From the NCBI GenBank assembly GCA_963702025.1, contig OY969699.1, positions 1,280,001 through 1,344,000 of the forward strand: 64,000 nucleotides of DNA. Reading direction: 5' to 3'. The notes under the pieces are model-generated. The model saw only the letters and a program-made list of their open reading frames with translations. It made no database searches and was not told the origin of the DNA. The position numbers and the translations under genes were made by a program. Shown here piece by piece: positions 1 to 64,000 of the stretch. This stretch comes from an uncultured bacterium. GTDB taxonomy: Bacteria; Babelota; Babeliae; Babelales; Vermiphilaceae. How positions within the stretch are numbered: the stretch's first letter is position 1; each line of letters begins with the position of its first letter.

Positions 1-512
1 CATGAAAGCGCGTCAACTATTGTCATGTCAGAAAACCCAAGACGTAATTTGCCAATAATAATGCGCACAATATAACGCGCAGAAAGTGGATCAACCTGCT
101 TGAGCAATGCCACGAGTGCATTATTCTTTTCTTCTTGTGATCCGGTACCGGAAATCTCCTCGATGGCGCAGAGTTTATTATACACTTCGAGAATCGTTAA
201 TTCATCGTTGGCATGCCATGCATCCTGTTCGATTACTAGACCAAGGTCCCCGGCTTTTTTTGCCTGTTCATTAATGGTGCTATCCGCACGATCTAAAAGT
301 ACCACCAATGCTTTGGCAACATTTTTTTCTGCTAAATTAAACTTGGTGCCAATATAGGGCGCATGCAATTGCCCTAGGGAAAGATTGCAGATAATATGTG
401 CCTCATGCGGCGTTGATTTTTTGAGCAGGTTCGCAAGGAGGCGCGTCATTTCCAAGCGTCCGCTCACCTGCTCAATCTCAAAAAACGATTGGCTCACATC
501 TTTAAATTTCAT
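1..512 (-). CDS. ATP-dependent DNA ligase, N-terminal DNA-binding domain (runs off window start)
   Basis: Not in ORF track. Manual translation from ATG at 512 gives MKFKDVSQSFFEIEQVSGRLEMTRLLANLLKKST...GDLG...SGTGSQEEK...ARYIVRIIIGKLRLGFSDMTIVDALS, typical of the DNA_ligase_A_N domain; frame is open to the window edge. Confidence 0.85.
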   Translation of the reverse strand, partial: MKFKDVSQSFFEIEQVSGRLEMTRLLANLLKKSTPHEAHIICNLSLGQLHAPYIGTKFNLAEKNVAKALVVLLDRADSTINEQAKKAGDLGLVIEQDAWHANDELTILEVYNKLCAIEEISGTGSQEEKNNALVALLKQVDPLSARYIVRIIIGKLRLGFSDMTIVDALS

Positions 513-618
513 TCTTTACCTTATGCTAATGTTTTTCTTCTCTATAAATATACAGTAATCTGTATGTAAAAATTTGTAAAAGATAGTACGCGCTTGGTAT
601 TACACAAAGGGACATTAC

Positions 619-1119
619 ATGAATTCTCTTGAATTATTAAAGAAAAAGTTTGCTGATTTGGCTATTACCGTGAATTATTATGAGCATGCGCCAATATTTA
701 CCGCTGAAGATGGCATTAAACACACTGCCACCATTCCGGGACTTGCTGCTAAAAACCTCTTTTTATGTGATAAAACCAACAAACTTTGGCTCGTTGTAAT
801 GCCCTATTATCTCAAATTAAACGCACGAAAACTAGCCGCTCTTAGTGGAGCATCTGAATTGCAATTTGCCAAGCCAGAACAGCTGCAGCAATACTTGGGA
901 ATCACACCGGGTTCTGTTACCCCTTTGGCTCTTATTAACGATCTTAAACATGAAGTTACCGTAATTTTAGATGAAACATTATTAGCAAAAGATCTGATTC
1001 AAATCCACCCTTTACGTAATGATATGAGCGTAACTATAAGGCCACAAGATCTTTTGAAATTTATCGAATCATGTGGCAACCACTTTAAAATAGTAAATCT
1101 CGAATCACTACAGAAATAA
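619..1119 (+). CDS. YbaK/ProX-family aminoacyl-tRNA deacylase (ProXp-ala/PrdX-like)
   Basis: KNLFL, LGITPGSVTP and HPLRN motifs. Confidence 0.85.
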   Translation: MNSLELLKKKFADLAITVNYYEHAPIFTAEDGIKHTATIPGLAAKNLFLCDKTNKLWLVVMPYYLKLNARKLAALSGASELQFAKPEQLQQYLGITPGSVTPLALINDLKHEVTVILDETLLAKDLIQIHPLRNDMSVTIRPQDLLKFIESCGNHFKIVNLESLQK

Positions 1120-1196
1120 CGATTTCTATTTATTATTGAAAATAGTTTTTGTACTCCATTACTATAAGCTGTAATACCACAAAAGAGGAGAATGGT

Positions 1197-2099
1197 ATGA
1201 ACTTTATTTCTCGACGTTTCGTATTATTTATTTTACTTGCAACATGCTCAATAGCTCAGCAAACAGAGGGGTTTGGTGACGGATGTTGCGCAACCAGTTG
1301 CTATGAATGCTCATGCGAACCGCTTTATTGCGGTGCATTTGGGGTACTAATTCAGGGTGGTTTTCGACCAATTATTTGGAGAAATCGCGGCAACTTTTTT
1401 GGAGTAAATTGCGTAACAGCTGCAACTAATAGCCAAATAACGGTATTGGAAGAGATCCCAAAATTTAGACATTTTTATAAATACCCTTGGGAAGTTGGCG
1501 GTCAATTAAGCTATGCATTATCATGCAATACCAATGTATTTGTAGAAGTAAACTATGCGCAAGCACGAAATAAAAAAGAGTGTAATGTGTTCACCACTAC
1601 CGGATTTCAGTGCGCCAACCCAATTAATCCCGTAAGCGGTCTTGCAATCAATTTGAGCAAATATAAAATTATTGATGCGTATGTTGGGGCAAATTATTAT
1701 TTTAATCGCTGGTGCGATCGTGTTGCGTTTTTCTTTGGCGGCAAGGTAGGGTTGGTGCACCATAATAAAGTCCACTATAATTCGCTAACTGCGGGATTTA
1801 ATTGCAGCACGGGCGGATCAGTTATCTATTGTACCACCAATACAAATAAAGATTTTTTCTTATCCAATACAGTAGTAGCAGGTGGTGCACAAGCTGGATT
1901 TGATATTTGTTTTTGTGGCAACTGGTCACTCGTAGTAACAGGGAATGTTATCGCCAGTTGTGGTCCCAAAAGCATTGATTCGATTGCATTAAATACCACT
2001 GACATGCTGAATTTGAATGGTGTATCTACTTTGTTGATAGGGCATGTAGAAACTGAACTTGCATTCCCCATCTTGGTTGGCATTAAATATAACTTTTAA
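1197..2099 (+). CDS. Cys-rich secreted outer-membrane beta-barrel-like protein
   Basis: GAGGAG SD before ATG 1197; signal peptide; alternating amphipathic strands; C-terminal VGIKYNF beta-signal; 17 Cys. Confidence 0.6.
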   Translation: MNFISRRFVLFILLATCSIAQQTEGFGDGCCATSCYECSCEPLYCGAFGVLIQGGFRPIIWRNRGNFFGVNCVTAATNSQITVLEEIPKFRHFYKYPWEVGGQLSYALSCNTNVFVEVNYAQARNKKECNVFTTTGFQCANPINPVSGLAINLSKYKIIDAYVGANYYFNRWCDRVAFFFGGKVGLVHHNKVHYNSLTAGFNCSTGGSVIYCTTNTNKDFFLSNTVVAGGAQAGFDICFCGNWSLVVTGNVIASCGPKSIDSIALNTTDMLNLNGVSTLLIGHVETELAFPILVGIKYNF

Positions 2100-2138
2100 T
2101 CGATAACAATCAAAATTGTGCCCATAAAGGAGTAAATA

Positions 2139-3251
2139 ATGAAAATAATAACATTTCTAATAACATTCTTGACCTCTCTATCTCTTTATACCGATATAAA
2201 AGCATCCTGTTGTGTAACTCCTGCTACTTGTACCACCATAGAACAATGCATAACGGTACCGGCGCGTATGATCGGCGATTTTCTCATTCCTGCCGCAAGT
2301 ATTTTCGTGCGCCAACAATATGTCAATCCCAATGCACCGGTGCTTTTATTCGTACATACGGCCGGCTGGGATGCTGACGAATGGCTCTGCCAGCAAGCAC
2401 AATTTTGCAGCTGTTTTAATACCATCGCTCTTGACTTACGAGGACATGGCAGATCAACCTTAACGCCGGCGCTTCCTGCTGCAGGCGGGATTAACTATAC
2501 ACTCGATATTTTTGTTGAAGATATTAATGTTGTTTTAACGACCCTCGGCGTAACAAGTCTTATTTGGGTGGGCAGTTCTATTGGTTCTAGAATAGCAGTC
2601 ACCTACAATGCTACTTTCCCTGGCATGATTACTAAAATGGTATTGAGCACCATGAATCCATTTGATTATAACACGGATCCGGCATGTTCAGTTGGCACTT
2701 TTCCCGATTGTTCAGTTGCACCGCCTCCATGCTATCAGTTTCCTGCAATAACTACCTGTTTTTACGATTTCCTTGCAACGCTCGTAACCGAGGTGCCATT
2801 CCCTGAGTTTGCTGCCATTCTTGCGACACAGATTTTCTTTACCGAGCCAAATTGTCTTGCACAATTACAAAACGCACAAAACTCATATATTGAGGCCCAA
2901 GTCCAACAGGGCCCAGATATTTTATTTAGTATTATTAATAATGCCTTAACTACTGATCAAAGACCATTACTTCCGGCAATCACTATCCCGGTACTTATTT
3001 GTCAAGGAACTGCCGATATGGGAAATCCGCCCGGCACTGGTGAGTATGTCCAAAGTCTAATTCCCAATTCTATTTTGGCTTTATTTGAAAATAAATGCCA
3101 TTTATTAGTAGCTACAGCCTTCTCGAGCTTTGATAGCCTCGTTGCAAAATTTATCAACGGCTGCCCATTGCCAACCACAATAACTATTCCCGATACCGGC
3201 TGCAATATTTGTCCACTCATTACACCAGTACCATTGGTTACCTGTACATAA
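2139..3251 (+). CDS. Secreted Cys-rich alpha/beta hydrolase
   Basis: DLRGHGRS, GSSIG nucleophile elbow, QGTAD acid, CH His; signal peptide; AAGGAG SD. Confidence 0.85.
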   Translation: MKIITFLITFLTSLSLYTDIKASCCVTPATCTTIEQCITVPARMIGDFLIPAASIFVRQQYVNPNAPVLLFVHTAGWDADEWLCQQAQFCSCFNTIALDLRGHGRSTLTPALPAAGGINYTLDIFVEDINVVLTTLGVTSLIWVGSSIGSRIAVTYNATFPGMITKMVLSTMNPFDYNTDPACSVGTFPDCSVAPPPCYQFPAITTCFYDFLATLVTEVPFPEFAAILATQIFFTEPNCLAQLQNAQNSYIEAQVQQGPDILFSIINNALTTDQRPLLPAITIPVLICQGTADMGNPPGTGEYVQSLIPNSILALFENKCHLLVATAFSSFDSLVAKFINGCPLPTTITIPDTGCNICPLITPVPLVTCT

Positions 3252-3275
3252 TAGTTATCTGAAAAACTAAGACGT

Positions 3276-3309
3276 AAAAAGGGATTCGTTTTATCGAATC
3301 CCTTTTTTT
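3276..3309. terminator. Bidirectional intrinsic terminator
   Basis: aaaaagggattcg-tttat-cgaatccctttttt type hairpin with A and T tails, after the hydrolase stop. Confidence 0.75.
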
Positions 3310-3348
3310 AATTTCTTCTGGAGAATTGACTCTACTTCGCACCTACGG

Positions 3349-3424
3349 ATCCCTCGACCCTGCTCGGGAGTAAACAGTCCTTCCGCTCATCCTGAGTAGA
3401 AAACGCAGTTTTCGTATCGAAGGA
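3349..3424. repeat. Inverted doublet of family-1 REP-like hairpins
   Basis: 3349-3375 degenerate copy; 3383-3424 ccgctcatcctgagtagaaaac-gca-gttttcgtatcgaagga, matching copies at 52155, 52502 and 62662. Confidence 0.8.
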
Positions 3425-3478
3425 CGAAGGACAGCCGACGCATTTTGCTATCAAACTTTATGTTACTTCCTTAAGTAT

Positions 3479-3517
3479 TGGCGAAGCCAGGCGTAGCCCC
3501 TTGTGGGCGAAGACTGG
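3479..3517. repeat. Family-2 hairpin fused to tRNA-Met 3' end
   Basis: ccagg-cGTAg-ccc-cttgt-ggg-cGAAg-actgg; its terminal tgg is the tRNA CCA. Confidence 0.75.
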
Positions 3518-3591
3518 TGGCTACGCAGGGATTCGAACCCCGGACCTACGGATTATGATTCCGCCGCTCTAACCAACTGAGCTACGTAGCC
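3515..3591 (-). tRNA. tRNA-Met (CAT), elongator type
   Basis: GGCTACGTAGCTCAGTTGGTTAGAGC...CAT...GGTTCGAATCCCTGCGTAGCCACCA cloverleaf with encoded CCA. Confidence 0.9.
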
Positions 3592-3627
3592 TAAAAATGG
3601 AAATTTTTGATATACCTTAATTATACA

Positions 3628-5187
3628 TTAAATACGTAATTTTTGAATATTAAATGTATTTAAAATGAAGGTAAATGTTGATCTCAAGAAAAACAGACCG
3701 GTAATCAGTGTTGAAATGATACCAAGCATCATAGTTACTGCAAAACCTTTGATAGGACCAGTACCAAAATAAAATAATACTGCACCGACAATAAAGGTGG
3801 TAATATTTGCATCCAAAATAACCACCAATGCATCAGAAAAACCACTATCTACTGCTTTTCTAATAGTGGCCCCATGTGATAAGGCTTCTCTGATTTGTTC
3901 GTAAATCAAAATAGAAGCATCAATTGCCATACCAACCGTGAGCACCAATCCCGCAATTCCCGGCAATGTTAATGTAGCCCTTAAAAAAGACATTGCGACG
4001 AGGATTAACAGCAAGTTATATAACAAGGTAATAAATGCCAAAATCCCACATGCTTTATAAAATACAATGCTGAACACCAAGAGTAACGCTAAGCCAACTA
4101 AGCAAGAAATCAAACCTTGTCTAATCGATTCGGCACCCAGTGATGGGCCAATCTGGCGCTCTTCTTCGAAAGTCACCGGAGCAACAAAGGCACCGGAGTT
4201 GAGCAAGGTGGCCAATTGTTTTGCGGCATCAACGGTAAAACCGCCTTCGATCTTCCCACTATCACGAATTGCAACATTGATATTTGGCGCCATGACAACT
4301 TTACCATCAAGAACAACAGCCAAACGTTTGCCAACGTTTTTGCTCGTTAAATCATAGAATTTATTGCCACCCTCGCTGGTCAAATTAAAAATCACCACCG
4401 GCTCAGCACCCATTTTACTTTGATCAAGGGTTGCTTGCGCAGAACGTAAATCTTTACCGCTCACTTCGGCAAACTTAGAAACCAAATAATAAACTTCGGG
4501 TTTACCTTCAGCCTCTTGGCCGGGTAGAATTTCCATATCACCGGGTAAAATCCCATCAAGATCATACAAAATATCTTCGGGAGATCTGCCCACTTTTTCC
4601 ACAAGTTTAAACTCGAGAACTGCCGCTTTACCAATCATTTGCTTAGCTTGTTGTGGGTCAGATACATCGGGCAGTTCAACGATAATATTTTTTTCGCCCT
4701 GTGCAGCAATGGTAATTTCTTCCACACTTAATTTATTTAACCGGGTACGCAAAACTTCTACGTTACGCGCAACAGCATCTTCTTTTATTTTGTTCACAAT
4801 GCGTTCTGGCAATGTTAGGCGAATACTTTGATTATTGGTTACAATTTTTAGATCTTTTTCGTATGATTCAATAGCTGCCGCAGCTGCTTGCGTGGCAGCG
4901 GGAGAAGAAAAAGTTAAAACAATAGCATCTTTTTCTATATTTTTGGTTACCGGCTGTTCTTTGTTAGCATCTTTAAGTTTATTAGTTATGGCTTGCAACT
5001 TAGAAATGAGCTCAGTTTCTACCGCTTTATCTGTCTGTACTTCAAGAGTTATATAGGTTCCACCAACCAGATCTATGCCATAGCGAAGCGTTTTGCGTAA
5101 CGGCCATAACATATAGCAACATAATAAAGCTAATACTATCCAAAAAGAAAACCACGAGAATAATCCTCGTTGCGCAGTAACATTCAT
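3628..5187 (-). CDS. secD: Protein translocase subunit SecD
   Basis: YGIDLVGG, IGPSLG, TLTLPGIAG, DANITT and GPIKGFA motifs. Confidence 0.97.
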   Translation of the reverse strand: MNVTAQRGLFSWFSFWIVLALLCCYMLWPLRKTLRYGIDLVGGTYITLEVQTDKAVETELISKLQAITNKLKDANKEQPVTKNIEKDAIVLTFSSPAATQAAAAAIESYEKDLKIVTNNQSIRLTLPERIVNKIKEDAVARNVEVLRTRLNKLSVEEITIAAQGEKNIIVELPDVSDPQQAKQMIGKAAVLEFKLVEKVGRSPEDILYDLDGILPGDMEILPGQEAEGKPEVYYLVSKFAEVSGKDLRSAQATLDQSKMGAEPVVIFNLTSEGGNKFYDLTSKNVGKRLAVVLDGKVVMAPNINVAIRDSGKIEGGFTVDAAKQLATLLNSGAFVAPVTFEEERQIGPSLGAESIRQGLISCLVGLALLLVFSIVFYKACGILAFITLLYNLLLILVAMSFLRATLTLPGIAGLVLTVGMAIDASILIYEQIREALSHGATIRKAVDSGFSDALVVILDANITTFIVGAVLFYFGTGPIKGFAVTMMLGIISTLITGLFFLRSTFTFILNTFNIQKLRI

Positions 5188-5254
5188 TTGAGCTCCTCAC
5201 TACCGGCAGTAATATTAATCATATTTTTAACCATATTTTTTTAGTTTCATTAAA

Positions 5255-5282
5255 GATGCTTCGACTCGCTCAGCACGAACGG
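5255..5282. repeat. Family-1 REP-like hairpin (short variant)
   Basis: gatgcttcgactcgctcagcacgaacgg; near-identical reverse complement at 55510-55537. Confidence 0.8.
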
Positions 5283-5342
5283 ATTGAGGACAATCTTGTC
5301 TTTTTTCTACTAAACTTTATTTAAAATCAACCTTAAAAATGC

Positions 5343-5397
5343 TGGCTGCGCCAGGCGTAGCTTGCCGAGCCGGAAGGCCCGGATAAGCGTAGACTGG
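5343..5397. repeat. Family-2 hairpin fused to tRNA-Leu 3' end
   Basis: ccagg-cGTAg-ctt...aag-cGTAg-actgg ending in the tRNA CCA; similar to the inverted copy at 15624-15669. Confidence 0.75.
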
Positions 5398-5481
5398 TGC
5401 CGAGGAGGGGACTCGAACCCCTACAGGATTTCTCCCGCAGCCACCTCAAGGCTGTGTGTATACCAGTTTCACCACCTCGGC
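5395..5481 (-). tRNA. tRNA-Leu (GAG)
   Basis: GCCGAGGTGGTGAAACTGGTATACAC...cagcc-TTGAGGT-ggctg, long variable arm, GGTTCGAGTCCC...ACCA. Confidence 0.95.
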
Positions 5482-5544
5482 AATTTCAAAATAAGCACAA
5501 GAAACTGTATCACAAAAAAAGGCGGTAATCAAACGTTATTAACG

Positions 5545-6831
5545 TTATTCGATCTCTTGGTCGATGTCAGATTCATAATCAATATTTTCAGAAACCTCGT
5601 CAGAACGATCAGGAGCAGAATCTTCAACTTCTTGAGATCCGCCAAACCAACCCGAAAACAAGTTGAAAATACCTGCAACACCGTTACCTATGGCCCTTAC
5701 CGGGAATGTTACCCAATGCCACAATGTGCCCAAAATGCCACGTGGTTGTTCCTCCTCAGCTTCTTCCTCTTCGCTAGGAACCGCTTTGCACGGTTTTCGA
5801 AGTTTAAGCGCTTGCACTTGCAAATCAATACCCTTTTCCTTGAGGCCCTGCATAAGCTCTTTGCTGCGCTCCACCTCAGTTTGAGCCTTCGTGATTAATT
5901 GATCAAAATATTTGGTATAAGCATCAGCTAAATAGTTATTGATATTGTTAAGATTTTTCCAAAAGGTATCCATGGCGTAATAAAGCTCACGCGCACGTTT
6001 ATCACTCAATTCGCGATTGATCGCTTTAAAGTGATCCCACGATTGCTGCTCATAATGGCGCGCTTGATTTAACTGTTCCAAAAGTTTAATCAGTGCATCA
6101 TCAACTGCATGACTGACTTTCATAATATTTTGAGAAGAAAGTTGTAACTGCTCTAAATTCTTCTTTTCTTCAGCAAGCAATCTTTGTAAATTGCGCGATT
6201 GTTCATCTTGATCTTTTGTTTGCTCTTGGCCGATTTGAGCAGTTAATGTAGCAATAATTTCAGTAAGTTCCCCTTCCTCAAAACCATTTTTTAAATAAAA
6301 TGGATCCAGAATCATATGATCCAATTCATGCCGGCGCGCAAAAAAGCCCATGCGTAATTCAAAAATCTTATCAAAAAGCTGCCTGGTTTTTTCATAAAGC
6401 CGTTCCGCTTTTTCCCACCAGATTTTTTTATAGAGCCAATTTCCTTTTGGTTCAGCCATCTTTTCTGTATCGAGCGCTTTTATCTCAATTTCCTCTTCCG
6501 GCTGCTCAGGCGCTGTAACTGCGATCGGCTGTTCTTGCACAGGGGCAGGAACTGGCTTTTCCGGTTCAGCTTTGGCCTGCTCTTGTAGTTGAACGGCAGG
6601 CGCAACCTCTTGCTCTGGCGCTACCGCTTGTTCTTGGGGAGGTGTTTCTTGCGCAGGCATTTGTTCTGCCGGCGCTTGTTCTGCCGATTCTAGTACCTCT
6701 TGCTTTTGCTCTTGCTCAGCCGGCAGTGCCTCACTAACCGCTTGTGGTTGATTTTGTTCCTGACTTGTCTGTGCAGAAAGGAGCAAATTTATGCTCAGTG
6801 TTATGCATGCAAACATATGTTTTTTTTGCAT
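5545..6831 (-). CDS. Secreted hypothetical protein with Q/E/P-rich linker, coiled coil and acidic tail
   Basis: 428-aa ORF with signal peptide and low-complexity N-terminus. Confidence 0.7.
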   Translation of the reverse strand: MQKKHMFACITLSINLLLSAQTSQEQNQPQAVSEALPAEQEQKQEVLESAEQAPAEQMPAQETPPQEQAVAPEQEVAPAVQLQEQAKAEPEKPVPAPVQEQPIAVTAPEQPEEEIEIKALDTEKMAEPKGNWLYKKIWWEKAERLYEKTRQLFDKIFELRMGFFARRHELDHMILDPFYLKNGFEEGELTEIIATLTAQIGQEQTKDQDEQSRNLQRLLAEEKKNLEQLQLSSQNIMKVSHAVDDALIKLLEQLNQARHYEQQSWDHFKAINRELSDKRARELYYAMDTFWKNLNNINNYLADAYTKYFDQLITKAQTEVERSKELMQGLKEKGIDLQVQALKLRKPCKAVPSEEEEAEEEQPRGILGTLWHWVTFPVRAIGNGVAGIFNLFSGWFGGSQEVEDSAPDRSDEVSENIDYESDIDQEIE

Positions 6832-6866
6832 ATCAGTTCCTTGATAACGAATTATTGAACGTTACA

Positions 6867-7328
6867 TCAAAGTGTCTGGGAAAGTTCTTTTAACTCGTTC
6901 ATCAGTGCCTTGGAAAGCTCCTCTGCTTCCCATGATGTATAGCTCCAACGTACGCCTGATTCAACTCGAGTTAATACTGACCTATCACTTTTGATATCGA
7001 TGATATCAATACGCACAACATTCATCAATGGATGAACCAATGATGGTGCGCGCACTACTCCTGCACGACCCAAAATGCTGTAAGCAACATTCTCTTCGTC
7101 CAAGAAACAAAGCATAACCTTTTTTTGCCAAACCATGTTATGGTAGCCGGTATGATCTTTATTAATCGTCATCAAGATACTTTCAAGCCCTTTGGGATAC
7201 ACACATTGAATCGGTGTTGTATGCGGAAGTCCCTTTTCGGAGAATGTTGCTAAAACTGCAACGGTTTGTCCACGTTTTAGAATTCTTATTAAATCATCAG
7301 GAAGTTTAATGCCGACATGCTTTGCCAT
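6867..7328 (-). CDS. Pyridoxamine 5'-phosphate oxidase-like (FMN-binding split barrel) protein
   Basis: VLATFSEKGLPH pattern; start inferred at ATG 7328. Confidence 0.65.
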   Translation of the reverse strand: MAKHVGIKLPDDLIRILKRGQTVAVLATFSEKGLPHTTPIQCVYPKGLESILMTINKDHTGYHNMVWQKKVMLCFLDEENVAYSILGRAGVVRAPSLVHPLMNVVRIDIIDIKSDRSVLTRVESGVRWSYTSWEAEELSKALMNELKELSQTL

Positions 7329-7370
7329 AGGTAATCCCACCCTTCGGTTTAGAAAACAATACAATAATTT

Positions 7371-8525
7371 TTAAATTGATAAACGAGCAGCTATATCATT
7401 TTGAACTGCCAAACCTGCCACTGTTAAAACCACTCTATCCTCTTTCACCTGCAAGAATTTATGCTCTTGCAAAAGCTGTAAAGAGTGCTCCATTATTTTT
7501 TTTTGCTCGAGAGGTAATCCCTCAAAAAGATCATGTAGTGATATTCCTTCTGCTCTGCGCAAACCGAGCATGGTACGCTCAAGCATAATTTGCTTATCGG
7601 TTAAGTCTTCACTAAATACGGTTATATCTTCTCCCGCTTCAATTGCTGTGATATATTTCATAAGATTTTTTTGATTGGTAAATCGTGAGCGACCATCAAA
7701 TGAGCATGCGCCAAGGCCCAATCCTTTGTATGGCTTTCGATCCCAATAGATCGAGTTATGCGCGGACCGAAATCCTTTTTTTGCAAAATTAGAAACTTCA
7801 TATTGCTCAATGCCATGTTCTTTTAAAAATTCGATTGTCCATTCATACAACTCAACCATAGCATCATCTTCCACCAGCTTTATCTCATTTCTTTTCACTC
7901 TGAAAAAAAGTGCTGTTTCTTCGTGCACTGTTAAAAAGTATATTGAAATATGTGTAATCGGCCATGCCACCACTATTGCAAGAAGTTCTTTCCATTCTTG
8001 CGCGCTTACGCCTGGCAACCCCAAAATAAGATCTATCGATATATTTTGAAAGTCTTTTGAGGCTCGCTGTACGAGCCATAAAACATCATCTTTTGTTTGT
8101 TTTCGATTTAAATTATTCAAAACTGAATCCTTCAGGCCCTGCACACCAACACTAAGCCTATTTATACCTGCCGCTTTCCAAGTCACCAAATGCGATTCAC
8201 GAACAGTTCCGGGATTAACTTCTATAGTAATCTCACAGTTGTCTTCTATATTGAACTTCTTTCTTAGTGTACCAAACGTGTCAAGTAGGAGACTTTCGGG
8301 CCAGGTACTCGGAGTTCCACCTCCCAGAAAAATGGTATCCAGCGCCAGTTTTGAAGAACCTGATTTGGCAAAGTTTTGAATCTCCTCCATCAAAGCCCTA
8401 TGATATTGCTCCATATAGTGATCTTGCCCTGCAATAGCCACAAAAGGACAAAAATGGCATTTATAAGGGCAAAATGGCCAATGAATATAAAGAGAACGTG
8501 TTGCCGGGAAAAAAGTTGAACTCAT
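7371..8525 (-). CDS. hemW: Radical SAM heme chaperone HemW (HemN-like)
   Basis: YIHWPFCPYKCHFC, GGGTPS, YEVSNF, HNSIYW. Confidence 0.9.
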   Translation of the reverse strand: MSSTFFPATRSLYIHWPFCPYKCHFCPFVAIAGQDHYMEQYHRALMEEIQNFAKSGSSKLALDTIFLGGGTPSTWPESLLLDTFGTLRKKFNIEDNCEITIEVNPGTVRESHLVTWKAAGINRLSVGVQGLKDSVLNNLNRKQTKDDVLWLVQRASKDFQNISIDLILGLPGVSAQEWKELLAIVVAWPITHISIYFLTVHEETALFFRVKRNEIKLVEDDAMVELYEWTIEFLKEHGIEQYEVSNFAKKGFRSAHNSIYWDRKPYKGLGLGACSFDGRSRFTNQKNLMKYITAIEAGEDITVFSEDLTDKQIMLERTMLGLRRAEGISLHDLFEGLPLEQKKIMEHSLQLLQEHKFLQVKEDRVVLTVAGLAVQNDIAARLSI

Positions 8526-8533
8526 AATTTTTG

Positions 8534-9052
8534 TTATTTCTGTTGCGCTGAATTGTTGAGAGATATCTGTTTAATGCTATCGCAACAAACATCAATATGG
8601 TGATTGAGCCGATTTTTGAGCGCCTCTTCTTGCGCATATTTCACGCCCGAACTTTCTTGCACCAATGTTGCAATACTCTCCTGAAATTGCGCGGGCAATG
8701 TCGTTTTTTGTAATGCCTGAACCATCTCTTGGTCAGTAAGCCCTTCAAATCTGGTATGAAAATGATGTTGAAAAAATTCTTTAAGGACAGCTGTTAGCGT
8801 AAAGTAGGCACGATGCGCATCTTCGCGCGATGCTATTTGGCCTGAGCGTAACTCGTGCAAAATGCGCAGCGCTTTTTGGGCAGGTGATTCGACTTTTTTT
8901 GCGATAAATCTTTTAATAAGAGGAATTACGAGCGCTATAAACACCGTGAGAGCACAGACTATTGCGCTTATCTTAAATAGAGTTGTCTGCCAAAAGGGCA
9001 CATGCAAATGCCCGTAAATATCTAATAAATCATTCTCTGATACTGGTTTCAT
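8534..9052 (-). CDS. Membrane-anchored Bat-operon-associated protein (DUF4381-like)
   Basis: LLDIY...W then a TM helix, GLTDQE, VKYA; adjacent to a DUF58 gene. Confidence 0.55.
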   Translation of the reverse strand: MKPVSENDLLDIYGHLHVPFWQTTLFKISAIVCALTVFIALVIPLIKRFIAKKVESPAQKALRILHELRSGQIASREDAHRAYFTLTAVLKEFFQHHFHTRFEGLTDQEMVQALQKTTLPAQFQESIATLVQESSGVKYAQEEALKNRLNHHIDVCCDSIKQISLNNSAQQK

Positions 9053-9130
9053 GCAATTCCTTCAAAAAAAAATCGGATAATATTAGTATAGCAAGCATTA
9101 TAATTTATTATAGCCAAAGCATGCTGCTCA

Positions 9131-9997
9131 TCAAACCAAGCGAGCTTTGAAGAAATGAATAAGTTGATCGACAAGCTGATCATTGGTCGCTAAATTCAAG
9201 CAATCAATACGATTTTTTGCAAACAGCTTTTTTTGCTCATCCAAACGCTCATCTAAGGCAGCCTGCAACTTTTTTGCAGTTGATCTTCGCGCGTCAATAA
9301 TAGCCTCTTGCCCTGTCTCACTATCCCGAGCAGTAATTAGCCCTAGTGAAGGGAAATGCATTTCATAGGAATCGGTCACCCGAACCACAATGAGATCATA
9401 CATGCGAGCAACAACTGCAATGTTTTTTTCAAAAGAATGGTCATCAATAAAATCGGAAATCATAATCACCATTGCATTTTTTTTGCGCAATGCAGCAATA
9501 TACTCAAGAGCGCTATTAATATTGGTACCCGCGGAATTGGAGCACAGCGTGAATATTTTTTCAAGAATATTCTGAATGTGCGTTTTCCCTTTAGCCGGCG
9601 GGATATATAATTGTATTGAACTGGCAAAAAGAACTAGTCCCACCTCATCTTTACCCAAATATGCCGCATAGCCAATAAGTGCGGCAATCTGCGATTGAAT
9701 TTCCTGTTTTAATGCACTCCCCGAACCGTACCAACATGAACTTGAACAATCGATTGCCAGTATAACGGTCTTGTATCGCTCATCGGTAAACTCTTTAATA
9801 AGCAACTTATTCATGCGCGCAGAGCTGTTCCAATCTATCGATCTCACGTCATCGCCAATCTGATAATCACGCAGCTGATTAAATTCTAGCCCCGAACCCT
9901 TGGTTACCGAACGAGCATTGCCCAGCAAATTCACTTTCATCAATCGCTTGGTGGCAAGCTCAAGATTCTTTATATGCTGTGCAACGGATGGATTCAT
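9131..9997 (-). CDS. DUF58 / vWA-domain protein
   Basis: GSGLEFNQLRDYQIGDDVRSIDWNSSAR, DCSSS MIDAS, ISDF. Confidence 0.92.
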   Translation of the reverse strand: MNPSVAQHIKNLELATKRLMKVNLLGNARSVTKGSGLEFNQLRDYQIGDDVRSIDWNSSARMNKLLIKEFTDERYKTVILAIDCSSSCWYGSGSALKQEIQSQIAALIGYAAYLGKDEVGLVLFASSIQLYIPPAKGKTHIQNILEKIFTLCSNSAGTNINSALEYIAALRKKNAMVIMISDFIDDHSFEKNIAVVARMYDLIVVRVTDSYEMHFPSLGLITARDSETGQEAIIDARRSTAKKLQAALDERLDEQKKLFAKNRIDCLNLATNDQLVDQLIHFFKARLV

Positions 9998-11232
9998 ACA
10001 AATAGTGCCTCTTTTTTTAATATATCAGGAATTGTCACCGAACCGTCAGGATTTTGATAGACCTCAAGCAAAGCGACTAATAAGCGTGAAAGAGCTAATG
10101 ATGAACCGTTAAGAGTGTAGACCAATTCGCTCTTGCTTTCGGGGGATCGTTTATAGCGTATCAAGCCTCGCCGTGCTTGGAAATCGGTACAATTACTGAT
10201 CGAAGAAACTTCATAGTATTGTTTTTGCCCCGGCAACCAGACTTCAATATCATATGTTTTTGATGACGCGAATGAGCAATCTTGCGCCGCAAGTAAACTG
10301 ATCCGATAATGCAATCCTAGTTGTCGCAAAATATCTTCCGCACAAGCAAGCATACGTTCTTGTTCTTGATTGGCATGCTCGGGTTCGCAGAGGGTAAATA
10401 GTTCAACTTTTTCAAATTGATGTATACGAATTAATCCGCGTTCATGCGCACCGTAACCACCCGCTTCGCGGCGAAAGCAACTGGTCCAGGCAGTCATGCG
10501 AATTGGCAATTCGGTAGCTGTTAGAATCTTATCGCGATATATATTGCAAAGATTCACTTCAGCAGTCGGAGTTAAGAATAACTTATCTTCAGGAACGGAA
10601 TAAATTTGGTCATGAAATCGAGGCAAATTACTTGAGACAATAAGCGATTGTTCATTAACCAAATACGGTGGCAGAATTGGATCATATCCATGCTTAATAT
10701 TATTTTTGAGCATAAACATACTCAATGCGTACATGATCCGAACGCCATCATTTTTATATAAAACAAAATTACTACCCGTCATGCGTATCGCTGCATCAAA
10801 ATCGATCCAGCCAAGCGCCGTGGCAAGTTCAACGTGATTTTTTACGGGAAAATTTTGCGTAACTTTTGCGCCAAAAGTTTTGATCACTTGATTTGCTTCT
10901 TTGCCGCCGACCGGGATCGATTCTTCGGGAATATTGGGACAACTTAAATACAAATTTCTAAAATTGAGCTCTAATGATTCCAGTTGGGTTTCTTTTATCT
11001 TGAGAATTTTGCCAACTTCTACCGATTGCGTCCGCAATTCTTCCGTTATGCCAGATTTACCCTGTTTGGCAAGCTCATTCTTTTTATGACGCAGCTCTTC
11101 TACTTCCAATCGCAACTTGCGAAGCTGAATGTCCCAATCATATAACTTTTGAGCATCAAAGGTCGGATCTTTTCTTTTCAAAAGTCCGATAATACGCTCA
11201 GGCTGTTCTCGTAAGAGATTTAAATCTATCAT
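9994..11232 (-). CDS. serS: Seryl-tRNA synthetase
   Basis: PTAEV, CFRREAG, GLIRIHQFEKVE, EVSSISNCTDFQARR, TLNGS. Confidence 0.98.
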   Translation of the reverse strand: MIDLNLLREQPERIIGLLKRKDPTFDAQKLYDWDIQLRKLRLEVEELRHKKNELAKQGKSGITEELRTQSVEVGKILKIKETQLESLELNFRNLYLSCPNIPEESIPVGGKEANQVIKTFGAKVTQNFPVKNHVELATALGWIDFDAAIRMTGSNFVLYKNDGVRIMYALSMFMLKNNIKHGYDPILPPYLVNEQSLIVSSNLPRFHDQIYSVPEDKLFLTPTAEVNLCNIYRDKILTATELPIRMTAWTSCFRREAGGYGAHERGLIRIHQFEKVELFTLCEPEHANQEQERMLACAEDILRQLGLHYRISLLAAQDCSFASSKTYDIEVWLPGQKQYYEVSSISNCTDFQARRGLIRYKRSPESKSELVYTLNGSSLALSRLLVALLEVYQNPDGSVTIPDILKKEALFV

Positions 11233-11310
11233 TATTTATCCGATGCATTAATAGCTAAAAGCCTACCAATACAGCAATGATACTGGAAATACCCCCTTTT
11301 GAAAAGGGCA

Positions 11311-11340
11311 AAAAATAAGGCCGCGGATGCGACCTTATTG
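11311..11340 (-). terminator. Intrinsic terminator after HU gene
   Basis: Minus strand aataaggtcgc-atcc-gcggccttatt-tttt. Confidence 0.7.
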
Positions 11341-11366
11341 AGTAAAAGCTTATTCTAAAACGTCAA

Positions 11367-11654
11367 CTAACCAAGCTTAATTGATCGTACAATTTCCCGT
11401 AAGTTTTTGCCCGCTTTAAAACGAGGAACATTAACTGCCGGCAAATCAATACGCTGTTTAGTTGCGGGATTGATTCCTTTACGAGCAGGACGGCGTGAAA
11501 GCCAGAAGCTGCCGAATCCGGTAATAGAAACTTTTTCTCCGCGTTTGAGCGTGCGCTCAATTATACGGGTGAAAGAATCTAAAACGCGTGAAACATCTTT
11601 TTTGCTAAAAGTTGTTTCCTCACTGAGTGAATTTATTAATTCACTTTTATTCAT
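11367..11654 (-). CDS. hup: HU family DNA-binding protein
   Basis: MNKSELI, GFGSF, RKGINPAT, PRFKAGK. Confidence 0.95.
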   Translation of the reverse strand: MNKSELINSLSEETTFSKKDVSRVLDSFTRIIERTLKRGEKVSITGFGSFWLSRRPARKGINPATKQRIDLPAVNVPRFKAGKNLREIVRSIKLG

Positions 11655-11849
11655 AGTTACTCCTTAGAATGGTTAGATGTTAAAAGACTGCTACTTCATT
11701 AAAACTCTTATTTTTATTTTTACGCTAATGGTTGTAACATAGAGTAATTCTATTTACTAATTTGTCAAATAGAAGCAAAATTATTTACTGATTGCAGTAC
11801 TGTAAAAAATAAATATCGCAAATAAAGACAAAAAATATTTGAGGTTGCA

Positions 11850-12677
11850 ATGTTAATTGATACTCATTGCCATATAAATATGATGGTAAAAAAAGATTTT
11901 GATCGATTGTTGACCACCGATGAAATAAAAGCGGCGGGCGATATAGTCAAAGCCGCTCACGCCAACGGCGTCCATTTTATTGTCAACGTTGGCACTTCAC
12001 TGCCTGAAAGTAAAAATTGTGTCACCTTGGCCAAAGAATTAAAGCCGGTGATTGCCGCAATCGGTATCCATCCCAATGATTTAACCCCTTCATGGCGCAG
12101 TGATTTAAAAGAACTTGCATCATATCTAAAGAATAAGCAGGAAAACAAAGTTGTAGCTATCGGCGAATGCGGTATGGATTTTCATTACCCCGATTATAAC
12201 ATCCAACAACAAAAAGATGCATTTAAGGCGCAAATAGAACTTTCATTGGAACACTCAATTGCACTTATTGTACACACCCGCGATGCCCGCGATGAAACAT
12301 TAGGCGTTATTGAAGAATATATAGGGGATATTACTAAGGGCATAATTCATTGTTTTTCGGAAGATATGGATTTTGCCCGAACGGTAATCGATTGGGGATT
12401 TGCGATCGGCATCGGCGGCACAATAACCTATCCCAAAAATGAGTATCTGCGCACTATTGTTAAGACCGTAAAGCTGGAAAATATAGTATTAGAAACGGAC
12501 GCACCCTTTTTGCCTGTCCAAGAGATGCGCGGTAAACAAAACAGTCCCGCATATATAAAAAACATTGCAGAATATATTGCACAATTACGCAATGAGCCAT
12601 TTGAAAACGTTGCACAAAAAACAAGCGCGGCAGCACAAAAAATATTTGATATTGAAAATTTTAATTATATGTGGTGA
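11850..12677 (+). CDS. tatD: TatD family deoxyribonuclease
   Basis: IDTHCH, GIHP, IGECGMD, HTRDA, HCF, ETDAPFL. Confidence 0.95.
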   Translation: MLIDTHCHINMMVKKDFDRLLTTDEIKAAGDIVKAAHANGVHFIVNVGTSLPESKNCVTLAKELKPVIAAIGIHPNDLTPSWRSDLKELASYLKNKQENKVVAIGECGMDFHYPDYNIQQQKDAFKAQIELSLEHSIALIVHTRDARDETLGVIEEYIGDITKGIIHCFSEDMDFARTVIDWGFAIGIGGTITYPKNEYLRTIVKTVKLENIVLETDAPFLPVQEMRGKQNSPAYIKNIAEYIAQLRNEPFENVAQKTSAAAQKIFDIENFNYMW

Positions 12678-13139
12678 TTACCATCTCATCATGCGCCGCA
12701 ATCCAAGATCGAGCCACAAATGAGAAACGGCACCGATAATGAAAAAAAGCGTATCAAAAAAAATAATGCGATTGCAGTCTGGCGCATAGCTACATAAAAA
12801 GAGTGCCGCAACCAAAGGAATAATGATCACAAACCATAATCTATGAAATATTCCCCGATGATTCACGAGCACCGGAACTGCGCAGATAAACCCTAAAATA
12901 ATAAGAGCTTGAATGCGCTCTTTTACGAGCAAAACAACGGCAAGCAATAATGCTATCCAATAAAATAATTTCTGCCCTTTGCTTTTAACATCTACATCCG
13001 GAAATAATGCCCCGGCCAATGTGAATAAAAGCCATTCAATACCAGTTGCCAAGGAAATTACTTGCGTTGTCAGTACAAAATAAATTGCGACTAAGTAGAA
13101 AAAAACACCACCGGCAAGATGGCCCTTATAATTGGGCAT
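12678..13139 (-). CDS. Membrane-bound metal-dependent hydrolase (YdjM-like)
   Basis: GHL, PDVD, HRGIFH, SHLWLD. Confidence 0.85.
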   Translation of the reverse strand: MPNYKGHLAGGVFFYLVAIYFVLTTQVISLATGIEWLLFTLAGALFPDVDVKSKGQKLFYWIALLLAVVLLVKERIQALIILGFICAVPVLVNHRGIFHRLWFVIIIPLVAALFLCSYAPDCNRIIFFDTLFFIIGAVSHLWLDLGLRRMMRW

Positions 13140-13154
13140 TACTAATTCCTTTTT

Positions 13155-14318
13155 TTACGTCAAACGCATAAAACTGGTATCGGGATAATAGAAATTTAAT
13201 ACCGATTTATACGAATATCCTTGGCGCACCATTTCCCGTGCTCCCCATTGGCAGAGCCCTAAATGGTGCCCAATCCCTCTGCCGCTAAAAATGACCTTAT
13301 CCGCGTTGACGCACACATCAAAACAGAAACTGCGTACCTTTGCAAGCATTGAATACACTTTTTTACCGGGCAGTGAAATAAGTTTGTGCTGACTCTTAAT
13401 GTGCACCTGTTGCACCAAGCCTGCCTTATCGGTTTTGGCGACCGAAACCTGCTTTATTTTCTTGAGATTTTTATATTCTTTTTTTACCATCTGCTCGAAT
13501 TGTTCCAATGGGTAAGAAGCGGACCAATTATACATTTTACAATCTTTACAAAAGGTACACGGCATTTTGCGAGCCAAATATGGCGCGTGTAAAAAATTTA
13601 CGCCATGAATATCAAACGGCGTAACTCCACCGCAACACGAATCAAACATCGCCACAATTGGCTTACCTTCGTGTGATAGGAATATGCCTCGGGTTTGCTC
13701 AACTGCTTCTTTGAGAACCGGATCGGTGTGCACACCCGAATAGGTCTGATGTTTATTGGTATTTTTTACATGATACGGCAATGTACTATTTTTATTATTA
13801 AGAACTACCCCAATAACATAGCTGCGCGAGGCAATTGCAAATGCTTTATTAACTTCTAATGGCCAACCCGGCCAACTTTCAGTGCGTAGAACTGAACATA
13901 CATACTCTTCCAAATCCAATGAATTAATAAGATAGAGAGTCTGTGCTTGTCTGGTTACCAGTAATGATCCGTGATATTCTTTACCGTCAAACTTTAGATT
14001 GCCCTGCACTGGCAATATATAGAGTGTTTGACTGTCAAATACAACACCATTTACTTCAAAAAACTTTTTTTTATAGGCCACATCTAGTTCGCGCCCTTCA
14101 ATTGCCATCTTTTTTTTTGAGGTTGGATTTACAACGGTAAACCCATATTCTGACCCAATCTGCCAATCAGTTTTTTCATGAATATTTTTTTCTTGTAAAA
14201 GAACCCGTACATGGTAAGTACGTTTTTTGACAGGCTGATTCTGAGGTGCTTCTTGACTGCATAGGGAGAAACTGTGAAAAATAAATAAAATAATAAATAA
14301 TTTACCAGGATATTTCAT
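13155..14318 (-). CDS. SpoIID/LytB domain lytic transglycosylase
   Basis: LEEYV...E...W...KAFAIASRSY, CCGG, GIGHHLGLCQWGA, FYYP. Confidence 0.92.
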   Translation of the reverse strand: MKYPGKLFIILFIFHSFSLCSQEAPQNQPVKKRTYHVRVLLQEKNIHEKTDWQIGSEYGFTVVNPTSKKKMAIEGRELDVAYKKKFFEVNGVVFDSQTLYILPVQGNLKFDGKEYHGSLLVTRQAQTLYLINSLDLEEYVCSVLRTESWPGWPLEVNKAFAIASRSYVIGVVLNNKNSTLPYHVKNTNKHQTYSGVHTDPVLKEAVEQTRGIFLSHEGKPIVAMFDSCCGGVTPFDIHGVNFLHAPYLARKMPCTFCKDCKMYNWSASYPLEQFEQMVKKEYKNLKKIKQVSVAKTDKAGLVQQVHIKSQHKLISLPGKKVYSMLAKVRSFCFDVCVNADKVIFSGRGIGHHLGLCQWGAREMVRQGYSYKSVLNFYYPDTSFMRLT

Positions 14319-14820
14319 GTTTCTCTAAAAGTGTAATGAACCCCGTTGGAAGTGAAACTTTCTTGTCGATTCCTACATTTGCCATTTCATCTGCTATCTC
14401 ATTCTTTTCGCGCAATACATGCGCAATAGAAAAATGAACACCATGCAACATTTTTTTTGCGAGCATATGCAAAGGAAGAAGCTCGGGATGTTTAACCCGA
14501 TACTCACCTTTAAACTGCTTTACCAAAAGTTCTGAATCAGAAAAAATATCCAAGTGATCGGCAACGCCATCATGTTCATGAAAAAAATAGAGACCAACCA
14601 ATAATGCCGCATATTCTGCTTGATTATTTGTTTTGCTACCCAGATAAAAGCCTTTTTTAACTATCGGTTTATCATTCTTGCACAGATAAATACCAGCACC
14701 TGCTGGCCCGGGATTCTTGCGCGCGGCACCATCAATAAAGAGCCGCCAATGATCGGGATGTTCTTTAGTATTCTTTTCATGCGCATCCGGCGCAAATATG
14801 GTAAGATTATTATGCTTCAT
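14302..14820 (-). CDS. rnhA: Ribonuclease HI (short archaeal/actinobacterial type)
   Basis: DGAARKNPGPAG, TNNQAEY, DSELLV, REKNEIADEMAN. Confidence 0.92.
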   Translation of the reverse strand: MKHNNLTIFAPDAHEKNTKEHPDHWRLFIDGAARKNPGPAGAGIYLCKNDKPIVKKGFYLGSKTNNQAEYAALLVGLYFFHEHDGVADHLDIFSDSELLVKQFKGEYRVKHPELLPLHMLAKKMLHGVHFSIAHVLREKNEIADEMANVGIDKKVSLPTGFITLLEKHEISW

Positions 14821-15542
14821 GCTGCATCATTTTTTAATTGGGCTTCTGGCAAATAGAGTAAACGAAAACAATCTTTGCATTGCATAAGCTTTCTGTGTTT
14901 GAGTGCTTGCATATCCTGTGCCGAAACTTTATAAAAACAGGCACTACAACTACCATCAACGACTGGAACAACCGGATCGGTTACCCGTGAACGCATAACC
15001 GCATACTTTTGCAACCATTCTTCCGGAATGCCTTTTTCTTTCTGGACCCGGTCAGCCATTAGTGTGGCGATTTCACCATTAATTTGTTCAATATGTTGAT
15101 TATTTTTTTCTTTATTTTGGTTCGCGGTTTGTTCTTGCTGCTCATAATTCTTGACTGCTCCCTCAAGTTCTTTTTTAGCCAATTCAGCTTGATTCCATGC
15201 GTCAACAAGTACTTGTTCAAGATCATGTTGTGCTTTTTTTATTTTATCTATTTCAGATTTAATGGACTGGTATTCTTTATGATTTGCTACGTTCTCAAGC
15301 CGCTTTTTTTTGTCTGCCTCTTGCTGATCAAGAGTTTTCATTTCAAGTTCTTTAGCATCCACTTCTTTGCGAATATCATGAAACTTGTTTTTCATCACAT
15401 CGAGAGCCTGTTTATTGGCAGCGTCTTGCAGAACAATCTGAGCATTTTCTTTAGTAAGTGAAGCTATAGTGGCATTTAAACTATTGATTTTTTGATCAAC
15501 CTGGACAAGCATAATGAACTGTTCAAAAGGCGTTTGAGTCAT
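14817..15542 (-). CDS. Coiled-coil C4 zinc-ribbon protein (CT398/DUF164-like)
   Basis: Long coiled coil with CSAC...CKDCFRLLY; GGAG SD before ATG 15542. Confidence 0.88.
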   Translation of the reverse strand: MTQTPFEQFIMLVQVDQKINSLNATIASLTKENAQIVLQDAANKQALDVMKNKFHDIRKEVDAKELEMKTLDQQEADKKKRLENVANHKEYQSIKSEIDKIKKAQHDLEQVLVDAWNQAELAKKELEGAVKNYEQQEQTANQNKEKNNQHIEQINGEIATLMADRVQKEKGIPEEWLQKYAVMRSRVTDPVVPVVDGSCSACFYKVSAQDMQALKHRKLMQCKDCFRLLYLPEAQLKNDAA

Positions 15543-15598
15543 GCGCTTCTCCAATAAGAATTGTTTTATTAATTATAGCTGAAAGCTAATTGTGCCTT

Positions 15599-15763
15599 CC
15601 TTTAAAGAACTGACCGTGCCAGTCCAGCCTTCGCTTATCCACGCCTTCCGGCTTGGCAAGCTACGGCGGACAGCCTACGCTTGGTGCTATAATGTCAACT
15701 TTTCGTCTCAAATCAATCCTTCAAAGAACTGGCCGTGCCAGCCGAAGCCTTGGCGTAGGCTGG
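15599..15763. repeat. Repeat cluster 3' of tRNA-Ile2: two family-2 hairpins and a 24-bp direct repeat
   Basis: DR 15599-15622 vs 15718-15741 (22/24 identical); hairpins at 15624-15669 and 15738-15763. Confidence 0.75.
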
Positions 15764-15836
15764 TGGGCCCACCAGGATTTGAACCTGGGACCTCTCGGTT
15801 ATGAGCCGATTGCTCTAACCGCTGAGCTATGGGCCC
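15761..15836 (-). tRNA. tRNA with CAT anticodon, probably tRNA-Ile2 (lysidine)
   Basis: GGGCCCATAGCTCAGCGGTTAGAGC...CTCATAA...GGTTCAAATCCTGGTGGGCCCACCA; the Ile-like acceptor stem suggests Ile2 identity. Confidence 0.85.
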
Positions 15837-15891
15837 GCTTAAAAAGCTACTCTAATGGTAAGCTAAAACAGGGTATTTGTGAAGCTTCTTT

Positions 15892-16899
15892 TTATGAAAC
15901 AAAAAGTAAAAAATCTTTCAGGCGTTCGCTATATCCCCATTCATTATCATACCAACCCATCACCTTGACCATGGAATCCTGAACATCGGTGGATAATCCA
16001 TCAATTATTACCGAATGTGGGTCACCCTTAAAATCACTTGAGACAAGCGGTTCATTGGTAAAACCAATAAGTGTGGATAGGTTCGTTTGTGAGGCCTTTA
16101 AAAACGCTGCATTAATGTCTTGTGTAGAGGTCTTCTTTTTAACATTTACGGTTAAATCTATCAATGAAACAATGCCCACCGGCACGCGTAGAGAACTTGC
16201 TGCAATGCACGATCCTAATTCCGGAAGAATCTTAGTAATCATTTTCGAGGCTCCGGTAGTAGTTGGTATAATATTCAAAGCCGCAGCACGTGAAAGGCGT
16301 AAGCTCTTTGCCTCAACATCAAGCAACACTTGTGAATTGGTATATGCATGTATTGTTGTCATAAAACCATTGAGTATGCCAAAATTGTCATTAATAACTT
16401 TGAGCATTGGTATAAAAGCATTTGTTGTGCAGCTTCCTAAGGAAACAATCTGATGTTTTTTGCTATCGAATAATTCCTGGTTGATACACGGAATAATACT
16501 GATATCTTCATCGGTTGCCGGCGCAGTTATCAAAACGTGTTGTGCGCCTGATTTTATGTGCCGTTCGGCATTTTCTCGTTTGGTAAAATGTCCGGAAGCA
16601 TCCACCACCCAGTCAACCTGATAGTTCTGCCAGCCAATATCCTCCGGATTACACTTGGCTACAACAGCAATGATCTTATCATCAATATGCAGTTTACCAC
16701 CATCCATGCGCACGTTGCCTGAATAGGTTCCCATAATGGTGTCATATTTAAACAGGTGGGCAATAACATCAATCTGCCCAGGACCAATATTAATTACGGC
16801 AACGTCAATTTTCTTATGCGTTGCTTTATCCGCTAAGAGTGTGCGTAAAAAAGCGCGACCGATTCTTCCAAAACCATTAATGGCAATACGCATAAGCAT
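15892..16899 (-). CDS. gap: Glyceraldehyde-3-phosphate dehydrogenase
   Basis: INGFGRIGR, SCTTN, TTIHAYT, WYDNEWGYS. Confidence 0.98.
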   Translation of the reverse strand: MLMRIAINGFGRIGRAFLRTLLADKATHKKIDVAVINIGPGQIDVIAHLFKYDTIMGTYSGNVRMDGGKLHIDDKIIAVVAKCNPEDIGWQNYQVDWVVDASGHFTKRENAERHIKSGAQHVLITAPATDEDISIIPCINQELFDSKKHQIVSLGSCTTNAFIPMLKVINDNFGILNGFMTTIHAYTNSQVLLDVEAKSLRLSRAAALNIIPTTTGASKMITKILPELGSCIAASSLRVPVGIVSLIDLTVNVKKKTSTQDINAAFLKASQTNLSTLIGFTNEPLVSSDFKGDPHSVIIDGLSTDVQDSMVKVMGWYDNEWGYSERLKDFLLFVS

Positions 16900-16936
16900 T
16901 ACTCCTTTTTTATGTATTTAAAACTCTTTTTTTGGT

Positions 16937-17752
16937 TTACCAATTACGTATTCGATCAAGCACAAGCAACTCTTCTTGTTCATCCATTATTGGCAATTCT
17001 AATATTATGGGCACATTGGCAAGATTCGGAATATGTATTATTTGCGGTAACGCGTCGGCAAGAAAGCCGGTTCCAGGATTTTCATGCCGATCAATAAGAG
17101 AGCCACATAGTTGCATAGTGTCATTAAGATGAATGAGGGCAATATTTGTAAACCCTACTGTTTGATCAACAAGTTGCAGGAAATCCTGACACTTTTGAGA
17201 ATCAGCTAGATCATAGCCATACGAGTATGCATGCGCAGTATCAAGACAAAATTGAACCTTTTCAGGGTGATCGAGCCGTTCTTTGATAAAAGAAAAATCA
17301 TGAAAATCACCACCAAGCGATCTGCCACCATGCGCAGAATTTTCAAGCACAATTACCAAATCATTTTCTGTTTTAGTAATTTTATTCAATTTTTTTGCAA
17401 TCAATCCTAATGCCGACGACTTATCCTTTACCCTTTTAGCGGCACCACAATGAAGCACAATATGGGTAAATGCTAATTTTTTTGCTAAGTCGATTTCCCG
17501 TAACAAAATTTTATTGCCCGAATATTCACTGGCAAGATTGATCCAATAAGAACCATGCAAATAGATGTTTTTAAATAAGGGGCGCCAGTCCTTTAAAAAA
17601 GTTGCAATTTCTGCATCAGTAAGCTGAATAAACGTATTGGTTTCTTGATGAATAAAGAAACATTGAAAAATTGGCATTTTGAAAGCATGAGCTTTTTGTG
17701 CCACATCAAAAATGGTTCCGGTAAGACGAATATGCAAGCCAAGCATTTTCAC
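16937..17752 (-). CDS. nfo: Endonuclease IV (AP endonuclease)
   Basis: HGSYWINL, LENSA, CLDTAH, IHLND, DRH. Confidence 0.93.
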   Translation of the reverse strand: MKMLGLHIRLTGTIFDVAQKAHAFKMPIFQCFFIHQETNTFIQLTDAEIATFLKDWRPLFKNIYLHGSYWINLASEYSGNKILLREIDLAKKLAFTHIVLHCGAAKRVKDKSSALGLIAKKLNKITKTENDLVIVLENSAHGGRSLGGDFHDFSFIKERLDHPEKVQFCLDTAHAYSYGYDLADSQKCQDFLQLVDQTVGFTNIALIHLNDTMQLCGSLIDRHENPGTGFLADALPQIIHIPNLANVPIILELPIMDEQEELLVLDRIRNW

Positions 17753-17756
17753 TATA

Positions 17757-19166
17757 TTATCTTTGATTAAGAGCTTTTTCTAATACGTTTTTTGCAAAAT
17801 ATGGGGCCAATGCTTCAAAAATATCTTTTTTTATTTTTTCAAATCCTTGCAGCGAATCAGATTCGAATCGCACACTCAACACGGGTTGCGTATTAGACAC
17901 ACGAATACTGGTCCAGCCATAGGGAAAATGCGCCCGCACGCCATCAATGGTGATTAATTCGACATCTTTCCGTTTGCCAAATTCTTTTTTTAGATGCTCA
18001 ACAATTTTAAACTTTTCTTCATCGGTACTCGGAATTCGAATTTCGGGCGAACTAATTTTTTTGGGGAAAATACGTAACAATTCATCAAGAGGTTTTCCTG
18101 ATTTCACTATAATTTCCAACAAACGCATCATTGCATATATACCATCATCATAGCCAAAATAACGATCCTCAAAGAAAAAGTGGCAACTCAATTCACCGCC
18201 CAAAAGAGCAGTATGCTCATTCATTTTTTCTTTTATAATGGCATGGCCACAGGGAGAAATATAGGGTTTGGCATGCCACTGTTGTAAAAGTTCAACTAAT
18301 CCCTGAGAACATTTCACATCAAAGACTATGGCAGCATGGGGATTATCCTTTAAAAAATCCTGCGCGAAAAGAGCAAGTAATTGATCCCCGGGTACTAAAA
18401 AACCCTTTTTGGTCATTGCATCCATACGATCACAATCACCATCAAGGCCAATGCCAACTGCTGCGTCAGTTTTTTTTAATGCAGCTTTTACATCGACCAT
18501 ATTCTTTTGGATGGTCGGGTCAGCTTCATGATTAGGATAGGTGCCATCAACTTCCACACAAAGAAGTTGTACATTTTTCCACTGCATACGCTCAACAAGT
18601 TGCGGCAAAACACTGCCTCCTGCACCATTACCGCTATCGATAATAATAGGAAGTTTCATGCCAACTAATGATGGAAAATAATTATGCATCGCAGCAACAT
18701 ACTCATCAATTAAATTATGGCTTTTTATACTTCCCCTAACTTTAGCAATTGGAACAAGTTGCTCTTCTTTATAGAGATCATATATCTCTTTTATCTGAGA
18801 TCCCCAGATTGTTTTCGTGCCAAGTAATAATTTAATGCCATTATATTCTTTAGGATTATGAGATGCGGTAATCATAAGCCCTGCATCAACATTGAATGTA
18901 TATAGACCATAATAAAGAACCGGCGATGGGCATATACCTAGCACAATTACATCAAATCCGCAATCTTGCAGCGCACCGACCATGGCATCTTGAATTGCGG
19001 GAGAACTAACTCTTCCATCTCTGCCCACCAGAACAGTCTTGAGCCCGGGCTTTTGGCGAACAAAATACATCATAATCGCGCGAGTAAGATTATACACATC
19101 ATCAATGATTAACTCAGTGCCTACCTTACCCCGAATATCATATTCACGAAAAATAGAATGATGCAT
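17757..19166 (-). CDS. Phosphomannomutase/phosphoglucomutase
   Basis: FREYDIRG, TASHNP, DGDCDR, GELSCH. Confidence 0.96.
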   Translation of the reverse strand: MHHSIFREYDIRGKVGTELIIDDVYNLTRAIMMYFVRQKPGLKTVLVGRDGRVSSPAIQDAMVGALQDCGFDVIVLGICPSPVLYYGLYTFNVDAGLMITASHNPKEYNGIKLLLGTKTIWGSQIKEIYDLYKEEQLVPIAKVRGSIKSHNLIDEYVAAMHNYFPSLVGMKLPIIIDSGNGAGGSVLPQLVERMQWKNVQLLCVEVDGTYPNHEADPTIQKNMVDVKAALKKTDAAVGIGLDGDCDRMDAMTKKGFLVPGDQLLALFAQDFLKDNPHAAIVFDVKCSQGLVELLQQWHAKPYISPCGHAIIKEKMNEHTALLGGELSCHFFFEDRYFGYDDGIYAMMRLLEIIVKSGKPLDELLRIFPKKISSPEIRIPSTDEEKFKIVEHLKKEFGKRKDVELITIDGVRAHFPYGWTSIRVSNTQPVLSVRFESDSLQGFEKIKKDIFEALAPYFAKNVLEKALNQR

Positions 19167-19184
19167 TTTGTTCGCCTTGTTATT

Positions 19185-19640
19185 TTATTTAATGCCGATA
19201 AGCTCAACATCAAAAATAAGTGTAGCATTGGCAGGAATTACTGCACCAACGGCTCTATTGCCATACGCTAATGAAGGTGGGATAATTAAGCGGCGTGTTT
19301 CACCAACTTTCATCTGCATCACCCCTTGATCCCATCCCAGAATTACTTGCCCACGACCAATGACAAATTGGAAAGGTGTACCGCGATCTTTACTGCTATC
19401 AAACTTTTTTCCTTGTACAGGATTGCCATTCTTATCCCGTTCTTCCAGCCAGCCGGTATAATGAACCGTTACCACATCGCCTATTTTTGGCGATTTTGCT
19501 TGGGCATCTTTAGTCGGGACCAGTATCTCAAAGCGCAACCCTTGGGTTGATTTAGTGGCACATGAATCAGATTTACACATTGTGGTTGCTCCTATGTTAA
19601 GGCTTAACAGCAGTGAAAGTGGCAATATCATTTTGTTCAT
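19185..19640 (-). CDS. Secreted FKBP-type peptidyl-prolyl isomerase
   Basis: VHYTGWL, FDSS, GQVILGWDQG, AYG, IPANATLIFDVEL; signal peptide. Confidence 0.95.
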   Translation of the reverse strand: MNKMILPLSLLLSLNIGATTMCKSDSCATKSTQGLRFEILVPTKDAQAKSPKIGDVVTVHYTGWLEERDKNGNPVQGKKFDSSKDRGTPFQFVIGRGQVILGWDQGVMQMKVGETRRLIIPPSLAYGNRAVGAVIPANATLIFDVELIGIK

Positions 19641-19775
19641 ATATTCTCCTATAAAACTTATATTTGGGACGTTTAATCACTATACCATTTTTGCATATAA
19701 TGCTATTAATCTTAATAGCATCTTAAAAATCAAGCAAATACGGATTTTTCTGATTCTTCTGATTCAACAACAATC

Positions 19776-19804
19776 CTGACAAAAATATGAAATAACGGTA
19801 TACT
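19776..19804 (+). promoter_or_regulatory. Putative sigma70 promoter of sbcC
   Basis: CTGACA-N17-TATACT. Confidence 0.5.
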
Positions 19805-19842
19805 GCACACAATAAAATTCTCTTTCATCTGTTGGGTAGGCA

Positions 19843-22551
19843 ATGATTCCGATAAAACTGCAAATTAAAAACTTTTTAAGCTACGGACCGGAAATACAAA
19901 CAATCGAGTTTGGCAACTATCCGCTCATTTGTCTTTCGGGTAAAAACGGCCATGGCAAGTCAGCACTTCTTGATGCGATTACCTGGGCACTCTGGGGAGA
20001 GGCGCGTAAATTGGGGGGCAATGCTAAAGCAGATCAGGGCCTCTTGCGTTTAGGCCAAACACAGATGATGATTTGCCTTGATTTTGAATGCGGTCAAAAT
20101 AGGTATCGCGTTCGGCGCGAATTCATGCAAACCTATGGCAAGCCTGTTTCCATACTTGAATTTGGCATGCTGCAAGATGCTGAGCATTTTATACCCCTTA
20201 CCGAAAAAACAATTCGGGATACCCAAGCCAAAATTGAGCAAACCTTGCACCTCTCATTCGATGCATTCATTAACTCGGCATTTCTCCGGCAAGGGCAGGC
20301 AAATGAATTTTCAAAAAAATCCCCCAAGGAACGTAAAGAAATTCTTGGCTCCATTCTCGGTCTTGATCAATATGAAACCATCAGAAAGCTTGCATCTGAA
20401 AAAATACGCCACACAAATACTTATAAAATTCACCTTTCAACGCTCACCACTAAACTTGAACAGGAATTGGCACAATCAACGCATATCGTTGAAAGATTAG
20501 CAGCTCTGGAACAAAAAAAACGGGAAATAAGCACTCAAGAAGAACAAAATGAACAAACAAAAAAAACTTTAGAACAAGATAGCCTCCAGTTACAATCAGC
20601 ACGGCAACACCATGCAATGCTCGAATATCAGCACCAACAATTGCTCAATGAACAAGATTCATTACGAACTAAATTAAAAAAAATAGTAGCCGTATGGCGC
20701 GCCATACATCAACAACAACTAGCAGGCGCCGATTATGCACTGTTTGAACAGCAAAAAAAACAGATAATCGAACAAATTAGTGGTCATCAAAAAAAATTGC
20801 AAGAACAACTCACGCTCAAACAAGAATTGTTGCTTTTGCAGGAACAAAAATCTCATTATGCGCAGGCTTTTCAAGAAAAAAAATCGCATGAACTTACTAA
20901 AAAGAAAATTGCTCTTGAACGTCTTTTTGCAGAAAAAAATCATCTGGATACAACGCTCAAAGATGCAGAAAATCTTTTGGCCCGTAAAGAGCGTGAGGTA
21001 AAAAATTATACCCATGAATTGCAGCTTTTAGAAAGACAACTAACCCATGATACTCAATCCCATAAAAATATAGAAAAGCAATTTGAAAAGCGCAAAGAGC
21101 ATTACCAGCAGTGGGTCGCCCAGGCAAATATGATCAGTAAAGAGTTGGGTATGATTGAGCAAAAAAATAGACTTGTTCATGATGAAGAATCACCCAGCTG
21201 CCCGCTTTGTGAACAGAACCTTTCAGCATCGCGAAAACGATTTTTGAAACAAAAGTTTGAGGATGAAAAAGATTTACTCAAACATCGATTCAACAAATTA
21301 AGTGTGGTTATAACAAAACTAAAAACCATTCTAGTGAATCAACATGAAGAGCTGACAGCAATCAAAAAAAAGGAACATGAATTTCAAAGTATCACCATAA
21401 AAAAAGATTCACTTTGCAAAACGCTGGATAAATATCAGCTCGAGAAAAATGAGATTCAAGCCACCCAAACAAAATACAAAGAACTTTTAGTCATTTTGCT
21501 TGAAACTATAAAAACAGAACAAAATGCCCTTGAACAACAGGTCATCGCAAGCAGGGTTGAACTTGAATCCGATGCTGATTACCTAAAAATAGTTGCAGCG
21601 ATCCAAAAAATCGAAAAAAATCTGTCGGGCAATGGGTATGAAAAAGCGAGTCATGAGCAAGCGCAAAAGGTTCTCACGGCATTAGAAAAAGAGCTTGCAC
21701 TGTATAAAGAATTACAAGAACAATCCCTCTTTCAACAGCAACGCATGCAAGAAGTTGCCGCACTCATCACCTCACTCAAAGCATTGCGCCAACAGTTGCA
21801 GCAAGTCATCGCTCAGTTACCCGATAGTAAAAAACTTAATGAACAAGAACATCTACTTAAGCAACGCAAACAAGAGCTTGCTACACTTGCCGCGCACATT
21901 ATGCGTGAAAAAGAACACCTTTTGCAAGAACAAGGGAGCCTGGAAAATCAACATAAAAAACTAGAACAAACAAAACAGGAGCATGCCGGCCTGCAAAAAG
22001 AATTAATAATCTGCAGCCAAACGATTGATGATTATCAAGCAATCGCCAACGCCACCGGCAAGGATGGCATACAAGCACTCCTCATCGAGGATGCGATTCC
22101 AGAAATCGAACAAGAAACTAATGATCTACTTTCTAAGCTTACCGATAACCAGACGCATCTTTTTATCGAATCATTGCGCGACTTAAAAAAAGGTGGCACC
22201 AAAGAAACGCTTGATATTAAAATCTCCGATTCTGCCGGCATCCGACCCTATGAATTATTTTCCGGCGGCGAAGCGTTTCGAATTGATTTTGCGTTACGCA
22301 TTGCGATTTCAAAATTGCTAGCGCGCCGTGCAGGCACCTCATTAAAAACATTAATAATCGATGAAGGTTTCGGGTCGCAAGATGAGGAAGGGCTTTCTCA
22401 TATTATGGATGCCCTCTATAAAATTCAGGATGATTTTACTAAAATTATTATTGTTTCACATTTAAGTAGCATGAAAAATCAATTTCCCGTACACTTTGTT
22501 ATCGAAAAAGGACCAAATGGCAGCATCATAGAAATAATCGAACAGGGATAA
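19843..22551 (+). CDS. sbcC: SbcC/Rad50 SMC-family ATPase
   Basis: Walker A GKNGHGKS, Q-loop, CPLC zinc hook, FSGGE signature, IIDEGFGSQD. Confidence 0.93.
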   Translation: MIPIKLQIKNFLSYGPEIQTIEFGNYPLICLSGKNGHGKSALLDAITWALWGEARKLGGNAKADQGLLRLGQTQMMICLDFECGQNRYRVRREFMQTYGKPVSILEFGMLQDAEHFIPLTEKTIRDTQAKIEQTLHLSFDAFINSAFLRQGQANEFSKKSPKERKEILGSILGLDQYETIRKLASEKIRHTNTYKIHLSTLTTKLEQELAQSTHIVERLAALEQKKREISTQEEQNEQTKKTLEQDSLQLQSARQHHAMLEYQHQQLLNEQDSLRTKLKKIVAVWRAIHQQQLAGADYALFEQQKKQIIEQISGHQKKLQEQLTLKQELLLLQEQKSHYAQAFQEKKSHELTKKKIALERLFAEKNHLDTTLKDAENLLARKEREVKNYTHELQLLERQLTHDTQSHKNIEKQFEKRKEHYQQWVAQANMISKELGMIEQKNRLVHDEESPSCPLCEQNLSASRKRFLKQKFEDEKDLLKHRFNKLSVVITKLKTILVNQHEELTAIKKKEHEFQSITIKKDSLCKTLDKYQLEKNEIQATQTKYKELLVILLETIKTEQNALEQQVIASRVELESDADYLKIVAAIQKIEKNLSGNGYEKASHEQAQKVLTALEKELALYKELQEQSLFQQQRMQEVAALITSLKALRQQLQQVIAQLPDSKKLNEQEHLLKQRKQELATLAAHIMREKEHLLQEQGSLENQHKKLEQTKQEHAGLQKELIICSQTIDDYQAIANATGKDGIQALLIEDAIPEIEQETNDLLSKLTDNQTHLFIESLRDLKKGGTKETLDIKISDSAGIRPYELFSGGEAFRIDFALRIAISKLLARRAGTSLKTLIIDEGFGSQDEEGLSHIMDALYKIQDDFTKIIIVSHLSSMKNQFPVHFVIEKGPNGSIIEIIEQG

Positions 22552-22651
22552 TACAAAGGTGGTATTAAGATAAAATTACTCAAATATCAATTTCACGACT
22601 TTATTACCATTAAAGAAACTTAGTAATAGAAAATATGAAAGGAAAATTTTT

Positions 22652-23389
22652 ATGAAGATACTATTTATTATCAGCTTATTTGCATCAATTAGCTATACTG
22701 GAACGAGAACAATGACGCTTTCAGTTCCTTTTGATGGTAATTTACAAGAAGCAGAAAAGTATGTTCAATCAACGGAAAAGGTGGACCCTAATCTTATGAT
22801 TCAAACAATCTCTGCAGGAGCTTTTGATATAGCAAAACTATTACTTACCGGCAAAGATGATAATAAAAAATCTGCCGAAATTATACCAACACCAGCCGCA
22901 ATACAATTTAATGAAAAAATTAAAAACGGGACTATTATTTGGAAATATGAAACAAATCAATATGTTGTACCAACAGATGTTTTTCAAGATTTGCCTTTAA
23001 AAAATCCGCGTGTTGCACAAAAATACCTTGGCTCGCCTCTGTATCTACCCCTCCATGACGTAGCAGCAATGAATGAAAGTCAAGCAAAAAACGTCTCAAA
23101 ATTTATCAAATGGTTGGTGAGCCATGCAAACGTCAATCCGAATATTGTTGAGCCATACCGTAACAGAACCGCGTTGCACTGCGCATTGTTATCTGGATCA
23201 CCAACTATAATCGAAAGCCTTTTAGAATATAATTTGCTTCCCTCACTGAACATTGAAGACTGCGACGGCCAAACACCTTTAAAAATTGCACAAGAAAATA
23301 AAAGAATTGAAGAACTACTCAATCCTTATTTGGGAAAATATGGACTCTCTCTGGTGACACGCAAAAATTGCAAAAGGACAGAGCATTAA
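22652..23389 (+). CDS. Secreted ankyrin-repeat protein
   Basis: Signal peptide; RTALHCALLSGSPTIIESLL and DGQTPLKIA ankyrin motifs. Confidence 0.75.
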   Translation: MKILFIISLFASISYTGTRTMTLSVPFDGNLQEAEKYVQSTEKVDPNLMIQTISAGAFDIAKLLLTGKDDNKKSAEIIPTPAAIQFNEKIKNGTIIWKYETNQYVVPTDVFQDLPLKNPRVAQKYLGSPLYLPLHDVAAMNESQAKNVSKFIKWLVSHANVNPNIVEPYRNRTALHCALLSGSPTIIESLLEYNLLPSLNIEDCDGQTPLKIAQENKRIEELLNPYLGKYGLSLVTRKNCKRTEH

Positions 23390-23434
23390 AAAGGTCCTAC
23401 TGACAGCATAGGTAGAAATCATCGAACATGGATA
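23388..23434 (+). pseudogene. Relic duplicate of the last ~15 codons of sbcC
   Basis: 38/47 nt identical to 22505-22550, with several synonymous differences. Confidence 0.75.
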
Positions 23435-23438
23435 TGCA

Positions 23439-23900
23439 ATGAAAAAACTAATTCTTATTACATGTACCTTCATTTACGCCATCCACGGGAATACACCGAA
23501 CATTCAAGAAAAAAAAGAATCAGTCTTTAAAAAATATTGCAAAAACACTGCAATTATTACCGGAACATATCTGATAACAAAATCTGTTGAGGAGCTATCC
23601 CATTACTTAGCAGCAAAAGCTATCGGGTCCAAAAAATCCACAGTTAAAATAAACTGTGAATTATCAACCATCATCAAGCAGGGTCCTTTTACTTATAGTG
23701 AGTTCCCTTTCCGCGCGCTCGTGTTTCAAGCGGCGGGACCTGTTACTGCCTATATTCTATTTAAAGCATCTGAAAAAATACCTAATTCGAATGAAAAAAA
23801 ATATATAATATTGGGTACATTTGCTAATTTATGCCATAGTGTTATTGGTGATGGATGGGCAATGATTCAAAATATAAAAGAAAATTGTATAAAAAAATAA
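23439..23900 (+). CDS. Small secreted/membrane M50-peptidase-like protein with degenerate zinc site
   Basis: EELSH in place of HExxH, AAGP, N...GDG; paralog of the IS-disrupted neighbour. Confidence 0.6.
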   Translation: MKKLILITCTFIYAIHGNTPNIQEKKESVFKKYCKNTAIITGTYLITKSVEELSHYLAAKAIGSKKSTVKINCELSTIIKQGPFTYSEFPFRALVFQAAGPVTAYILFKASEKIPNSNEKKYIILGTFANLCHSVIGDGWAMIQNIKENCIKK

Positions 23901-23942
23901 TATGAAATTATGAAAAAAATCATATCTATTTTATTTGTCTTA

Positions 23943-24899
23943 TAGCGAGCTTCACTAGGCCTCACACATTTCTCCCAATGTTTTGACTGCGGCCTCATAA
24001 AAATCTTTTATTCCCTCTGCGGCCTTTCGAATCGCATTTTTGACAGTAGCCCATCGATGTTCTATTGGGTTAAAATCTGGAGAATATGGTGGTAAAAAAA
24101 TGATTCTACAACCAACTGCTTCAATGAGTTCAACTACTTTTTTAGATTTGTGGAAGCTGGCATTATCGATTACAACAACCATTCCAGGCTTTAATGCAGG
24201 AGCTAAAACTTGTTCCACGTAAGTTTCATAAGTATCAGCAGTTGAATATCCTTCAAATAAAAATGGCGCAAATAATAAATTTAAATTCAGCGCAGCGGTG
24301 ATATTATAGCGCGTTATTCTCTCAGCTTTTTTTATTGCGTGGCATCGCTCGCCCTCTGGCGCCCAGCCAGCATTTGGCACTTCATTATCGTCGATTCCCG
24401 TTTCATCAGAATAGACAATGAGCGCAGGATCGATATTTTCTATTTCTTCTAAAAATTGTTTGCGTTTATCTGCATTCGCTTCGATGTAACCAAAAGTTTT
24501 TTTTTGATGTGTAACCAATTTTTTTAAGTGCTCGTTGTATCGTGATATCCGATATGCAAACATTTGTAATTTTTTCCCACTCAATCGCCATTTTTAATGA
24601 AGTAAAATGTTGGTTTTCTTTTGCAAATTCTTTAAATTTTTCCCAATCAGTAATTTTATGACTGTGTCCATTCTGATAGCCGGATTTTGGCGCAAGGCTA
24701 TTCACTTCTTGGCGCAACTTAAGCCAGTTATAAATTGCGTTTCGCCCAACTTTGAATAATTTAGCCACATCAGTTATACGCATTCCATCATCTACTGCAG
24801 CTATTACTCGTTTTCTTAAATCTATGCCAAGTGCCATACTTTCTCCTTAAGTTTGAAGAAATCTTAGCATATCTGTTTGTTATTTAAAGAAGTTTGCTA
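23943..24899 (-). mobile_element. IS630-family insertion sequence
   Basis: Imperfect TIRs TAGCGAGCTTC / TAGCAAACTTC (9/11); TA duplication at 23941-42 and 24900-01; DDE transposase inside. Confidence 0.95.
23955..24837 (-). CDS. IS630 transposase in two frames (HTH orfA 24466-24837; DDE orfB ending 23955), overlapping at an A9 run
   Basis: DLRKRVI HTH; YSDETG, IDNASFH, LPPYSPDFNPIE; T9 at 24497-24505. Confidence 0.92.
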
Positions 24900-25444
24900 T
24901 ATTACTTAACTGCGGCACTACAAAACCCCAGGGTTTTACTACCAATGCTGGCCAAACCTATATCAATACTGCAACATTTCTTACCACACGCATTCTTGCG
25001 TGCTTAGCACACGAGGCTGCCCATTATGCCGCAGCAAAAGCACTAAATGCCAATAATGTAACTATACAATTACAACCATCTATTATTGGCTCAACCCGAT
25101 TCAAAATCGATGATGCAGCGGGTATCCGGATTGCATTAATTCATGCAGCCGGTCCGCTGGCAGAATTGCTTTTTAGCTATGGCATGTTAAAATTCGCCCA
25201 GAAATTACCTCAATCATTGAATGGGGTTTTAGGAATTAAATGGGGCGCAATAAGTGGCATTATCACAAGTATTGCCAACGTAATACCCTGTCGAATGAAA
25301 GGTTCTGAATGTGGGACTGATGGCTATGAGATCCAAGAAGCGTTACTGCATAAGACTGTTATTGCCCAACCTTTGTCTGAACAAGTTGACGTGAAATAAT
25401 CCATCATAAAAAAAGAGATATGCCAAAAACTGGCTTCAATTCAA

Positions 25445-25678
25445 TTATTCAATAGCGATAACTTCCTTAATTGTCGGAAGTTCAATCTGAAGTGCTTCTT
25501 CTATTCCCAATTTGAGTGTCATCGTAGAAATGGGGCATGATACACATGCCCCATGAAATTTAACGTAGACAATATCATCTTCATATTTAACAAATTCAAT
25601 ATCGCCACCGTGACCTTGAATCATCGGCCGAAGCTGGTCAAGTACCGCTTCGATCTGAGTACGAATGTCTAAAGTCAT
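25445..25678 (-). CDS. NifU/NfuA-like Fe-S cluster carrier domain protein
   Basis: LRPMIQGHGGDIE, GACVSCP, TLKLGIE. Confidence 0.92.
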   Translation of the reverse strand: MTLDIRTQIEAVLDQLRPMIQGHGGDIEFVKYEDDIVYVKFHGACVSCPISTMTLKLGIEEALQIELPTIKEVIAIE

Positions 25679-26034
25679 TATACCCATTCAAGACGTGCGA
25701 TATCAGCAGTATCACTCGCGCGTTTTCCCATAGGAATAACACGGGTGTAGCCACCGGGACGAGACACATACTTTGGCGCAATTTCGGTAAACAATTTTAC
25801 CAATGCTTCATCTTTATACGGCAAAATCGCTTTTGCGCGGCGGCGTGCATTAAAGTTATTACCTTCACGCGCCAACGTTACCAGTTTTTCAGCAAATTTT
25901 TGCACTTCTTTAACCGTGGCCTTAGTTGAAGTCAGATGGCCATAGGTAATCAAATGAATCACTTGATTACGCATCAATGACTTTTTGTGTGCCGGCTTGA
26001 GGTTTAATTTTCTTTTTCCGTTTTGATGTCTCAT
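25678..26034 (-). CDS. rplQ: 50S ribosomal protein L17
   Basis: MRH, RPGGYTR. Confidence 0.97.
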   Translation of the reverse strand: MRHQNGKRKLNLKPAHKKSLMRNQVIHLITYGHLTSTKATVKEVQKFAEKLVTLAREGNNFNARRRAKAILPYKDEALVKLFTEIAPKYVSRPGGYTRVIPMGKRASDTADIARLEWV

Positions 26035-26070
26035 GACTGCAAAACCTTCACAATAGTAAAAACTTTTAAG

Positions 26071-27126
26071 TTATTCTTCTGGCTGTTGTTCTTTAAGCGC
26101 TTTTTTAAGCTGGGATTCCTTAATATTCATCCCAAATGAAAGACCAAAGGCTTTCATGCTTTCCTTAACTTCACCCAATGATTTACGTCCAAAATTTTTA
26201 ATTTTAAGCGCTTCATCTTCATTCAGATTCACCAAATCAAGGATACGCTTAATTCCCGCATTTATCAGACAATTGTGTGCTCTTACCGAAAGTTCAAGCT
26301 CTTCAATCGGCTTTAATAAAAGATCGGGAGAAACTCCTTTAACACCACCTAGTTGATCTGATTCAACCGGTTCGCCCGCAACTTTTTCTTCAGGAGCTGA
26401 CGATATTTGGTTAAATGGAATTTCGGCACTTGCTAAGAAATGTTCTAATTGTGTTCTGAGTACCGATACTGAATAATGAAGCACATCGAGAGGATTTTCT
26501 GAACCATCCGTGTGAATACGCAAGGTTAGTTTATCAAAATCGATATCCTTACCAACACGTGTCTTTTCAACATCAAACATAACTTTGCGGATCGGAGAGA
26601 ACATAGCATCAATATAGATGCGACCGTCTTCTTGCAACGCTTTATCTACAGGCCATTGCGCCGGTTTATAGCCACGACCAGCTTCAACGAAGAATTGAAT
26701 ATCAAGTTCACCGTTCTCAGAAACATGAGCAAGTACATGATCTTTATTTATCAATTCCAAATGATCATCCGCTTCGATGTCAGCAACCGTAGCCACTGCT
26801 TGACCCTTCACATTCAAGCGCATCGTACCCGGCTTACCTTCTTTATTGCGTACAACAATTCCTTTAATATTAAGAATCAGTTGCATTGCATCTTCTTCAA
26901 CGCCGTTTAACGCAGAGAACTCATTATTTACTCCCTTGATAATCACCGCCGTTACGGCTGATCCTTCAACCCCTGCATATAGAATGCGGCGTATTGCATT
27001 ACCTAAGGTAATACCAAAACCAGGTTCCAATGGTTGGGCAATTAATTCTCCATAGGTTTGCGTTAATTCTTTTTTATTCCAATTTAACTTTGGAATAGTC
27101 AACGGTCTATATTCTTTTTTTTCCAT
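26071..27126 (-). CDS. rpoA: RNA polymerase alpha subunit
   Basis: PLEPGFGITLGNAIRR, LELSVRAHNCL, NFGRKSL. Confidence 0.98.
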   Translation of the reverse strand: MEKKEYRPLTIPKLNWNKKELTQTYGELIAQPLEPGFGITLGNAIRRILYAGVEGSAVTAVIIKGVNNEFSALNGVEEDAMQLILNIKGIVVRNKEGKPGTMRLNVKGQAVATVADIEADDHLELINKDHVLAHVSENGELDIQFFVEAGRGYKPAQWPVDKALQEDGRIYIDAMFSPIRKVMFDVEKTRVGKDIDFDKLTLRIHTDGSENPLDVLHYSVSVLRTQLEHFLASAEIPFNQISSAPEEKVAGEPVESDQLGGVKGVSPDLLLKPIEELELSVRAHNCLINAGIKRILDLVNLNEDEALKIKNFGRKSLGEVKESMKAFGLSFGMNIKESQLKKALKEQQPEE

Positions 27127-27178
27127 CTAACCTCCGCAGGTCCTGTATTGAGTCAATACCGTATCACACATAAACATA

Positions 27179-27748
27179 TTACTTAGAATATAATTCAACA
27201 ATTAAATGCTCTTCGATTGGCGCTTGTATATCAGATCGAACTGGGTTACGTAAAACTTTTCCCTTGCGATCTTTTTTATCTAATTCAAGCCACTCCGGCA
27301 CTTTAATACCAATATTAAGACGCTTATCAACTACTTGTTCCAGAAATACTGTTTTTTCAAGAACCTTTGGATCAAGTGAAACTTCATTATTCACGGCAAC
27401 CAAAAACGATGGTGAATAAACTTTCTTACCATTAACCATAACATGGCCGTGGGTAATCATTTGACGCGCTTGAGTACGAGTTGTTGCTAGCTTTAAGCGG
27501 TAAAGCGTATTATCAAGTCTGCGCTCCAGTAGACTGAGCAAATTTTCGCCCGGAACCCCTTCACGACTTTTGATTGCAATGCCAAAGAAACGTTTAAATT
27601 GTTTTTCACGCAATCCATACATTTCTTTTACTTTTTGCTTTTCACTTAATTGTTTACCATATTCGGATTGTTTACGCGCCGGACGTTTACTAGTTGTAGA
27701 ACCCGTTTCTCTTTGATCTGCAGACATTCTGCTTGATTTTCTTTCCAT
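27179..27748 (-). CDS. rpsD: 30S ribosomal protein S4 (shortened N-terminus)
   Basis: [37 protein letters not shown]. Confidence 0.96.
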
Positions 27749-27772
27749 AATTACCTTAATGCAATAAAAGTT

Positions 27773-28156
27773 CTAAACACGACGTTTCTTTGGTGCACGA
27801 CAACCGTTGTGTGGCAATGGAGTAACATCACGCAATACGGAAATATTTAATCCGGAAGCTTGCAATGATCGGACCACCGAATCTCTACCGGAGCCTGGGC
27901 CTTGCATATTAACTTCTACATTGCGAATTCCCATAGCTGACATTTCTTTACCAAGAATAGTGCCAACTTGACCCGCAGCAAACGGAGTTCCCTTACGTGC
28001 CCCTTTGAATCCGAGTCTTCCGGAGCTATTTCTCAATAATACATCACCGTCGGTAGTAGTTATTGAAACCAAGGTGTTATTAAACGTCGATTTAATATGC
28101 GCAATGGCTGAATCAACGTGTCTTTTAGCTTTTTTTGTTTTCTTTTTGTATGCCAT
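27773..28156 (-). CDS. rpsK: 30S ribosomal protein S11
   Basis: TFNNT, TPFAA, DVTPLPHNGCR. Confidence 0.98.
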   Translation of the reverse strand: MAYKKKTKKAKRHVDSAIAHIKSTFNNTLVSITTTDGDVLLRNSSGRLGFKGARKGTPFAAGQVGTILGKEMSAMGIRNVEVNMQGPGSGRDSVVRSLQASGLNISVLRDVTPLPHNGCRAPKKRRV

Positions 28157-28184
28157 TCGAAAAAATACCTTCTTAAACCGTTAC

Positions 28185-28574
28185 TTATTTCTTAGTTACT
28201 TTTTTCTTCAACGCGATAGCTGATCCGGCCTTACGAGGTCCTTTTCTTGTTCGCGCATTGGTTTTGGTTCTTTGACCGCGCACTGGTAGACCTTTTTTAT
28301 GACGCAGACCTCTATAGCTGCCAATTTCTTGGAGACGCTTAATATTAAGCGTTATCTCTTTGCGAAGCTCACCTTCGGTGACATAATTACCAGAAACCTC
28401 TTTTGAAATTTGAGCAACTTCTGCGTCAGTAAGATCTTTTACACGTTTATTAAAGTCAATTTTTAGTTTATTGAGTATATCTTGCGAACTTTTTAACCCA
28501 ATCCCAAAAAGATAGGTTAATGCATACTCTATTCGTTTATTATTGGGTAAGTTAACACCTTCAATTCTTGCCAT
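28185..28574 (-). CDS. rpsM: 30S ribosomal protein S13
   Basis: [25 protein letters not shown]. Confidence 0.98.
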
Positions 28575-28595
28575 ATCTATCCTTAACTTTCAGAT

Positions 28596-28712
28596 CTAAC
28601 CTTGACGTTGTTTATGACGCGCATTACGCTTACAAATCACGCGCACAACGCCTTTGCGCTTGATAACACGACAGTTATTGCAAATCTTTTTTACGGAAGT
28701 TCTCACCTTCAT
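28596..28712 (-). CDS. rpmJ: 50S ribosomal protein L36 (zinc type)
   Basis: Below ORF-track cutoff; translates [38 protein letters not shown]. Confidence 0.97.
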
Positions 28713-28739
28713 CCGAATTCCTTTAAGCTACCCGCTGTA

Positions 28740-28982
28740 TTAGTTTTTATATCGTAAAACAATTCTTCCCCGTTTTAAATCGTACGGCGAAAGCTCCAGC
28801 GCCACACGATCTCCCGGCAAAATTTTAATATAGTGCATGCGCATTTTACCTGAGACATGTCCCAACACCTCATGGCCGCCCTCTATTTCTACGCGGAACA
28901 TAGCATTAGGCAATGTTTCTTTCACAATGCCATCCACCTTTATTACTTCTTCTTTTTGTTTATGGTCACGTCTTTGTGTCAT
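28740..28982 (-). CDS. infA: Translation initiation factor IF-1
   Basis: [22 protein letters not shown]. Confidence 0.98.
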
Positions 28983-28988
28983 AATTTT

Positions 28989-29750
28989 TTAACCTTTTCC
29001 ATTACTTCTCGTTAAAACTATTGGGTCCCCTTGCGTAATCGCTATGGTATCTTCAACATGTGCGGCTAAGCTCTTATCTTTTGTTTTTACCGTCCAGCCA
29101 TCATCAGCAACATACACGTCATATCCACCCTCAGTAATCATTGGCTCTATGGCAAATGTCATACCTGCTTGCAATAACGGGCCTTTTCCCGGTTGCCCAT
29201 AGTTAAGAATTTCCGGATCCTCATGCATGCGCTTGCCAATACCATGACCCGCAAAATCACGTACTACGCCAAATCCATGCTTTTCAACTTCTTCTTGAAT
29301 AGCAGCAGAAATATCCGTCAACCTATTTCCCGAACGCGCTTTTTCAATACCTTTTTGCAATGCACGCTGAGCTACTTCCACCAGTTTTTTTGCTTTCGCA
29401 GATGGATTACCGATAAAATAGACCCGTGCCATATCAGCACAATATCCTTCATGCGATGCACAGATGTCTACTTTTACCAAATCCCCATCCTTTACTATCT
29501 TAGTTGTGCTGGGAACACCATGAACCACTTCATCGTTAACTGAAACACAACAAACATGCTTATAGCCCCTATAGCCGAGTGTTTTAGATACCAGCTTTCT
29601 TTCTTTCAATAACTGCGCAATGCGATCATCGATCTCTTGCGTTGAAATACCAGCTTTAATAAAAGAAGCCAGTTTTTCAAATACTTCTTGCAATAAAAAA
29701 CCGGCTTTCTCCATCTTGGCTATGGAAGCTTTATTTTTGATTGTTATCAT
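28989..29750 (-). CDS. map: Methionine aminopeptidase
   Basis: SVNDEVVHG, GHGIG, HEDP, IEPM, AHVEDT. Confidence 0.97.
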   Translation of the reverse strand: MITIKNKASIAKMEKAGFLLQEVFEKLASFIKAGISTQEIDDRIAQLLKERKLVSKTLGYRGYKHVCCVSVNDEVVHGVPSTTKIVKDGDLVKVDICASHEGYCADMARVYFIGNPSAKAKKLVEVAQRALQKGIEKARSGNRLTDISAAIQEEVEKHGFGVVRDFAGHGIGKRMHEDPEILNYGQPGKGPLLQAGMTFAIEPMITEGGYDVYVADDGWTVKTKDKSLAAHVEDTIAITQGDPIVLTRSNGKG

Positions 29751-30445
29751 ACCAGTACCGTATGCGTTTCATTTAGCAGCTTTTTAAATTCATCAAAAAT
29801 TTCATCCAACTGCTTTTCAACCTCAAGTTCTTTAATGAAATAGTTGGTCGTCTTGTAAAAATTTAAAAGATCATTTTCATGCTTGTGATAGGTAGTCAAT
29901 CGCTCGCGTATTTGCGTTACCGCATCATCATTTCTTCTACCAAGCTCATTAAGGCATGTATCACATTTCATTTGCTGAGATGGATTTCGTGCCCCCGGAA
30001 GTAATGAATAAACTTCCTGACAATCTTTATTCTTACAAACAAGTCGTCCACAAATTCGGTTGACTACCGATTCATCAGAAATAAAAAAGCGTACGATTTT
30101 AACTGAAACATCTGGCAACTGATTTTGCAAAAAATTATGCAATTCTCTCGCCTGTCCTAAGGTTCGCGGATACCCATCTAAGATAATAGTGTCTACTGTC
30201 TTAATAGTTGCGCTAAACCACTCGTAAACTATCTGATTTATAAGCTCATCAGGAACAAGTTTACCAGATTTCAAAGCAAAATCTATCTGTTTCCCCAACT
30301 CTGTCTGCTCAGCTATGTGCTTACGACATAAATTGCCAGTTGACAATTGGACCCATCCCCAGTTTTTTACGCACATATAGGATAAAGTGCCCTTTCCAGA
30401 CCCTGGTGGCCCAACGAAAATATACACACTTTTTTGAGAGTTCAA
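29747..30445 (-). CDS. adk: Adenylate kinase
   Basis: GPPGSGKGT, STG, LDGYPRT, Cys-containing lid. Confidence 0.95.
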   Translation of the reverse strand: MNSQKSVYIFVGPPGSGKGTLSYMCVKNWGWVQLSTGNLCRKHIAEQTELGKQIDFALKSGKLVPDELINQIVYEWFSATIKTVDTIILDGYPRTLGQARELHNFLQNQLPDVSVKIVRFFISDESVVNRICGRLVCKNKDCQEVYSLLPGARNPSQQMKCDTCLNELGRRNDDAVTQIRERLTTYHKHENDLLNFYKTTNYFIKELEVEKQLDEIFDEFKKLLNETHTVLV

Positions 30446-31755
30446 CGGGCCCCCCTCATCTTGATGCGGCCTCCTGTTAAGAACCCTTCATAACGGTGCT
30501 CAATCAGATAAGACTCAATTTGCGCAGCAGTATCAAGCGCAACACCTACTAAAATGAGCAGAGAGGTACCGCCCAGATTAAATGGCAAAGGTACAAACAT
30601 TCTTAATATATTTGGTAATAATGCCAAAATCGCCAAGTAGATTGCTCCAACAAGACCGATTCGGGTCAATATATAATTAAAGAATTCTGAAGTCTTTCTG
30701 CCCGGTCGAAACCCAGGAATAAATCCGCCACTTTTTTTCATATTGTCAGCAAGCTCATCAGGATTATAAATCAACGCAGTATAAAAGAATGAGAAGAATA
30801 TAATCAAAACAAACTCGATAATATTGTAGAGTATGCCGGTTGGAACCATGCTTTCAGAAATCCACTTAAACAAAGCAAATTTATCAGCGAGCATAGCTGC
30901 CAAAAACATCGGAATGTTCAACACAGCGCCGGCAAAAATTACTGGCATAACACCCGGAACGTTAATTTTAAAAGGAATATAGGTGCTTTGACCACCATAC
31001 ACACGTTGACCAACTACTCGCCGTGTATATTGTACCGGAATCTTGCGTTCGCCCTTCTCGAGAAAAACAATGCATGCAGCAATTGCAACAAAAAGGAGAA
31101 CAAGCAACGAGGTAATCCATCCATTGGTAAGACCTTGTTGTACTTGATAAATTGCCTTAAGCGCATCCTCGGGCAAGTGAGCAACGATACCAGCAAAGAT
31201 TATCATTGAGCTACCATTACCAAGCCCAAAGAGTGATATTTGTTCACCCAGCCACATTACAAACATAGAGCCAACAGTTAAAGAAACAATGAATAGGAAC
31301 CAGAAACCTAATCCTGGTTCAAGAACTAAGTTGTTTCTCTGTAGAAGAATGCCATAACCAATACTTTGTGCAATGCTGACCCCAAACGTTAGATAGCGGG
31401 TATATTGATTAATGATTTTTCTTCCGTATTCGCCTTCCTTTTGTAGTAATTCAAGAGAAGGCACCGTCATTGTTAACATTTGCATCATGATTGAGGAAGT
31501 AATGTAGGGGGTCATACCAAGTGCAAATAAAGTACAATTACGTAACATACCACCAGAAAAAAGGTCAATATAACTAAAAAGACCGCCTAACCCACTTGCT
31601 TGATCCATCATTGTTCGCAAGGCAGCAACGTCAATTCCTATTACCGGAATGTGTGCGCCAAGACGGTAAATAATGAGTATCCCTAGCGTAAATAGGACCT
31701 TCTTTCTCAATTCGGATATATAAAAAATATTAATAAAATTATTGAGCAAAACCAC
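30442..31755 (-). CDS. secY: Preprotein translocase SecY
   Basis: ALGMTPYITSSI, MWLGEQI, GNGSS, IPGFRPG, GGTSLLI. Confidence 0.98.
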   Translation of the reverse strand: MVLLNNFINIFYISELRKKVLFTLGILIIYRLGAHIPVIGIDVAALRTMMDQASGLGGLFSYIDLFSGGMLRNCTLFALGMTPYITSSIMMQMLTMTVPSLELLQKEGEYGRKIINQYTRYLTFGVSIAQSIGYGILLQRNNLVLEPGLGFWFLFIVSLTVGSMFVMWLGEQISLFGLGNGSSMIIFAGIVAHLPEDALKAIYQVQQGLTNGWITSLLVLLFVAIAACIVFLEKGERKIPVQYTRRVVGQRVYGGQSTYIPFKINVPGVMPVIFAGAVLNIPMFLAAMLADKFALFKWISESMVPTGILYNIIEFVLIIFFSFFYTALIYNPDELADNMKKSGGFIPGFRPGRKTSEFFNYILTRIGLVGAIYLAILALLPNILRMFVPLPFNLGGTSLLILVGVALDTAAQIESYLIEHRYEGFLTGGRIKMRGAR

Positions 31756-31759
31756 GGCT

Positions 31760-32218
31760 TCAAATCTCCTTATTTACTCTCGCCTGCCCACCACATTGTT
31801 GGATAGCTTTTTCAGCCGATTCACTATACATGTCTGCAAGAACTTCTAATTTTTTCGTCAGTGTTCCATTGCCTAAGATTTTGAGAAGTACTTGTTCCTT
31901 GCTCTTAGTGCAGAATTTTACCAAGCCTTTTTCTTTTAAAGAGGCCAATGTTACTTGTGCGCCATTTTCAAATACTCTTTCAAGATCTTCCAAGTTAACT
32001 ATTTTGATCTCTTTTTGGAAATCTGCATTGTTAAATCCACGCTTTGGCAACCGACGATAGAGAGGCATCTGGCCACCCTCATAACCAATACGGACAAATC
32101 CGCCGGAACGAGCTTTTTGACCCTTGTGACCCTTACCGGATGTGCCACCGCGAGAACCGCCTCTACCTACTCTTTTTCTTTTTTTAACCAATTTTGTCAG
32201 TTTGTGTAAGGTAACCAT
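31760..32218 (-). CDS. rplO: 50S ribosomal protein L15
   Basis: [28 protein letters not shown]. Confidence 0.98.
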
Positions 32219-32724
32219 TATTTGCTCCCAACAATCTCTGCTACAGTTTTACCACGAAGTTTTGCCAAATCAGCTGCTGATCTCATCTGCGCGAAAGCAT
32301 TCAGCGTAGCTTTTGCCACATTTTTTGGGTTAGAAGAGCCAAGCGATTTAGTAAGAACATCTTTTACCCCAGCAGCTTCCATTACTTTACGAACGGCGCC
32401 ACCTGCTATTACGCCCGTACCTTTGTAAGCCGGTCGAATAACAACTTTACTTGCACCATGGCGGCCTTTTACATCGTAAGGAACAGTTGTGCCTCGCAAT
32501 GTAATGGTGATTAAATTTTTTCGTGCTTGATTAGTTGCTTTTGCTATTGCAAGAGAAACTTCACGACTTTTACCCAACCCTATGCCAACATTACCCTGCT
32601 GATCGCCAGAAACAACAAGCGCTGAGAATGAGAATGTTTTACCACCTTTTGTTACTTTCGTAACACGCGCCACATGAACAACATAATCTACAAAATTACT
32701 GGCTTTGCTTTTATTTTCTGCCAT
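32218..32724 (-). CDS. rpsE: 30S ribosomal protein S5
   Basis: [17 protein letters not shown]. Confidence 0.98.
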
Positions 32725-32751
32725 TATTAAACCTTGATTTACTAAACAAAT

Positions 32752-33105
32752 CTAAACTTTAAGTCCGCCCTCACGTAACCCATCTGCTAACATCTTTACT
32801 CTCCCATGATAGAGGAAATGGCCACGATCATAGACTGCTGCAGTAACTCCTAACTCTTTCGCTTTTTTTGCTAAAGCTAGTCCAACGGCATGGGCCTTGG
32901 CTTTTTTATCACCTTTTAGTGTGGTCAATTCTGCAGTTGATGCGCTTGCCAATGTAGCTTGCTTGGCATCATCAATCAATTGCGCATATATATGATTTAA
33001 ACTTTTGAAAATCGAAACACGAGGTAATTCAAGGTTTTTTAAACGACTACGCACGCGTAATTTTCGTCGGTTCTTTCTTTGTGCTAATTTTTTAATTAAA
33101 CTCAC
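32752..33105 (-). CDS. rplR: 50S ribosomal protein L18
   Basis: HIYAQLID, DRG...YHGRV. Confidence 0.97.
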   Translation of the reverse strand: MSLIKKLAQRKNRRKLRVRSRLKNLELPRVSIFKSLNHIYAQLIDDAKQATLASASTAELTTLKGDKKAKAHAVGLALAKKAKELGVTAAVYDRGHFLYHGRVKMLADGLREGGLKV

Positions 33106-33121
33106 GATTCTATCCTATAAA

Positions 33122-33673
33122 TTAAGCTGCTTTTGTTTTTCCAGCTTTACGTGCAATTGTTTCCGATTCTAGTTTAATACCGGTACCTTTGTATGGTTCA
33201 GGTGGACGCAAAGCTCTCACTTTGCTGCAAACTTGCCCTAGTAGCTCTTTATCACTTGATCGAAATAATAGTTTTTGGCCAGTCTTATCAACTTCAAGCG
33301 AGACTTCTTTAGGAAGATCAAAATCTATTTTATGACTAAACCCCAGTGAGAATACTACTTTATTTCCCGAAACTGCTGCTTTAAAGCCAAGCCCGTTAAT
33401 CTGCACGGCTTTCTCAAATTCTTGCTGGCATCCTTGTATATTATTAGCAAGTAATGCTCTATTTAGCCCCCAGATTCTATTCACATCCTTAGAACTTTTT
33501 CCGGGTATTTTATCACATTTTAAAGAGAGAAGTTTTTCATTAAGCTCGGCAGTTACTCCTTTGGGGAGTGTATACTTACCGGAACCTTTCTTGCCAGAAA
33601 AGCTGATCTCTTGACCATTAATTTCAACTTTTGCCGACCCTATATCAATCGGCTTTCTGCCAATTTTTGACAT
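33122..33673 (-). CDS. rplF: 50S ribosomal protein L6
   Basis: MSKIGRKP, RPPEPYKGTG. Confidence 0.98.
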   Translation of the reverse strand: MSKIGRKPIDIGSAKVEINGQEISFSGKKGSGKYTLPKGVTAELNEKLLSLKCDKIPGKSSKDVNRIWGLNRALLANNIQGCQQEFEKAVQINGLGFKAAVSGNKVVFSLGFSHKIDFDLPKEVSLEVDKTGQKLLFRSSDKELLGQVCSKVRALRPPEPYKGTGIKLESETIARKAGKTKAA

Positions 33674-33682
33674 AATTTACCT

Positions 33683-34075
33683 TTACCAAACAGTGCAAAC
33701 AACTTCGCCGCCAATTCCAAGTTCTTTCGCTTTCTTATGAGAAACTACCCCTTTGCTGGTAGTTAAAATAGAAAGTCCTAAACCACCAATAACAGGCTTG
33801 ATTGAAGCTGCACCTTTATAATTTCTTCTGCCAGGCCGACTTACTCTTTTCAAATCGTGAATGACTGATTCGCCATTAACATATTTAAGAAAAATTTTAA
33901 TTGCCTTTTTTCCGTCTTCGTCAATAACCGTAAAATCTTTAATAAAACCTTCTTCTTTTAAAATAGAAGCGATTTCCAATTTTAGCGTTGAGTGCGGAGC
34001 AACAATAAAAGACTTTGATGACATAATACCGTTACGAATAATTGTCAGAAAGTCACCAATTGTATCTATAGACAT
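33683..34075 (-). CDS. rpsH: 30S ribosomal protein S8
   Basis: DFLTIIRN, SRPGRR, GIGGE. Confidence 0.98.
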   Translation of the reverse strand: MSIDTIGDFLTIIRNGIMSSKSFIVAPHSTLKLEIASILKEEGFIKDFTVIDEDGKKAIKIFLKYVNGESVIHDLKRVSRPGRRNYKGAASIKPVIGGLGLSILTTSKGVVSHKKAKELGIGGEVVCTVW

Positions 34076-34095
34076 TTTTTACCTTCAACTAAAGT

Positions 34096-34281
34096 TTACC
34101 AACTTGTCTTTTTCACACCGGGAAGCAACCCGTCCAATGCCATTTTTCTAAAGCAAAGGCGACACATCATAAACATTCTCAGATAAGCACGAGGCCTTCC
34201 ACAAAGCTTACAACGATTTTTTTGTCGTGTTGAAAATTTAGGCGGTTGATTTGATTTTTCAATGAGCGCTTTTCTCGCCAT
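34096..34281 (-). CDS. rpsN: 30S ribosomal protein S14 (zinc type)
   Basis: RCKLCGR...CRLCFR, LPGV. Confidence 0.97.
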
Positions 34282-34302
34282 TTTATCATCCTATTATACT
34301 AA

Positions 34303-34848
34303 CTATACTTTACGAAACGGCATTCCGAACGACTTTAATAACTCAACGCCATGCTCATCGGTTAATGCAGTTGTACAAATTGTTACATTCATGCCATGTG
34401 GTTTTTGATTAATGTCATATTCGACTTCGGGAAAAATTGTAATTTCTTTAAGCCCTAAATTATAATTACCTCTACCGTCAAAGGAAGAAGTAACGCCCTG
34501 AAAGTCTCTGGTTTTAGGCAATGATAAGTTGATAAGCTTATCCAAAAAATTGTACATGTTCTTTTTTCTCATTGTAACCATTACACCGATCGGCATACCA
34601 TCTCTTAACTTAAAGCTTGCAATAGATTTTCTAGCAAGCGTTTTAACCGGTGCCTGACCAGATATTTTTGCAATGCTATCGATGACTGTTTGCAACACTT
34701 TACTGTCACCAACAGCATCTTTAACACCCACATTTAATACGATCTTGGTTACCTTGGGAATTTCCATTATATTTTTTAACCCAAGTTTTTTTTGTAACTC
34801 CGGTCGTATTTTGCTGACATATAATTCTTCAAGCCGAGCTTTACTCAT
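34303..34848 (-). CDS. rplE: 50S ribosomal protein L5
   Basis: KIVLNVGV, FKLRDG, FDGRGNY. Confidence 0.98.
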   Translation of the reverse strand: MSKARLEELYVSKIRPELQKKLGLKNIMEIPKVTKIVLNVGVKDAVGDSKVLQTVIDSIAKISGQAPVKTLARKSIASFKLRDGMPIGVMVTMRKKNMYNFLDKLINLSLPKTRDFQGVTSSFDGRGNYNLGLKEITIFPEVEYDINQKPHGMNVTICTTALTDEHGVELLKSFGMPFRKV

Positions 34849-34875
34849 GGTACTTATTTTCCTATAAGCGTTAAT

Positions 34876-35190
34876 TTAAAATATTTCTTCACAGCGGTTG
34901 CAAGTACGCTCTCTTTTGCCATCTTCTAAAAGACGGGTATTTATGCGGGATGGCTTTTTACAAGCAGTACATACCGGCATTACCATAGAAGTATTAATGT
35001 ATGACTCTTCTTTTTTTATACCAGGAACATCGCCTTGCTTACGAGCCTTTACATGTCGAGTCTTTAGCGCAATCCCTTTTACCAATACTTTACCTTTTTT
35101 TGGTAAAACTTCAATCACTGTGCCATTTTTATCTTTATCTTTTCCGGATAAAACAACAACCGTATCGTTTTTCTTTATTCGTGCAACCAT
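34876..35190 (-). CDS. rplX: 50S ribosomal protein L24
   Basis: IKKNDTV...GKDK KOW motif; operon position. Confidence 0.96.
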   Translation of the reverse strand: MVARIKKNDTVVVLSGKDKDKNGTVIEVLPKKGKVLVKGIALKTRHVKARKQGDVPGIKKEESYINTSMVMPVCTACKKPSRINTRLLEDGKRERTCNRCEEIF

Positions 35191-35203
35191 ATCACGTATT
35201 CCT

Positions 35204-35584
35204 TTATATAACCTCAGGCGCTAACGACACAATTTTTGAGTAACCCTTTGCGCGCAATTCACGTGCAATAGGTCCGAAAATACGGGTCCCGACTGGCTCT
35301 TTTTCACCCTTTTCGCCCTTAACGATAACCGCAGCATTTTCACCAAAACTAATGTATGAACCATCATCACGTTTGAACGGTTTTCTAACCCGGACAATAA
35401 CGGCTTCTACAACATCTTTTTTCTTAACTGCCTGTCCTGGGATAGCCTCTTTAACGGCACACTTAACTAAATCGCCCAATTCAGCGCATTTTTTGCCGGT
35501 GCTACCAACTATTGAGATCACTCTCATTGCTTTAGCACCCGAATTATCCGCAACTTCTAAGTTAGTTTCTTTTTGAATACTCAT
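35204..35584 (-). CDS. rplN: 50S ribosomal protein L14
   Basis: [26 protein letters not shown]. Confidence 0.98.
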
Positions 35585-35862
35585 GCAATCTCTCCCGCAG
35601 CTGCCGGTTTGATAACTTGTTTAAGATACATGTATTTCGTTTTTGAAACCGGGCGACCTTCAAAGAACTCAACAAGATCGCCTACTTGCGCCTGTTCTTT
35701 CTCATCATGCACTTTATACTTTTTCGAAGTTTTCATTATTTTTGAAAACTCTTTTTGTACAAAGGTTCGCTCGGTCTGAACGACTATTGTTTTGTTCATT
35801 TTATCCGAAATAACCGTACCTGTGTAGGTACGCTTTACTTTCTTCTGGGCTGCCGTATTCAT
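35581..35862 (-). CDS. rpsQ: 30S ribosomal protein S17
   Basis: [20 protein letters not shown]. Confidence 0.96.
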
Positions 35863-36062
35863 TTAACACCTTTTTGGCTCAACATTGTTAAGATACGAGC
35901 AATGTTTTTTCGGCTTTTTCTGAATTGTGAATAATCCTTAACATGGGATGTCGAGGAATTCAGCCGTAAACTAAAATGATCGCGTCTCAACGCATCGAGC
36001 TTCCCAATTAGCTCTTGTATATTTAATTCGCTTAGTTCTTTTTTAAAATTACCGGTTTTCAT
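35859..36062 (-). CDS. rpmC: 50S ribosomal protein L29
   Basis: RKNIARILT; position between rplP and rpsQ; start ATG 36062 inferred. Confidence 0.9.
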   Translation of the reverse strand: MKTGNFKKELSELNIQELIGKLDALRRDHFSLRLNSSTSHVKDYSQFRKSRKNIARILTMLSQKGVK

Positions 36063-36078
36063 TCTATAACCACCAACG

Positions 36079-36504
36079 TTATTCTGTGACTGCAAGAGTC
36101 GATTTTTTCACAAACTTAGTTTTTAAGGGCAATTTATAAGTAGCAGTTTTAAGAGCCACCCTTGCCTCAGCTTCGGTCATTCCTGCAACTTCACAAATTA
36201 TTCGCTCACGCTTAACCACCGCAACCCACAACTCAGGATTACCTTTTCCTTTACCCATACGAGTTTCAGCTGGTTTCTTGGTAACCGGCTTGTCGGGAAA
36301 AATGCGCAAATAGAATTTACCCGTTTTTGTCAACTTACGCGCTACAGTAATTCGCATAGACTCAATTTGTTGAGCAGTAATTCTACACGGCTCCACCGCT
36401 TGCAATCCATACTCACCAAAGGCAACTTCGCGGGCTCCTTTAGAGATACCCTTCATGTTACCTTTTTGAACTTTTCTAAATTTTGTTTTTTTGGGCATCA
36501 ACAT
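36079..36504 (-). CDS. rplP: 50S ribosomal protein L16
   Basis: [21 protein letters not shown]. Confidence 0.98.
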
Positions 36505-36516
36505 GTTTGTATCCTA

Positions 36517-37155
36517 CTAATTAGCCGCGTGCTGGTATTCGCCTTTACAGATCCATACCTTAACACCAATAATACCGTATGTGGTTTTTGCTTCGGCCAA
36601 GCCATAATCAACGTCGGAGCGAAGAGTATGCAATGGAATTGAACCAACCCGTGTCCATTCTTCACGCGCAATTTCAGCACCATTCAATCGTCCAGAGCAG
36701 CATACTTTTATACCTTTAGCGCCACTTTTCATGGCAGATATTGCCGCACGCTTCATTGCCTTTTTAAAACTGCCACGTTTAACGAGCTGTTCAGCAATAT
36801 TTTTTGCAACCAGAACAGCGTCAATTTCCGGAGATTTAACTTCTTGTACGGAGATTTCGACGTTTTTCTTATTTAATCTGCGAGCAATTTCATTTCGCAA
36901 AGATTCAATTTCTTGACCCTTTTTTCCAATAACAACACCAGGACGGCCTGAATGTATAGTTATTCGAATATTGTCGCCCGCCTTCTCAATTTCAATTTTA
37001 GAAATTTCAGCGTTCTCTAAAGCAGTATTGAGAAATTGACGAATTTTAACGTCTTCTAATACTTCTTTTCCATATGATTTTCGCGCAAACCAGCGAGAAT
37101 CCCAAAAACGATAAATACCTAATCTAAATCCAACCGGATTAACCTTTTGTCCCAC
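36517..37155 (-). CDS. rpsC: 30S ribosomal protein S3
   Basis: [32 protein letters not shown]. Confidence 0.98.
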
Positions 37156-37501
37156 GCTTATCCTTGTTTGTTACAGGTTCAACAATAACACTCATGTGGC
37201 TCAAACGCTTTCTATATATATTCGCACGACCCATTGCTCCTGGCTTAAAATAGCGGAACATAGGACCTTGATCAATCCGTATATCGGTAATAACTAGATC
37301 ACGCGAATCAAGATTCTGTAAAGATTTTGCATTTGCAGCTGCTGATTCTATCATTTTTTGAATTGGCACAGCCTTCTTCAGTGCGCATGTGCTCAGCCAA
37401 TTCAAGGCATAGGCAACATTTTTGCCGCGTACAACGTCGGCCAAAGGCCTCATTTTGTACTGCGAAACGCGAACATAGCGAGCTTTTGCGGTAAATTGCA
37501 T
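37139..37501 (-). CDS. rplV: 50S ribosomal protein L22
   Basis: SAAANA, AMGRA, SH motif; start ATG 37501 inferred. Confidence 0.95.
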
Positions 37502-37589
37502 GCTCAAACCTCAAGTATTACTTTTAATTGTACACTAATTACTTTTGTTATTTAATATTAATTTATCCGATTTCCCGTAAACGGGCAAT

Positions 37590-37886
37590 CTATTTCTCTT
37601 CAGCAGTGGCGGTAGCACCAGCTTGTCTTTGCCCACTGTGTACTCGGAAAGTACGGGTTGGGGCAAATTCACCAAGATAATGACCCACCATGTTTTCCGT
37701 TACAAAAACAGAAACAAACTTTTTTCCGTTATGAACAGCGATCGTAAGCCCAACAAATTCAGGCAAAACCATCGATCTTCGAGACCATGTTTTAATAACA
37801 TCTCGCTTACCTGATGACTTAACTTTCTGAATCTTTTCCATTAAAGACGGCTGTACGTAAGGACCTTTCTTTGCGGATCTTGCCAT
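37590..37886 (-). CDS. rpsS: 30S ribosomal protein S19
   Basis: [22 protein letters not shown]. Confidence 0.98.
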
Positions 37887-37897
37887 TATAGTTATCC

Positions 37898-38713
37898 TTA
37901 TTTTCTTCGTTTAATTATTAGTGGATTTTTTCGGGTTCTAGTTTTGGTTCCCTTGCATCCCTTACCCCAGGGAGTCATAGGATGTGAACCCGATTTTGAA
38001 CGCCCTTCACCACCACCATGCGGGTGATCAACAGGATTCATAGCCATACCACGAACAGAAGAACGCCATCCACGATATCGGGTTCTGCCCGCTTTACCCC
38101 AATTGATGTTTTGATACTCAGCATTGCCAAGAACACCAATGGTTGCCCAGCAGTTAATCGGCACCATTCTTATTTCACCGGAAGGCATTTTAAGAGTTGC
38201 ATAATCATCAGTTTTTGCCATGAGCTGAACTGATGCACCGGCGCTTCGCGCCAATTTGCCGCCCGAACCCGGGGTAATTTCTATATTATGCAGCTGAAAG
38301 CCAACGGGAATGCTACGAATAGGTAAACAATTTCCAGTACGGGCCTCAACGTTTTCTCCGGCAAGAACCGTATTGCCGACACCCAATCCTTCAGGAAGCA
38401 AAATATATTTTTTTGAACCATTTGCGTAGAATACCAACCCAATACGAACATTTCGATTAGGGTCATATTCGACGGCGACCACTTTTCCCGGCACATCGCG
38501 TTCTATGCGTTTGAAATCAATCATACGATATTTTTGAAACGCGCCGCCACCCGTATGACGAACGGTTATACGCCCATATGCGTTACGACCGCCCTTTTTT
38601 CGTAAACCGCGCACCAAGCTTTTTTCAGGTGATTTTTTTGTAATATCACTAGTATCTAAAAAAGTTTGAAAACGAAGCGAAGAATTACGAGGTCTTTTTG
38701 TTATCATTGCCAT
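37898..38713 (-). CDS. rplB: 50S ribosomal protein L2
   Basis: [19 protein letters not shown]. Confidence 0.98.
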
Positions 38714-38722
38714 TGTAGTACC

Positions 38723-39058
38723 TTATTCTTTCTTAGACGCTTGGGCAGACGCTATGTTAGTTCCTGCTTGATCGATAAAATCAAGAGAGTAACCATCGGC
38801 CAAAGTAACGATTGCTCGTTTGGATAGTTTACCGGTTGTTTCTTTACCCCCGCGCATCCGTCTCTTTTTGCCCTTACGAACAACAATGCTCACTTTATCC
38901 ACCTTTACGCTAAATAGCTTTTCAAGGGCTTCTTTAACCATCGGCTTGTTCGCTTTTGGATGCACTTTTAATGCAAGCTTCTTAAAAAGCTTATTGAGCT
39001 TATAGGCTTTATCGGAAATAACCGGCCCGATTATAATATCATAAATACTTAAATCCAT
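38723..39058 (-). CDS. rplW: 50S ribosomal protein L23
   Basis: ANK...LF.VKV, KRAIVTL. Confidence 0.93.
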   Translation of the reverse strand: MDLSIYDIIIGPVISDKAYKLNKLFKKLALKVHPKANKPMVKEALEKLFSVKVDKVSIVVRKGKKRRMRGGKETTGKLSKRAIVTLADGYSLDFIDQAGTNIASAQASKKE

Positions 39059-39699
39059 TGTGAAACCATTTTTTTAAAGTGCTCAAAATCTTTTTTAAGA
39101 ACAAGCCATTGTGTTCCATTTGACAAATCGAATGCATTCGGCTGATCAAAATACAAAATACGAATATTTGGGATATTCGCAAATGATGCATGATTTACCG
39201 CATCATTTGCCGTCAAAAATAGCACTACCTTATCTTGATGCAATCCTGAATTCTTTAACAATTTATAGGCTGCTGAGGTGCTTGGCTTTTCAGTTGCATC
39301 CCAATTAGCCATAACTACTTTGCTATTATCCAAATAATCAAACAAAATGGCATTGAGAACATTTCGTTTAACCTGCTTATCGGCTTTTAATACACGTGTT
39401 CTTGGTTGGGGACCAAAAATAACCCCACCGCCTCGCCATAATGGTGAACGGGCCGATCCGGCTCGCGCTCTACCGGTACCTTTTTGTTTCCACGGTTTTT
39501 TATTTGAATAGGCAACATCGGAGCGTCCTTTACACGCTACCGTTCCTTGTCGCCAATTCTGTAATAATGATCGGATGTAAATAGCTGAAGATTCAGCCGA
39601 AACATCTTTGCGTGCCTCTTGCATAGATAAGTCAGCAGCAGTAATTGGCTGAAGTGCTGAAGCAGTATTTTCTGTAGCTGTTACTTTACGCTTAGTCAT
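39049..39699 (-). CDS. rplD: 50S ribosomal protein L4
   Basis: KKPWKQKGTGRARAGS, GGGVIFGP. Confidence 0.98.
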   Translation of the reverse strand: MTKRKVTATENTASALQPITAADLSMQEARKDVSAESSAIYIRSLLQNWRQGTVACKGRSDVAYSNKKPWKQKGTGRARAGSARSPLWRGGGVIFGPQPRTRVLKADKQVKRNVLNAILFDYLDNSKVVMANWDATEKPSTSAAYKLLKNSGLHQDKVVLFLTANDAVNHASFANIPNIRILYFDQPNAFDLSNGTQWLVLKKDFEHFKKMVSQWI

Positions 39700-39701
39700 A
39701 A

Positions 39702-40325
39702 TTACCCCACTGATTTTCTAATACAAAGAAGCGAACCTGATTTCCCCGGAACTGAACCTTTAACAAAGATGACATTGGCATCTTTATCAACAGAAACAAT
39801 CTCAAGGTTTTTCATCACCACGGCATCTACACCCATATGACCAGGAAATTTCTTTCCTTTAATGATTCGTCCTTGCGATCTATAAGAGCTGCTTGAACCA
39901 GGACGTTTACCCATAGTTGAACCGTGACTACCCGGAGGACCATTAAAATCATGACGTTTGACAACACCGGCAAAACCTCGTCCGATTGTTGTTCCCAAGA
40001 CATCAACTGATTCCCCTGGATTCACTAAACTATTAAAGTCGAAAGCCGTACCAACCTCAAAGGCATTAACATCACCCTCAACAGCAACTTCTTTTACATG
40101 ATAAAAGTGCTTGTTGAGTTCGGTAAGCCATTCTTTATCAAACTGCTTAGCGGCATAACGATCTTTTAAGAGTCCAACCTGTATAGCCTCATATCCATCG
40201 CGCTCTTTTGTTTTCTTATTGGTAACAAACCATTGTGAAATATCAATGGCCGTTACCGGAACAACTTTATTTTGGGCAAAGAGCTGCGTCATTCCTATTT
40301 TTTTACCCCATATTCTTGCTGACAT
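39702..40325 (-). CDS. rplC: 50S ribosomal protein L3
   Basis: GKKIGMTQ, GRGFAGVVKRH, PGHMG, KGSVPG. Confidence 0.98.
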   Translation of the reverse strand: MSARIWGKKIGMTQLFAQNKVVPVTAIDISQWFVTNKKTKERDGYEAIQVGLLKDRYAAKQFDKEWLTELNKHFYHVKEVAVEGDVNAFEVGTAFDFNSLVNPGESVDVLGTTIGRGFAGVVKRHDFNGPPGSHGSTMGKRPGSSSSYRSQGRIIKGKKFPGHMGVDAVVMKNLEIVSVDKDANVIFVKGSVPGKSGSLLCIRKSVG

Positions 40326-40337
40326 AGAATGACCTCT

Positions 40338-40643
40338 TTACTTAATTTCCACATCAACGCCAGAAGATATGCTCAATTTCATCAATGCATCCATTGTTTG
40401 ATCGGATGGTGAGACAATATCAAGAATACGGCAATGAGTAGTTAATTCAAATTGTTCGCGTGATTTTTTATCGATATGAGGAGATCTCAGAACAGTAAAA
40501 CAACGTTTCTTATTAGGAAGAGGAACAGGTCCCATAAGTTGGGAACCTGTTCTTTTAACTGTAGAAACAATCTGTTTAGTTGCTTTATCGAGTAACTGAT
40601 GATCGTACGATTTCAATGTTAAACGAATTTTTTGTTTTTTCAT
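40338..40643 (-). CDS. rpsJ: 30S ribosomal protein S10
   Basis: GPVPLP, RSPH...SREQFE; start ATG 40643 inferred. Confidence 0.97.
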
Positions 40644-40656
40644 TTTAACATCCAAA

Positions 40657-41844
40657 CTATTTAATGATTTCAGTTACAACACCAGAGCCAACCGTTCTGC
40701 CACCTTCACGGATTGCAAAACGAAGGTCTTTATCCATAGCAACGCTTGCAATTAACTCGACGGTTAAGTCAACGTTATCGCCAGGCATTACCATTTCTCG
40801 ACCAGCAGGCAACGTAACCACACCGGTCACATCTGTTGTTCTGAAATAAAATTGAGGTTTATATCCATTAAAGAAAGGACTATGACGGCCACCTTCTTCT
40901 TTGCTCAAAATATACACTTTGGCTTTGAATTTTTCATGAGGATTAATAGAACCCGGTTTAGCAAGAACCATTCCGCGTTCTATTTCTTCTTTTTTAAGTC
41001 CTCGAAGGAGCAATCCAGCATTATCCCCTGCTTGACCTTCAGAAAGTTCTTTACGGAACATTTCTACGCCGGTCACCACAGTTTTAAGACGTTTGCCGAA
41101 GCCAATCACTTCAACTTCTTCGCCAATCTTAACTTTTCCTTGTTCAATTCTTCCGGTAGCAACGGTACCACGACCAGCAATTGAGAAGACTGATTCAATA
41201 GGCATCAAGAAAGGCTTTTCAATATCACGCTTTGGTTCAGGTATATAGGAATCTAATGCATCAACTAATTTTTGCATTGCGCCATAGCCAAGATCGCCCT
41301 TATCGCCGCCCATTGCTTTGAGTGCAGAGCCACGAATTACGGGAATTTGATCGCCGGGGAAATCGTATTTTTTTAACAAATCACGTATTTCTTCTTCGAC
41401 CATATCAACCATTTCAGGGTCACCAACCATGTCAACTTTATTCAAGAAGACAACCAATGCAGGAACACCAACGTTTTTAGCCAAAACAATGTGCTCACGA
41501 GTTTGAGGCATCGCGCCATCTGAAGCAGAAACAACAAGAATTCCGCCGTCCATTTGTGCGGCACCGGTGATCATGTTTTTAACATAGTCAGCGTGTCCCG
41601 GACAGTCAACGTGCGCATAGTGACGTTTTTCTGATTCATACTCAACGTGTGAAGTTGCAATGGTAATACCACGTGCTTTTTCTTCAGGCGCGTTATCGAT
41701 TGAATCATATCCTCTAAAATTTGCTAAACCTTTTTCCGATAGGAATTTAGTAATCGCTGCAGTTAAGGTTGTTTTACCATGGTCAACGTGACCAATGGTT
41801 CCTACGTTTAAATGCGGCTTTTTACGTTCAAATTTACCTGCCAT
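40657..41844 (-). CDS. tuf: Elongation factor Tu
   Basis: [25 protein letters not shown]. Confidence 0.99.
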
Positions 41845-41867
41845 CGTTTCTCCTGTAACTAAATAAA

Positions 41868-43928
41868 CTATTTGTTTTTAACAACGGACTCTTCAATATT
41901 CTTCGGAGCCTCACTATAATGCTTAAACTCCATCGAATAACTTGCGCGACCTTTGGTCATAGAGCGCAACTCTGTCGCATAACCAAACATTTCACCAAGT
42001 GGAACCTCTGCGGTAATAACCTGGTTACTGCTTCGCACTTCCATTCCTTGGATCTTGCCCCGCTTGGAGCTAATCGCCCCCATTACATCTCCCATATATT
42101 CTTCTGGCGTTTCAACTTCAACTTGCATTATAGGTTCAAGTAATACTGGCGTAGCTTTGGCCATGCCACTCTTAAAGGCCATTGATGCAGCGATTTTAAA
42201 TGCCATTTCTGATGAGTCAACGTCGTGATAAGAACCGTCATAGACCGTTGCTTTAACGTCTACTACCGGATACCCACCCAAGATTCCCGTTGTAATGGCC
42301 TCTTCAAGACCTTTTTCAACGGCAGGTATATATTCACGCGGTATCGATCCACCGACAACACCGTTTACAAATTCGAAACCTTTTCCTCTTTCTTGAGGTT
42401 CAAGCTTGATCCAGACATGACCATATTGTCCACGGCCACCCGATTGACGAATAAACTTACCTTCAACCTCTACCGGTTTCTTGATAGTTTCTTTATACGC
42501 AACCTGCAGTTTTCCCTGTACAACATCAATTTTGTGATCACGTTTTAAAAGATCCACTTTAATTTCTAAGTGAAGTTCACCCATTCCTTCAATAACAGTT
42601 TGTGCTGTTTCTTCATTGTATGAAAATCTAAAGGATGGATCTTCTTGCATGAGCTTGCGAAGCGTAAGCACCATTTTTTCATAATCAGCTTTGTTCTTCG
42701 GTTCAATCGAAGCAGAAATTACCGGAGCCGGAATATCGATCGACTCTAAAAACATCACTTTGCCTTCTTGGCATAATGTGTCACCGGTAGTCGCTTCTTT
42801 TACCCCAACAATCGCCGCAATGTCTCCAGCCTGAATCGAATCAATTTCTTCACGCTGATTGGCATGCATACGCACCAAACGGCTTACCCGCTCTTTAGAG
42901 CGTGAACGTGAATTATAAACGTAGGATCCAGCCTTTAATTCGCCCGAGTAAACTCGTATAAAGTTCAGAACACCTACAAAAGGATCAGTCATAATTTTAA
43001 AGACCAATGCGTAGAATGGTGCTTTTGGATCTGAAGGGATTTGCACTTCCTGTTTGTCATCATTAGTACCAATAACTGGTGGCCTATCAATAGGAGACGG
43101 TAAATAATCAACTACCGCATCAAGAATAAGCTGAACACCTTTATTTTTAAAAGCAGTACCACAAAATGCCGGCACAATTTTACGGGCAATCACCCCTTTG
43201 CGCAGCGCAGCTTTAATTTCGGGTAAAGAAATTTCTTGTTCATTCAGAAATTTTTCAGCAACTACATCATCAACTTCAGCAGCAGCTTCAATTATCTTGG
43301 CACGCAGTTCTTTAATTTTATCTGCATATTCCGCAGGAGCATCTTTTAGAACGACCTCTGAACCCATTTCCCCTTCAAAGGTTGCCATTTTCTCCGTCAA
43401 GACATCAATAATTGCATGAAAATCTTCTGAAACGCCGACAGCAATTTGCATTGCAACCGCATTCGCGCCCAACTTATTTTTGATATCCGCTACAACGCGA
43501 GGAAAATCGGCGCCGATGCGATCCATTTTATTGACGAAAATAAGCCTTGGTACATGATAACGATTTGCCTGACGCCATACCGTTTCAGATTGTGGCTGAA
43601 CTCCATCAACACCGCTAAATACCGCGATCACACCATCGAGTACGCGTAAAGAACGCCCAACTTCAATGGTAAAATCAACGTGTCCGGGAGTATCAATCAC
43701 GTTAATATGGTAATTTTTCCACGTACACGTTGTCGCCGCTGATGTGATGGTTATACCGCGCTCACGCTCTTGCACCATCCAATCCATAGTGGTTTCACCC
43801 TCGTGAACCTCACCTATTTTATGGGTGATACCGGTATAAAAAAGTATTCGCTCAGTGACAGTCGTTTTACCCGCATCAATATGCGCGGCAATCCCGATAT
43901 TTCTATAACGATCTAATGGAGTGCTCAT
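41868..43928 (-). CDS. fusA: Elongation factor G
   Basis: [29 protein letters not shown]. Confidence 0.99.
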
Positions 43929-43941
43929 TGTTCACCTTCAT

Positions 43942-44424
43942 TTACCAAGCATAATGGGAGAATGCTCTATTGGATTCTGCCATTCTATGGACGTCTAATT
44001 TCTTTTTAACGGCACCGCCACGACCTTCAACCGCATCCATTAACTCGTAAGCCAGCCGGATGCCCATAGTTTTATCGGAACGTGCGGCGGCAGCATCAAT
44101 GAGCCAACGCATTGCAAGCGCACGACCTCTATCTTGATTCACTTCCATCGGAATTTGGTACACACTACCACCAACTCTTCGCGGGCGAACTTCTACCAGA
44201 GGAATCAATTGCTCAAAGCCCCGATAAAAAAGGTCTAAGGCCTTGTTTTTATCGCCTTGCGACTTCTTGATTAACAAATCAATTGCATCATAAACAATTT
44301 CACGCGCAATGCTTTTTTTGCCATCATCCATCACAATATTGATTAATTTTTGAATCATTTGTGATCCATAACGGGGATCAACACCTATCTCTCTTTTTAA
44401 AATACTTTTTTTACGCCGTGGCAT
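43942..44424 (-). CDS. rpsG: 30S ribosomal protein S7
   Basis: RRVGGSVYQIP, HRMAESNRAF. Confidence 0.98.
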   Translation of the reverse strand: MPRRKKSILKREIGVDPRYGSQMIQKLINIVMDDGKKSIAREIVYDAIDLLIKKSQGDKNKALDLFYRGFEQLIPLVEVRPRRVGGSVYQIPMEVNQDRGRALAMRWLIDAAAARSDKTMGIRLAYELMDAVEGRGGAVKKKLDVHRMAESNRAFSHYAW

Positions 44425-44435
44425 ACTTTACCTCA

Positions 44436-44810
44436 TTATTGTTTAGGACGTTTAGCGCCATATAATGAACGTGACTGTCTTCTCTTCTCAACACCGGCGC
44501 AATCTAATGCCCCACGAACGATGTGGTATTTAACACCCGGCAAATCAGGAACCCTTCCCCCGCGAACAAGGACAACAGAGTGCTCTTGCAGGTTATGACC
44601 TTCCCCGCCAATATACGCGGTTACCTCAACGCCATTTGACAACTTAACACGCGCAACTTTACGAAGTGCTGAGTTTGGCTTTTTAGGCGTCGTGGTAAAT
44701 ACTCTCGTGCAAACACCACGTGCTTGCGGCGAGCTTTTAAGAGCTGGGCTCTTTGATTTTGATTTGGAGCTTATTCTGCCAAATCGACAAAGCTGATTTA
44801 TCGTGGGCAT
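44436..44810 (-). CDS. rpsL: 30S ribosomal protein S12
   Basis: [24 protein letters not shown]. Confidence 0.99.
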
Positions 44811-45155
44811 AGTATAACATTCCTACACAGTATAAGGGGTGACAAATCTGAATTAATAACCATAATTTGCTCATTTTTTGAAATACTTATTCGTGTCAAA
44901 TGGCAAACAACAGTAAAAGTATTTTACTTCTTTTTCATTTTTTTTCAAGTGGAAACTATATAAAAGCATGCATATTACTAGAAAAAAATGATAAAAGTTG
45001 ATCAAAAAAATAATTATATTCCTTCAATCTGTTGATTAAATAGTTTTATTGGTGATCACCAGGTTATTTTTAGTTAGACTTAGCCGCATGTTAGTGCTAT
45101 CTTAACAGGATGTCACTTATTGTAGAAGATCCTATTTTTTCAGGGAGAATTTTTC

Positions 45156-46280
45156 ATGATTTTGGTAAAAGCAGTTACTTTTTTGGCACATAATTTCGCA
45201 TTTGCTGTTGTAGCATTGGCTGGATTAGGCTTCCTGTTAGGATTTCATGAATTGGGCCACTTTCTTTTTTGCAAGCTGTTTCACATACGCACTCCCTCCT
45301 TTTCTATTGGTTTTGGCCCTCGCCTCCTGTCAAAAAAAATTGGCGAAACAGAGTTTGCGCTTTCAGCTATTCCTTTGGGGGGATATGTTGAAATAGCAGG
45401 TTCAGCCGAAATGGGTCAAGGGGAACAAAAAGAAGCACACGCAAAAGATACGCATTCTTTTGCCATTAAACCATATTGGCAAAAACTACTGGTAATGCTT
45501 GGTGGCATTCTTTTTAATCTCATTTTTGCCTATTTTGCTCTCATTCTACTTCATCTGATTGGCATACCAAAAACAGTACCTATAATAAGAACAGTACAAC
45601 CTGAATCTCCCGCGGCACAATATAACCTTGCTCCCGGGGACAAGATCATCGCAATTAATAATCAAAATATAAACAACGATCTTCCAAAGGCACTGGAACT
45701 TATTGCACCCCTGGCAAATCAAGAAACAACGATTACCGTTGAACGTGGTGGCCAAGAAGTGGTTCTTCCTATTAAACTCGGCACCAAAAAAGATGCTACC
45801 GGTAAAGAGGTGGGATCATTGGGCGTCACTTTTGAAATGGCAAAGACACCCGGTGAGTCACTCTCTGGAGCAATAACAAAAGGGATTGCGCTCACCAACT
45901 CATATATCCTTGGGACCATTAGAGGATTTAAAAATATCTTTTTCAAGGGCGAAGTTTCAGGGGTTCAGGGGCCTGTCGCTATTATTTCTCTTATCATGGA
46001 AGGAATAAGCCAGAGCTTTGGCGTATTTTTGCTCCTTCTTGCATTGATTAGCGTGAACTTGGCAATCTTTAATTTGATTCCATTGCCTATCCTTGATGGT
46101 GGTCAGATTCTCTATTACACCATTGAAGCGATAATCGGTCGCCCAATTCCAAACAAAATACGTGAATATATACATATCGGCAGTTGGCTCTTAGTGCTCG
46201 CACTCATTCTGTATCTGAGTGCGCAAGATATTTATCGCCTAGTTAAGCCCTTGCTGGCTAAAATTATGGGTAAAATCTAG
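45156..46280 (+). CDS. rseP: RIP metalloprotease RseP (PDZ)
   Basis: HELGH, FSIGFG, PLGGYV, PDZ domain, NLIPLPILDGG. Confidence 0.95.
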   Translation: MILVKAVTFLAHNFAFAVVALAGLGFLLGFHELGHFLFCKLFHIRTPSFSIGFGPRLLSKKIGETEFALSAIPLGGYVEIAGSAEMGQGEQKEAHAKDTHSFAIKPYWQKLLVMLGGILFNLIFAYFALILLHLIGIPKTVPIIRTVQPESPAAQYNLAPGDKIIAINNQNINNDLPKALELIAPLANQETTITVERGGQEVVLPIKLGTKKDATGKEVGSLGVTFEMAKTPGESLSGAITKGIALTNSYILGTIRGFKNIFFKGEVSGVQGPVAIISLIMEGISQSFGVFLLLLALISVNLAIFNLIPLPILDGGQILYYTIEAIIGRPIPNKIREYIHIGSWLLVLALILYLSAQDIYRLVKPLLAKIMGKI

Positions 46281-46305
46281 AATTAAGGGAGCAGAATATT
46301 TCAAC

Positions 46306-46342
46306 AAGGCGCTGAATTTAATTTTCGGCGCCTTTTCTTTTT
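46306..46342 (+). terminator. Intrinsic terminator after rseP
   Basis: aaggcgctgaa...ttcggcgcctt followed by a T tract. Confidence 0.7.
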
Positions 46343-46472
46343 GGCGTTAAACTATTTCAAATATGCAATTTTTATAATGCTTTGCTCTATCAAAGTAGAC
46401 AAAAATATCGTTTTTAATTAACATGAGAAAGTAAATTCTGTCTAAACTATCTATTTCAAATTGAGGTTCTCA

Positions 46473-46895
46473 ATGAAAAAACCGATACTTGTTTTAACGT
46501 TAGTTGCAATGAGCAGTATTCTTGCGCCACAACCCACTAAAGCGATTACCCCGGAGAATGCAGCCACAATTGCGGTAATTTCAACCGGACCAGCAATCTA
46601 CGGATTATATAAATTCTGCAAATGGGTTAAAAGCACCAAAACAGGCAAGACTGTGGCTAAAGGTATCGGGGCCGTTACAACTGGGTTAGGCGCATGGGTA
46701 GCGAGCCGTGCAGCCGCAGATTTTTTTTCTGAAGCAAATTGGGCTTACAACAATGGAGCCTTTGATAGGGGGAATTCATATCACAACGGTGCATTGTTAG
46801 GCGCAGCACTCTCATGCGGTTTAGGGCTTTCCAGTTGCTTACTAGCAGAATCAACTATTAAAGACCTAAAGAATACAACCCAAAATAATAACTAA
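46473..46895 (+). CDS. Secreted small hydrophobic hypothetical protein
   Basis: GAGG SD; signal peptide ending QPTKA; Gly/Ala-rich hydrophobic helices. Confidence 0.65.
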   Translation: MKKPILVLTLVAMSSILAPQPTKAITPENAATIAVISTGPAIYGLYKFCKWVKSTKTGKTVAKGIGAVTTGLGAWVASRAAADFFSEANWAYNNGAFDRGNSYHNGALLGAALSCGLGLSSCLLAESTIKDLKNTTQNNN

Positions 46896-46905
46896 AGGCG
46901 CTCAG

Positions 46906-47151
46906 ATGAAAAAGTTATTATTTTTAGTAGTTTCACTACTAATCTTGGCTAACACTGCTACTTCAACACAAGCACACATTCCGAATCACTTTAAAAAAAC
47001 TGCCTGCGTACTTGGCTCTTTAGGTGTCGCTACCTTGGCACTGGGATTGATATATAAGTATGTAAACAACCTGGTATTAAAGCAGTATGACGCCTATCAC
47101 AAGAGCCGAAATGAATCTCATTTCATGAGCAATAGCGGCAAAAAATTATAA
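46906..47151 (+). CDS. Secreted small hydrophobic hypothetical protein
   Basis: Signal peptide ending STQA; one hydrophobic helix. Confidence 0.6.
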   Translation: MKKLLFLVVSLLILANTATSTQAHIPNHFKKTACVLGSLGVATLALGLIYKYVNNLVLKQYDAYHKSRNESHFMSNSGKKL

Positions 47152-47169
47152 ATTTAATAAGGATTTTTT

Positions 47170-47475
47170 ATGAAAAGTAAATTAGTATTTTCACTTTTAT
47201 TTAGCACATTTGCCATTTTTTCAGCGCAACCTTCGCAAGCACTCCCAACAAATGCAAAAATCGCTGCAGAACTCGTTGGCGGAGTAGCAGCGGGCGCAGT
47301 TGCCCTCATCGCGGGAAAAGTTGCCTATGAGTTTATAAAAGAAAAACCAAGCAATTCGCATGAGCCATCGTTGATGACTATTTTTACCGTAGTACCAACA
47401 ACCCTACTTGCAGCAACTTCAGGAATCTTGAGCTATCTGGCATTTAACGCAGCATATAATAACATCAAAGCATAA
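47170..47475 (+). CDS. Secreted small hydrophobic hypothetical protein
   Basis: AAGGA SD; signal peptide ending QPSQA; two hydrophobic helices. Confidence 0.65.
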   Translation: MKSKLVFSLLFSTFAIFSAQPSQALPTNAKIAAELVGGVAAGAVALIAGKVAYEFIKEKPSNSHEPSLMTIFTVVPTTLLAATSGILSYLAFNAAYNNIKA

Positions 47476-47491
47476 GCTAAATCGTAGAACA

Positions 47492-47533
47492 AAATAAAAA
47501 GAGGCACGTTCTTAAACGTGCCTCTTTTTATTT
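47492..47533. terminator. Bidirectional intrinsic terminator
   Basis: aaataaaaagaggcacgtt-ctta-aacgtgcctctttttattt between convergent genes. Confidence 0.85.
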
Positions 47534-47549
47534 CTGTCTTAAGACAATT

Positions 47550-48116
47550 TTATGCTTCTTTATCAGCATCCGGCTTTTGACCGATATGAGGATGCTGGCT
47601 GCCCGGATAAACGCGCAGTTTACGCAACAGGTAGCGGCTCAAAATATTTTTTGGGAGCATACCTTTCACCGCAAGAGTAATCACTCTATCAGGATGTTTT
47701 TCTAGCAATTCTTTTGCTGAAGTAACTTTACGACCACCAATCCAGCCGGTGTAATGGGCATATTCCTTATCTTCCATTTTATTGCCGGTAAGCACCACTT
47801 GTGACGCGTTAATCACAATCACATAATCTCCCGCATCAGTATGAGGAGTAAAATATGGCTTGTTTTTGCCACGCAAAATGTCTGCGATCTCTGTCGCCAT
47901 GCGACCCAACACTTTCCCCTTAGCATCAATAACACGCCATTTGGGGTGTTTATTGTCCTCTTTTCTAACATAGAAAGCTGAATTCATATCTACTGCTTTA
48001 GATTGATCTTTCTTCTTTGCAGTTGTTTTTTTGGTTGTTGCTTGAGCAGCAGGAGTAGTTTTACTCTTTGTTTTTTCAGTTTTAGCGACAGCAGGGGAAG
48101 ACTTTTTAACAGCCAT
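47550..48116 (-). CDS. rplM: 50S ribosomal protein L13 with basic N-terminal extension
   Basis: WRVIDA, LGRMA, LRGKNKP.FTPH.D.GD, KGMLP. Confidence 0.97.
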   Translation of the reverse strand: MAVKKSSPAVAKTEKTKSKTTPAAQATTKKTTAKKKDQSKAVDMNSAFYVRKEDNKHPKWRVIDAKGKVLGRMATEIADILRGKNKPYFTPHTDAGDYVIVINASQVVLTGNKMEDKEYAHYTGWIGGRKVTSAKELLEKHPDRVITLAVKGMLPKNILSRYLLRKLRVYPGSQHPHIGQKPDADKEA

Positions 48117-48245
48117 GAAACACCTTTTCTAACCTAAAGAAATAATTAAACTTTTGATTTATAAATGACATATATGACGAACGAAGCTATTATATACTTT
48201 AAATAAAAATAGAATAAGGGTCAAATTCTTAAAAAAGGTATTTAT

Positions 48246-49838
48246 ATGATACACAGTTGGCTAGTGTTACTTCCTCCGGTATTTATTCTGATTGCGGCAC
48301 TCATTTCCAAACGCTTAAACCCATCGATTATTTTAGGGCTTATTACTGCCGCATTCATTGCGCAAAATTTCATGCTTTTGCCCGCTATCAACCTTTTAAT
48401 AACGCGACTTTATAAACAGGTGACTGATCCTGAAAACATTTACCTGTATGGATTCTTATTTATTTTGGGAATCCTTATCAGCCTGCTTGAATATACTGGT
48501 GCAGCAATGGCCTTTGCTCACCGCCTTACCACGCGCTTAAAAACTGCCAAAAGTGCACAGACTGCCACGCTCGTTATTTCAAGCATTCTTTTTATCGATG
48601 ACTATTTAAGCTGCTTAACAACCGGCTATGTTATGCGGCCCATATTAGATCGATTCCGATTACCTCGCGTAAAACTAGCTTATTTAATTCATTCATTCTC
48701 TGCTCCAGTGGTAATTTTGGCACCAATTTCCAGCTGGATCGCATTGATTACCAGTCAACTTGAAAATGCAGGCATATCCCCAATCGCCAATCACAATACT
48801 CGCATTATCGCCGATCCTTTTTATATTTACCTACAATCAATCCCCTATATTTTTTACTCTGTTATTTTGATTATCAGCGTATGGCTCGTCGTGCGCCGGT
48901 CACTTTCTTTTGGGCCCATGCATGAGCAGGAAGTAATAGCTCATAAAACAGGAAATCTTTTTGGCGGCAAAGAGCCATTGACCGGAACAACTATCACTCA
49001 AAAGACAACAAGCGGCTCGATCTGGGATCTTATATTCCCTCTCTTTCTCTTGATCATTATTTTTATCAGCGGTATTGCCTGGGCCGGCGGCTATTGGTTA
49101 TTTGGCGGTAGCTATTCTTTTGTGTACGCACTGCAAAAAAATCATCAAACCGCGCTTATGCTTTTCATTGCCAGCATCATTACTTTATCAGTCACTTTTT
49201 TGATAAATCTCATTAATAAAAAAGTTAACTTTAACGTTTTTCTCAAAAACATTGTTCCCAACGGGATTACCATGATGCAGTCTTCCGTTATCATGGTCTT
49301 TCTTGCCTCAACTTTTGGTATCATGCTTCGCGAGGATCTACAAACTGGTGTTTACCTTGCGCAAGTATTGCAGGGTACGATTAGCATGGCCTTGCTTCCA
49401 TTTCTCTTTTATCTTATTTCAATTATTGCAGCATTTATTACCGGGTCAGCATGGGGAACCATTGCACTCATGATTCCAATCGCAATTCAAATGATTACCA
49501 CCTTATCGGCAGTTTCCCTTCCGGCAAATCCTACTGACATTAGTATTCTTTTTCCTGCACTTGGCGCCATTTTTTCTGGTGCAGTCTGTGGAAATCATAT
49601 TTCTCCCATTGCCGAAACTACCATCATGTCCGCCAATAGCGCCGGCTGCTATCCGATTGATCATGCAGTTACACAATTTTGGTACGCGCTGCCAGCAGTT
49701 ATCGGTGCAGGAATTTCATTTATTCTGTGCGGATTCTTGACCGCCGCAGCACCTTTGGTAACTATTGGCATTTCATTGGTAGTAGGATTGATTTTTTGCC
49801 TGGCGTCTCTTCTGCTTGCGAATCGATTCGAAAAATAA
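48246..49838 (+). CDS. NhaC-family Na+/H+ antiporter-like transporter
   Basis: FIDDY, LAYLIHS, PISSW, TGSAWGT, GNHISPIAETT; many TM helices. Confidence 0.88.
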   Translation: MIHSWLVLLPPVFILIAALISKRLNPSIILGLITAAFIAQNFMLLPAINLLITRLYKQVTDPENIYLYGFLFILGILISLLEYTGAAMAFAHRLTTRLKTAKSAQTATLVISSILFIDDYLSCLTTGYVMRPILDRFRLPRVKLAYLIHSFSAPVVILAPISSWIALITSQLENAGISPIANHNTRIIADPFYIYLQSIPYIFYSVILIISVWLVVRRSLSFGPMHEQEVIAHKTGNLFGGKEPLTGTTITQKTTSGSIWDLIFPLFLLIIIFISGIAWAGGYWLFGGSYSFVYALQKNHQTALMLFIASIITLSVTFLINLINKKVNFNVFLKNIVPNGITMMQSSVIMVFLASTFGIMLREDLQTGVYLAQVLQGTISMALLPFLFYLISIIAAFITGSAWGTIALMIPIAIQMITTLSAVSLPANPTDISILFPALGAIFSGAVCGNHISPIAETTIMSANSAGCYPIDHAVTQFWYALPAVIGAGISFILCGFLTAAAPLVTIGISLVVGLIFCLASLLLANRFEK

Positions 49839-49856
49839 CATTACAACCTGTATTAA

Positions 49857-49885
49857 TTGCTCTTTGCCAGCAAAGGCGGTATACT
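49857..49885 (+). promoter_or_regulatory. Putative sigma70 promoter
   Basis: TTGCTC-N17-TATACT. Confidence 0.4.
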
Positions 49886-49926
49886 TGCACTATTAATCAG
49901 AAATTAAATAATTGCAGGAAATAATT

Positions 49927-50658
49927 ATGTTTAAAAAAATAGTTTTTCTTATTTGTCTCTCAATGAGCGCATCATCGTATGCCATGACTTTCAGTGTCGT
50001 CGGGCAACCATTAAGCAATGTTGATCCAAAACTAGCTCAGGCAATTGCAGATTTAGGAACAAAAGCACTAAGCAACGTAGCAATTTCATTGGAAGCAACT
50101 GGTGTAAACCTTGGTGCAACACTACAAGAATCCGTTAAAATTTTGCGCAAAGCACTCGAGAATGTAGCTACAACGTTCTCCGAAAATGGTTTTAAATTAG
50201 TACTTGATCCAGAACTCGATCCAAAACTAATTGATAGCATTCAACTCATTTCTAAAGATGGCGCCAAAATAGCACTTAATCTTGATCCCGCTCTTACTAA
50301 AACTATGCAAACGATTGCCGAAAAGGGCTTCCAAATAATAGTTGATCCTGAACTTAATAAGAATCTTAAAACGTTTGCAGACCAGGGAGTAAAAGCACAG
50401 TTCGCTATTGATCCGATCACCCTAAAAACTTTCTGCTTAACCAGTGTTGGTGCAACCCTAGCGGTAGCGGGAATTTTAGTACTCTATCATGAACTTACCA
50501 AAACAGATGCCACGACAACAGAAACAGAATCTGCACAAAAAACCTACTTCCAACACTTTAAAGCATTGTTGCAAAACAAATATGTGATTGGTTCTGCGCA
50601 AGTGCTGGCCGGTCTCTTGTTGATTATCAAAAGCAATGCGTTGATCGCAAGAGGTTAA
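49927..50658 (+). CDS. Secreted/membrane hypothetical protein with internal ~21-25-aa DPxL repeats
   Basis: Signal peptide, repeats, two C-terminal hydrophobic segments. Confidence 0.65.
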   Translation: MFKKIVFLICLSMSASSYAMTFSVVGQPLSNVDPKLAQAIADLGTKALSNVAISLEATGVNLGATLQESVKILRKALENVATTFSENGFKLVLDPELDPKLIDSIQLISKDGAKIALNLDPALTKTMQTIAEKGFQIIVDPELNKNLKTFADQGVKAQFAIDPITLKTFCLTSVGATLAVAGILVLYHELTKTDATTTETESAQKTYFQHFKALLQNKYVIGSAQVLAGLLLIIKSNALIARG

Positions 50659-52028
50659 GCCATATTAAATTCTTCGGATTCTTCCTCAACATCATTAAAT
50701 GAATGTTCTTCAGATTCCGATTCTTCTTCATCAGTATCATTTTGCATGAGCGCTTCGATATCTTCTGGTTTTTTTGGCAAGGATTCGCTCAAGCAGACTA
50801 CACCGTCTTTGACAACCCAATAGTTATCTTCGATACGAATACCAATTCCTTCTTGAGGGATATAGATTCCCGGTTCGATGGTGAAAACATCACCTTCTTT
50901 TAAAGGTTCTTTAAGATCACCCACATCATGAACATCAATACCTAAGAAATGGCCAATACCATGGGGAAAATAGTTGCCATAGCCTCGCTCATCCAAGAAT
51001 TTCTTCGCCAAATGATTGAGAGATTTTTCTGGCTGTTCTTTGTTTGATAACCACATGCCCGGCTTTGCAAGATCCGCAATATATTCTTGCGTTGCAAGAA
51101 CCAGATTATAGAGCTCTTTTTGGCGTTTGGTAAAAGTACCTGAAACCGGATACGTTCGGGTTAAATCGGCACAGTAATATTCATATTCGGCGCCAATATC
51201 CACCACTACCAATTGACCATTTTTTAAGACGTCAGCATTTGTTTGATAATGAAGTATGGTGCCATTTTTGCCACCCGCCACGATGCTTGGAAATGATGGG
51301 CGGGCATTCGATCCGGTAAACATATACTCAAGACTTGCCTGCACTTCACATTCAAGAATGCCGTCTTGTATGGCGTGGGCAGCAGCTTCCTGGGCCAACA
51401 TGGTAATCTCTACTGCTTTATACATAGTTTCAATTTCACGCATATCTTTTTTGCGACGCAGTGCGGCTACCAATGGCGCTATATCAATGCAATGACTTTG
51501 AAACCCGGTGATCATCGTATCAAAGCGTGCAAGCATGGAACGTTGCTCAACGTATTCCCATGAATTTTGTGGCGCCAAGGTAAATAACTTCCCATTATCC
51601 TTTATGATCGCACTCAGATCGGCAATGAGATTGGAATAATGCTTTTTATCTGAAAAAGGGTGGAACTGATAGCCCGGCGCCATTTGCCCCAACGATTTGA
51701 TATGTTCAAATCCTAGTTTTTTTGCATTTTCTTGCGTTAAAGGAACCGGCGTGTGCACCCATGCAGATCTATTTGCTCCGTGATCGGGAGTATACAGCGT
51801 TGATTTTCCTTGTAAGTCGATAACAACTACCGCTCCGGGTTCAGTAATGCCGGTTAAATAATAGAATGAACTTTCTTGACGAAATTTAGTGCGATCGTGT
51901 TCAAAAGCACCAAAAAGAACAATTGCCCCTTTTTTCTCAGGGTATTCTTGGCTAATCAGTGCGCTCAGATCTTGTCTGCGCAACTGAGATAATGATGCGG
52001 TTGTTTGCGTTGTTTCATTAATAAACAT
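50655..52028 (-). CDS. pepP: Xaa-Pro aminopeptidase (M24B)
   Basis: FRQESSFYYLTG, DIG, ADLTRT, HGIGH.LG.DVHD, TIEPGIY, GIRIED. Confidence 0.95.
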   Translation of the reverse strand: MFINETTQTTASLSQLRRQDLSALISQEYPEKKGAIVLFGAFEHDRTKFRQESSFYYLTGITEPGAVVVIDLQGKSTLYTPDHGANRSAWVHTPVPLTQENAKKLGFEHIKSLGQMAPGYQFHPFSDKKHYSNLIADLSAIIKDNGKLFTLAPQNSWEYVEQRSMLARFDTMITGFQSHCIDIAPLVAALRRKKDMREIETMYKAVEITMLAQEAAAHAIQDGILECEVQASLEYMFTGSNARPSFPSIVAGGKNGTILHYQTNADVLKNGQLVVVDIGAEYEYYCADLTRTYPVSGTFTKRQKELYNLVLATQEYIADLAKPGMWLSNKEQPEKSLNHLAKKFLDERGYGNYFPHGIGHFLGIDVHDVGDLKEPLKEGDVFTIEPGIYIPQEGIGIRIEDNYWVVKDGVVCLSESLPKKPEDIEALMQNDTDEEESESEEHSFNDVEEESEEFNMA

Positions 52029-52054
52029 GGAAATTCCTTATAAATTTTTTTCAG

Positions 52055-52199
52055 ATATCATTCGACACGCTTCGCTACTCCGGATGTGTTCCTAAAACTT
52101 ATTTAAAGCTTAAAACTTACTCGATGTTTTTTACACTTTCTCATGAACTTTTAACCACACATCCTGAATAAAAAATCGAAGATTTTTGTATCGAAGGAT
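52055..52199. repeat. Inverted pair of family-1 hairpins downstream of the GIY-YIG gene
   Basis: 52055-52089 degenerate copy; 52155-52199 inverted long-stem copy. Confidence 0.85.
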
Positions 52200-52202
52200 T
52201 TC

Positions 52203-52498
52203 CTACTTTTTAATATTAAAGTTTTTTTTAGATAAAAGTTTTATCTTGTTCCAGTCTTTAGCAAGTAGGGCCGCTTTTTTCTTTCTCGACCATCCTTTGA
52301 TTTGTCTTTCAATAATCAGAGCATCATCTTTTGTTGCAAAATCTTGAACAAAAACTAATTCAACCGGCAACGTGAAGCTGTAGAATATCCACCCTGCCTA
52401 TTGTTATGTTCTGCAAACCTTTGCTCAAGATCCCTCGTTAGTCCAACATAATAAGAATTATCGGCACATTTTAACATATAAACAAAATAACTTTTCAT
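52203..52498 (-). pseudogene. GIY-YIG nuclease (UPF0213/YhbQ-like), broken by a 1-nt deletion near 52370
   Basis: MKSYFVYMLKCADNSYYVGLTRDLEQRFAEHN...TASR, then in the shifted frame LPVELVFVQDFATKDDALIIERQIKGWSRKKKAALL...TAG. Confidence 0.9.
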
Positions 52499-52501
52499 AA
52501 C

Positions 52502-52658
52502 TTTGAATATCCTTCGATACGCTTCGCTACTCAGGATGTGTGATTTCAAATTCTCTTAAATATTAAAATTTTTCATTTGTCATACAAAATAACTATTTCA
52601 AGCTGATAGCATTTAATTTGAATATCCTTCGATACGCTTCGCTACTCAGGATGTGTGA
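52502..52658. repeat. Two identical 42-bp family-1 repeats (52502-52543, 52617-52658) with a 73-bp spacer
   Basis: tttgaatatccttcgatacgcttcgctactcaggatgtgtga twice. Confidence 0.95.
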
Positions 52659-52661
52659 AGA

Positions 52662-53264
52662 TTAAAATGGTCTACGTTCAGATAATGCCTTATACACGGT
52701 AACTCTATCCATCGATTCTATGGCGGATCCTACCGGAATGCCACGCGCCAGACAAGAAATCTTAACGCCACTTTGCCGTAATTTGCTCGCGATAAACGAT
52801 GCTGTTGCCTCACCTTCTGGCGTCTGATTTGTTGCTAAAATAATTTCTGCAATCTGACTATTTTCAACGCGATGAATCAAGGGGATAATATTTAAATTTT
52901 CCGGGCCGATTCCTTCCAAGGGGCAAATTGCCCCACCAAGCACATGATAGACACCGGTATAACCGCCGGTTTTTTCTATCGCAATAAGCTCTTGCCATGT
53001 CTCTACCACGCAGACAAGCGATTGATCACGGCGCGTATTGGAGCACAACGAACAGGCGCGATCTTTTTCGCGCCATGAAAAGCAGGTGCCGCATTGGGTT
53101 ATATTTTGTTTTACTTCTTTAAGAGTTGCACAAAATTGATCAACCTTGTGTTCCTCAAGGTGCAAAAAATAGCTGGCGACTCGATAAATATTTTTTGAAG
53201 CCAGATAGGGCACTTGCTGCAAGGTTTTAAGAAGTCTGGTGAGCGAAGGGGTTTCTGGCAACAT
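52662..53264 (-). CDS. recR: Recombination protein RecR
   Basis: C4 zinc finger, YHVLGG, ILATN.TPEGEATA, LARGIP. Confidence 0.95.
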   Translation of the reverse strand: MLPETPSLTRLLKTLQQVPYLASKNIYRVASYFLHLEEHKVDQFCATLKEVKQNITQCGTCFSWREKDRACSLCSNTRRDQSLVCVVETWQELIAIEKTGGYTGVYHVLGGAICPLEGIGPENLNIIPLIHRVENSQIAEIILATNQTPEGEATASFIASKLRQSGVKISCLARGIPVGSAIESMDRVTVYKALSERRPF

Positions 53265-53267
53265 GAT

Positions 53268-54812
53268 TTATGCCCAGCCCATTTTTTGCTGAAAGAAATT
53301 CTGGATCACGCCCAACAAAACACCAATAAAAATATACAAACTTAATCCGGCAGAGAAATTGGCTGAAAAAGCACCGAAAATAAGCGCCATAGCAATCATG
53401 GTAAAACGCTGTTTTGGATCATTGGTCGGCGCCAAAAAGAGCATGCTGCCCCCGATAAGAACGGGCAAAATATAATAGGGATCGGTTGCTGATAAATCAG
53501 GGATCCATAAGAAGGGCGCCTTATATAACTCAATTGCACTGGAAAGCACTCGGCTCAATGCAAAGAAAATCGGCAATTGCAATAATTTGGGTAAACATCC
53601 ACCAACGCCCGGCATGCCATGCTTATTGATAAGCTCAGCTCGCTCACGCGCCAATGTATCCGGATCATTTTTATATCGCTGCTGAATATACGCCAGCTTC
53701 TTCTGCATATCGGTATATTTTTTCATACTCTTGGAGCCAATAAGGTTAAGCGGTAATAAAATCAAATTGATTACGAGCGTTAATATAACAATAGCCCAGC
53801 CATAGTTATGTAAAAAACGGTATAAATAGTTTAAGATCCAAAGAAGCGCACGTGAGATGGGAGCAAGTATTCCTGAATAATCAAGCGTCTGCTCCAACCG
53901 GGGATCAACACCAGTCATCACCGCTTCCTCTTTAGGACCAAAATAAAATGATACCGTCCACTGAGTTGGTGCAGTAATTGCCGCACTTTCTAAAATACTA
54001 ATTAAGCGTGTCTGCCCGACCAGCGAATAATAGGCACGTTGCGTAAAGTGTTGCGGATCAGCTACCATCGCGTGAATAAAATATCTATCATCGCTACCAA
54101 ACAATGTCGGCGCAAACCAGCCGGTGTTGGGGTCAACCTTTGCACGCGCTTTTTTAGCTACTGATCCTTTTTGGTTGTTATAAATAGCAGATACCACATC
54201 CCCTTTTACTGAAAGAGCCGGCGAACTAAAGAAAATGCGGACCTGCACAGGTTCTTTTTTAGGTGTAATGGTAACTGCCAGATCAATCTTAAATTGAGCA
54301 TGGTAGATAGTAAACGTTTTATCTATAATGGCATGCTCCGTCTGCCCGCGATAGGTTACGTGCGAAACTGATTCACCTTGATCATGATCAATGAGGGTAA
54401 AATTATAAGGAGTGTTTGTATCCAAGCCCACCAAGAAGCAATTATTTTCACGCGAAAGATCGTGCGGGGTTTCAATGGTTTTGAGCGAAATAAGCTCACC
54501 ATTCATATGCCTTTTGAAAATCAATTGCTCCAAGCAAGCCCCTTTATTAGAAAAAATATAGGTGGCAAATTCTGTTTCAATGCGCGTTTGAACAGCCGGC
54601 AATGAATCACTCTCCTCAGAATCATTAAAATTAACTTCTCGATTCAAGGGCTGAACCTCAAGCGGACTTTGGGGCGCAACAAAGGTTTGACCCGATTGCA
54701 CTTCTTCAGCCCCATTGCCCGGGTTTAAATAAGGCCTAATAATAAAATATTCAAGAGCAAAAAGAGTGAGGGAGGCAAGAGCAAACGGCAATAATAAATT
54801 CTTGAAATTCAT
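53268..54812 (-). CDS. yidC: Membrane protein insertase YidC
   Basis: NYGWAI, GGCLP.L.Q.PIF, FLWIPDLS..DPYYILP. Confidence 0.95.
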   Translation of the reverse strand: MNFKNLLLPFALASLTLFALEYFIIRPYLNPGNGAEEVQSGQTFVAPQSPLEVQPLNREVNFNDSEESDSLPAVQTRIETEFATYIFSNKGACLEQLIFKRHMNGELISLKTIETPHDLSRENNCFLVGLDTNTPYNFTLIDHDQGESVSHVTYRGQTEHAIIDKTFTIYHAQFKIDLAVTITPKKEPVQVRIFFSSPALSVKGDVVSAIYNNQKGSVAKKARAKVDPNTGWFAPTLFGSDDRYFIHAMVADPQHFTQRAYYSLVGQTRLISILESAAITAPTQWTVSFYFGPKEEAVMTGVDPRLEQTLDYSGILAPISRALLWILNYLYRFLHNYGWAIVILTLVINLILLPLNLIGSKSMKKYTDMQKKLAYIQQRYKNDPDTLARERAELINKHGMPGVGGCLPKLLQLPIFFALSRVLSSAIELYKAPFLWIPDLSATDPYYILPVLIGGSMLFLAPTNDPKQRFTMIAMALIFGAFSANFSAGLSLYIFIGVLLGVIQNFFQQKMGWA

Positions 54813-55009
54813 AGATACAAATCCTTGAGAAACAGCAAATGATCGGGATATTTACAAAACAAACCATCCTAATAGTAGCAAAAAAACTGTATGCTTACCA
54901 GGCGAACGCATAACTTTTTGCAAAAAAATAATGCTCTATTTTAACTATTTTGGTATACCTATATCTACTACCTTGCAAAATGAGAAAAGGTAATGAAAAG
55001 GAAAATTAC

Positions 55010-55405
55010 ATGAAAATGCAAAAAAGACAATTTAGAATCGGCCAACTTGCCAACTATTTAAAGGTTGAAAAATTCGTTATCAGATTTTGGGAAAAAGAAT
55101 TTGAAATGAAAAGCGCGCGCTCAACAGGCGGCCAACGATTTTATGACCAAAAAGATATTGAGCGGTTTAAAATAATTAAAGAACTGCTCTATCAAAAAGG
55201 TTTTACCATTGCGGGAGCAAAACAACAGCTCAAGGAACGCTCAAAGCGTAAGCAAGCATTGCTTGAAGAGGATTCAAAAATTTTAGGATCCCACAAAACA
55301 ACGCTCGAGCATACGGTGAACACGCCGCAACCAACGCGAGAAGAACTGGAGCAGCAGATTGTCGACTTACAGAAAAAATTATTAAAGTTACGGGAATTGC
55401 TGTAA
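55010..55405 (+). CDS. MerR-family HTH transcriptional regulator
   Basis: FRIGQLA...IRFWEKEF...GGQRFY...LLYQKGFTIAGAK; AAGGA SD before ATG 55010. Confidence 0.9.
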   Translation: MKMQKRQFRIGQLANYLKVEKFVIRFWEKEFEMKSARSTGGQRFYDQKDIERFKIIKELLYQKGFTIAGAKQQLKERSKRKQALLEEDSKILGSHKTTLEHTVNTPQPTREELEQQIVDLQKKLLKLRELL

Positions 55406-55573
55406 CCCTTCGTGACCCGTCTTCCGACTTCGCTAAAGCTACGTCGGGCAGGTCGCCAAGGCGGAGTTTATCCTGAGCTCACCGAAGGGCCGGGCACGCG
55501 CACAACGACCCGTTCGTGCTGAGCCCGTCGAAGCATCGTGGTGAGTGATTGCGAAGCAATTGTATCGAACCAT
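55406..55573. repeat. Composite (BIME-like) cluster of family-1 and family-2 hairpins
   Basis: Units at 55424-55447, 55466-55489, 55510-55537 and 55536-55573. Confidence 0.85.
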
Positions 55574-55593
55574 ATTGTAAAGATTGTTTAAGT

Positions 55594-56985
55594 ATGTACA
55601 ACAGCAAAGCACATATTCATTTTGTGGGAATCGGCGGCATCGGCATGAGCGGCATCGCACAGATCCTCAAAAACCAGGGATATACAATATCCGGTTGCGA
55701 CGCGGATATGGATCAACAAAGCATTAAAGATCTCAAAGCGGCCGGGTGCATTATTTTTGAAGGCAACAATAGCAATCATTGCCAAACTGCATGCCCAGAT
55801 ATTTTGGTCTACTCCTCGGCAATTCGTGCCCACAATCCCGAAATTGTTGCCGCGCAAGCGCGCGGCATTCCCACAATACCACGCGCCCTTATGCTCGCTG
55901 AGCTCATGCGCACCAAATTTAGCATTGCTATCAGCGGTGCTCATGGCAAAACGACCACTACATCATTGATTTCTCATATTTTACTGGAGGCCCATCGGGA
56001 TCCAACCGTGGTTATTGGCGGGCATCTGAAAAATATTGAAGCAAACGCGCGCCTTGGCAATGGTGATTTTTTAGTTGCTGAAGCTGATGAAAGCGATCGT
56101 TCGCTCCAAAATCTTCATCCGACTCTTGCCGTTGTCACCAATATTGATTTGGAACATTTAGAAACGTATAAAGATTTGGACGATATTAAAGAAACATTCA
56201 AGCGATTTTTGAATAATATTCCCTTTTACGGGAAAGCATTCGTATGCCTCGATGATGCCAATATTCGTTCCATTATTCCCTCACTGCCCCATATTAAATT
56301 AATAAAATACGGATTTGACGAAATTGCTGACCTTTATGCTACTAACGTTGCTCTCCATGCCGATTACACCACTTTTACGATTCATAAAAAAGATATTCAA
56401 GAGCCACTCGGCACCATTCATAGTTTTTTACTGGGCAGGCACAATGTTTTAAATTCGTTGGCAGCAATAGCGGTTGCTTTAGATGTTGGCATTCCCTTTG
56501 AGACAATTTCCCGTGCAATAACCAGCTTTAAAGGTATTGAGCGAAGATTTTGTTACAAAGGCACTTTTCAAGGCGCTGAAATTTTTGACGACTACGGCCA
56601 TCACCCACAAGAAATTTATAATACACTCTTGGTTGCCAAAAAAAGATCAAAAAGGAAACTCATCGTGGTTTTTCAACCGCACCGATACACAAGAACAGAT
56701 AAGTTATGGCATGATTTTATTAAAATATTTATTGAAAGCGCCATTGATCATTTAATCGTGACCGATATTTATCCGGCAAGCGAAGCGCCCATTCTCAATG
56801 TTACCAGCCCAAATTTAGTAAGTGCCATGCAAGAACAAAATCCGGCATTTACCATTACCTATGCCCCGTATGAAAAAGATTTTGTGGCGATCAAAGAATC
56901 ACTCAAATCTATTGCGCATGAAGATGATTTGGTTCTCTTGCTGGGCGCGGGTAAAGTAAACAAATTGGTCGATTATCTAACCTAA
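55594..56985 (+). CDS. murC: UDP-N-acetylmuramate-L-alanine ligase
   Basis: HFVGIGGIGMSGIA, GAHGKTTT, EADESD, DDYGHHP, FQPHRY. Confidence 0.97.
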   Translation: MYNSKAHIHFVGIGGIGMSGIAQILKNQGYTISGCDADMDQQSIKDLKAAGCIIFEGNNSNHCQTACPDILVYSSAIRAHNPEIVAAQARGIPTIPRALMLAELMRTKFSIAISGAHGKTTTTSLISHILLEAHRDPTVVIGGHLKNIEANARLGNGDFLVAEADESDRSLQNLHPTLAVVTNIDLEHLETYKDLDDIKETFKRFLNNIPFYGKAFVCLDDANIRSIIPSLPHIKLIKYGFDEIADLYATNVALHADYTTFTIHKKDIQEPLGTIHSFLLGRHNVLNSLAAIAVALDVGIPFETISRAITSFKGIERRFCYKGTFQGAEIFDDYGHHPQEIYNTLLVAKKRSKRKLIVVFQPHRYTRTDKLWHDFIKIFIESAIDHLIVTDIYPASEAPILNVTSPNLVSAMQEQNPAFTITYAPYEKDFVAIKESLKSIAHEDDLVLLLGAGKVNKLVDYLT

Positions 56986-57405
56986 CGCTACAATGAAGTC
57001 AGGATTTTTTTCTAAAACACGTCCGAATGCTTGGGAAATCACGTTCTGTTTTTCCTCCATACTCAACTGATCGTAATGAGAAAATTCTTTATCCGTTTGG
57101 GCTTCTTGTAAAGTTTCCTGTAAAATTGGGTAACTGTATTCGTTAAGTGATTCAACCGAAATGGTCCTTCCATCTGTTAAATTTTTTATTTTCTCAGCGA
57201 ATGATTTAAACTCCGGCGATTCAAGATCTCTCTGCGCAGAAGCCTCCAGGAGTTCCCCATGTTTTTTTATAACAGCATCAAGTTCATGAATGAGCTTTCT
57301 CGATTGTGGCTTTAACTGATTAAGCCAACTCTGCTCAATTGGTTTTTCCATAGCAGAAATAGTCGCAACACCAAATATTAAAAGCAGTAATAATCGTAAT
57401 TTCAT
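56977..57405 (-). CDS. Secreted hypothetical protein (signal peptide + AMEKP)
   Basis: MKLRLLLLLIFGVATISA-MEKP; helical acidic body. Confidence 0.65.
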   Translation of the reverse strand: MKLRLLLLLIFGVATISAMEKPIEQSWLNQLKPQSRKLIHELDAVIKKHGELLEASAQRDLESPEFKSFAEKIKNLTDGRTISVESLNEYSYPILQETLQEAQTDKEFSHYDQLSMEEKQNVISQAFGRVLEKNPDFIVALG

Positions 57406-57413
57406 TGACAACC

Positions 57414-58247
57414 TCACTCCAACTTAGTTTTCCCATTATATTGTTTAAGCAATTGAATTATTTGGTTCCCTTTTGCTGGATCCCGAATATTTTTGACCGC
57501 ATTAGCAACTTCAGTCTTTGCAATACCTTGATCCGCACCTGCCTCAAGAAGCATTTGAATTATAACTGGATTTTCTTCAAGAATGGCAATTACAAGGGGG
57601 ATAATTGAAGATCGAGAGCTCGTATAAGCATTCGGATCAGCCCCAAGCTCTAAAAGCTTATCTACCATTTCGACGTTATCATTTGCGATTGCTGCTCCCA
57701 GCGGAGATATATCTAAATCATCAAAAAGCTCAATGCTTGCACCAAGATTCACTAAAAAAGTAAAAAGCGTTACATTATTTTTTTGTATTGCAAGCAAAAA
57801 ATCTCTCTGCAGTTGTTTAAGAAATTTATCTTCATCCTGATCGTGAGATAGCGAAGCCGGAATTAAGCCCTTTTGATAATTCTGTTTATACCAATCTCGT
57901 GCGCCCGGGACATTTAAACGAGCCGCAACATCAATATAGGCATAATGCGCATCATCAGGGTCGATTGTTGTCCCAAATTTCTCATATAACTGTTCCATAA
58001 TATCGTCCGTTATTTGATCATCATCAAGCAAGTTACGAATTTGTATACTATCCGCACCTGCTTTATGTATTCCATTAATAGCTTCATCTAGGGTTACTGC
58101 ATTGGCAATAATATTTTTTATTATTGGACGCATAGTTAGTTGCTGAAGGCTTAATGGCTCGAATAACTTTAATCGTAAATTAGGGATTTCGGGCGCAAAA
58201 ATGGTTCCGAAGACAAATAGCGAAAGTCCTAACAATCGCAATTTCAT
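57414..58247 (-). CDS. Secreted ankyrin-repeat protein
   Basis: SPLGAAIANDNVEMVDKLLELGADPN, PLVIAI...MLLEAGAD; paralog of neighbour. Confidence 0.9.
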   Translation of the reverse strand: MKLRLLGLSLFVFGTIFAPEIPNLRLKLFEPLSLQQLTMRPIIKNIIANAVTLDEAINGIHKAGADSIQIRNLLDDDQITDDIMEQLYEKFGTTIDPDDAHYAYIDVAARLNVPGARDWYKQNYQKGLIPASLSHDQDEDKFLKQLQRDFLLAIQKNNVTLFTFLVNLGASIELFDDLDISPLGAAIANDNVEMVDKLLELGADPNAYTSSRSSIIPLVIAILEENPVIIQMLLEAGADQGIAKTEVANAVKNIRDPAKGNQIIQLLKQYNGKTKLE

Positions 58248-58258
58248 TATTCTTCTCC

Positions 58259-59101
58259 TTACTCCAACTTAGTTTTCTCGGTATATGGTTTAAGCAATTG
58301 AATTATTTTGTTTCTTGTTGCAGGATCCTGAATATCTTGTACGGCCTTGGCAACATTTACTGTTGGAGTTGCGATATTTTGATCAGCACCTGCCTCAAGA
58401 AGCATTCGAACTATGTCCGGATTTTCTTTATGTATTGCTGTTATAAGTGGAGTCGCCAAAAAGAATCCGGCATTTCCGTTAGGATCAGCCCCCATATCTA
58501 AAAGCTTTTTTACCACTTGAACGTTGTCACTCCTAATCGCTTCGCCCAATGGAGATATACTAAACCCAGCGAAAAGCTCAATGCTCGCTCCAAGATTTAA
58601 TAAAAAATTAAAGAATATGAGATTATTTGCTCTTATAGCAGCCAAAAATTCTTTATTTAACCATAGACGAAATCGTTCCTCAGTTTTTTCTTGGGGTTTC
58701 TCAAAGATTATGCCCTTATCATAATTCTGAGCATACCAATCTCGCGCACCTTGGGTATTTAAACGAGCAGCGATATCAATATAGGCATAATGCGTATCAT
58801 CTGGACTGATTTCGGCCCCAAATTTATCATATAACTGTTTCATAATATCATTCGTTATTTGCTCATTATCAAGTAAGTTAAGAATTTGAATATTATCTGT
58901 AGCTGCTTTATGTATTCCATTAATTGCTTGATTTAAAGTAGCCGCATTGGCAATAATATTTTTTATTATTGGGCGCATAGTTAGTTGCTGCAAACTTAAT
59001 GGCTGGAATTGTTTTACTTGCGCTTGCACAGGCGGTTTTTCCATCGCACCACTGGTTAAAACAGCTAAAAAAGTAATCATTACACATGCTTGGATCTTCA
59101 T
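58259..59101 (-). CDS. Secreted ankyrin-repeat protein (signal peptide + AMEKP)
   Basis: SPLGEAI...KLLDMGADPN, TPLITAIH...MLLEAGAD. Confidence 0.9.
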   Translation of the reverse strand: MKIQACVMITFLAVLTSGAMEKPPVQAQVKQFQPLSLQQLTMRPIIKNIIANAATLNQAINGIHKAATDNIQILNLLDNEQITNDIMKQLYDKFGAEISPDDTHYAYIDIAARLNTQGARDWYAQNYDKGIIFEKPQEKTEERFRLWLNKEFLAAIRANNLIFFNFLLNLGASIELFAGFSISPLGEAIRSDNVQVVKKLLDMGADPNGNAGFFLATPLITAIHKENPDIVRMLLEAGADQNIATPTVNVAKAVQDIQDPATRNKIIQLLKPYTEKTKLE

Positions 59102-59433
59102 TATTCTCCATAAAGCATTTTTGTTAGCTTTTGGATATATTCACCATATAACTGCTTTGCCCTTACAGTATATTCATCCGCGTTTATTTTACCTGTTACA
59201 AATTCTTGCAAAGCTTGTGCTTTTTTTTCTTGAAAATCACGAGTTCCTTCAGCCGAAACTTTTTCTTTTATATCTTCGGGAAGATTTTGAACTGACTGTC
59301 CTCTCTTCCATATTTCTTGTACGGTTATGTCAATCAGTGATTTGGGTTGTTGGGGTTGTTGGGTATGGCTACTTCCTACAAAACATAATGCGAAAATACT
59401 TAACACTTTTAACAAATTAATGGCTTTATTCAT
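59101..59433 (-). CDS. Secreted hypothetical protein with SOCS/BC-box-like segment
   Basis: GAGGAG SD; signal peptide; PKSLIDITVQEI...LPEDIK. Confidence 0.6.
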   Translation of the reverse strand: MNKAINLLKVLSIFALCFVGSSHTQQPQQPKSLIDITVQEIWKRGQSVQNLPEDIKEKVSAEGTRDFQEKKAQALQEFVTGKINADEYTVRAKQLYGEYIQKLTKMLYGE

Positions 59434-59562
59434 TATTCTTCTCCTCAATAGGGTTTATTTCTATTTCTCTCATATAATGGCATATTTTTATTACAATTTG
59501 CAATATTATTGATTATTTTATGAATAATTTGGTACGCTAATGGTATATAAGGGAGTTTTGCA

Positions 59563-59946
59563 ATGAAAAAACTATCTAAAATACTGACTTTTTTGCTGAT
59601 ACTCGTTTTGAGCAACGATTATATTTCGCTCCATGCGGATGAAGCTTCTGACATTTTAGGGCCAACTATTGGCGGGGCAGCCCTTGGTGGTATTTTTGGC
59701 GGCGGCCGCGGCGCAGCAATTGGCGCCGGGGTCGGGTTTGGCATTGGCGCACTCAATGCATCCCGTAATCGCGAACGGCAGTATTATTACCGTAATGAAC
59801 CGTATTATGATGATGATTATGATTATTATGATGATGACTATTATTATCAACCAGTAAGAAGAAGTTTTCGCACGCGCCGGTACAATCAACGCCGCGCCCA
59901 ACCGGCAACAAACCAATCGTCCGGCAAAATAATATACGTTAATTAA
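59563..59946 (+). CDS. Secreted glycine-zipper protein with Tyr/Asp tract
   Basis: GGAG SD; signal peptide; GGAALGGIFGGGRGAAIGAGVGFGIG; YYDDDYDYYDDDYYY. Confidence 0.75.
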   Translation: MKKLSKILTFLLILVLSNDYISLHADEASDILGPTIGGAALGGIFGGGRGAAIGAGVGFGIGALNASRNRERQYYYRNEPYYDDDYDYYDDDYYYQPVRRSFRTRRYNQRRAQPATNQSSGKIIYVN

Positions 59947-59952
59947 AAGATA

Positions 59953-60453
59953 TTACTCATCATCAGCGCTATTTTTTGGACTCACCAGCAGATGAACTAA
60001 ATGAGTATATTTACTCGTATAAGCATTTTCGAGTGATCGAACGGTAACAAGAGCAATTTTCTTTGGCTTTTCAAAAAGTAAGAATTTTTCATCAACATCA
60101 ACCATTGCAGCCTGGTGCCACCCCATGCACGCCATTTGCGTGCAATAAAAAGCGATAATCTCATCGGCCAAACAAATTGTTGCAAAAACAATCATTTGCT
60201 GATCATTGCGCAAACTTTGATGAGCGTGCTGTAGAATAACCGAACCTATCATGGTTGGCAAATCGGTTAAGGTTGCCTCAATACTCAGTTGCCGTTCTTG
60301 TGCTTGTTCGAGGGTTCCAATATCAATATTGGTTTCAATAGAAAAAGCTGCTTCATTGTGAGAAGCAGCTTTTTTATAATTTTTTGGTGCGCAACCGGAA
60401 ATGGCACCCAGGAGGGCCATTAGGCCGGCTAAAGACACCATGCGCGCGTACAT
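59953..60453 (-). CDS. Hypothetical lipoprotein
   Basis: Lipobox-like ISGC after a hydrophobic stretch; start inferred just after the rplS stop. Confidence 0.55.
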   Translation of the reverse strand: MYARMVSLAGLMALLGAISGCAPKNYKKAASHNEAAFSIETNIDIGTLEQAQERQLSIEATLTDLPTMIGSVILQHAHQSLRNDQQMIVFATICLADEIIAFYCTQMACMGWHQAAMVDVDEKFLLFEKPKKIALVTVRSLENAYTSKYTHLVHLLVSPKNSADDE

Positions 60454-60454
60454 T

Positions 60455-60850
60455 TTACGCAGCTGAAACGGTGTTATTTGCAGTGTGGCTTGCAATTTTT
60501 TCTTTTACACGTCCCGCTTTACCAACTCTATCACGCAAATAATAAAGCTTTGCACGGCAAACGTCACCACGTCTAATCACATTAATTGATTCAATCAATG
60601 GTGAATAAACGGGAAAGATTCTTTCTACCGGCACTGCATTGGCACCAATTTTACGAACGGTAAAGGTGCTTGAAATGCCATGATTGTTTTTGGCAATAAC
60701 ATCACCTTCAAACATTTGAATACGTTCTTTGTCGCCTTCCTTAATTTTTTGTGCAACAGCAATGGTGTCACCAATATTAAATGCCGGAAAACCGCGATCA
60801 ACTATACCAACATTGGCAAGCGTTTCTTTAGTAAGTTTTTTTGCTTTCAT
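60455..60850 (-). CDS. rplS: 50S ribosomal protein L19
   Basis: [34 protein letters not shown]. Confidence 0.98.
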
Positions 60851-60955
60851 CGTAAACCTTTGGATGATTTTGTCCTGCGTGGAACACTAACACTGCTTTT
60901 TAGGGCACTTTAGCATAGCCAATAGGGATTGCTTAAATGGAAGAATTTAATTTTT

Positions 60956-60984
60956 ACTATAACAAAAAAAAAGAAATATGCCAA
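60956..60984 (-). promoter_or_regulatory. Putative internal sigma70 promoter of rplS
   Basis: Minus strand TTGGCA-N17-TATAGT with TGn extension. Confidence 0.5.
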
Positions 60985-60989
60985 TTCAA

Positions 60990-62297
60990 CTACTTTTTAA
61001 TGTTTAATCCCAGCCATTTATCAAGAATAATAGCCACTGCGGAACGAACTGATAAGTGATTATAATCAGTTAACCCTTCTAAAGGGGCCAATATATAGTC
61101 ACATTTTTCAAGGAGTGCAGGGCTCAATCCTTTGCCGGTGCCAAAAATAAGCACAACGGGCCGTTTTTGGGCCCATATCGTGCCCTGATCATGGAAAGTA
61201 ATCATTTTGTTCCCTTGACTTGGGCGAGCGGAGGTAGCTATCAGCAGTGGTTTTGCCCCCTCTTTGCGCTCAACATCAGCAAGAACAGCTTCAAGAGAAT
61301 CCTTGAGCTCAACATGTTTCACTGCATCATGCCTGCTGGCATTATATTCAACCCCGGTGCCTGTCTGCCAAAAATCAAGCAATTTTCTTACGATTTTTTG
61401 CTGGTCAAGCAAGGGGGTAACGATAAAATAATTTCGCAAACCATAGGTGCGTGATGAACGCGCGATATCATGAATATCAAGAGAAGTTACCGACGTGTTG
61501 CCCACGCGATCCCCTGCTGCATCAGCCACCACCACATCAGTATGCATAAGCACACTGTAATGAGACGGTAAAGCCTGTGCGACCAATCTCCTTTGTTCAA
61601 CATTCAATGGGCAAGCCGAAAGCCAATCCCAATGATTTTCTAGCGTTCGCTCGATTGCCATGCGTACGCGCCACTGCTCAATGAGTGCATGATTGCCCGA
61701 TCGGAGAACCTCAGGAACCTCTTTATCCTGCCAGATAGCCGGCATAGTATATTCAGGATAATCAACAAACGGCCCCGAGAATGAATCACGTTGTACCGAT
61801 TCTTGCTTGCCAACCACGCCGGGTAATAATCGCAAGAGCCCTTCGAGCAAAATCATTGCCGGTAGATCACCGCCCATCAGCACAAAATCACCGATGGAAA
61901 TAACCTGATCAGCATAAACCTGCTCCACGCGATCATCCATTCCTTCATACCGAGCGGGAATAAGCATTAAATGTTTTTTTTCCTGAACCTGCTGGGCAAT
62001 CTCTTTGAGCAGATTCTGGTCAAGCTTTTTGCCATGGGGCGAGAAAAAGATTTTATACGCGCTGCCATGAGCCTGTTCTTGCGCCTCGATTGCCTTTTGC
62101 ACCACTTCAGGCTTAATGAGCATACCCGCGCCATGGCCAAAGGTAGGAGAATCGATGCGTTCTTTAGGTGCAACAACAGAAAAAAAATCGGCCAGATTAA
62201 ACTGGACCAATTTTTGTTCCTGCGCACGACGCACTAAACTCGTTTCAAGAAACGGTGTATAGAGTTGCGGGAAAACGGAGAGAATGGATATGTTCAT
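60990..62297 (-). CDS. trmD: tRNA (guanine-N1)-methyltransferase TrmD fused to a C-terminal SPOUT methyltransferase domain (DUF2168-like)
   Basis: RYEGMDDR, SIGDFVLMGG, DYPEYT, SGNH; C-terminal DIHDIARSSRTYG, FGTGKGL, YNHLSVRSA. Confidence 0.93.
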   Translation of the reverse strand: MNISILSVFPQLYTPFLETSLVRRAQEQKLVQFNLADFFSVVAPKERIDSPTFGHGAGMLIKPEVVQKAIEAQEQAHGSAYKIFFSPHGKKLDQNLLKEIAQQVQEKKHLMLIPARYEGMDDRVEQVYADQVISIGDFVLMGGDLPAMILLEGLLRLLPGVVGKQESVQRDSFSGPFVDYPEYTMPAIWQDKEVPEVLRSGNHALIEQWRVRMAIERTLENHWDWLSACPLNVEQRRLVAQALPSHYSVLMHTDVVVADAAGDRVGNTSVTSLDIHDIARSSRTYGLRNYFIVTPLLDQQKIVRKLLDFWQTGTGVEYNASRHDAVKHVELKDSLEAVLADVERKEGAKPLLIATSARPSQGNKMITFHDQGTIWAQKRPVVLIFGTGKGLSPALLEKCDYILAPLEGLTDYNHLSVRSAVAIILDKWLGLNIKK

Positions 62298-62302
62298 GTA
62301 AT

Positions 62303-62551
62303 TTATTTCGCCGCGCCTTCTTTATACTGGCGATGCAATTTTTTTACGGTCTCAGATTCTTGCGCACCAACTGAAAGCCAGTAATTAATGCGATCTTCGT
62401 GGAAATGCACCAACTTGCTGTTGAGCATATCATAGGTACCAAGATCTTCTAAACAAGCCCCATCACGTTTTTTGCGTGAATCAAGCGCCACAATGCGCGC
62501 AAAGGGAGCATTTTTTTTACCAATACGTTGTAAACGAATTTTGACTGCCAT
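62303..62551 (-). CDS. rpsP: 30S ribosomal protein S16
   Basis: MAVKIRL.R.GKK, DSR..RDG, WLSVGAQ. Confidence 0.97.
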   Translation of the reverse strand: MAVKIRLQRIGKKNAPFARIVALDSRKKRDGACLEDLGTYDMLNSKLVHFHEDRINYWLSVGAQESETVKKLHRQYKEGAAK

Positions 62552-62608
62552 GCAATCATCCTTATGATATTTAAAATAGAAAAATTTTTAAAATGGATTA
62601 CTTAAAAT

Positions 62609-62700
62609 ATGGTTCGATACGATTGCTACGCAATCACTCACCACGAGCGGCACACCTAGGCCCGCTCGCCCTGAGTAGCAGTTTACTGCGTATCGAAGGG
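62609..62700. repeat. Inverted doublet of family-1 hairpins between ffh and rpsP
   Basis: 62609-62650 and 62662-62700. Confidence 0.85.
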
Positions 62701-62724
62701 TCTTTTTAATAAATATACCAATTT

Positions 62725-64000
62725 TTATTTAGGAAAGCCGGGAAAACGCCCAAACTTCTTTAAAAGTTTAACATATTGCTGGCTTTGTTCAAATCGTTCC
62801 AGCAAAAGATTTATATCATTAACCTGTACCCCCGCCCCTTTGGCTATTCTTTTTTTACGAGAAGCATCCAAAATACGGGGAAGAATCCGCTCTTTAGGGG
62901 TCATTGAACTGATAATTGCGTTAAATCTCTTGAGTTCAGCCTCCCCCTTTTGGATCATTTCAGGAGAAAAAGCAGGATTAGCTGCCCCCGGCATATACTT
63001 GACTATTTGCGAAAGGGAACCCATTTTTTGGACCATTTTCATCTGATCGGCAAAATCTTGCAGGGTAATCTGCCCCTTGTTAAAGGCCTTTTTCAAGGAG
63101 TCTTGTTCAGATTGCTTTATTTTTTCATTCGCTCTTTCCATCAACGTGGCAATATCGCCCATCCCCAAAATGCGCCCTGCCAAACGTTCAGGATAGAGGC
63201 GCTCAAGATCGGCTATCTTCTCTCCCGACCCCACAAAAACGATCGGCTTTTTGAGCGCGTAACGGAAGGCAAAAGCTGCCCCGGCGCGTGTATCGCTATC
63301 CAATTTTGTTAAGACAGCCGCATCAAAACCAACTGCTTGATTAAAACTTTGAGCCACTGAGAGCGATTCTTGACCCGTCATCGCATCCAACACGAGCAGT
63401 TTATACTTTGGTTTAAGCAGTTTATCTATCACCTTGAGCTGTTCCAACATCTCCTGGTCAACATGCAAGCGCCCTGCTGTATCAAGAAATAGCAATTCAA
63501 AAAGTTCTTTTTGGTAATACGCAAAAATCTCTTGTGCCGCTTTAACCGGATCAGTATTTTGAGCCCGATAAAAGGTGACGCCTGGAATCTGCTTTGCGAG
63601 AATTTCTAGTTGATCAATGGCAGCGGGCCGGTAAAAATCTACCGATGCAAGTAAAATTCTGCGCGATTTACCCTTGGCTTGCGATTCGGTTGTCACTAAG
63701 TTTGCCATCTTGGCAATCGAGGTTGTTTTACCCGACCCTTGCAGGCCCATCACCATCACCACTGATGGTAATTGAAAAGTAAAAGGCACCGCATCTTGAC
63801 CACCCAAAAAAGATTTTAAGCGATCATGCACCACTTTAATTAATTGCTCAGCAGGTTTTAAAGAAGTGAGCACTTTTTGGCCCACTACTTCATTTTTAAT
63901 ATCATTGCAAAAGGTCTCAACCAATGAAAGCGGCACATCGGCCTCTATAAGGGCATCCTTCACTTTGGCAAGCACATCGGCAACATCATTTTCTGTTAAG
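62725..64000 (-). CDS. ffh: Signal recognition particle protein Ffh (start beyond window end)
   Basis: GLQGSGKTT, DTAGR, DAMTGQ, TKLD, RILGMGD, SMTPKER; frame is open to the edge (LTENDVADV...). Confidence 0.98.
   Translation of the reverse strand, partial: LTENDVADVLAKVKDALIEADVPLSLVETFCNDIKNEVVGQKVLTSLKPAEQLIKVVHDRLKSFLGGQDAVPFTFQLPSVVMVMGLQGSGKTTSIAKMANLVTTESQAKGKSRRILLASVDFYRPAAIDQLEILAKQIPGVTFYRAQNTDPVKAAQEIFAYYQKELFELLFLDTAGRLHVDQEMLEQLKVIDKLLKPKYKLLVLDAMTGQESLSVAQSFNQAVGFDAAVLTKLDSDTRAGAAFAFRYALKKPIVFVGSGEKIADLERLYPERLAGRILGMGDIATLMERANEKIKQSEQDSLKKAFNKGQITLQDFADQMKMVQKMGSLSQIVKYMPGAANPAFSPEMIQKGEAELKRFNAIISSMTPKERILPRILDASRKKRIAKGAGVQVNDINLLLERFEQSQQYVKLLKKFGRFPGFPK

Follow-up and report, generated by a model that had tools for sequence, protein, structure and literature searches.

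The hairpins that follow the three tRNA genes of the window, the 64-kb stretch of DNA analysed here, are probably gene-less copies of a small DNA element, in which a nuclease likely nicks single-stranded DNA beside the hairpins and repair copies the element to tRNA 3' ends. The element is likely selfish, spreading from tRNA gene to tRNA gene, rather than a tRNA-processing signal. Such an element would provide a genomic role for a widespread clade of minimal SLX1-like nucleases that has so far been uncharacterised, and in many phyla it would find a safe harbour at the universal tRNA 3' end. It also serves as a warning that conserved tRNA trailers are not necessarily RNA signals.

Anatomy of the three tRNA trailers

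The features of the window are as follows (tRNA genes from ARAGORN).

3515..3591, minus strand: tRNA-Met(CAT) gene, CCA encoded
3487..3517, minus: H1 hairpin of the Met trailer, from the CCA on, with a TTC/TAC internal loop
3479..3489, minus: H2 mini-hairpin of the Met trailer (TGGC...GCCA, a "second CCA"), overlapping the 3' arm of H1
3432..3441, minus: decayed partner of the first 10 nt of the Met trailer (long-range inverted repeat), by eye
3330..3431, minus: H3-type hairpin of the Met trailer, split by a nested repeat of a different family, by eye
3276..3307, no strand assigned: terminator-like hairpin flanked on either side by A/T runs, some 200 nt beyond the Met tRNA and outside the element
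3628..5187, minus: secD, on the same strand between the Leu and Met tRNAs (context)
5395..5481, minus: tRNA-Leu(GAG) gene, CCA encoded
5351..5397, minus: H1 hairpin of the Leu trailer, inner stem extended
5343..5353, minus: H2 mini-hairpin of the Leu trailer, then a T run; flagged as terminator-like
15761..15836, minus: tRNA with CAT anticodon (Met/Ile2 in ARAGORN), CCA encoded, downstream of a GAPDH gene
15738..15763, minus: H1 hairpin of the Ile2 trailer, outer stem a perfect 6 bp
15730..15740, minus: H2 mini-hairpin of the Ile2 trailer, then a T run; flagged as terminator-like
15671..15680, minus: perfect 10-nt inverted repeat of the Ile2 trailer start (long-range stem)
15623..15670, minus: H3 hairpin of the Ile2 trailer, with a GTA/GAA internal loop; its type is the reverse complement of H1
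15598..15622, minus: second H2 and T-rich unit of the Ile2 trailer, a 92% direct repeat of 15717-15741 (family D14)

In the initial annotation, each of the three tRNAs has a hairpin that starts exactly at its encoded CCA, and the trailers indeed read in this way; we take the third tRNA to be of the Ile2 type. The H1 hairpins follow the consensus CCA-NNN-TWC-G...C-TWC-NNN-TGG, with a T·C mismatch at pair 5 of the outer stem in the Met and Leu copies. The complete arrangement consists of H1 at the CCA, H2, an AT-rich spacer, a 10-nt inverted repeat and the inverted twin hairpin H3; the terminal inverted repeats are perfect over 10 nt in the Ile2 copy and decayed in those of Met and Leu. All three trailer starts have exact counterparts: the first 29 nt past the CCA of Met are those of the trailer of a tRNA-Met (G000 C1:243147), the first 47 nt of Leu those of a tRNA-Phe trailer (G000 C1:1193982), and the first 31 nt of Ile2 those of the trailer at a tmRNA 3' remnant (G000 C1:182482). 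Exact shared starts of 23-84 nt were found in 11 tRNA/tmRNA pairs. Such exact copies at unrelated tRNAs are a sign of mobility.

Register and distribution in the genome

The motif CCA+NNN+T(A/T)CGC is present at 30 of the 40 tRNA and tmRNA ends identified by ARAGORN (28 of the 38 tRNA genes and both tmRNA ends), as opposed to 77 of the approximately 45,950 other CCAs of the genome (0.17%); among CCAG sites it is borne by 54 of 6,671, tRNA ends included. Therefore, it is neither the case that most tRNAs lack the hairpin nor that the motif is as common after any CCAG, and the fixed register at tRNA ends is upheld. The 600-nt zones 3' of tRNA and tmRNA genes make up 0.75% of the genome and contain 21 of the 24 H1/H2 modules and 15 of the 16 downstream modules. 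No element was seen in this genome behind the 5S rRNA or behind the end of the RNase P RNA, a motif search for SRP gave no match in it, and no credible Rfam match was obtained for two copies away from tRNAs or for six more upstream regions that had no explanation.

The number of pattern copies per genome ranges from 0 to 30 among 151 genomes of the order, with a median of 6, where a count of 1 can be due to chance; 22 of the 151 have no copy. With 28 of 38 tRNAs occupied, the present genome ranks among the highest of its order (the maximum is 30 pattern matches) and is thus suited to the question of co-option in tRNA maturation.

A linked GIY-YIG nuclease gene

An intact GIY-YIG gene of this genome is located outside the window, 229 nt behind a tRNA-Arg(ACG) and its element. 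It codes for an SLX1-like, single-domain GIY-YIG protein of about 80 residues (PF01541, E = 2e-17), in which Y5, Y17, G19, R27, H31 and E63 are 98-100% conserved across 157 sequences. The best fold matches of its structure model (pLDDT 93.6) are HIGLE and Slx1; a single-sequence model was poor (pLDDT 66). No NCBIfam family scored above its cut-off for four such proteins. This genome encodes the nuclease at G000 C1:1567658.

Homologues are found within 600 nt behind a same-strand tRNA or tmRNA gene at 22 of 30 and 48 of 60 loci of the order (70 of 90), and at 50 of 80 GTDB loci from many phyla, compared to none of 30 for a control GIY-YIG clade. Among cultured bacteria, Chthoniobacter flavus has a cassette behind its tmRNA (L093). 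The median number of trailers, with gene copies subtracted, is 6 in the 90 genomes that have the gene and 1 in the 61 without it, although 15 of the latter have at least 6; a weak co-occurrence with trailer number is also seen for the control GIY-YIG (p = 0.0004). Hairpins were detected upstream of the gene at 64 of 101 loci and downstream at 14. In the duplicated cassettes, a GIY-YIG ORF of 79-92 aa is the sole content of about 400-550 nt, and no integrase or recombinase gene is present. The window hairpins are the gene-less form of this cassette, whose full form carries the nuclease gene. No homologue of the nuclease was found in phage and plasmid collections; in viral contigs, it occurred within 500 nt of the tRNA and trailer-start pattern at 0 of 121 loci, many of which are perhaps chance matches.

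Right-end junction and duplication of the tRNA end

In 8 of 156 distinct cassettes, the inverted GTTCG-(A)CCTG-hairpin end is followed directly by the tRNA 3' end, repeated from the T-loop over 16-19 nt; the same junction was absent from the control window. The eight cases are kin-clustered (five from one genus), yet they involve six tRNA types, and the other 148 cassettes do not have the right-end motif. A pattern search recovered one further junction, in G216, where the tRNA, the gene and the repeat are arranged as predicted. In all, 10 tRNA-end repeats were flagged; L052, which duplicates L131, is not counted in the eight, and L128 and L101 were rejected as longer tandem duplications that lack the right-end motif. 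Behind the trailers of the present genome, no repeat of the tRNA 3' 14-mer was found. A metagenome scan for the junction gave one chance match in a coding region and was a poor test, since its pattern mixed two subtypes. The arm of the element tracks the tRNA end, the combinations being CCA/TGG in 106, CAC/GTG in 3 and CAT/ATG in 1 of 121.

Turnover among relatives

Presence and absence at orthologous loci, whose comparison had been suggested initially, are patchy, and the trailers turn over. By eye, 22 of 28 orthologous tRNA-Met loci lack the element. Trailers of orthologous genes are no more alike than those of non-orthologous ones (similarity scores of 0.475 vs 0.494), and the orthologous trailer is the best match in 1 of 29 cases; the flanking secD DNA is 71-78% identical. 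A search for an empty and filled locus pair with alignable flanks found none.

A probable DNA-level element rather than an RNA signal

An alternative, which we regard as unlikely, is that the trailers are a domesticated RNA signal, wherein H1 would hide the CCA in the precursor, and H2 and its T run would end transcription or guide 3' processing. The occupation of 28 of 38 tRNAs and the fixed orientation of the element relative to the tRNA would suit such a role, as would the terminator-like flags of the Leu and Ile2 H2/T runs. The Met H2 is not flagged, however, the Met tRNA has its separate terminator-like hairpin, and just 9 of 26 H2 units have at least 5 T in the following 10 nt. The sequestration of the CCA that the initial annotation had put forward is a prediction that held in most of 12 folds and failed in others (pairing probability 0.0-1.0); it varies with transcript length because the TGG arm can instead pair with the second GCCA, in H2. 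Folding of the whole trailer as RNA is weak (z = 0.32 for Met and -1.53 for Leu), and Rfam covariance models matched only tRNAs in the window and four nuclease loci, with no T-box or other RNA.

G·T pairs account for 3 of 488 H1 pairs, compared to 16 of 444 pairs in tRNA stems, a count that is biased by the choice of Watson-Crick pairs in the hairpin finder. The strand asymmetry of G·T versus A·C (3 vs 6 in H1 outer stems, 8 vs 5 in H3) is uninformative. The few G·T pairs and the reverse-complement twin hairpin, H3, speak for an element that acts at the level of DNA and against an RNA signal. Moreover, copies occur between same-strand tRNAs, in the Tyr-Gly-Thr-Thr-Trp cluster. Of the two origins first considered, insertion specifically at the 3' ends of tRNAs draws support from the patchy copy number, the turnover of orthologues, the linked nuclease gene and the tRNA-end duplications; domestication as a processing or termination signal finds no support as the primary explanation, because G·T pairs are scarce, the twin is inverted, copies lie between same-strand tRNAs and many relatives, tRNA-Met loci included, do without the element.

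It is also rather improbable that integrase islands carry the trailers, with att sites that rebuild tRNA 3' ends, spread by host homologous recombination and the nuclease gene as a passenger. The T-loop crossover is a known integrase sub-site, and the tmRNA island of this genome bears a different trailer at each end. Three tRNAs are occupied by serine-recombinase genes, but these are among those without trailers. In addition, the element is carried by 28 different tRNA genes, the duplicated cassettes are short and devoid of integrase, and one nuclease clade is tied to the site whereas the control clade is not.

We regard as very unlikely an RNA switch (H1 versus H2 and the long-range stem, with UGG:CCA pairing loosely as in a T-box) through which nuclease expression would be linked to tRNA processing, or movement via an RNA copy. 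In favour, H1 and H2 exclude each other, the gene comes next on the same strand, and the long-range stem shows covariation (at three positions, 37, 37 and 38 of 38 selected matches are Watson-Crick). Against this, the stem has no G·U pair in the 38 selected trailers, Rfam gives no T-box, most copies have no gene to regulate, and none of the cassettes inspected showed a reverse transcriptase.

Proposed mode of spread

For the selfish DNA element, the mode of action is likely similar to that of the Ssn/SRM nuclease-hairpin pairs, by analogy and despite the failure of the Ssn/SRM motif test: the published degenerate SRM motif matched none of the 40 tRNA/tmRNA trailers and had 2 matches genome-wide. 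The nuclease would recognise the stem with its 3x3 internal loop in single-stranded DNA and, like SsnA acting on NTS, cut on the 5' side. The element may enter through cuts made near the CCA end and at the T-loop (TTCG^A58), and its entry would leave an intact tRNA gene upstream and result in the 16-19-nt duplication. Recombination between the direct repeats, or decay, would then remove the gene and yield solo trailers like those of the window, while intact nuclease genes elsewhere in the genome may keep trailers copying between tRNA loci. The pairing of the CCA with the TGG arm would be a DNA target or junction feature, any effect on RNA being secondary. To our knowledge, GIY-YIG nucleases have no DNA-joining activity, and host repair must therefore be assumed.

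More tentatively, the cassette could be a minimal transposon-like element with the 80-residue SLX1-like nuclease as its sole protein. The nuclease would read the tRNA gene as folded single-stranded DNA, an arm of the element that pairs with the final three bases of the tRNA (TGG with CCA, GTG with CAC) would act as a built-in guide, and cuts at the T-loop and 3' end would place the element after any tRNA or tmRNA gene while leaving that gene intact, until a genome is nearly saturated. The nuclease-hairpin pair might add a new single-strand or structure specificity.

Relationship to known systems

Searches of the published literature found no description of this element. In IS200/IS605 elements, guide-target pairing joins an arm of the element to complementary bases at the insertion site, much like the arm described here. 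These elements insert without target duplication, unlike the tRNA-end repeat behind complete cassettes. MITEs share terminal inverted repeats, but target-site duplication around gene-less copies is absent in this genome. REP/REPIN sequences with their RAYT, as outlined in PMC3733652, are likewise extragenic imperfect palindromes in inverted pairs, with gene-less copies that greatly outnumber the gene. Both REP/RAYT and IS200/IS605 differ from the present element in that its partner is a GIY-YIG protein and its register at tRNA ends is strict; a RAYT/Y1 (HUH) transposase was considered as partner, and PF01797 had no match in this genome (95% complete). The phage T4 SegB gene, in the account of PMC2330249, also codes for a GIY-YIG protein and spreads in a tRNA gene region; it is a phage homing enzyme for double-stranded DNA, whereas here an 80-residue domain is found in cellular genomes, together with hairpin ends and with numerous copies, at various tRNAs, that lack the gene.

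Slx1/HIGLE and the stand-alone prokaryotic Slx1-like UPF0213 proteins (PMC1564403; PDB 7wme, 7cq2, 6sei, 1zg2) provide the best sequence and fold matches, and the passages on them in PMC1564403 describe no repeat or tRNA-locus link. The minimal GIY-YIG domain with intact catalytic residues is shared with Slx1/HIGLE, but the tRNA-type protein has no RING or partner domain, and its gene resides in a patchy, often broken cassette.

The Ssn system with its NTS/SRM repeats, for which an IS-like origin is suggested by its authors (Chenal et al. 2025, PMC11893778), similarly combines a small single-domain GIY-YIG gene with oriented hairpin repeats amplified genome-wide, and its complete copies have inverted hairpins flanking the gene. 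The repeats described here are instead confined to tRNA/tmRNA 3' ends, and the word "tRNA" does not occur in the main text of PMC11893778; the 3x3 internal-loop hairpin and the tRNA-end duplication are further differences. A tree of 51 rows places all 35 rows of the tRNA type together on one side of a branch (99/88) and the only NTS-adjacent row, which is long-branched, elsewhere; this points to a tRNA-type nuclease outside the cd10448/SsnA clade and nearer to SLX1, as judged from that one row. In BLASTP, the identity to the NTS-adjacent protein is 34% over 67 aa.

Hairpin trailers at tRNA 3′ ends

The hairpin observation is real, and the hairpin belongs to a widespread tRNA-end element of hairpins and a GIY-YIG nuclease gene. 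The window has three tRNA genes, Met, Leu(GAG) and a presumed Ile2 (CAT anticodon), all on the minus strand and each with an encoded CCA. As the initial annotation had claimed, every one carries a hairpin directly at this CCA, here called H1 (CCA-NNN-TWC-G...C-TWC-NNN-TGG), which opens the hairpin repeat, or trailer, behind the gene:

3487-3517, minus strand: H1 of the Met trailer
5351-5397, minus strand: H1 of the Leu trailer
15738-15763, minus strand: H1 of the Ile2 trailer

The 3′ arm of H1 is shared with a small second hairpin, H2 (TGGC-N2-4-GCCA). Next come an AT-rich spacer, 10 nt that repeat the trailer start in inverted orientation (perfectly in the Ile2 trailer, in decayed form in those of Met and Leu) and a third hairpin, H3. 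When all trailers of the source genome (G000; 1.6 Mb, one contig) were scored, a check proposed with the original claim, the start motif followed 30 of 40 tRNA/tmRNA ends recognised by ARAGORN, including 28 of 38 tRNAs; among the other CCAs, about 45,950 in all, only 77 are followed by it. The downstream modules are nearly confined to tRNA ends, with 21 of 24 and 15 of 16 copies inside zones that make up 0.75% of the genome.

The window trailers also harbour nested copies of other hairpin repeat families (3330-3431, 5257-5281), and such hairpin-in-hairpin nesting is seen at many G000 tRNAs.

The partner nuclease gene

G000 contains eight GIY-YIG matches; one, an intact 86-aa gene, is found 229 nt downstream of tRNA-Arg(ACG), past the full trailer. 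At 50 of 80 GTDB loci, which span many phyla, a homologue follows a tRNA or tmRNA gene of the same strand within 600 nt (four others have a tRNA 3′ fragment with the motif; 26 have none or too short a flank). Within the order this holds for 22 of 30 loci, the G000 locus counted, and for 48 of 60 further loci drawn from the 150 matches listed, as against 0 of 30 for the control, another clade of small GIY-YIG proteins from these genomes. A tree was built from 35 sampled tRNA-type proteins, 15 control proteins and one NTS-adjacent protein (NTS being the SsnA target); in it, the tRNA-type sequences make up one side of a branch with support 99/88. Catalytic residues are 98-100% conserved among 157 sequences; the closest solved relatives by sequence and fold are SLX1/HIGLE and UPF0213 proteins, and the structure model (pLDDT 93.6) reaches TM 0.71-0.73 to the top four folds.

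At 52055-52685 of the window, a broken control-clade gene (52340-52489, minus strand) lies between copies of D3, a hairpin repeat family other than that of the trailers.

Junctions of complete cassettes

Eight of 156 distinct cassettes, the full form with the nuclease gene, have a defined right end: within 100 nt downstream of the gene come GTTCG-(A)CCTG and an H3-type hairpin, and behind these the 3′ end of the host tRNA, repeated from T-loop A58 onward (one base off in two of the eight). These cases involve six tRNA types, but five come from one genus; a control window yielded none. Among 261 genomes searched by pattern, four were hit and one new case emerged (G216), in which tRNA, gene and repeat are all present as predicted and the upstream tRNA end is CAC with an H1 arm of GTG. 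Among 121 trailers, the pairs of tRNA end and H1 arm are CCA/TGG (106), CAC/GTG (3), CAT/ATG (1) and others (11). Since most cassettes are missing the right end, and a search behind the G000 trailers found no tRNA-end duplication, complete elements are rare and the window copies appear to be relics.

At four loci (L073, L081, L521, L494) the cassette lies inside a tRNA gene, and the tRNA is present again, intact, downstream of the nuclease gene; the insertion points are behind GTTCG (T loop or anticodon loop) or behind a CCA within the gene. At L543 (genome G082, contig C49), tRNA-Arg(TCT) is followed by a tandem array of complete nuclease cassettes, with the tRNA-end repeat bounding every unit.

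Turnover of the trailers

Across 151 genomes of the order, the tRNA-plus-trailer pattern occurs 0-30 times per genome (reversed control, 0-1), with a median of 6 and 22 genomes with none. The median is 8 with the nuclease gene (6 after subtraction of gene copies) versus 1 without, in genomes that are related and not independent; at least 6 trailers occur in 15 of 61 genomes without a nuclease gene match, and the control clade is also associated with trailer number, more weakly. Comparison of orthologous loci, likewise suggested at the outset, showed by eye a clear copy at tRNA-Met in 4 of 28 relatives and a decayed one in 2. Within the genus, where the tRNA sets of four genomes (G004-G007) are partial, orthologous trailers do not resemble each other more than non-orthologous ones do (likeness over 40 nt 0.475 versus 0.494), and the orthologous trailer is the best match in 1 of 29 cases. 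This holds although trailers at different tRNAs can be near-identical (0.95-0.97) and secD DNA is 71-78% identical. Exact trailer starts are common to unrelated G000 loci (Leu(GAG) and Phe, 47 nt; Ile2 and a tmRNA remnant, 31 nt) and to Met and another Met (29 nt).

Proposed mechanism and alternatives

The nuclease probably binds transient ssDNA where it forms the internal-loop hairpin and nicks on the 5′ side of this hairpin; the nicking side is proposed by analogy with SsnA, whose cut in ssDNA falls a few bases upstream of its own hairpin (PMC11893778, section 8). Inverted hairpins at both ends would mark the element borders. Host repair of cuts made at the T-loop and close to the CCA would yield an insertion with a short duplication that keeps the tRNA intact, and gene loss would leave solo trailers that are still copied; we infer every enzymatic step. 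H3 corresponds in type to the reverse complement of H1 (loops GWA/GWA versus TWC/TWC; 52 and 51 unique cases), so the same structure arises on both strands. G·T pairs number 3 of 488 in H1 stems against 16 of 444 in tRNA stems (p 0.002), with a hairpin finder that favoured Watson-Crick pairs.

A domesticated RNA processing or termination signal, which the initial annotation offered beside site-specific insertion, seems unlikely: the CCA is predicted to be paired in most folds and, for two of the three copies in the window, H2 plus a T run is flagged as terminator-like, yet at least five T within 10 nt follow only 9 of 26 H2 units, trailer copies lie within a same-strand tRNA cluster, and Met has a separate terminator-like hairpin (3276-3307). 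Trailers hitch-hiking on integrative islands, in line with the different trailers at the two ends of a G000 tmRNA island, are slightly less probable still, and the least credible reading is an RNA switch or movement by way of RNA.

The nuclease-hairpin pairing likely works as in Ssn/SRM, a known combination of GIY-YIG nuclease and hairpin repeat. However, the SRM motif is matched by 0 of 40 trailers and the tRNA-end nuclease appears, in the tree with its one NTS-adjacent row, to belong to another clade; the element is therefore not filed as Ssn. Unlike REP/RAYT and IS200/IS605, it is missing their Y1 transposase. A full-text literature search, judged by titles and abstract starts and with most subscription papers outside its coverage, returned no description of the tRNA-end element, nor did term look-up in PMC11893778 (main text), PMC3733652, PMC1564403, PMC3184786 and PMC10969869.

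tRNAs without the motif and atypical loci

Ten G000 tRNAs are without the start motif:

Arg(TCT), Gln, Asp (L544, L545, L546): adjoin large serine recombinase genes
Ile(GAT), Ala(TGC): in the rRNA operon
Trp, Val(GAC): directly continuous with ORFs
Arg(CCT), Glu, Pro: other or decayed hairpins

The recombinase genes converge on the tRNA 3′ end, two of the three reading into the tRNA. The matches listed from another genome include Ile- and Ala-type ends, which shows that tRNAs of these two types are not barred to the element.

The tmRNA island (G000 C1:182482-192477, minus strand), about 9.6 kb long, is bounded by the tmRNA gene on one side and by a duplicate of the tmRNA 3′ part on the other, and contains a 2087-aa ORF. 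At C1:1246414 (+), C1:44499 (-) and C1:1019370 (+) are two tRNA-less trailers at CCA and one tRNA-type nuclease gene, intact and behind an element without tRNA; these have no Rfam match and are possibly the ends of unrecognised small RNAs. The tRNA-Arg(CCT) gene (C1:1144000-1144480, minus strand) is without an encoded CCA. Behind it, its 3′ part recurs in two tandem copies of 125 nt, and in both an H3-type hairpin is inserted ahead of the T arm; on the upstream side, the leader and first tRNA bases are duplicated, interrupted by another hairpin family. In the window, two similar genes at 57353-59101 form a tandem duplication with a spacing of about 845 nt, and the one scanned contains ankyrin repeats.

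Follow-up and report, generated by a model that had tools for sequence, protein, structure and literature searches.

The stretch between pepP and recR raises the question of why a gene for a small GIY-YIG nuclease should be bracketed by four copies of a hairpin repeat that is scattered through the genome, and whether gene and repeat make up a unit that moves. The sequence-only reading, which had noticed this arrangement in the window (the whole stretch of 64,000 nucleotides analysed here), proposed a master locus and left open whether such a pairing had already been described. In kind, it has been. The parts of Chenal et al. (2025, PMC11893778) used here describe Ssn, single-domain GIY-YIG enzymes of CDD cd10448 (GIY-YIG_unchar_3) that bind tagged ssDNA hairpins and cut ssDNA a few bases upstream of the hairpin, cleavage being demonstrated for SsnA. 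Ssn genes are flanked by their own NTS/SRM hairpins and Ssn lower transformation in Neisseria; the same source draws the analogy with IS200 and REP, an IS-like origin being raised as a hypothesis only. The lineage studied here lies outside that family as defined. We give a probability of about 0.62 to the reading that the locus is a one-gene cassette, absent from the same site in relatives, whose YazA/UPF0213-like nuclease would bind its own tagged hairpin with tandem GA in ssDNA and nick immediately outside the ends of the cassette, host recombination completing the copying and thereby spreading both the cassette and lone hairpins.

All four hairpin units were found where they had been drawn, in the arrangement -> -> gene <- -> when read in the direction of the gene (Table 1). 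The two upstream units are identical 42-mers, while the downstream pair is inverted, one unit to the other, and both its members are more divergent than the upstream copies; the decay of the outermost one follows a different pattern in a related strain. As drawn, the repeats leave 3 nt to the ATG (52498) on one side and 3 nt to the TAG (52203-52205) on the other, in agreement with the claim that they begin within about 4 bp of both gene ends, and the stem proper of unit 2 stops 10 nt ahead of the ATG. The AAGGA that the proximal upstream copy was thought to supply as a Shine-Dalgarno sequence is present 11 nt before the ATG. A conserved role of this kind was nevertheless rejected, because the stem ends differ among homologues (GAACCA, GAAGCA) and the distance from hairpin to start varies from about 5 to 98 nt.

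Table 1. Features of the nuclease locus and further hairpin units in the window
Feature	Position	Strand	Description
Hairpin unit 1, outer upstream	52617..52658	-	ACACA tag, ATCCT/AGGAT stem, tandem GA/GA, inner GCGAAGC hairpin; core 52624-52656
Hairpin unit 2, inner upstream	52502..52543	-	identical to unit 1; core 52509-52541
GIY-YIG nuclease gene	52203..52498	-	single-domain, YazA/UPF0213-like; one-base frameshift near 52368 in assembly
Hairpin unit 3, inner downstream	52155..52199	+	inverted relative to units 1 and 2; inner stem longer
Hairpin unit 4, outer downstream	52055..52089	-	decayed; orientation as unit 1
recR	52662..53264	-	upstream host gene; TIGR00615
pepP	50655..52028	-	downstream host gene; Xaa-Pro aminopeptidase
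Dispersed unit	3383..3424	+	CCGCTCA tag
Dispersed short unit	5257..5282	-	CCGTTCG tag
Two dispersed units in tandem	55510..55572	+	
Inverted pair of dispersed units	62610..62700	.	CCGCTCG tags

The gene measures 296 nt, and its frameshift splits it into a 47-aa N-terminal half (PF01541, E 3e-10) and a 55-aa C-terminal half (E 0.003). The gene of about 98 aa read earlier is thus broken in this assembly and intact in a related strain, where contigs from 4 of 4 runs (X2, X3, X7, X8) carry one extra A in the AA run behind 52368, giving an open frame of 98 codons. The four runs share the same variants and are therefore counted as one lineage. Since this third A opens the frame, the break is either a one-base assembly slip or a recent inactivation of this copy. 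For comparisons, the window protein was read with an X at the break. Its Y7, Y17 and E64 align in sequence with the catalytic positions of an SsnA homologue; identity to YazA is 40% (E 3e-18), and the closest solved structures, retrieved with an intact paralogue as query, are the UPF0213 proteins 1zg2 (E 4e-17) and 1ywl (E 8e-14). Pfam and NCBIfam models fail to separate the small GIY-YIG subfamilies. The nearest homologue loci are titled Babeliales/Dependentiae; no relative of the nuclease query was found among viral contigs, and the best phage and plasmid matches stay below 60%.

The repeat forms a large family of its own. Genome-wide, the hairpin pattern matched 157 times, against 6, 9 and 5 times in three Markov shuffles, and a stricter pattern retained 150 units, arranged as 43 clusters of two and 64 singles; only 20 of the 150 lie mostly inside ORFs, by a crude set of ORF calls spanning 87% of the genome. 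Each unit is built from an unpaired tag, a short stem, T-GA-G ... C-GA-A and a closing stem. Among the 150 units the tag is CGTTCG in 48, CGCTCG in 40, CGCTCA in 19 and of ACACA types in 18. Complementary 3-bp stems occur at 116 of the 144 tagged sites, where 40 would be expected if the two sides were independent, and pairing was not demanded in the search. The inner part varies in length and is mostly closed by C(GAA)G (38), C(GCA)G (18) or C(GTA)G (6). Tandem sheared G-A pairs and GNA triloops are stable DNA motifs, and their presence points to a role of the hairpin in single-stranded DNA. Nearest-neighbour DNA folding with standard parameters assigns units 1 and 2 only about -2 kcal/mol; their stability presumably comes from the sheared G-A pairs and GNA loops. 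The same family does recur elsewhere in the window, in six further units, all with CGYTCR-like tags and none with ACACA.

The association between nuclease and hairpin was then sought in homologues. A bracket with outward tags was present in 25 of 48 distinct genome homologues of at least 45% identity, a set drawn from relatives and genome contigs, the hairpin lying upstream in 30 and downstream in 33, and in the opposite orientation in 2 and 4, respectively; none of 8 weaker homologues (<45% identity) was bracketed. The metagenome set went from 76 loci to 72 distinct ones, 67 of them at 45% identity or more and 57 with full flanks, and partly overlaps with the genome set. Of these 57, 34 were bracketed and 51 had a hairpin on at least one side, distal windows giving 0/42 and 0/42. 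The same bracket test returned 2 of the 1,491 ORFs of this genome, so that flanks of homologues are enriched for the hairpin over those of ordinary genes, as anticipated. When loci were sorted by nearest reference, the GA hairpin accompanied 80/103 of this clade, 1/24 of an Ssn-like clade and 0/4 YazA/YhbQ-like genes, whereas the published SRM accompanied 0/103 (within 300 nt), 8/24 and 0/4. A cultured Sphingomonas replicon has the same bracket. These data support an association that is specific, oriented and widespread.

The idea that this is the master locus of the family did not survive. Eight PF01541 matches were found in the genome, one long and UvrC-like, three belonging to a second small clade and four to the present one, and each of these four is bracketed by inverted hairpins. 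The genome thus holds four cassettes of the clade, the present copy is frameshifted as assembled, and the ACACA subtype accounts for just 18/150 units. No other nuclease gene in the genome has ACACA-tag units at its flanks. The window gene is thus the natural and best candidate partner of this subtype, a genus-restricted variant: ACACA units number 4-25 in four congeners and 0 in 72 genomes of other genera. In those four congeners the best match to the C-terminal half of the window protein is at 50-58%.

Several observations concern other cassettes and neighbouring genes. An intact paralogous cassette at C1:490290-490810, with its own hairpin variant (GATGGAG...GAGAGG), sits between the 3' end of a gene that we take to be typA-like and an imperfect copy of that end of about 47 bp; seven congeners lack the cassette and the duplication at this site. 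At C1:164700-165170 lies a 5'-truncated copy (88% amino-acid and 92% nucleotide identity) of the cassette at C1:1201845, whose own nuclease gene, a paralogue of the window gene, is intact (C1:1201845-1202129), and nested hairpins lie where the gene start is lost. A third small GIY-YIG clade (C1:1567658, 1568458 and 1019370; also L017, L020, L021 and L034) often stands directly behind tRNA-like genes and seems to go with a different hairpin, GCRTAGC...GCGAMG, of which the window contains copies at 5356-5397 and 15624-15665; a crude expression for it matched 6/36 loci, and a separate test gave 26 versus 8 in the control. In one relative (L071 of G005, about 900-1260), a small reverse-strand frame lies upstream of the cassette within the same insertion. 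On the minus strand of the window, 57300-59150 holds two tandem paralogous genes of about 845 bp that are 74-83% alike, presumably encoding ankyrin-like repeats.

Repeat number follows the nuclease in part. Among 60 relatives, the 26 with the clade have a median of 42.5 hairpin matches and the 34 without it 5.5 (p 9e-6, kin not being independent in this statistic; p 0.18 for a reversed-pattern control), and among the 48 relatives at least 90% complete the medians are 30 and 5. The expected correspondence holds for these medians and breaks down in genomes that are rich in repeats and free of the clade: G021 (71 matches; 95% complete), G015 (50) and G013 (49; 61% complete). G021 is a single-contig genome in which neither a small GIY-YIG gene nor a Y1 transposase was found. 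A Y1/RAYT transposase (PF01797) was likewise not found in the present genome or in G015, and such an enzyme was rejected as hidden partner; G053 and G058 have one match each. On the other side, 13 of the 26 clade carriers have fewer than 40 matches, some of them because their TGAA/TTGAA hairpin variant escapes the search pattern. A survey of 80 genomes for one hairpin variant counted 27, 14 and 3 copies in the only three with the nuclease sub-lineage belonging to it (at least 66% identity), 2 and 1 in two others and 0 in 75, all five genomes with copies being of one genus.

Evidence on mobility comes from the sites. Recovery of recR loci from 29 of the 58 relatives with a recR match confirmed the suspected empty site, no GIY-YIG gene being present between pepP and recR in 29/29. 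Measured in five congeners, the distance between recR and the first pepP codon that aligns is 18-91 nt; one congener has a lone hairpin unit in this gap, oriented like unit 4, and hairpins of the family also occupy it in three other genomes. Conversely, both flanks could be mapped for 9 of the 14 cassette loci taken from congeners, and none of these nine sites holds a GIY-YIG gene in the present genome. In another congener, a broken cassette (L070, G001:C13, about 1410-1940) occupies the other side of recR, towards yidC, at a place that in the window is a gap of just 3 nt (53265-53267). Filled and empty alleles thus exist, and sites vary among congeners, as is expected of a mobile element. Neither a clean junction of insertion nor a short duplication of the target could be recovered, the relatives being too diverged.

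Comparison with the related strain adds to this. The strain differs from the window at 54/675 bases on the recR side and 65/475 in pepP, and at only 4/509 plus one indel in the cassette (52141 to 52649; Fisher p 7e-10 and 3e-17), linkage across the cassette, which no single contig of the strain spans, being given by overlaps inside repeats and similar depth. Such low divergence fits a recent transfer of the cassette between lineages; ordinary recombination could also yield a near-identical tract of 0.5 kb. A contig of run X1 that leaves the locus at 52199 into sequence resembling that after another genomic hairpin was excluded as a probable repeat mis-join. No RNA run containing the locus was found.

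We think that the cassette probably spreads as a minimal mobile element, on the basis of its observed architecture, the outward tags on opposite strands, the specificity of clade to hairpin, the patchy and shifting sites and the conserved catalytic residues. The hairpin would fold once its strand becomes unpaired, during replication or transcription or in incoming DNA. By analogy with SsnA, the enzyme would then cut a few bases 5' of the tag, so that the nicks fall immediately beyond the two ends of the cassette. Because DNA hydrolysis by GIY-YIG enzymes proceeds without a covalent intermediate, it would be left to host recombination or template switching to finish the copying, starting at the flanking 3'-OH and with a preference for sites where a hairpin is already present. 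It is tempting to go further, and we do so tentatively, at somewhat less than even odds: the cassette would be a transposase-free mobile element of about 0.45 kb, in which nicking of the cognate tandem-GA hairpins in ssDNA, by a GIY-YIG nuclease of 98 residues from outside the Ssn family, lets host repair copy either the whole cassette or single hairpins to new positions and, in other species, to positions already marked by a hairpin. Two strains that are 8-14% diverged in the flanks would then share a near-identical cassette because it was recently transferred in a homing-like manner, and a separate hairpin family would be run by each of several small GIY-YIG clades.

The strongest competitor, which we hold to be unlikely though worth serious attention, is that the nuclease cuts the hairpins for the benefit of the host, like SsnA in Neisseria, restricting incoming ssDNA or tuning recombination, while cassette and repeats are moved passively by host recombination, transformation or another enzyme. 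This is the sole in vivo role shown for such a pair in the parts of PMC11893778 used here. The lack of strand transfer in GIY-YIG chemistry would suit it, as would the persistence of repeats in clade-free genomes and the ComEC and DprA family genes of this genome, but ComEC and DprA are also found in 10-11 of 14 control genomes. Moreover, host service predicts a fixed locus and steady retention, whereas sites differ between congeners, the clade is found in 26/60 relatives and its copies are often broken; nor does it lead one to expect a single genome with several divergent copies, each with its own hairpin variants.

The enzyme could also be a plain member of the Ssn family whose hairpin the published motif has overlooked, which we consider improbable. 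Size, fold, catalytic positions and the layout of tag plus hairpin are shared: PF01541 is recognised in both halves of the protein, with the catalytic Y, Y and E. Its similarity to the N. gonorrhoeae SsnA homologue (L260, standing in for the N. meningitidis protein) is 29.5% at E 2.8e-6 (E 8.6e-7 for the intact paralogue), far behind that to YazA and below the Ssn membership threshold, a blastp match to SsnA at E below 1e-10 with 75% cover. In quick trees the Ssn branch (SH-aLRT 99-100, length 1.2-1.6) excludes the window protein, and a joint clade with YazA/UPF0213 was not resolved; a forced sister position to the Ssn clade is not rejected (AU p 0.26). The SRM expression gave 0 matches in the 500 nt on each side of the gene and 2 in the whole genome. 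On the Planktothrix plasmid NZ_LR882964.1 (L142), an Ssn-clade gene between an MmeI-type gene and DISARM drmA is flanked by TGTC-tagged tandem-GA hairpin arrays that the SRM expression misses. Given this hairpin at one Ssn-clade gene and the sister position that is not rejected, the two lineages may share an origin. We infer that the window protein works like Ssn without belonging to that family as defined.

Least probable of all is an ordinary repair nuclease of the YhbQ/YazA type beside repeats that act at the RNA level, as terminators or stabilisers, and settle in whatever space lies between genes. The UPF0213 structures and the greater frequency of repeats near gene ends (78 and 59 of 1,491 ORFs) than near starts (37 and 23) might suggest such a reading, but it is contradicted by oriented bracketing enriched several-hundred-fold and specific to the clade. 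The hairpin-free yazA/yhbQ-like loci, scans of 52000-52720 that gave 0 promoters and 0 terminators, and a best Rfam match no better than E 3.5 speak against it as well.

If correct, our reading extends site-specific ssDNA nuclease/hairpin pairs past the single published family to a branch whose members carry annotations as hypothetical or repair proteins, and it names a candidate substrate for each enzyme, making a direct assay possible. It suggests where an abundant kind of intergenic repeat, seen in lineages from Babeliales to Sphingomonas and Chloroflexota, may originate, and supplies comparative evidence in favour of the mobility of such cassettes, which Chenal et al. put forward as a hypothesis. 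Novel specificities in the cutting of ssDNA, if real, would be useful tools.

Among known systems, REP/REPIN elements with their RAYT are similar in that a gene is bracketed by inverted tagged hairpins, that lone and paired copies lie between genes and that repeats outlast the enzyme in some genomes. They differ in that RAYT (TnpA-REP) is an HUH Y1 transposase and the gene here encodes a GIY-YIG protein, in a genome with no PF01797 match, and in the tag, which is CGTTCG, CGCTCG, CGCTCA or ACACA in place of GTAG. RAYTs are typically single-copy, according to the part of PMC5581495 consulted, unlike the several cassettes per genome at shifting sites seen here. The CGTC-tagged REP superfamily (Di Nocera et al. 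2013, PMC3733652) has a related layout of tag plus stem, with no associated transposase; in the passages used, its members have perfect stems of 8-9 bp and loops of 4-5 nt and correspond to NTS/SRM, and those passages contain neither the tandem-GA form nor the nuclease (0 occurrences of GIY). The portions seen of PMC3733652, PMC1564403 (Dunin-Horkawicz 2006) and PMC1839093 do not link small GIY-YIG genes to repeats. The stand-alone Slx1-like/UPF0213 proteins, such as E. coli YhbQ and B. subtilis YazA (treated in the same portion of PMC1564403), are the closest named sequences and structures. Their genes lie in gene-dense loci without hairpins, whereas this clade is patchy, multi-copy and hairpin-bracketed.

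Ssn comes closest. Both systems have a single-domain GIY-YIG gene of about 95 aa with its own hairpin on both sides and many dispersed intergenic copies, an unpaired 5' tag and stem that give strand polarity, matching Y6/Y17/E64 positions and a hairpin variant per enzyme. The main text of PMC11893778 and 12 of its 14 supplements do not mention cd10456, cd10449 or UPF0213, and a literature search, with subscription journals outside its reach, found no publication on this lineage; Fig. 5a of Chenal et al., a patent application on the subject (PCT/CA2022/051668) and the groups SsnB and SsnC in the paper as first submitted, apparently subdivisions of the Ssn tree, may affect its novelty. Unlike Ssn, the present protein stands on another branch, closer to YazA/UPF0213, and in its hairpin a CGYTCR or ACACA tag is joined to a short stem, a tandem GA/GA that never varies and an inner hairpin that does, a form that the SRM expression does not match. 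Occupied as well as empty sites, and a tract that is nearly identical in otherwise diverged strains, were observed here beyond what the consulted parts of the Ssn paper report. In summary, the locus likely represents a second lineage of Ssn-type nuclease-hairpin pairs, with its own branch of the enzyme and its own hairpin.
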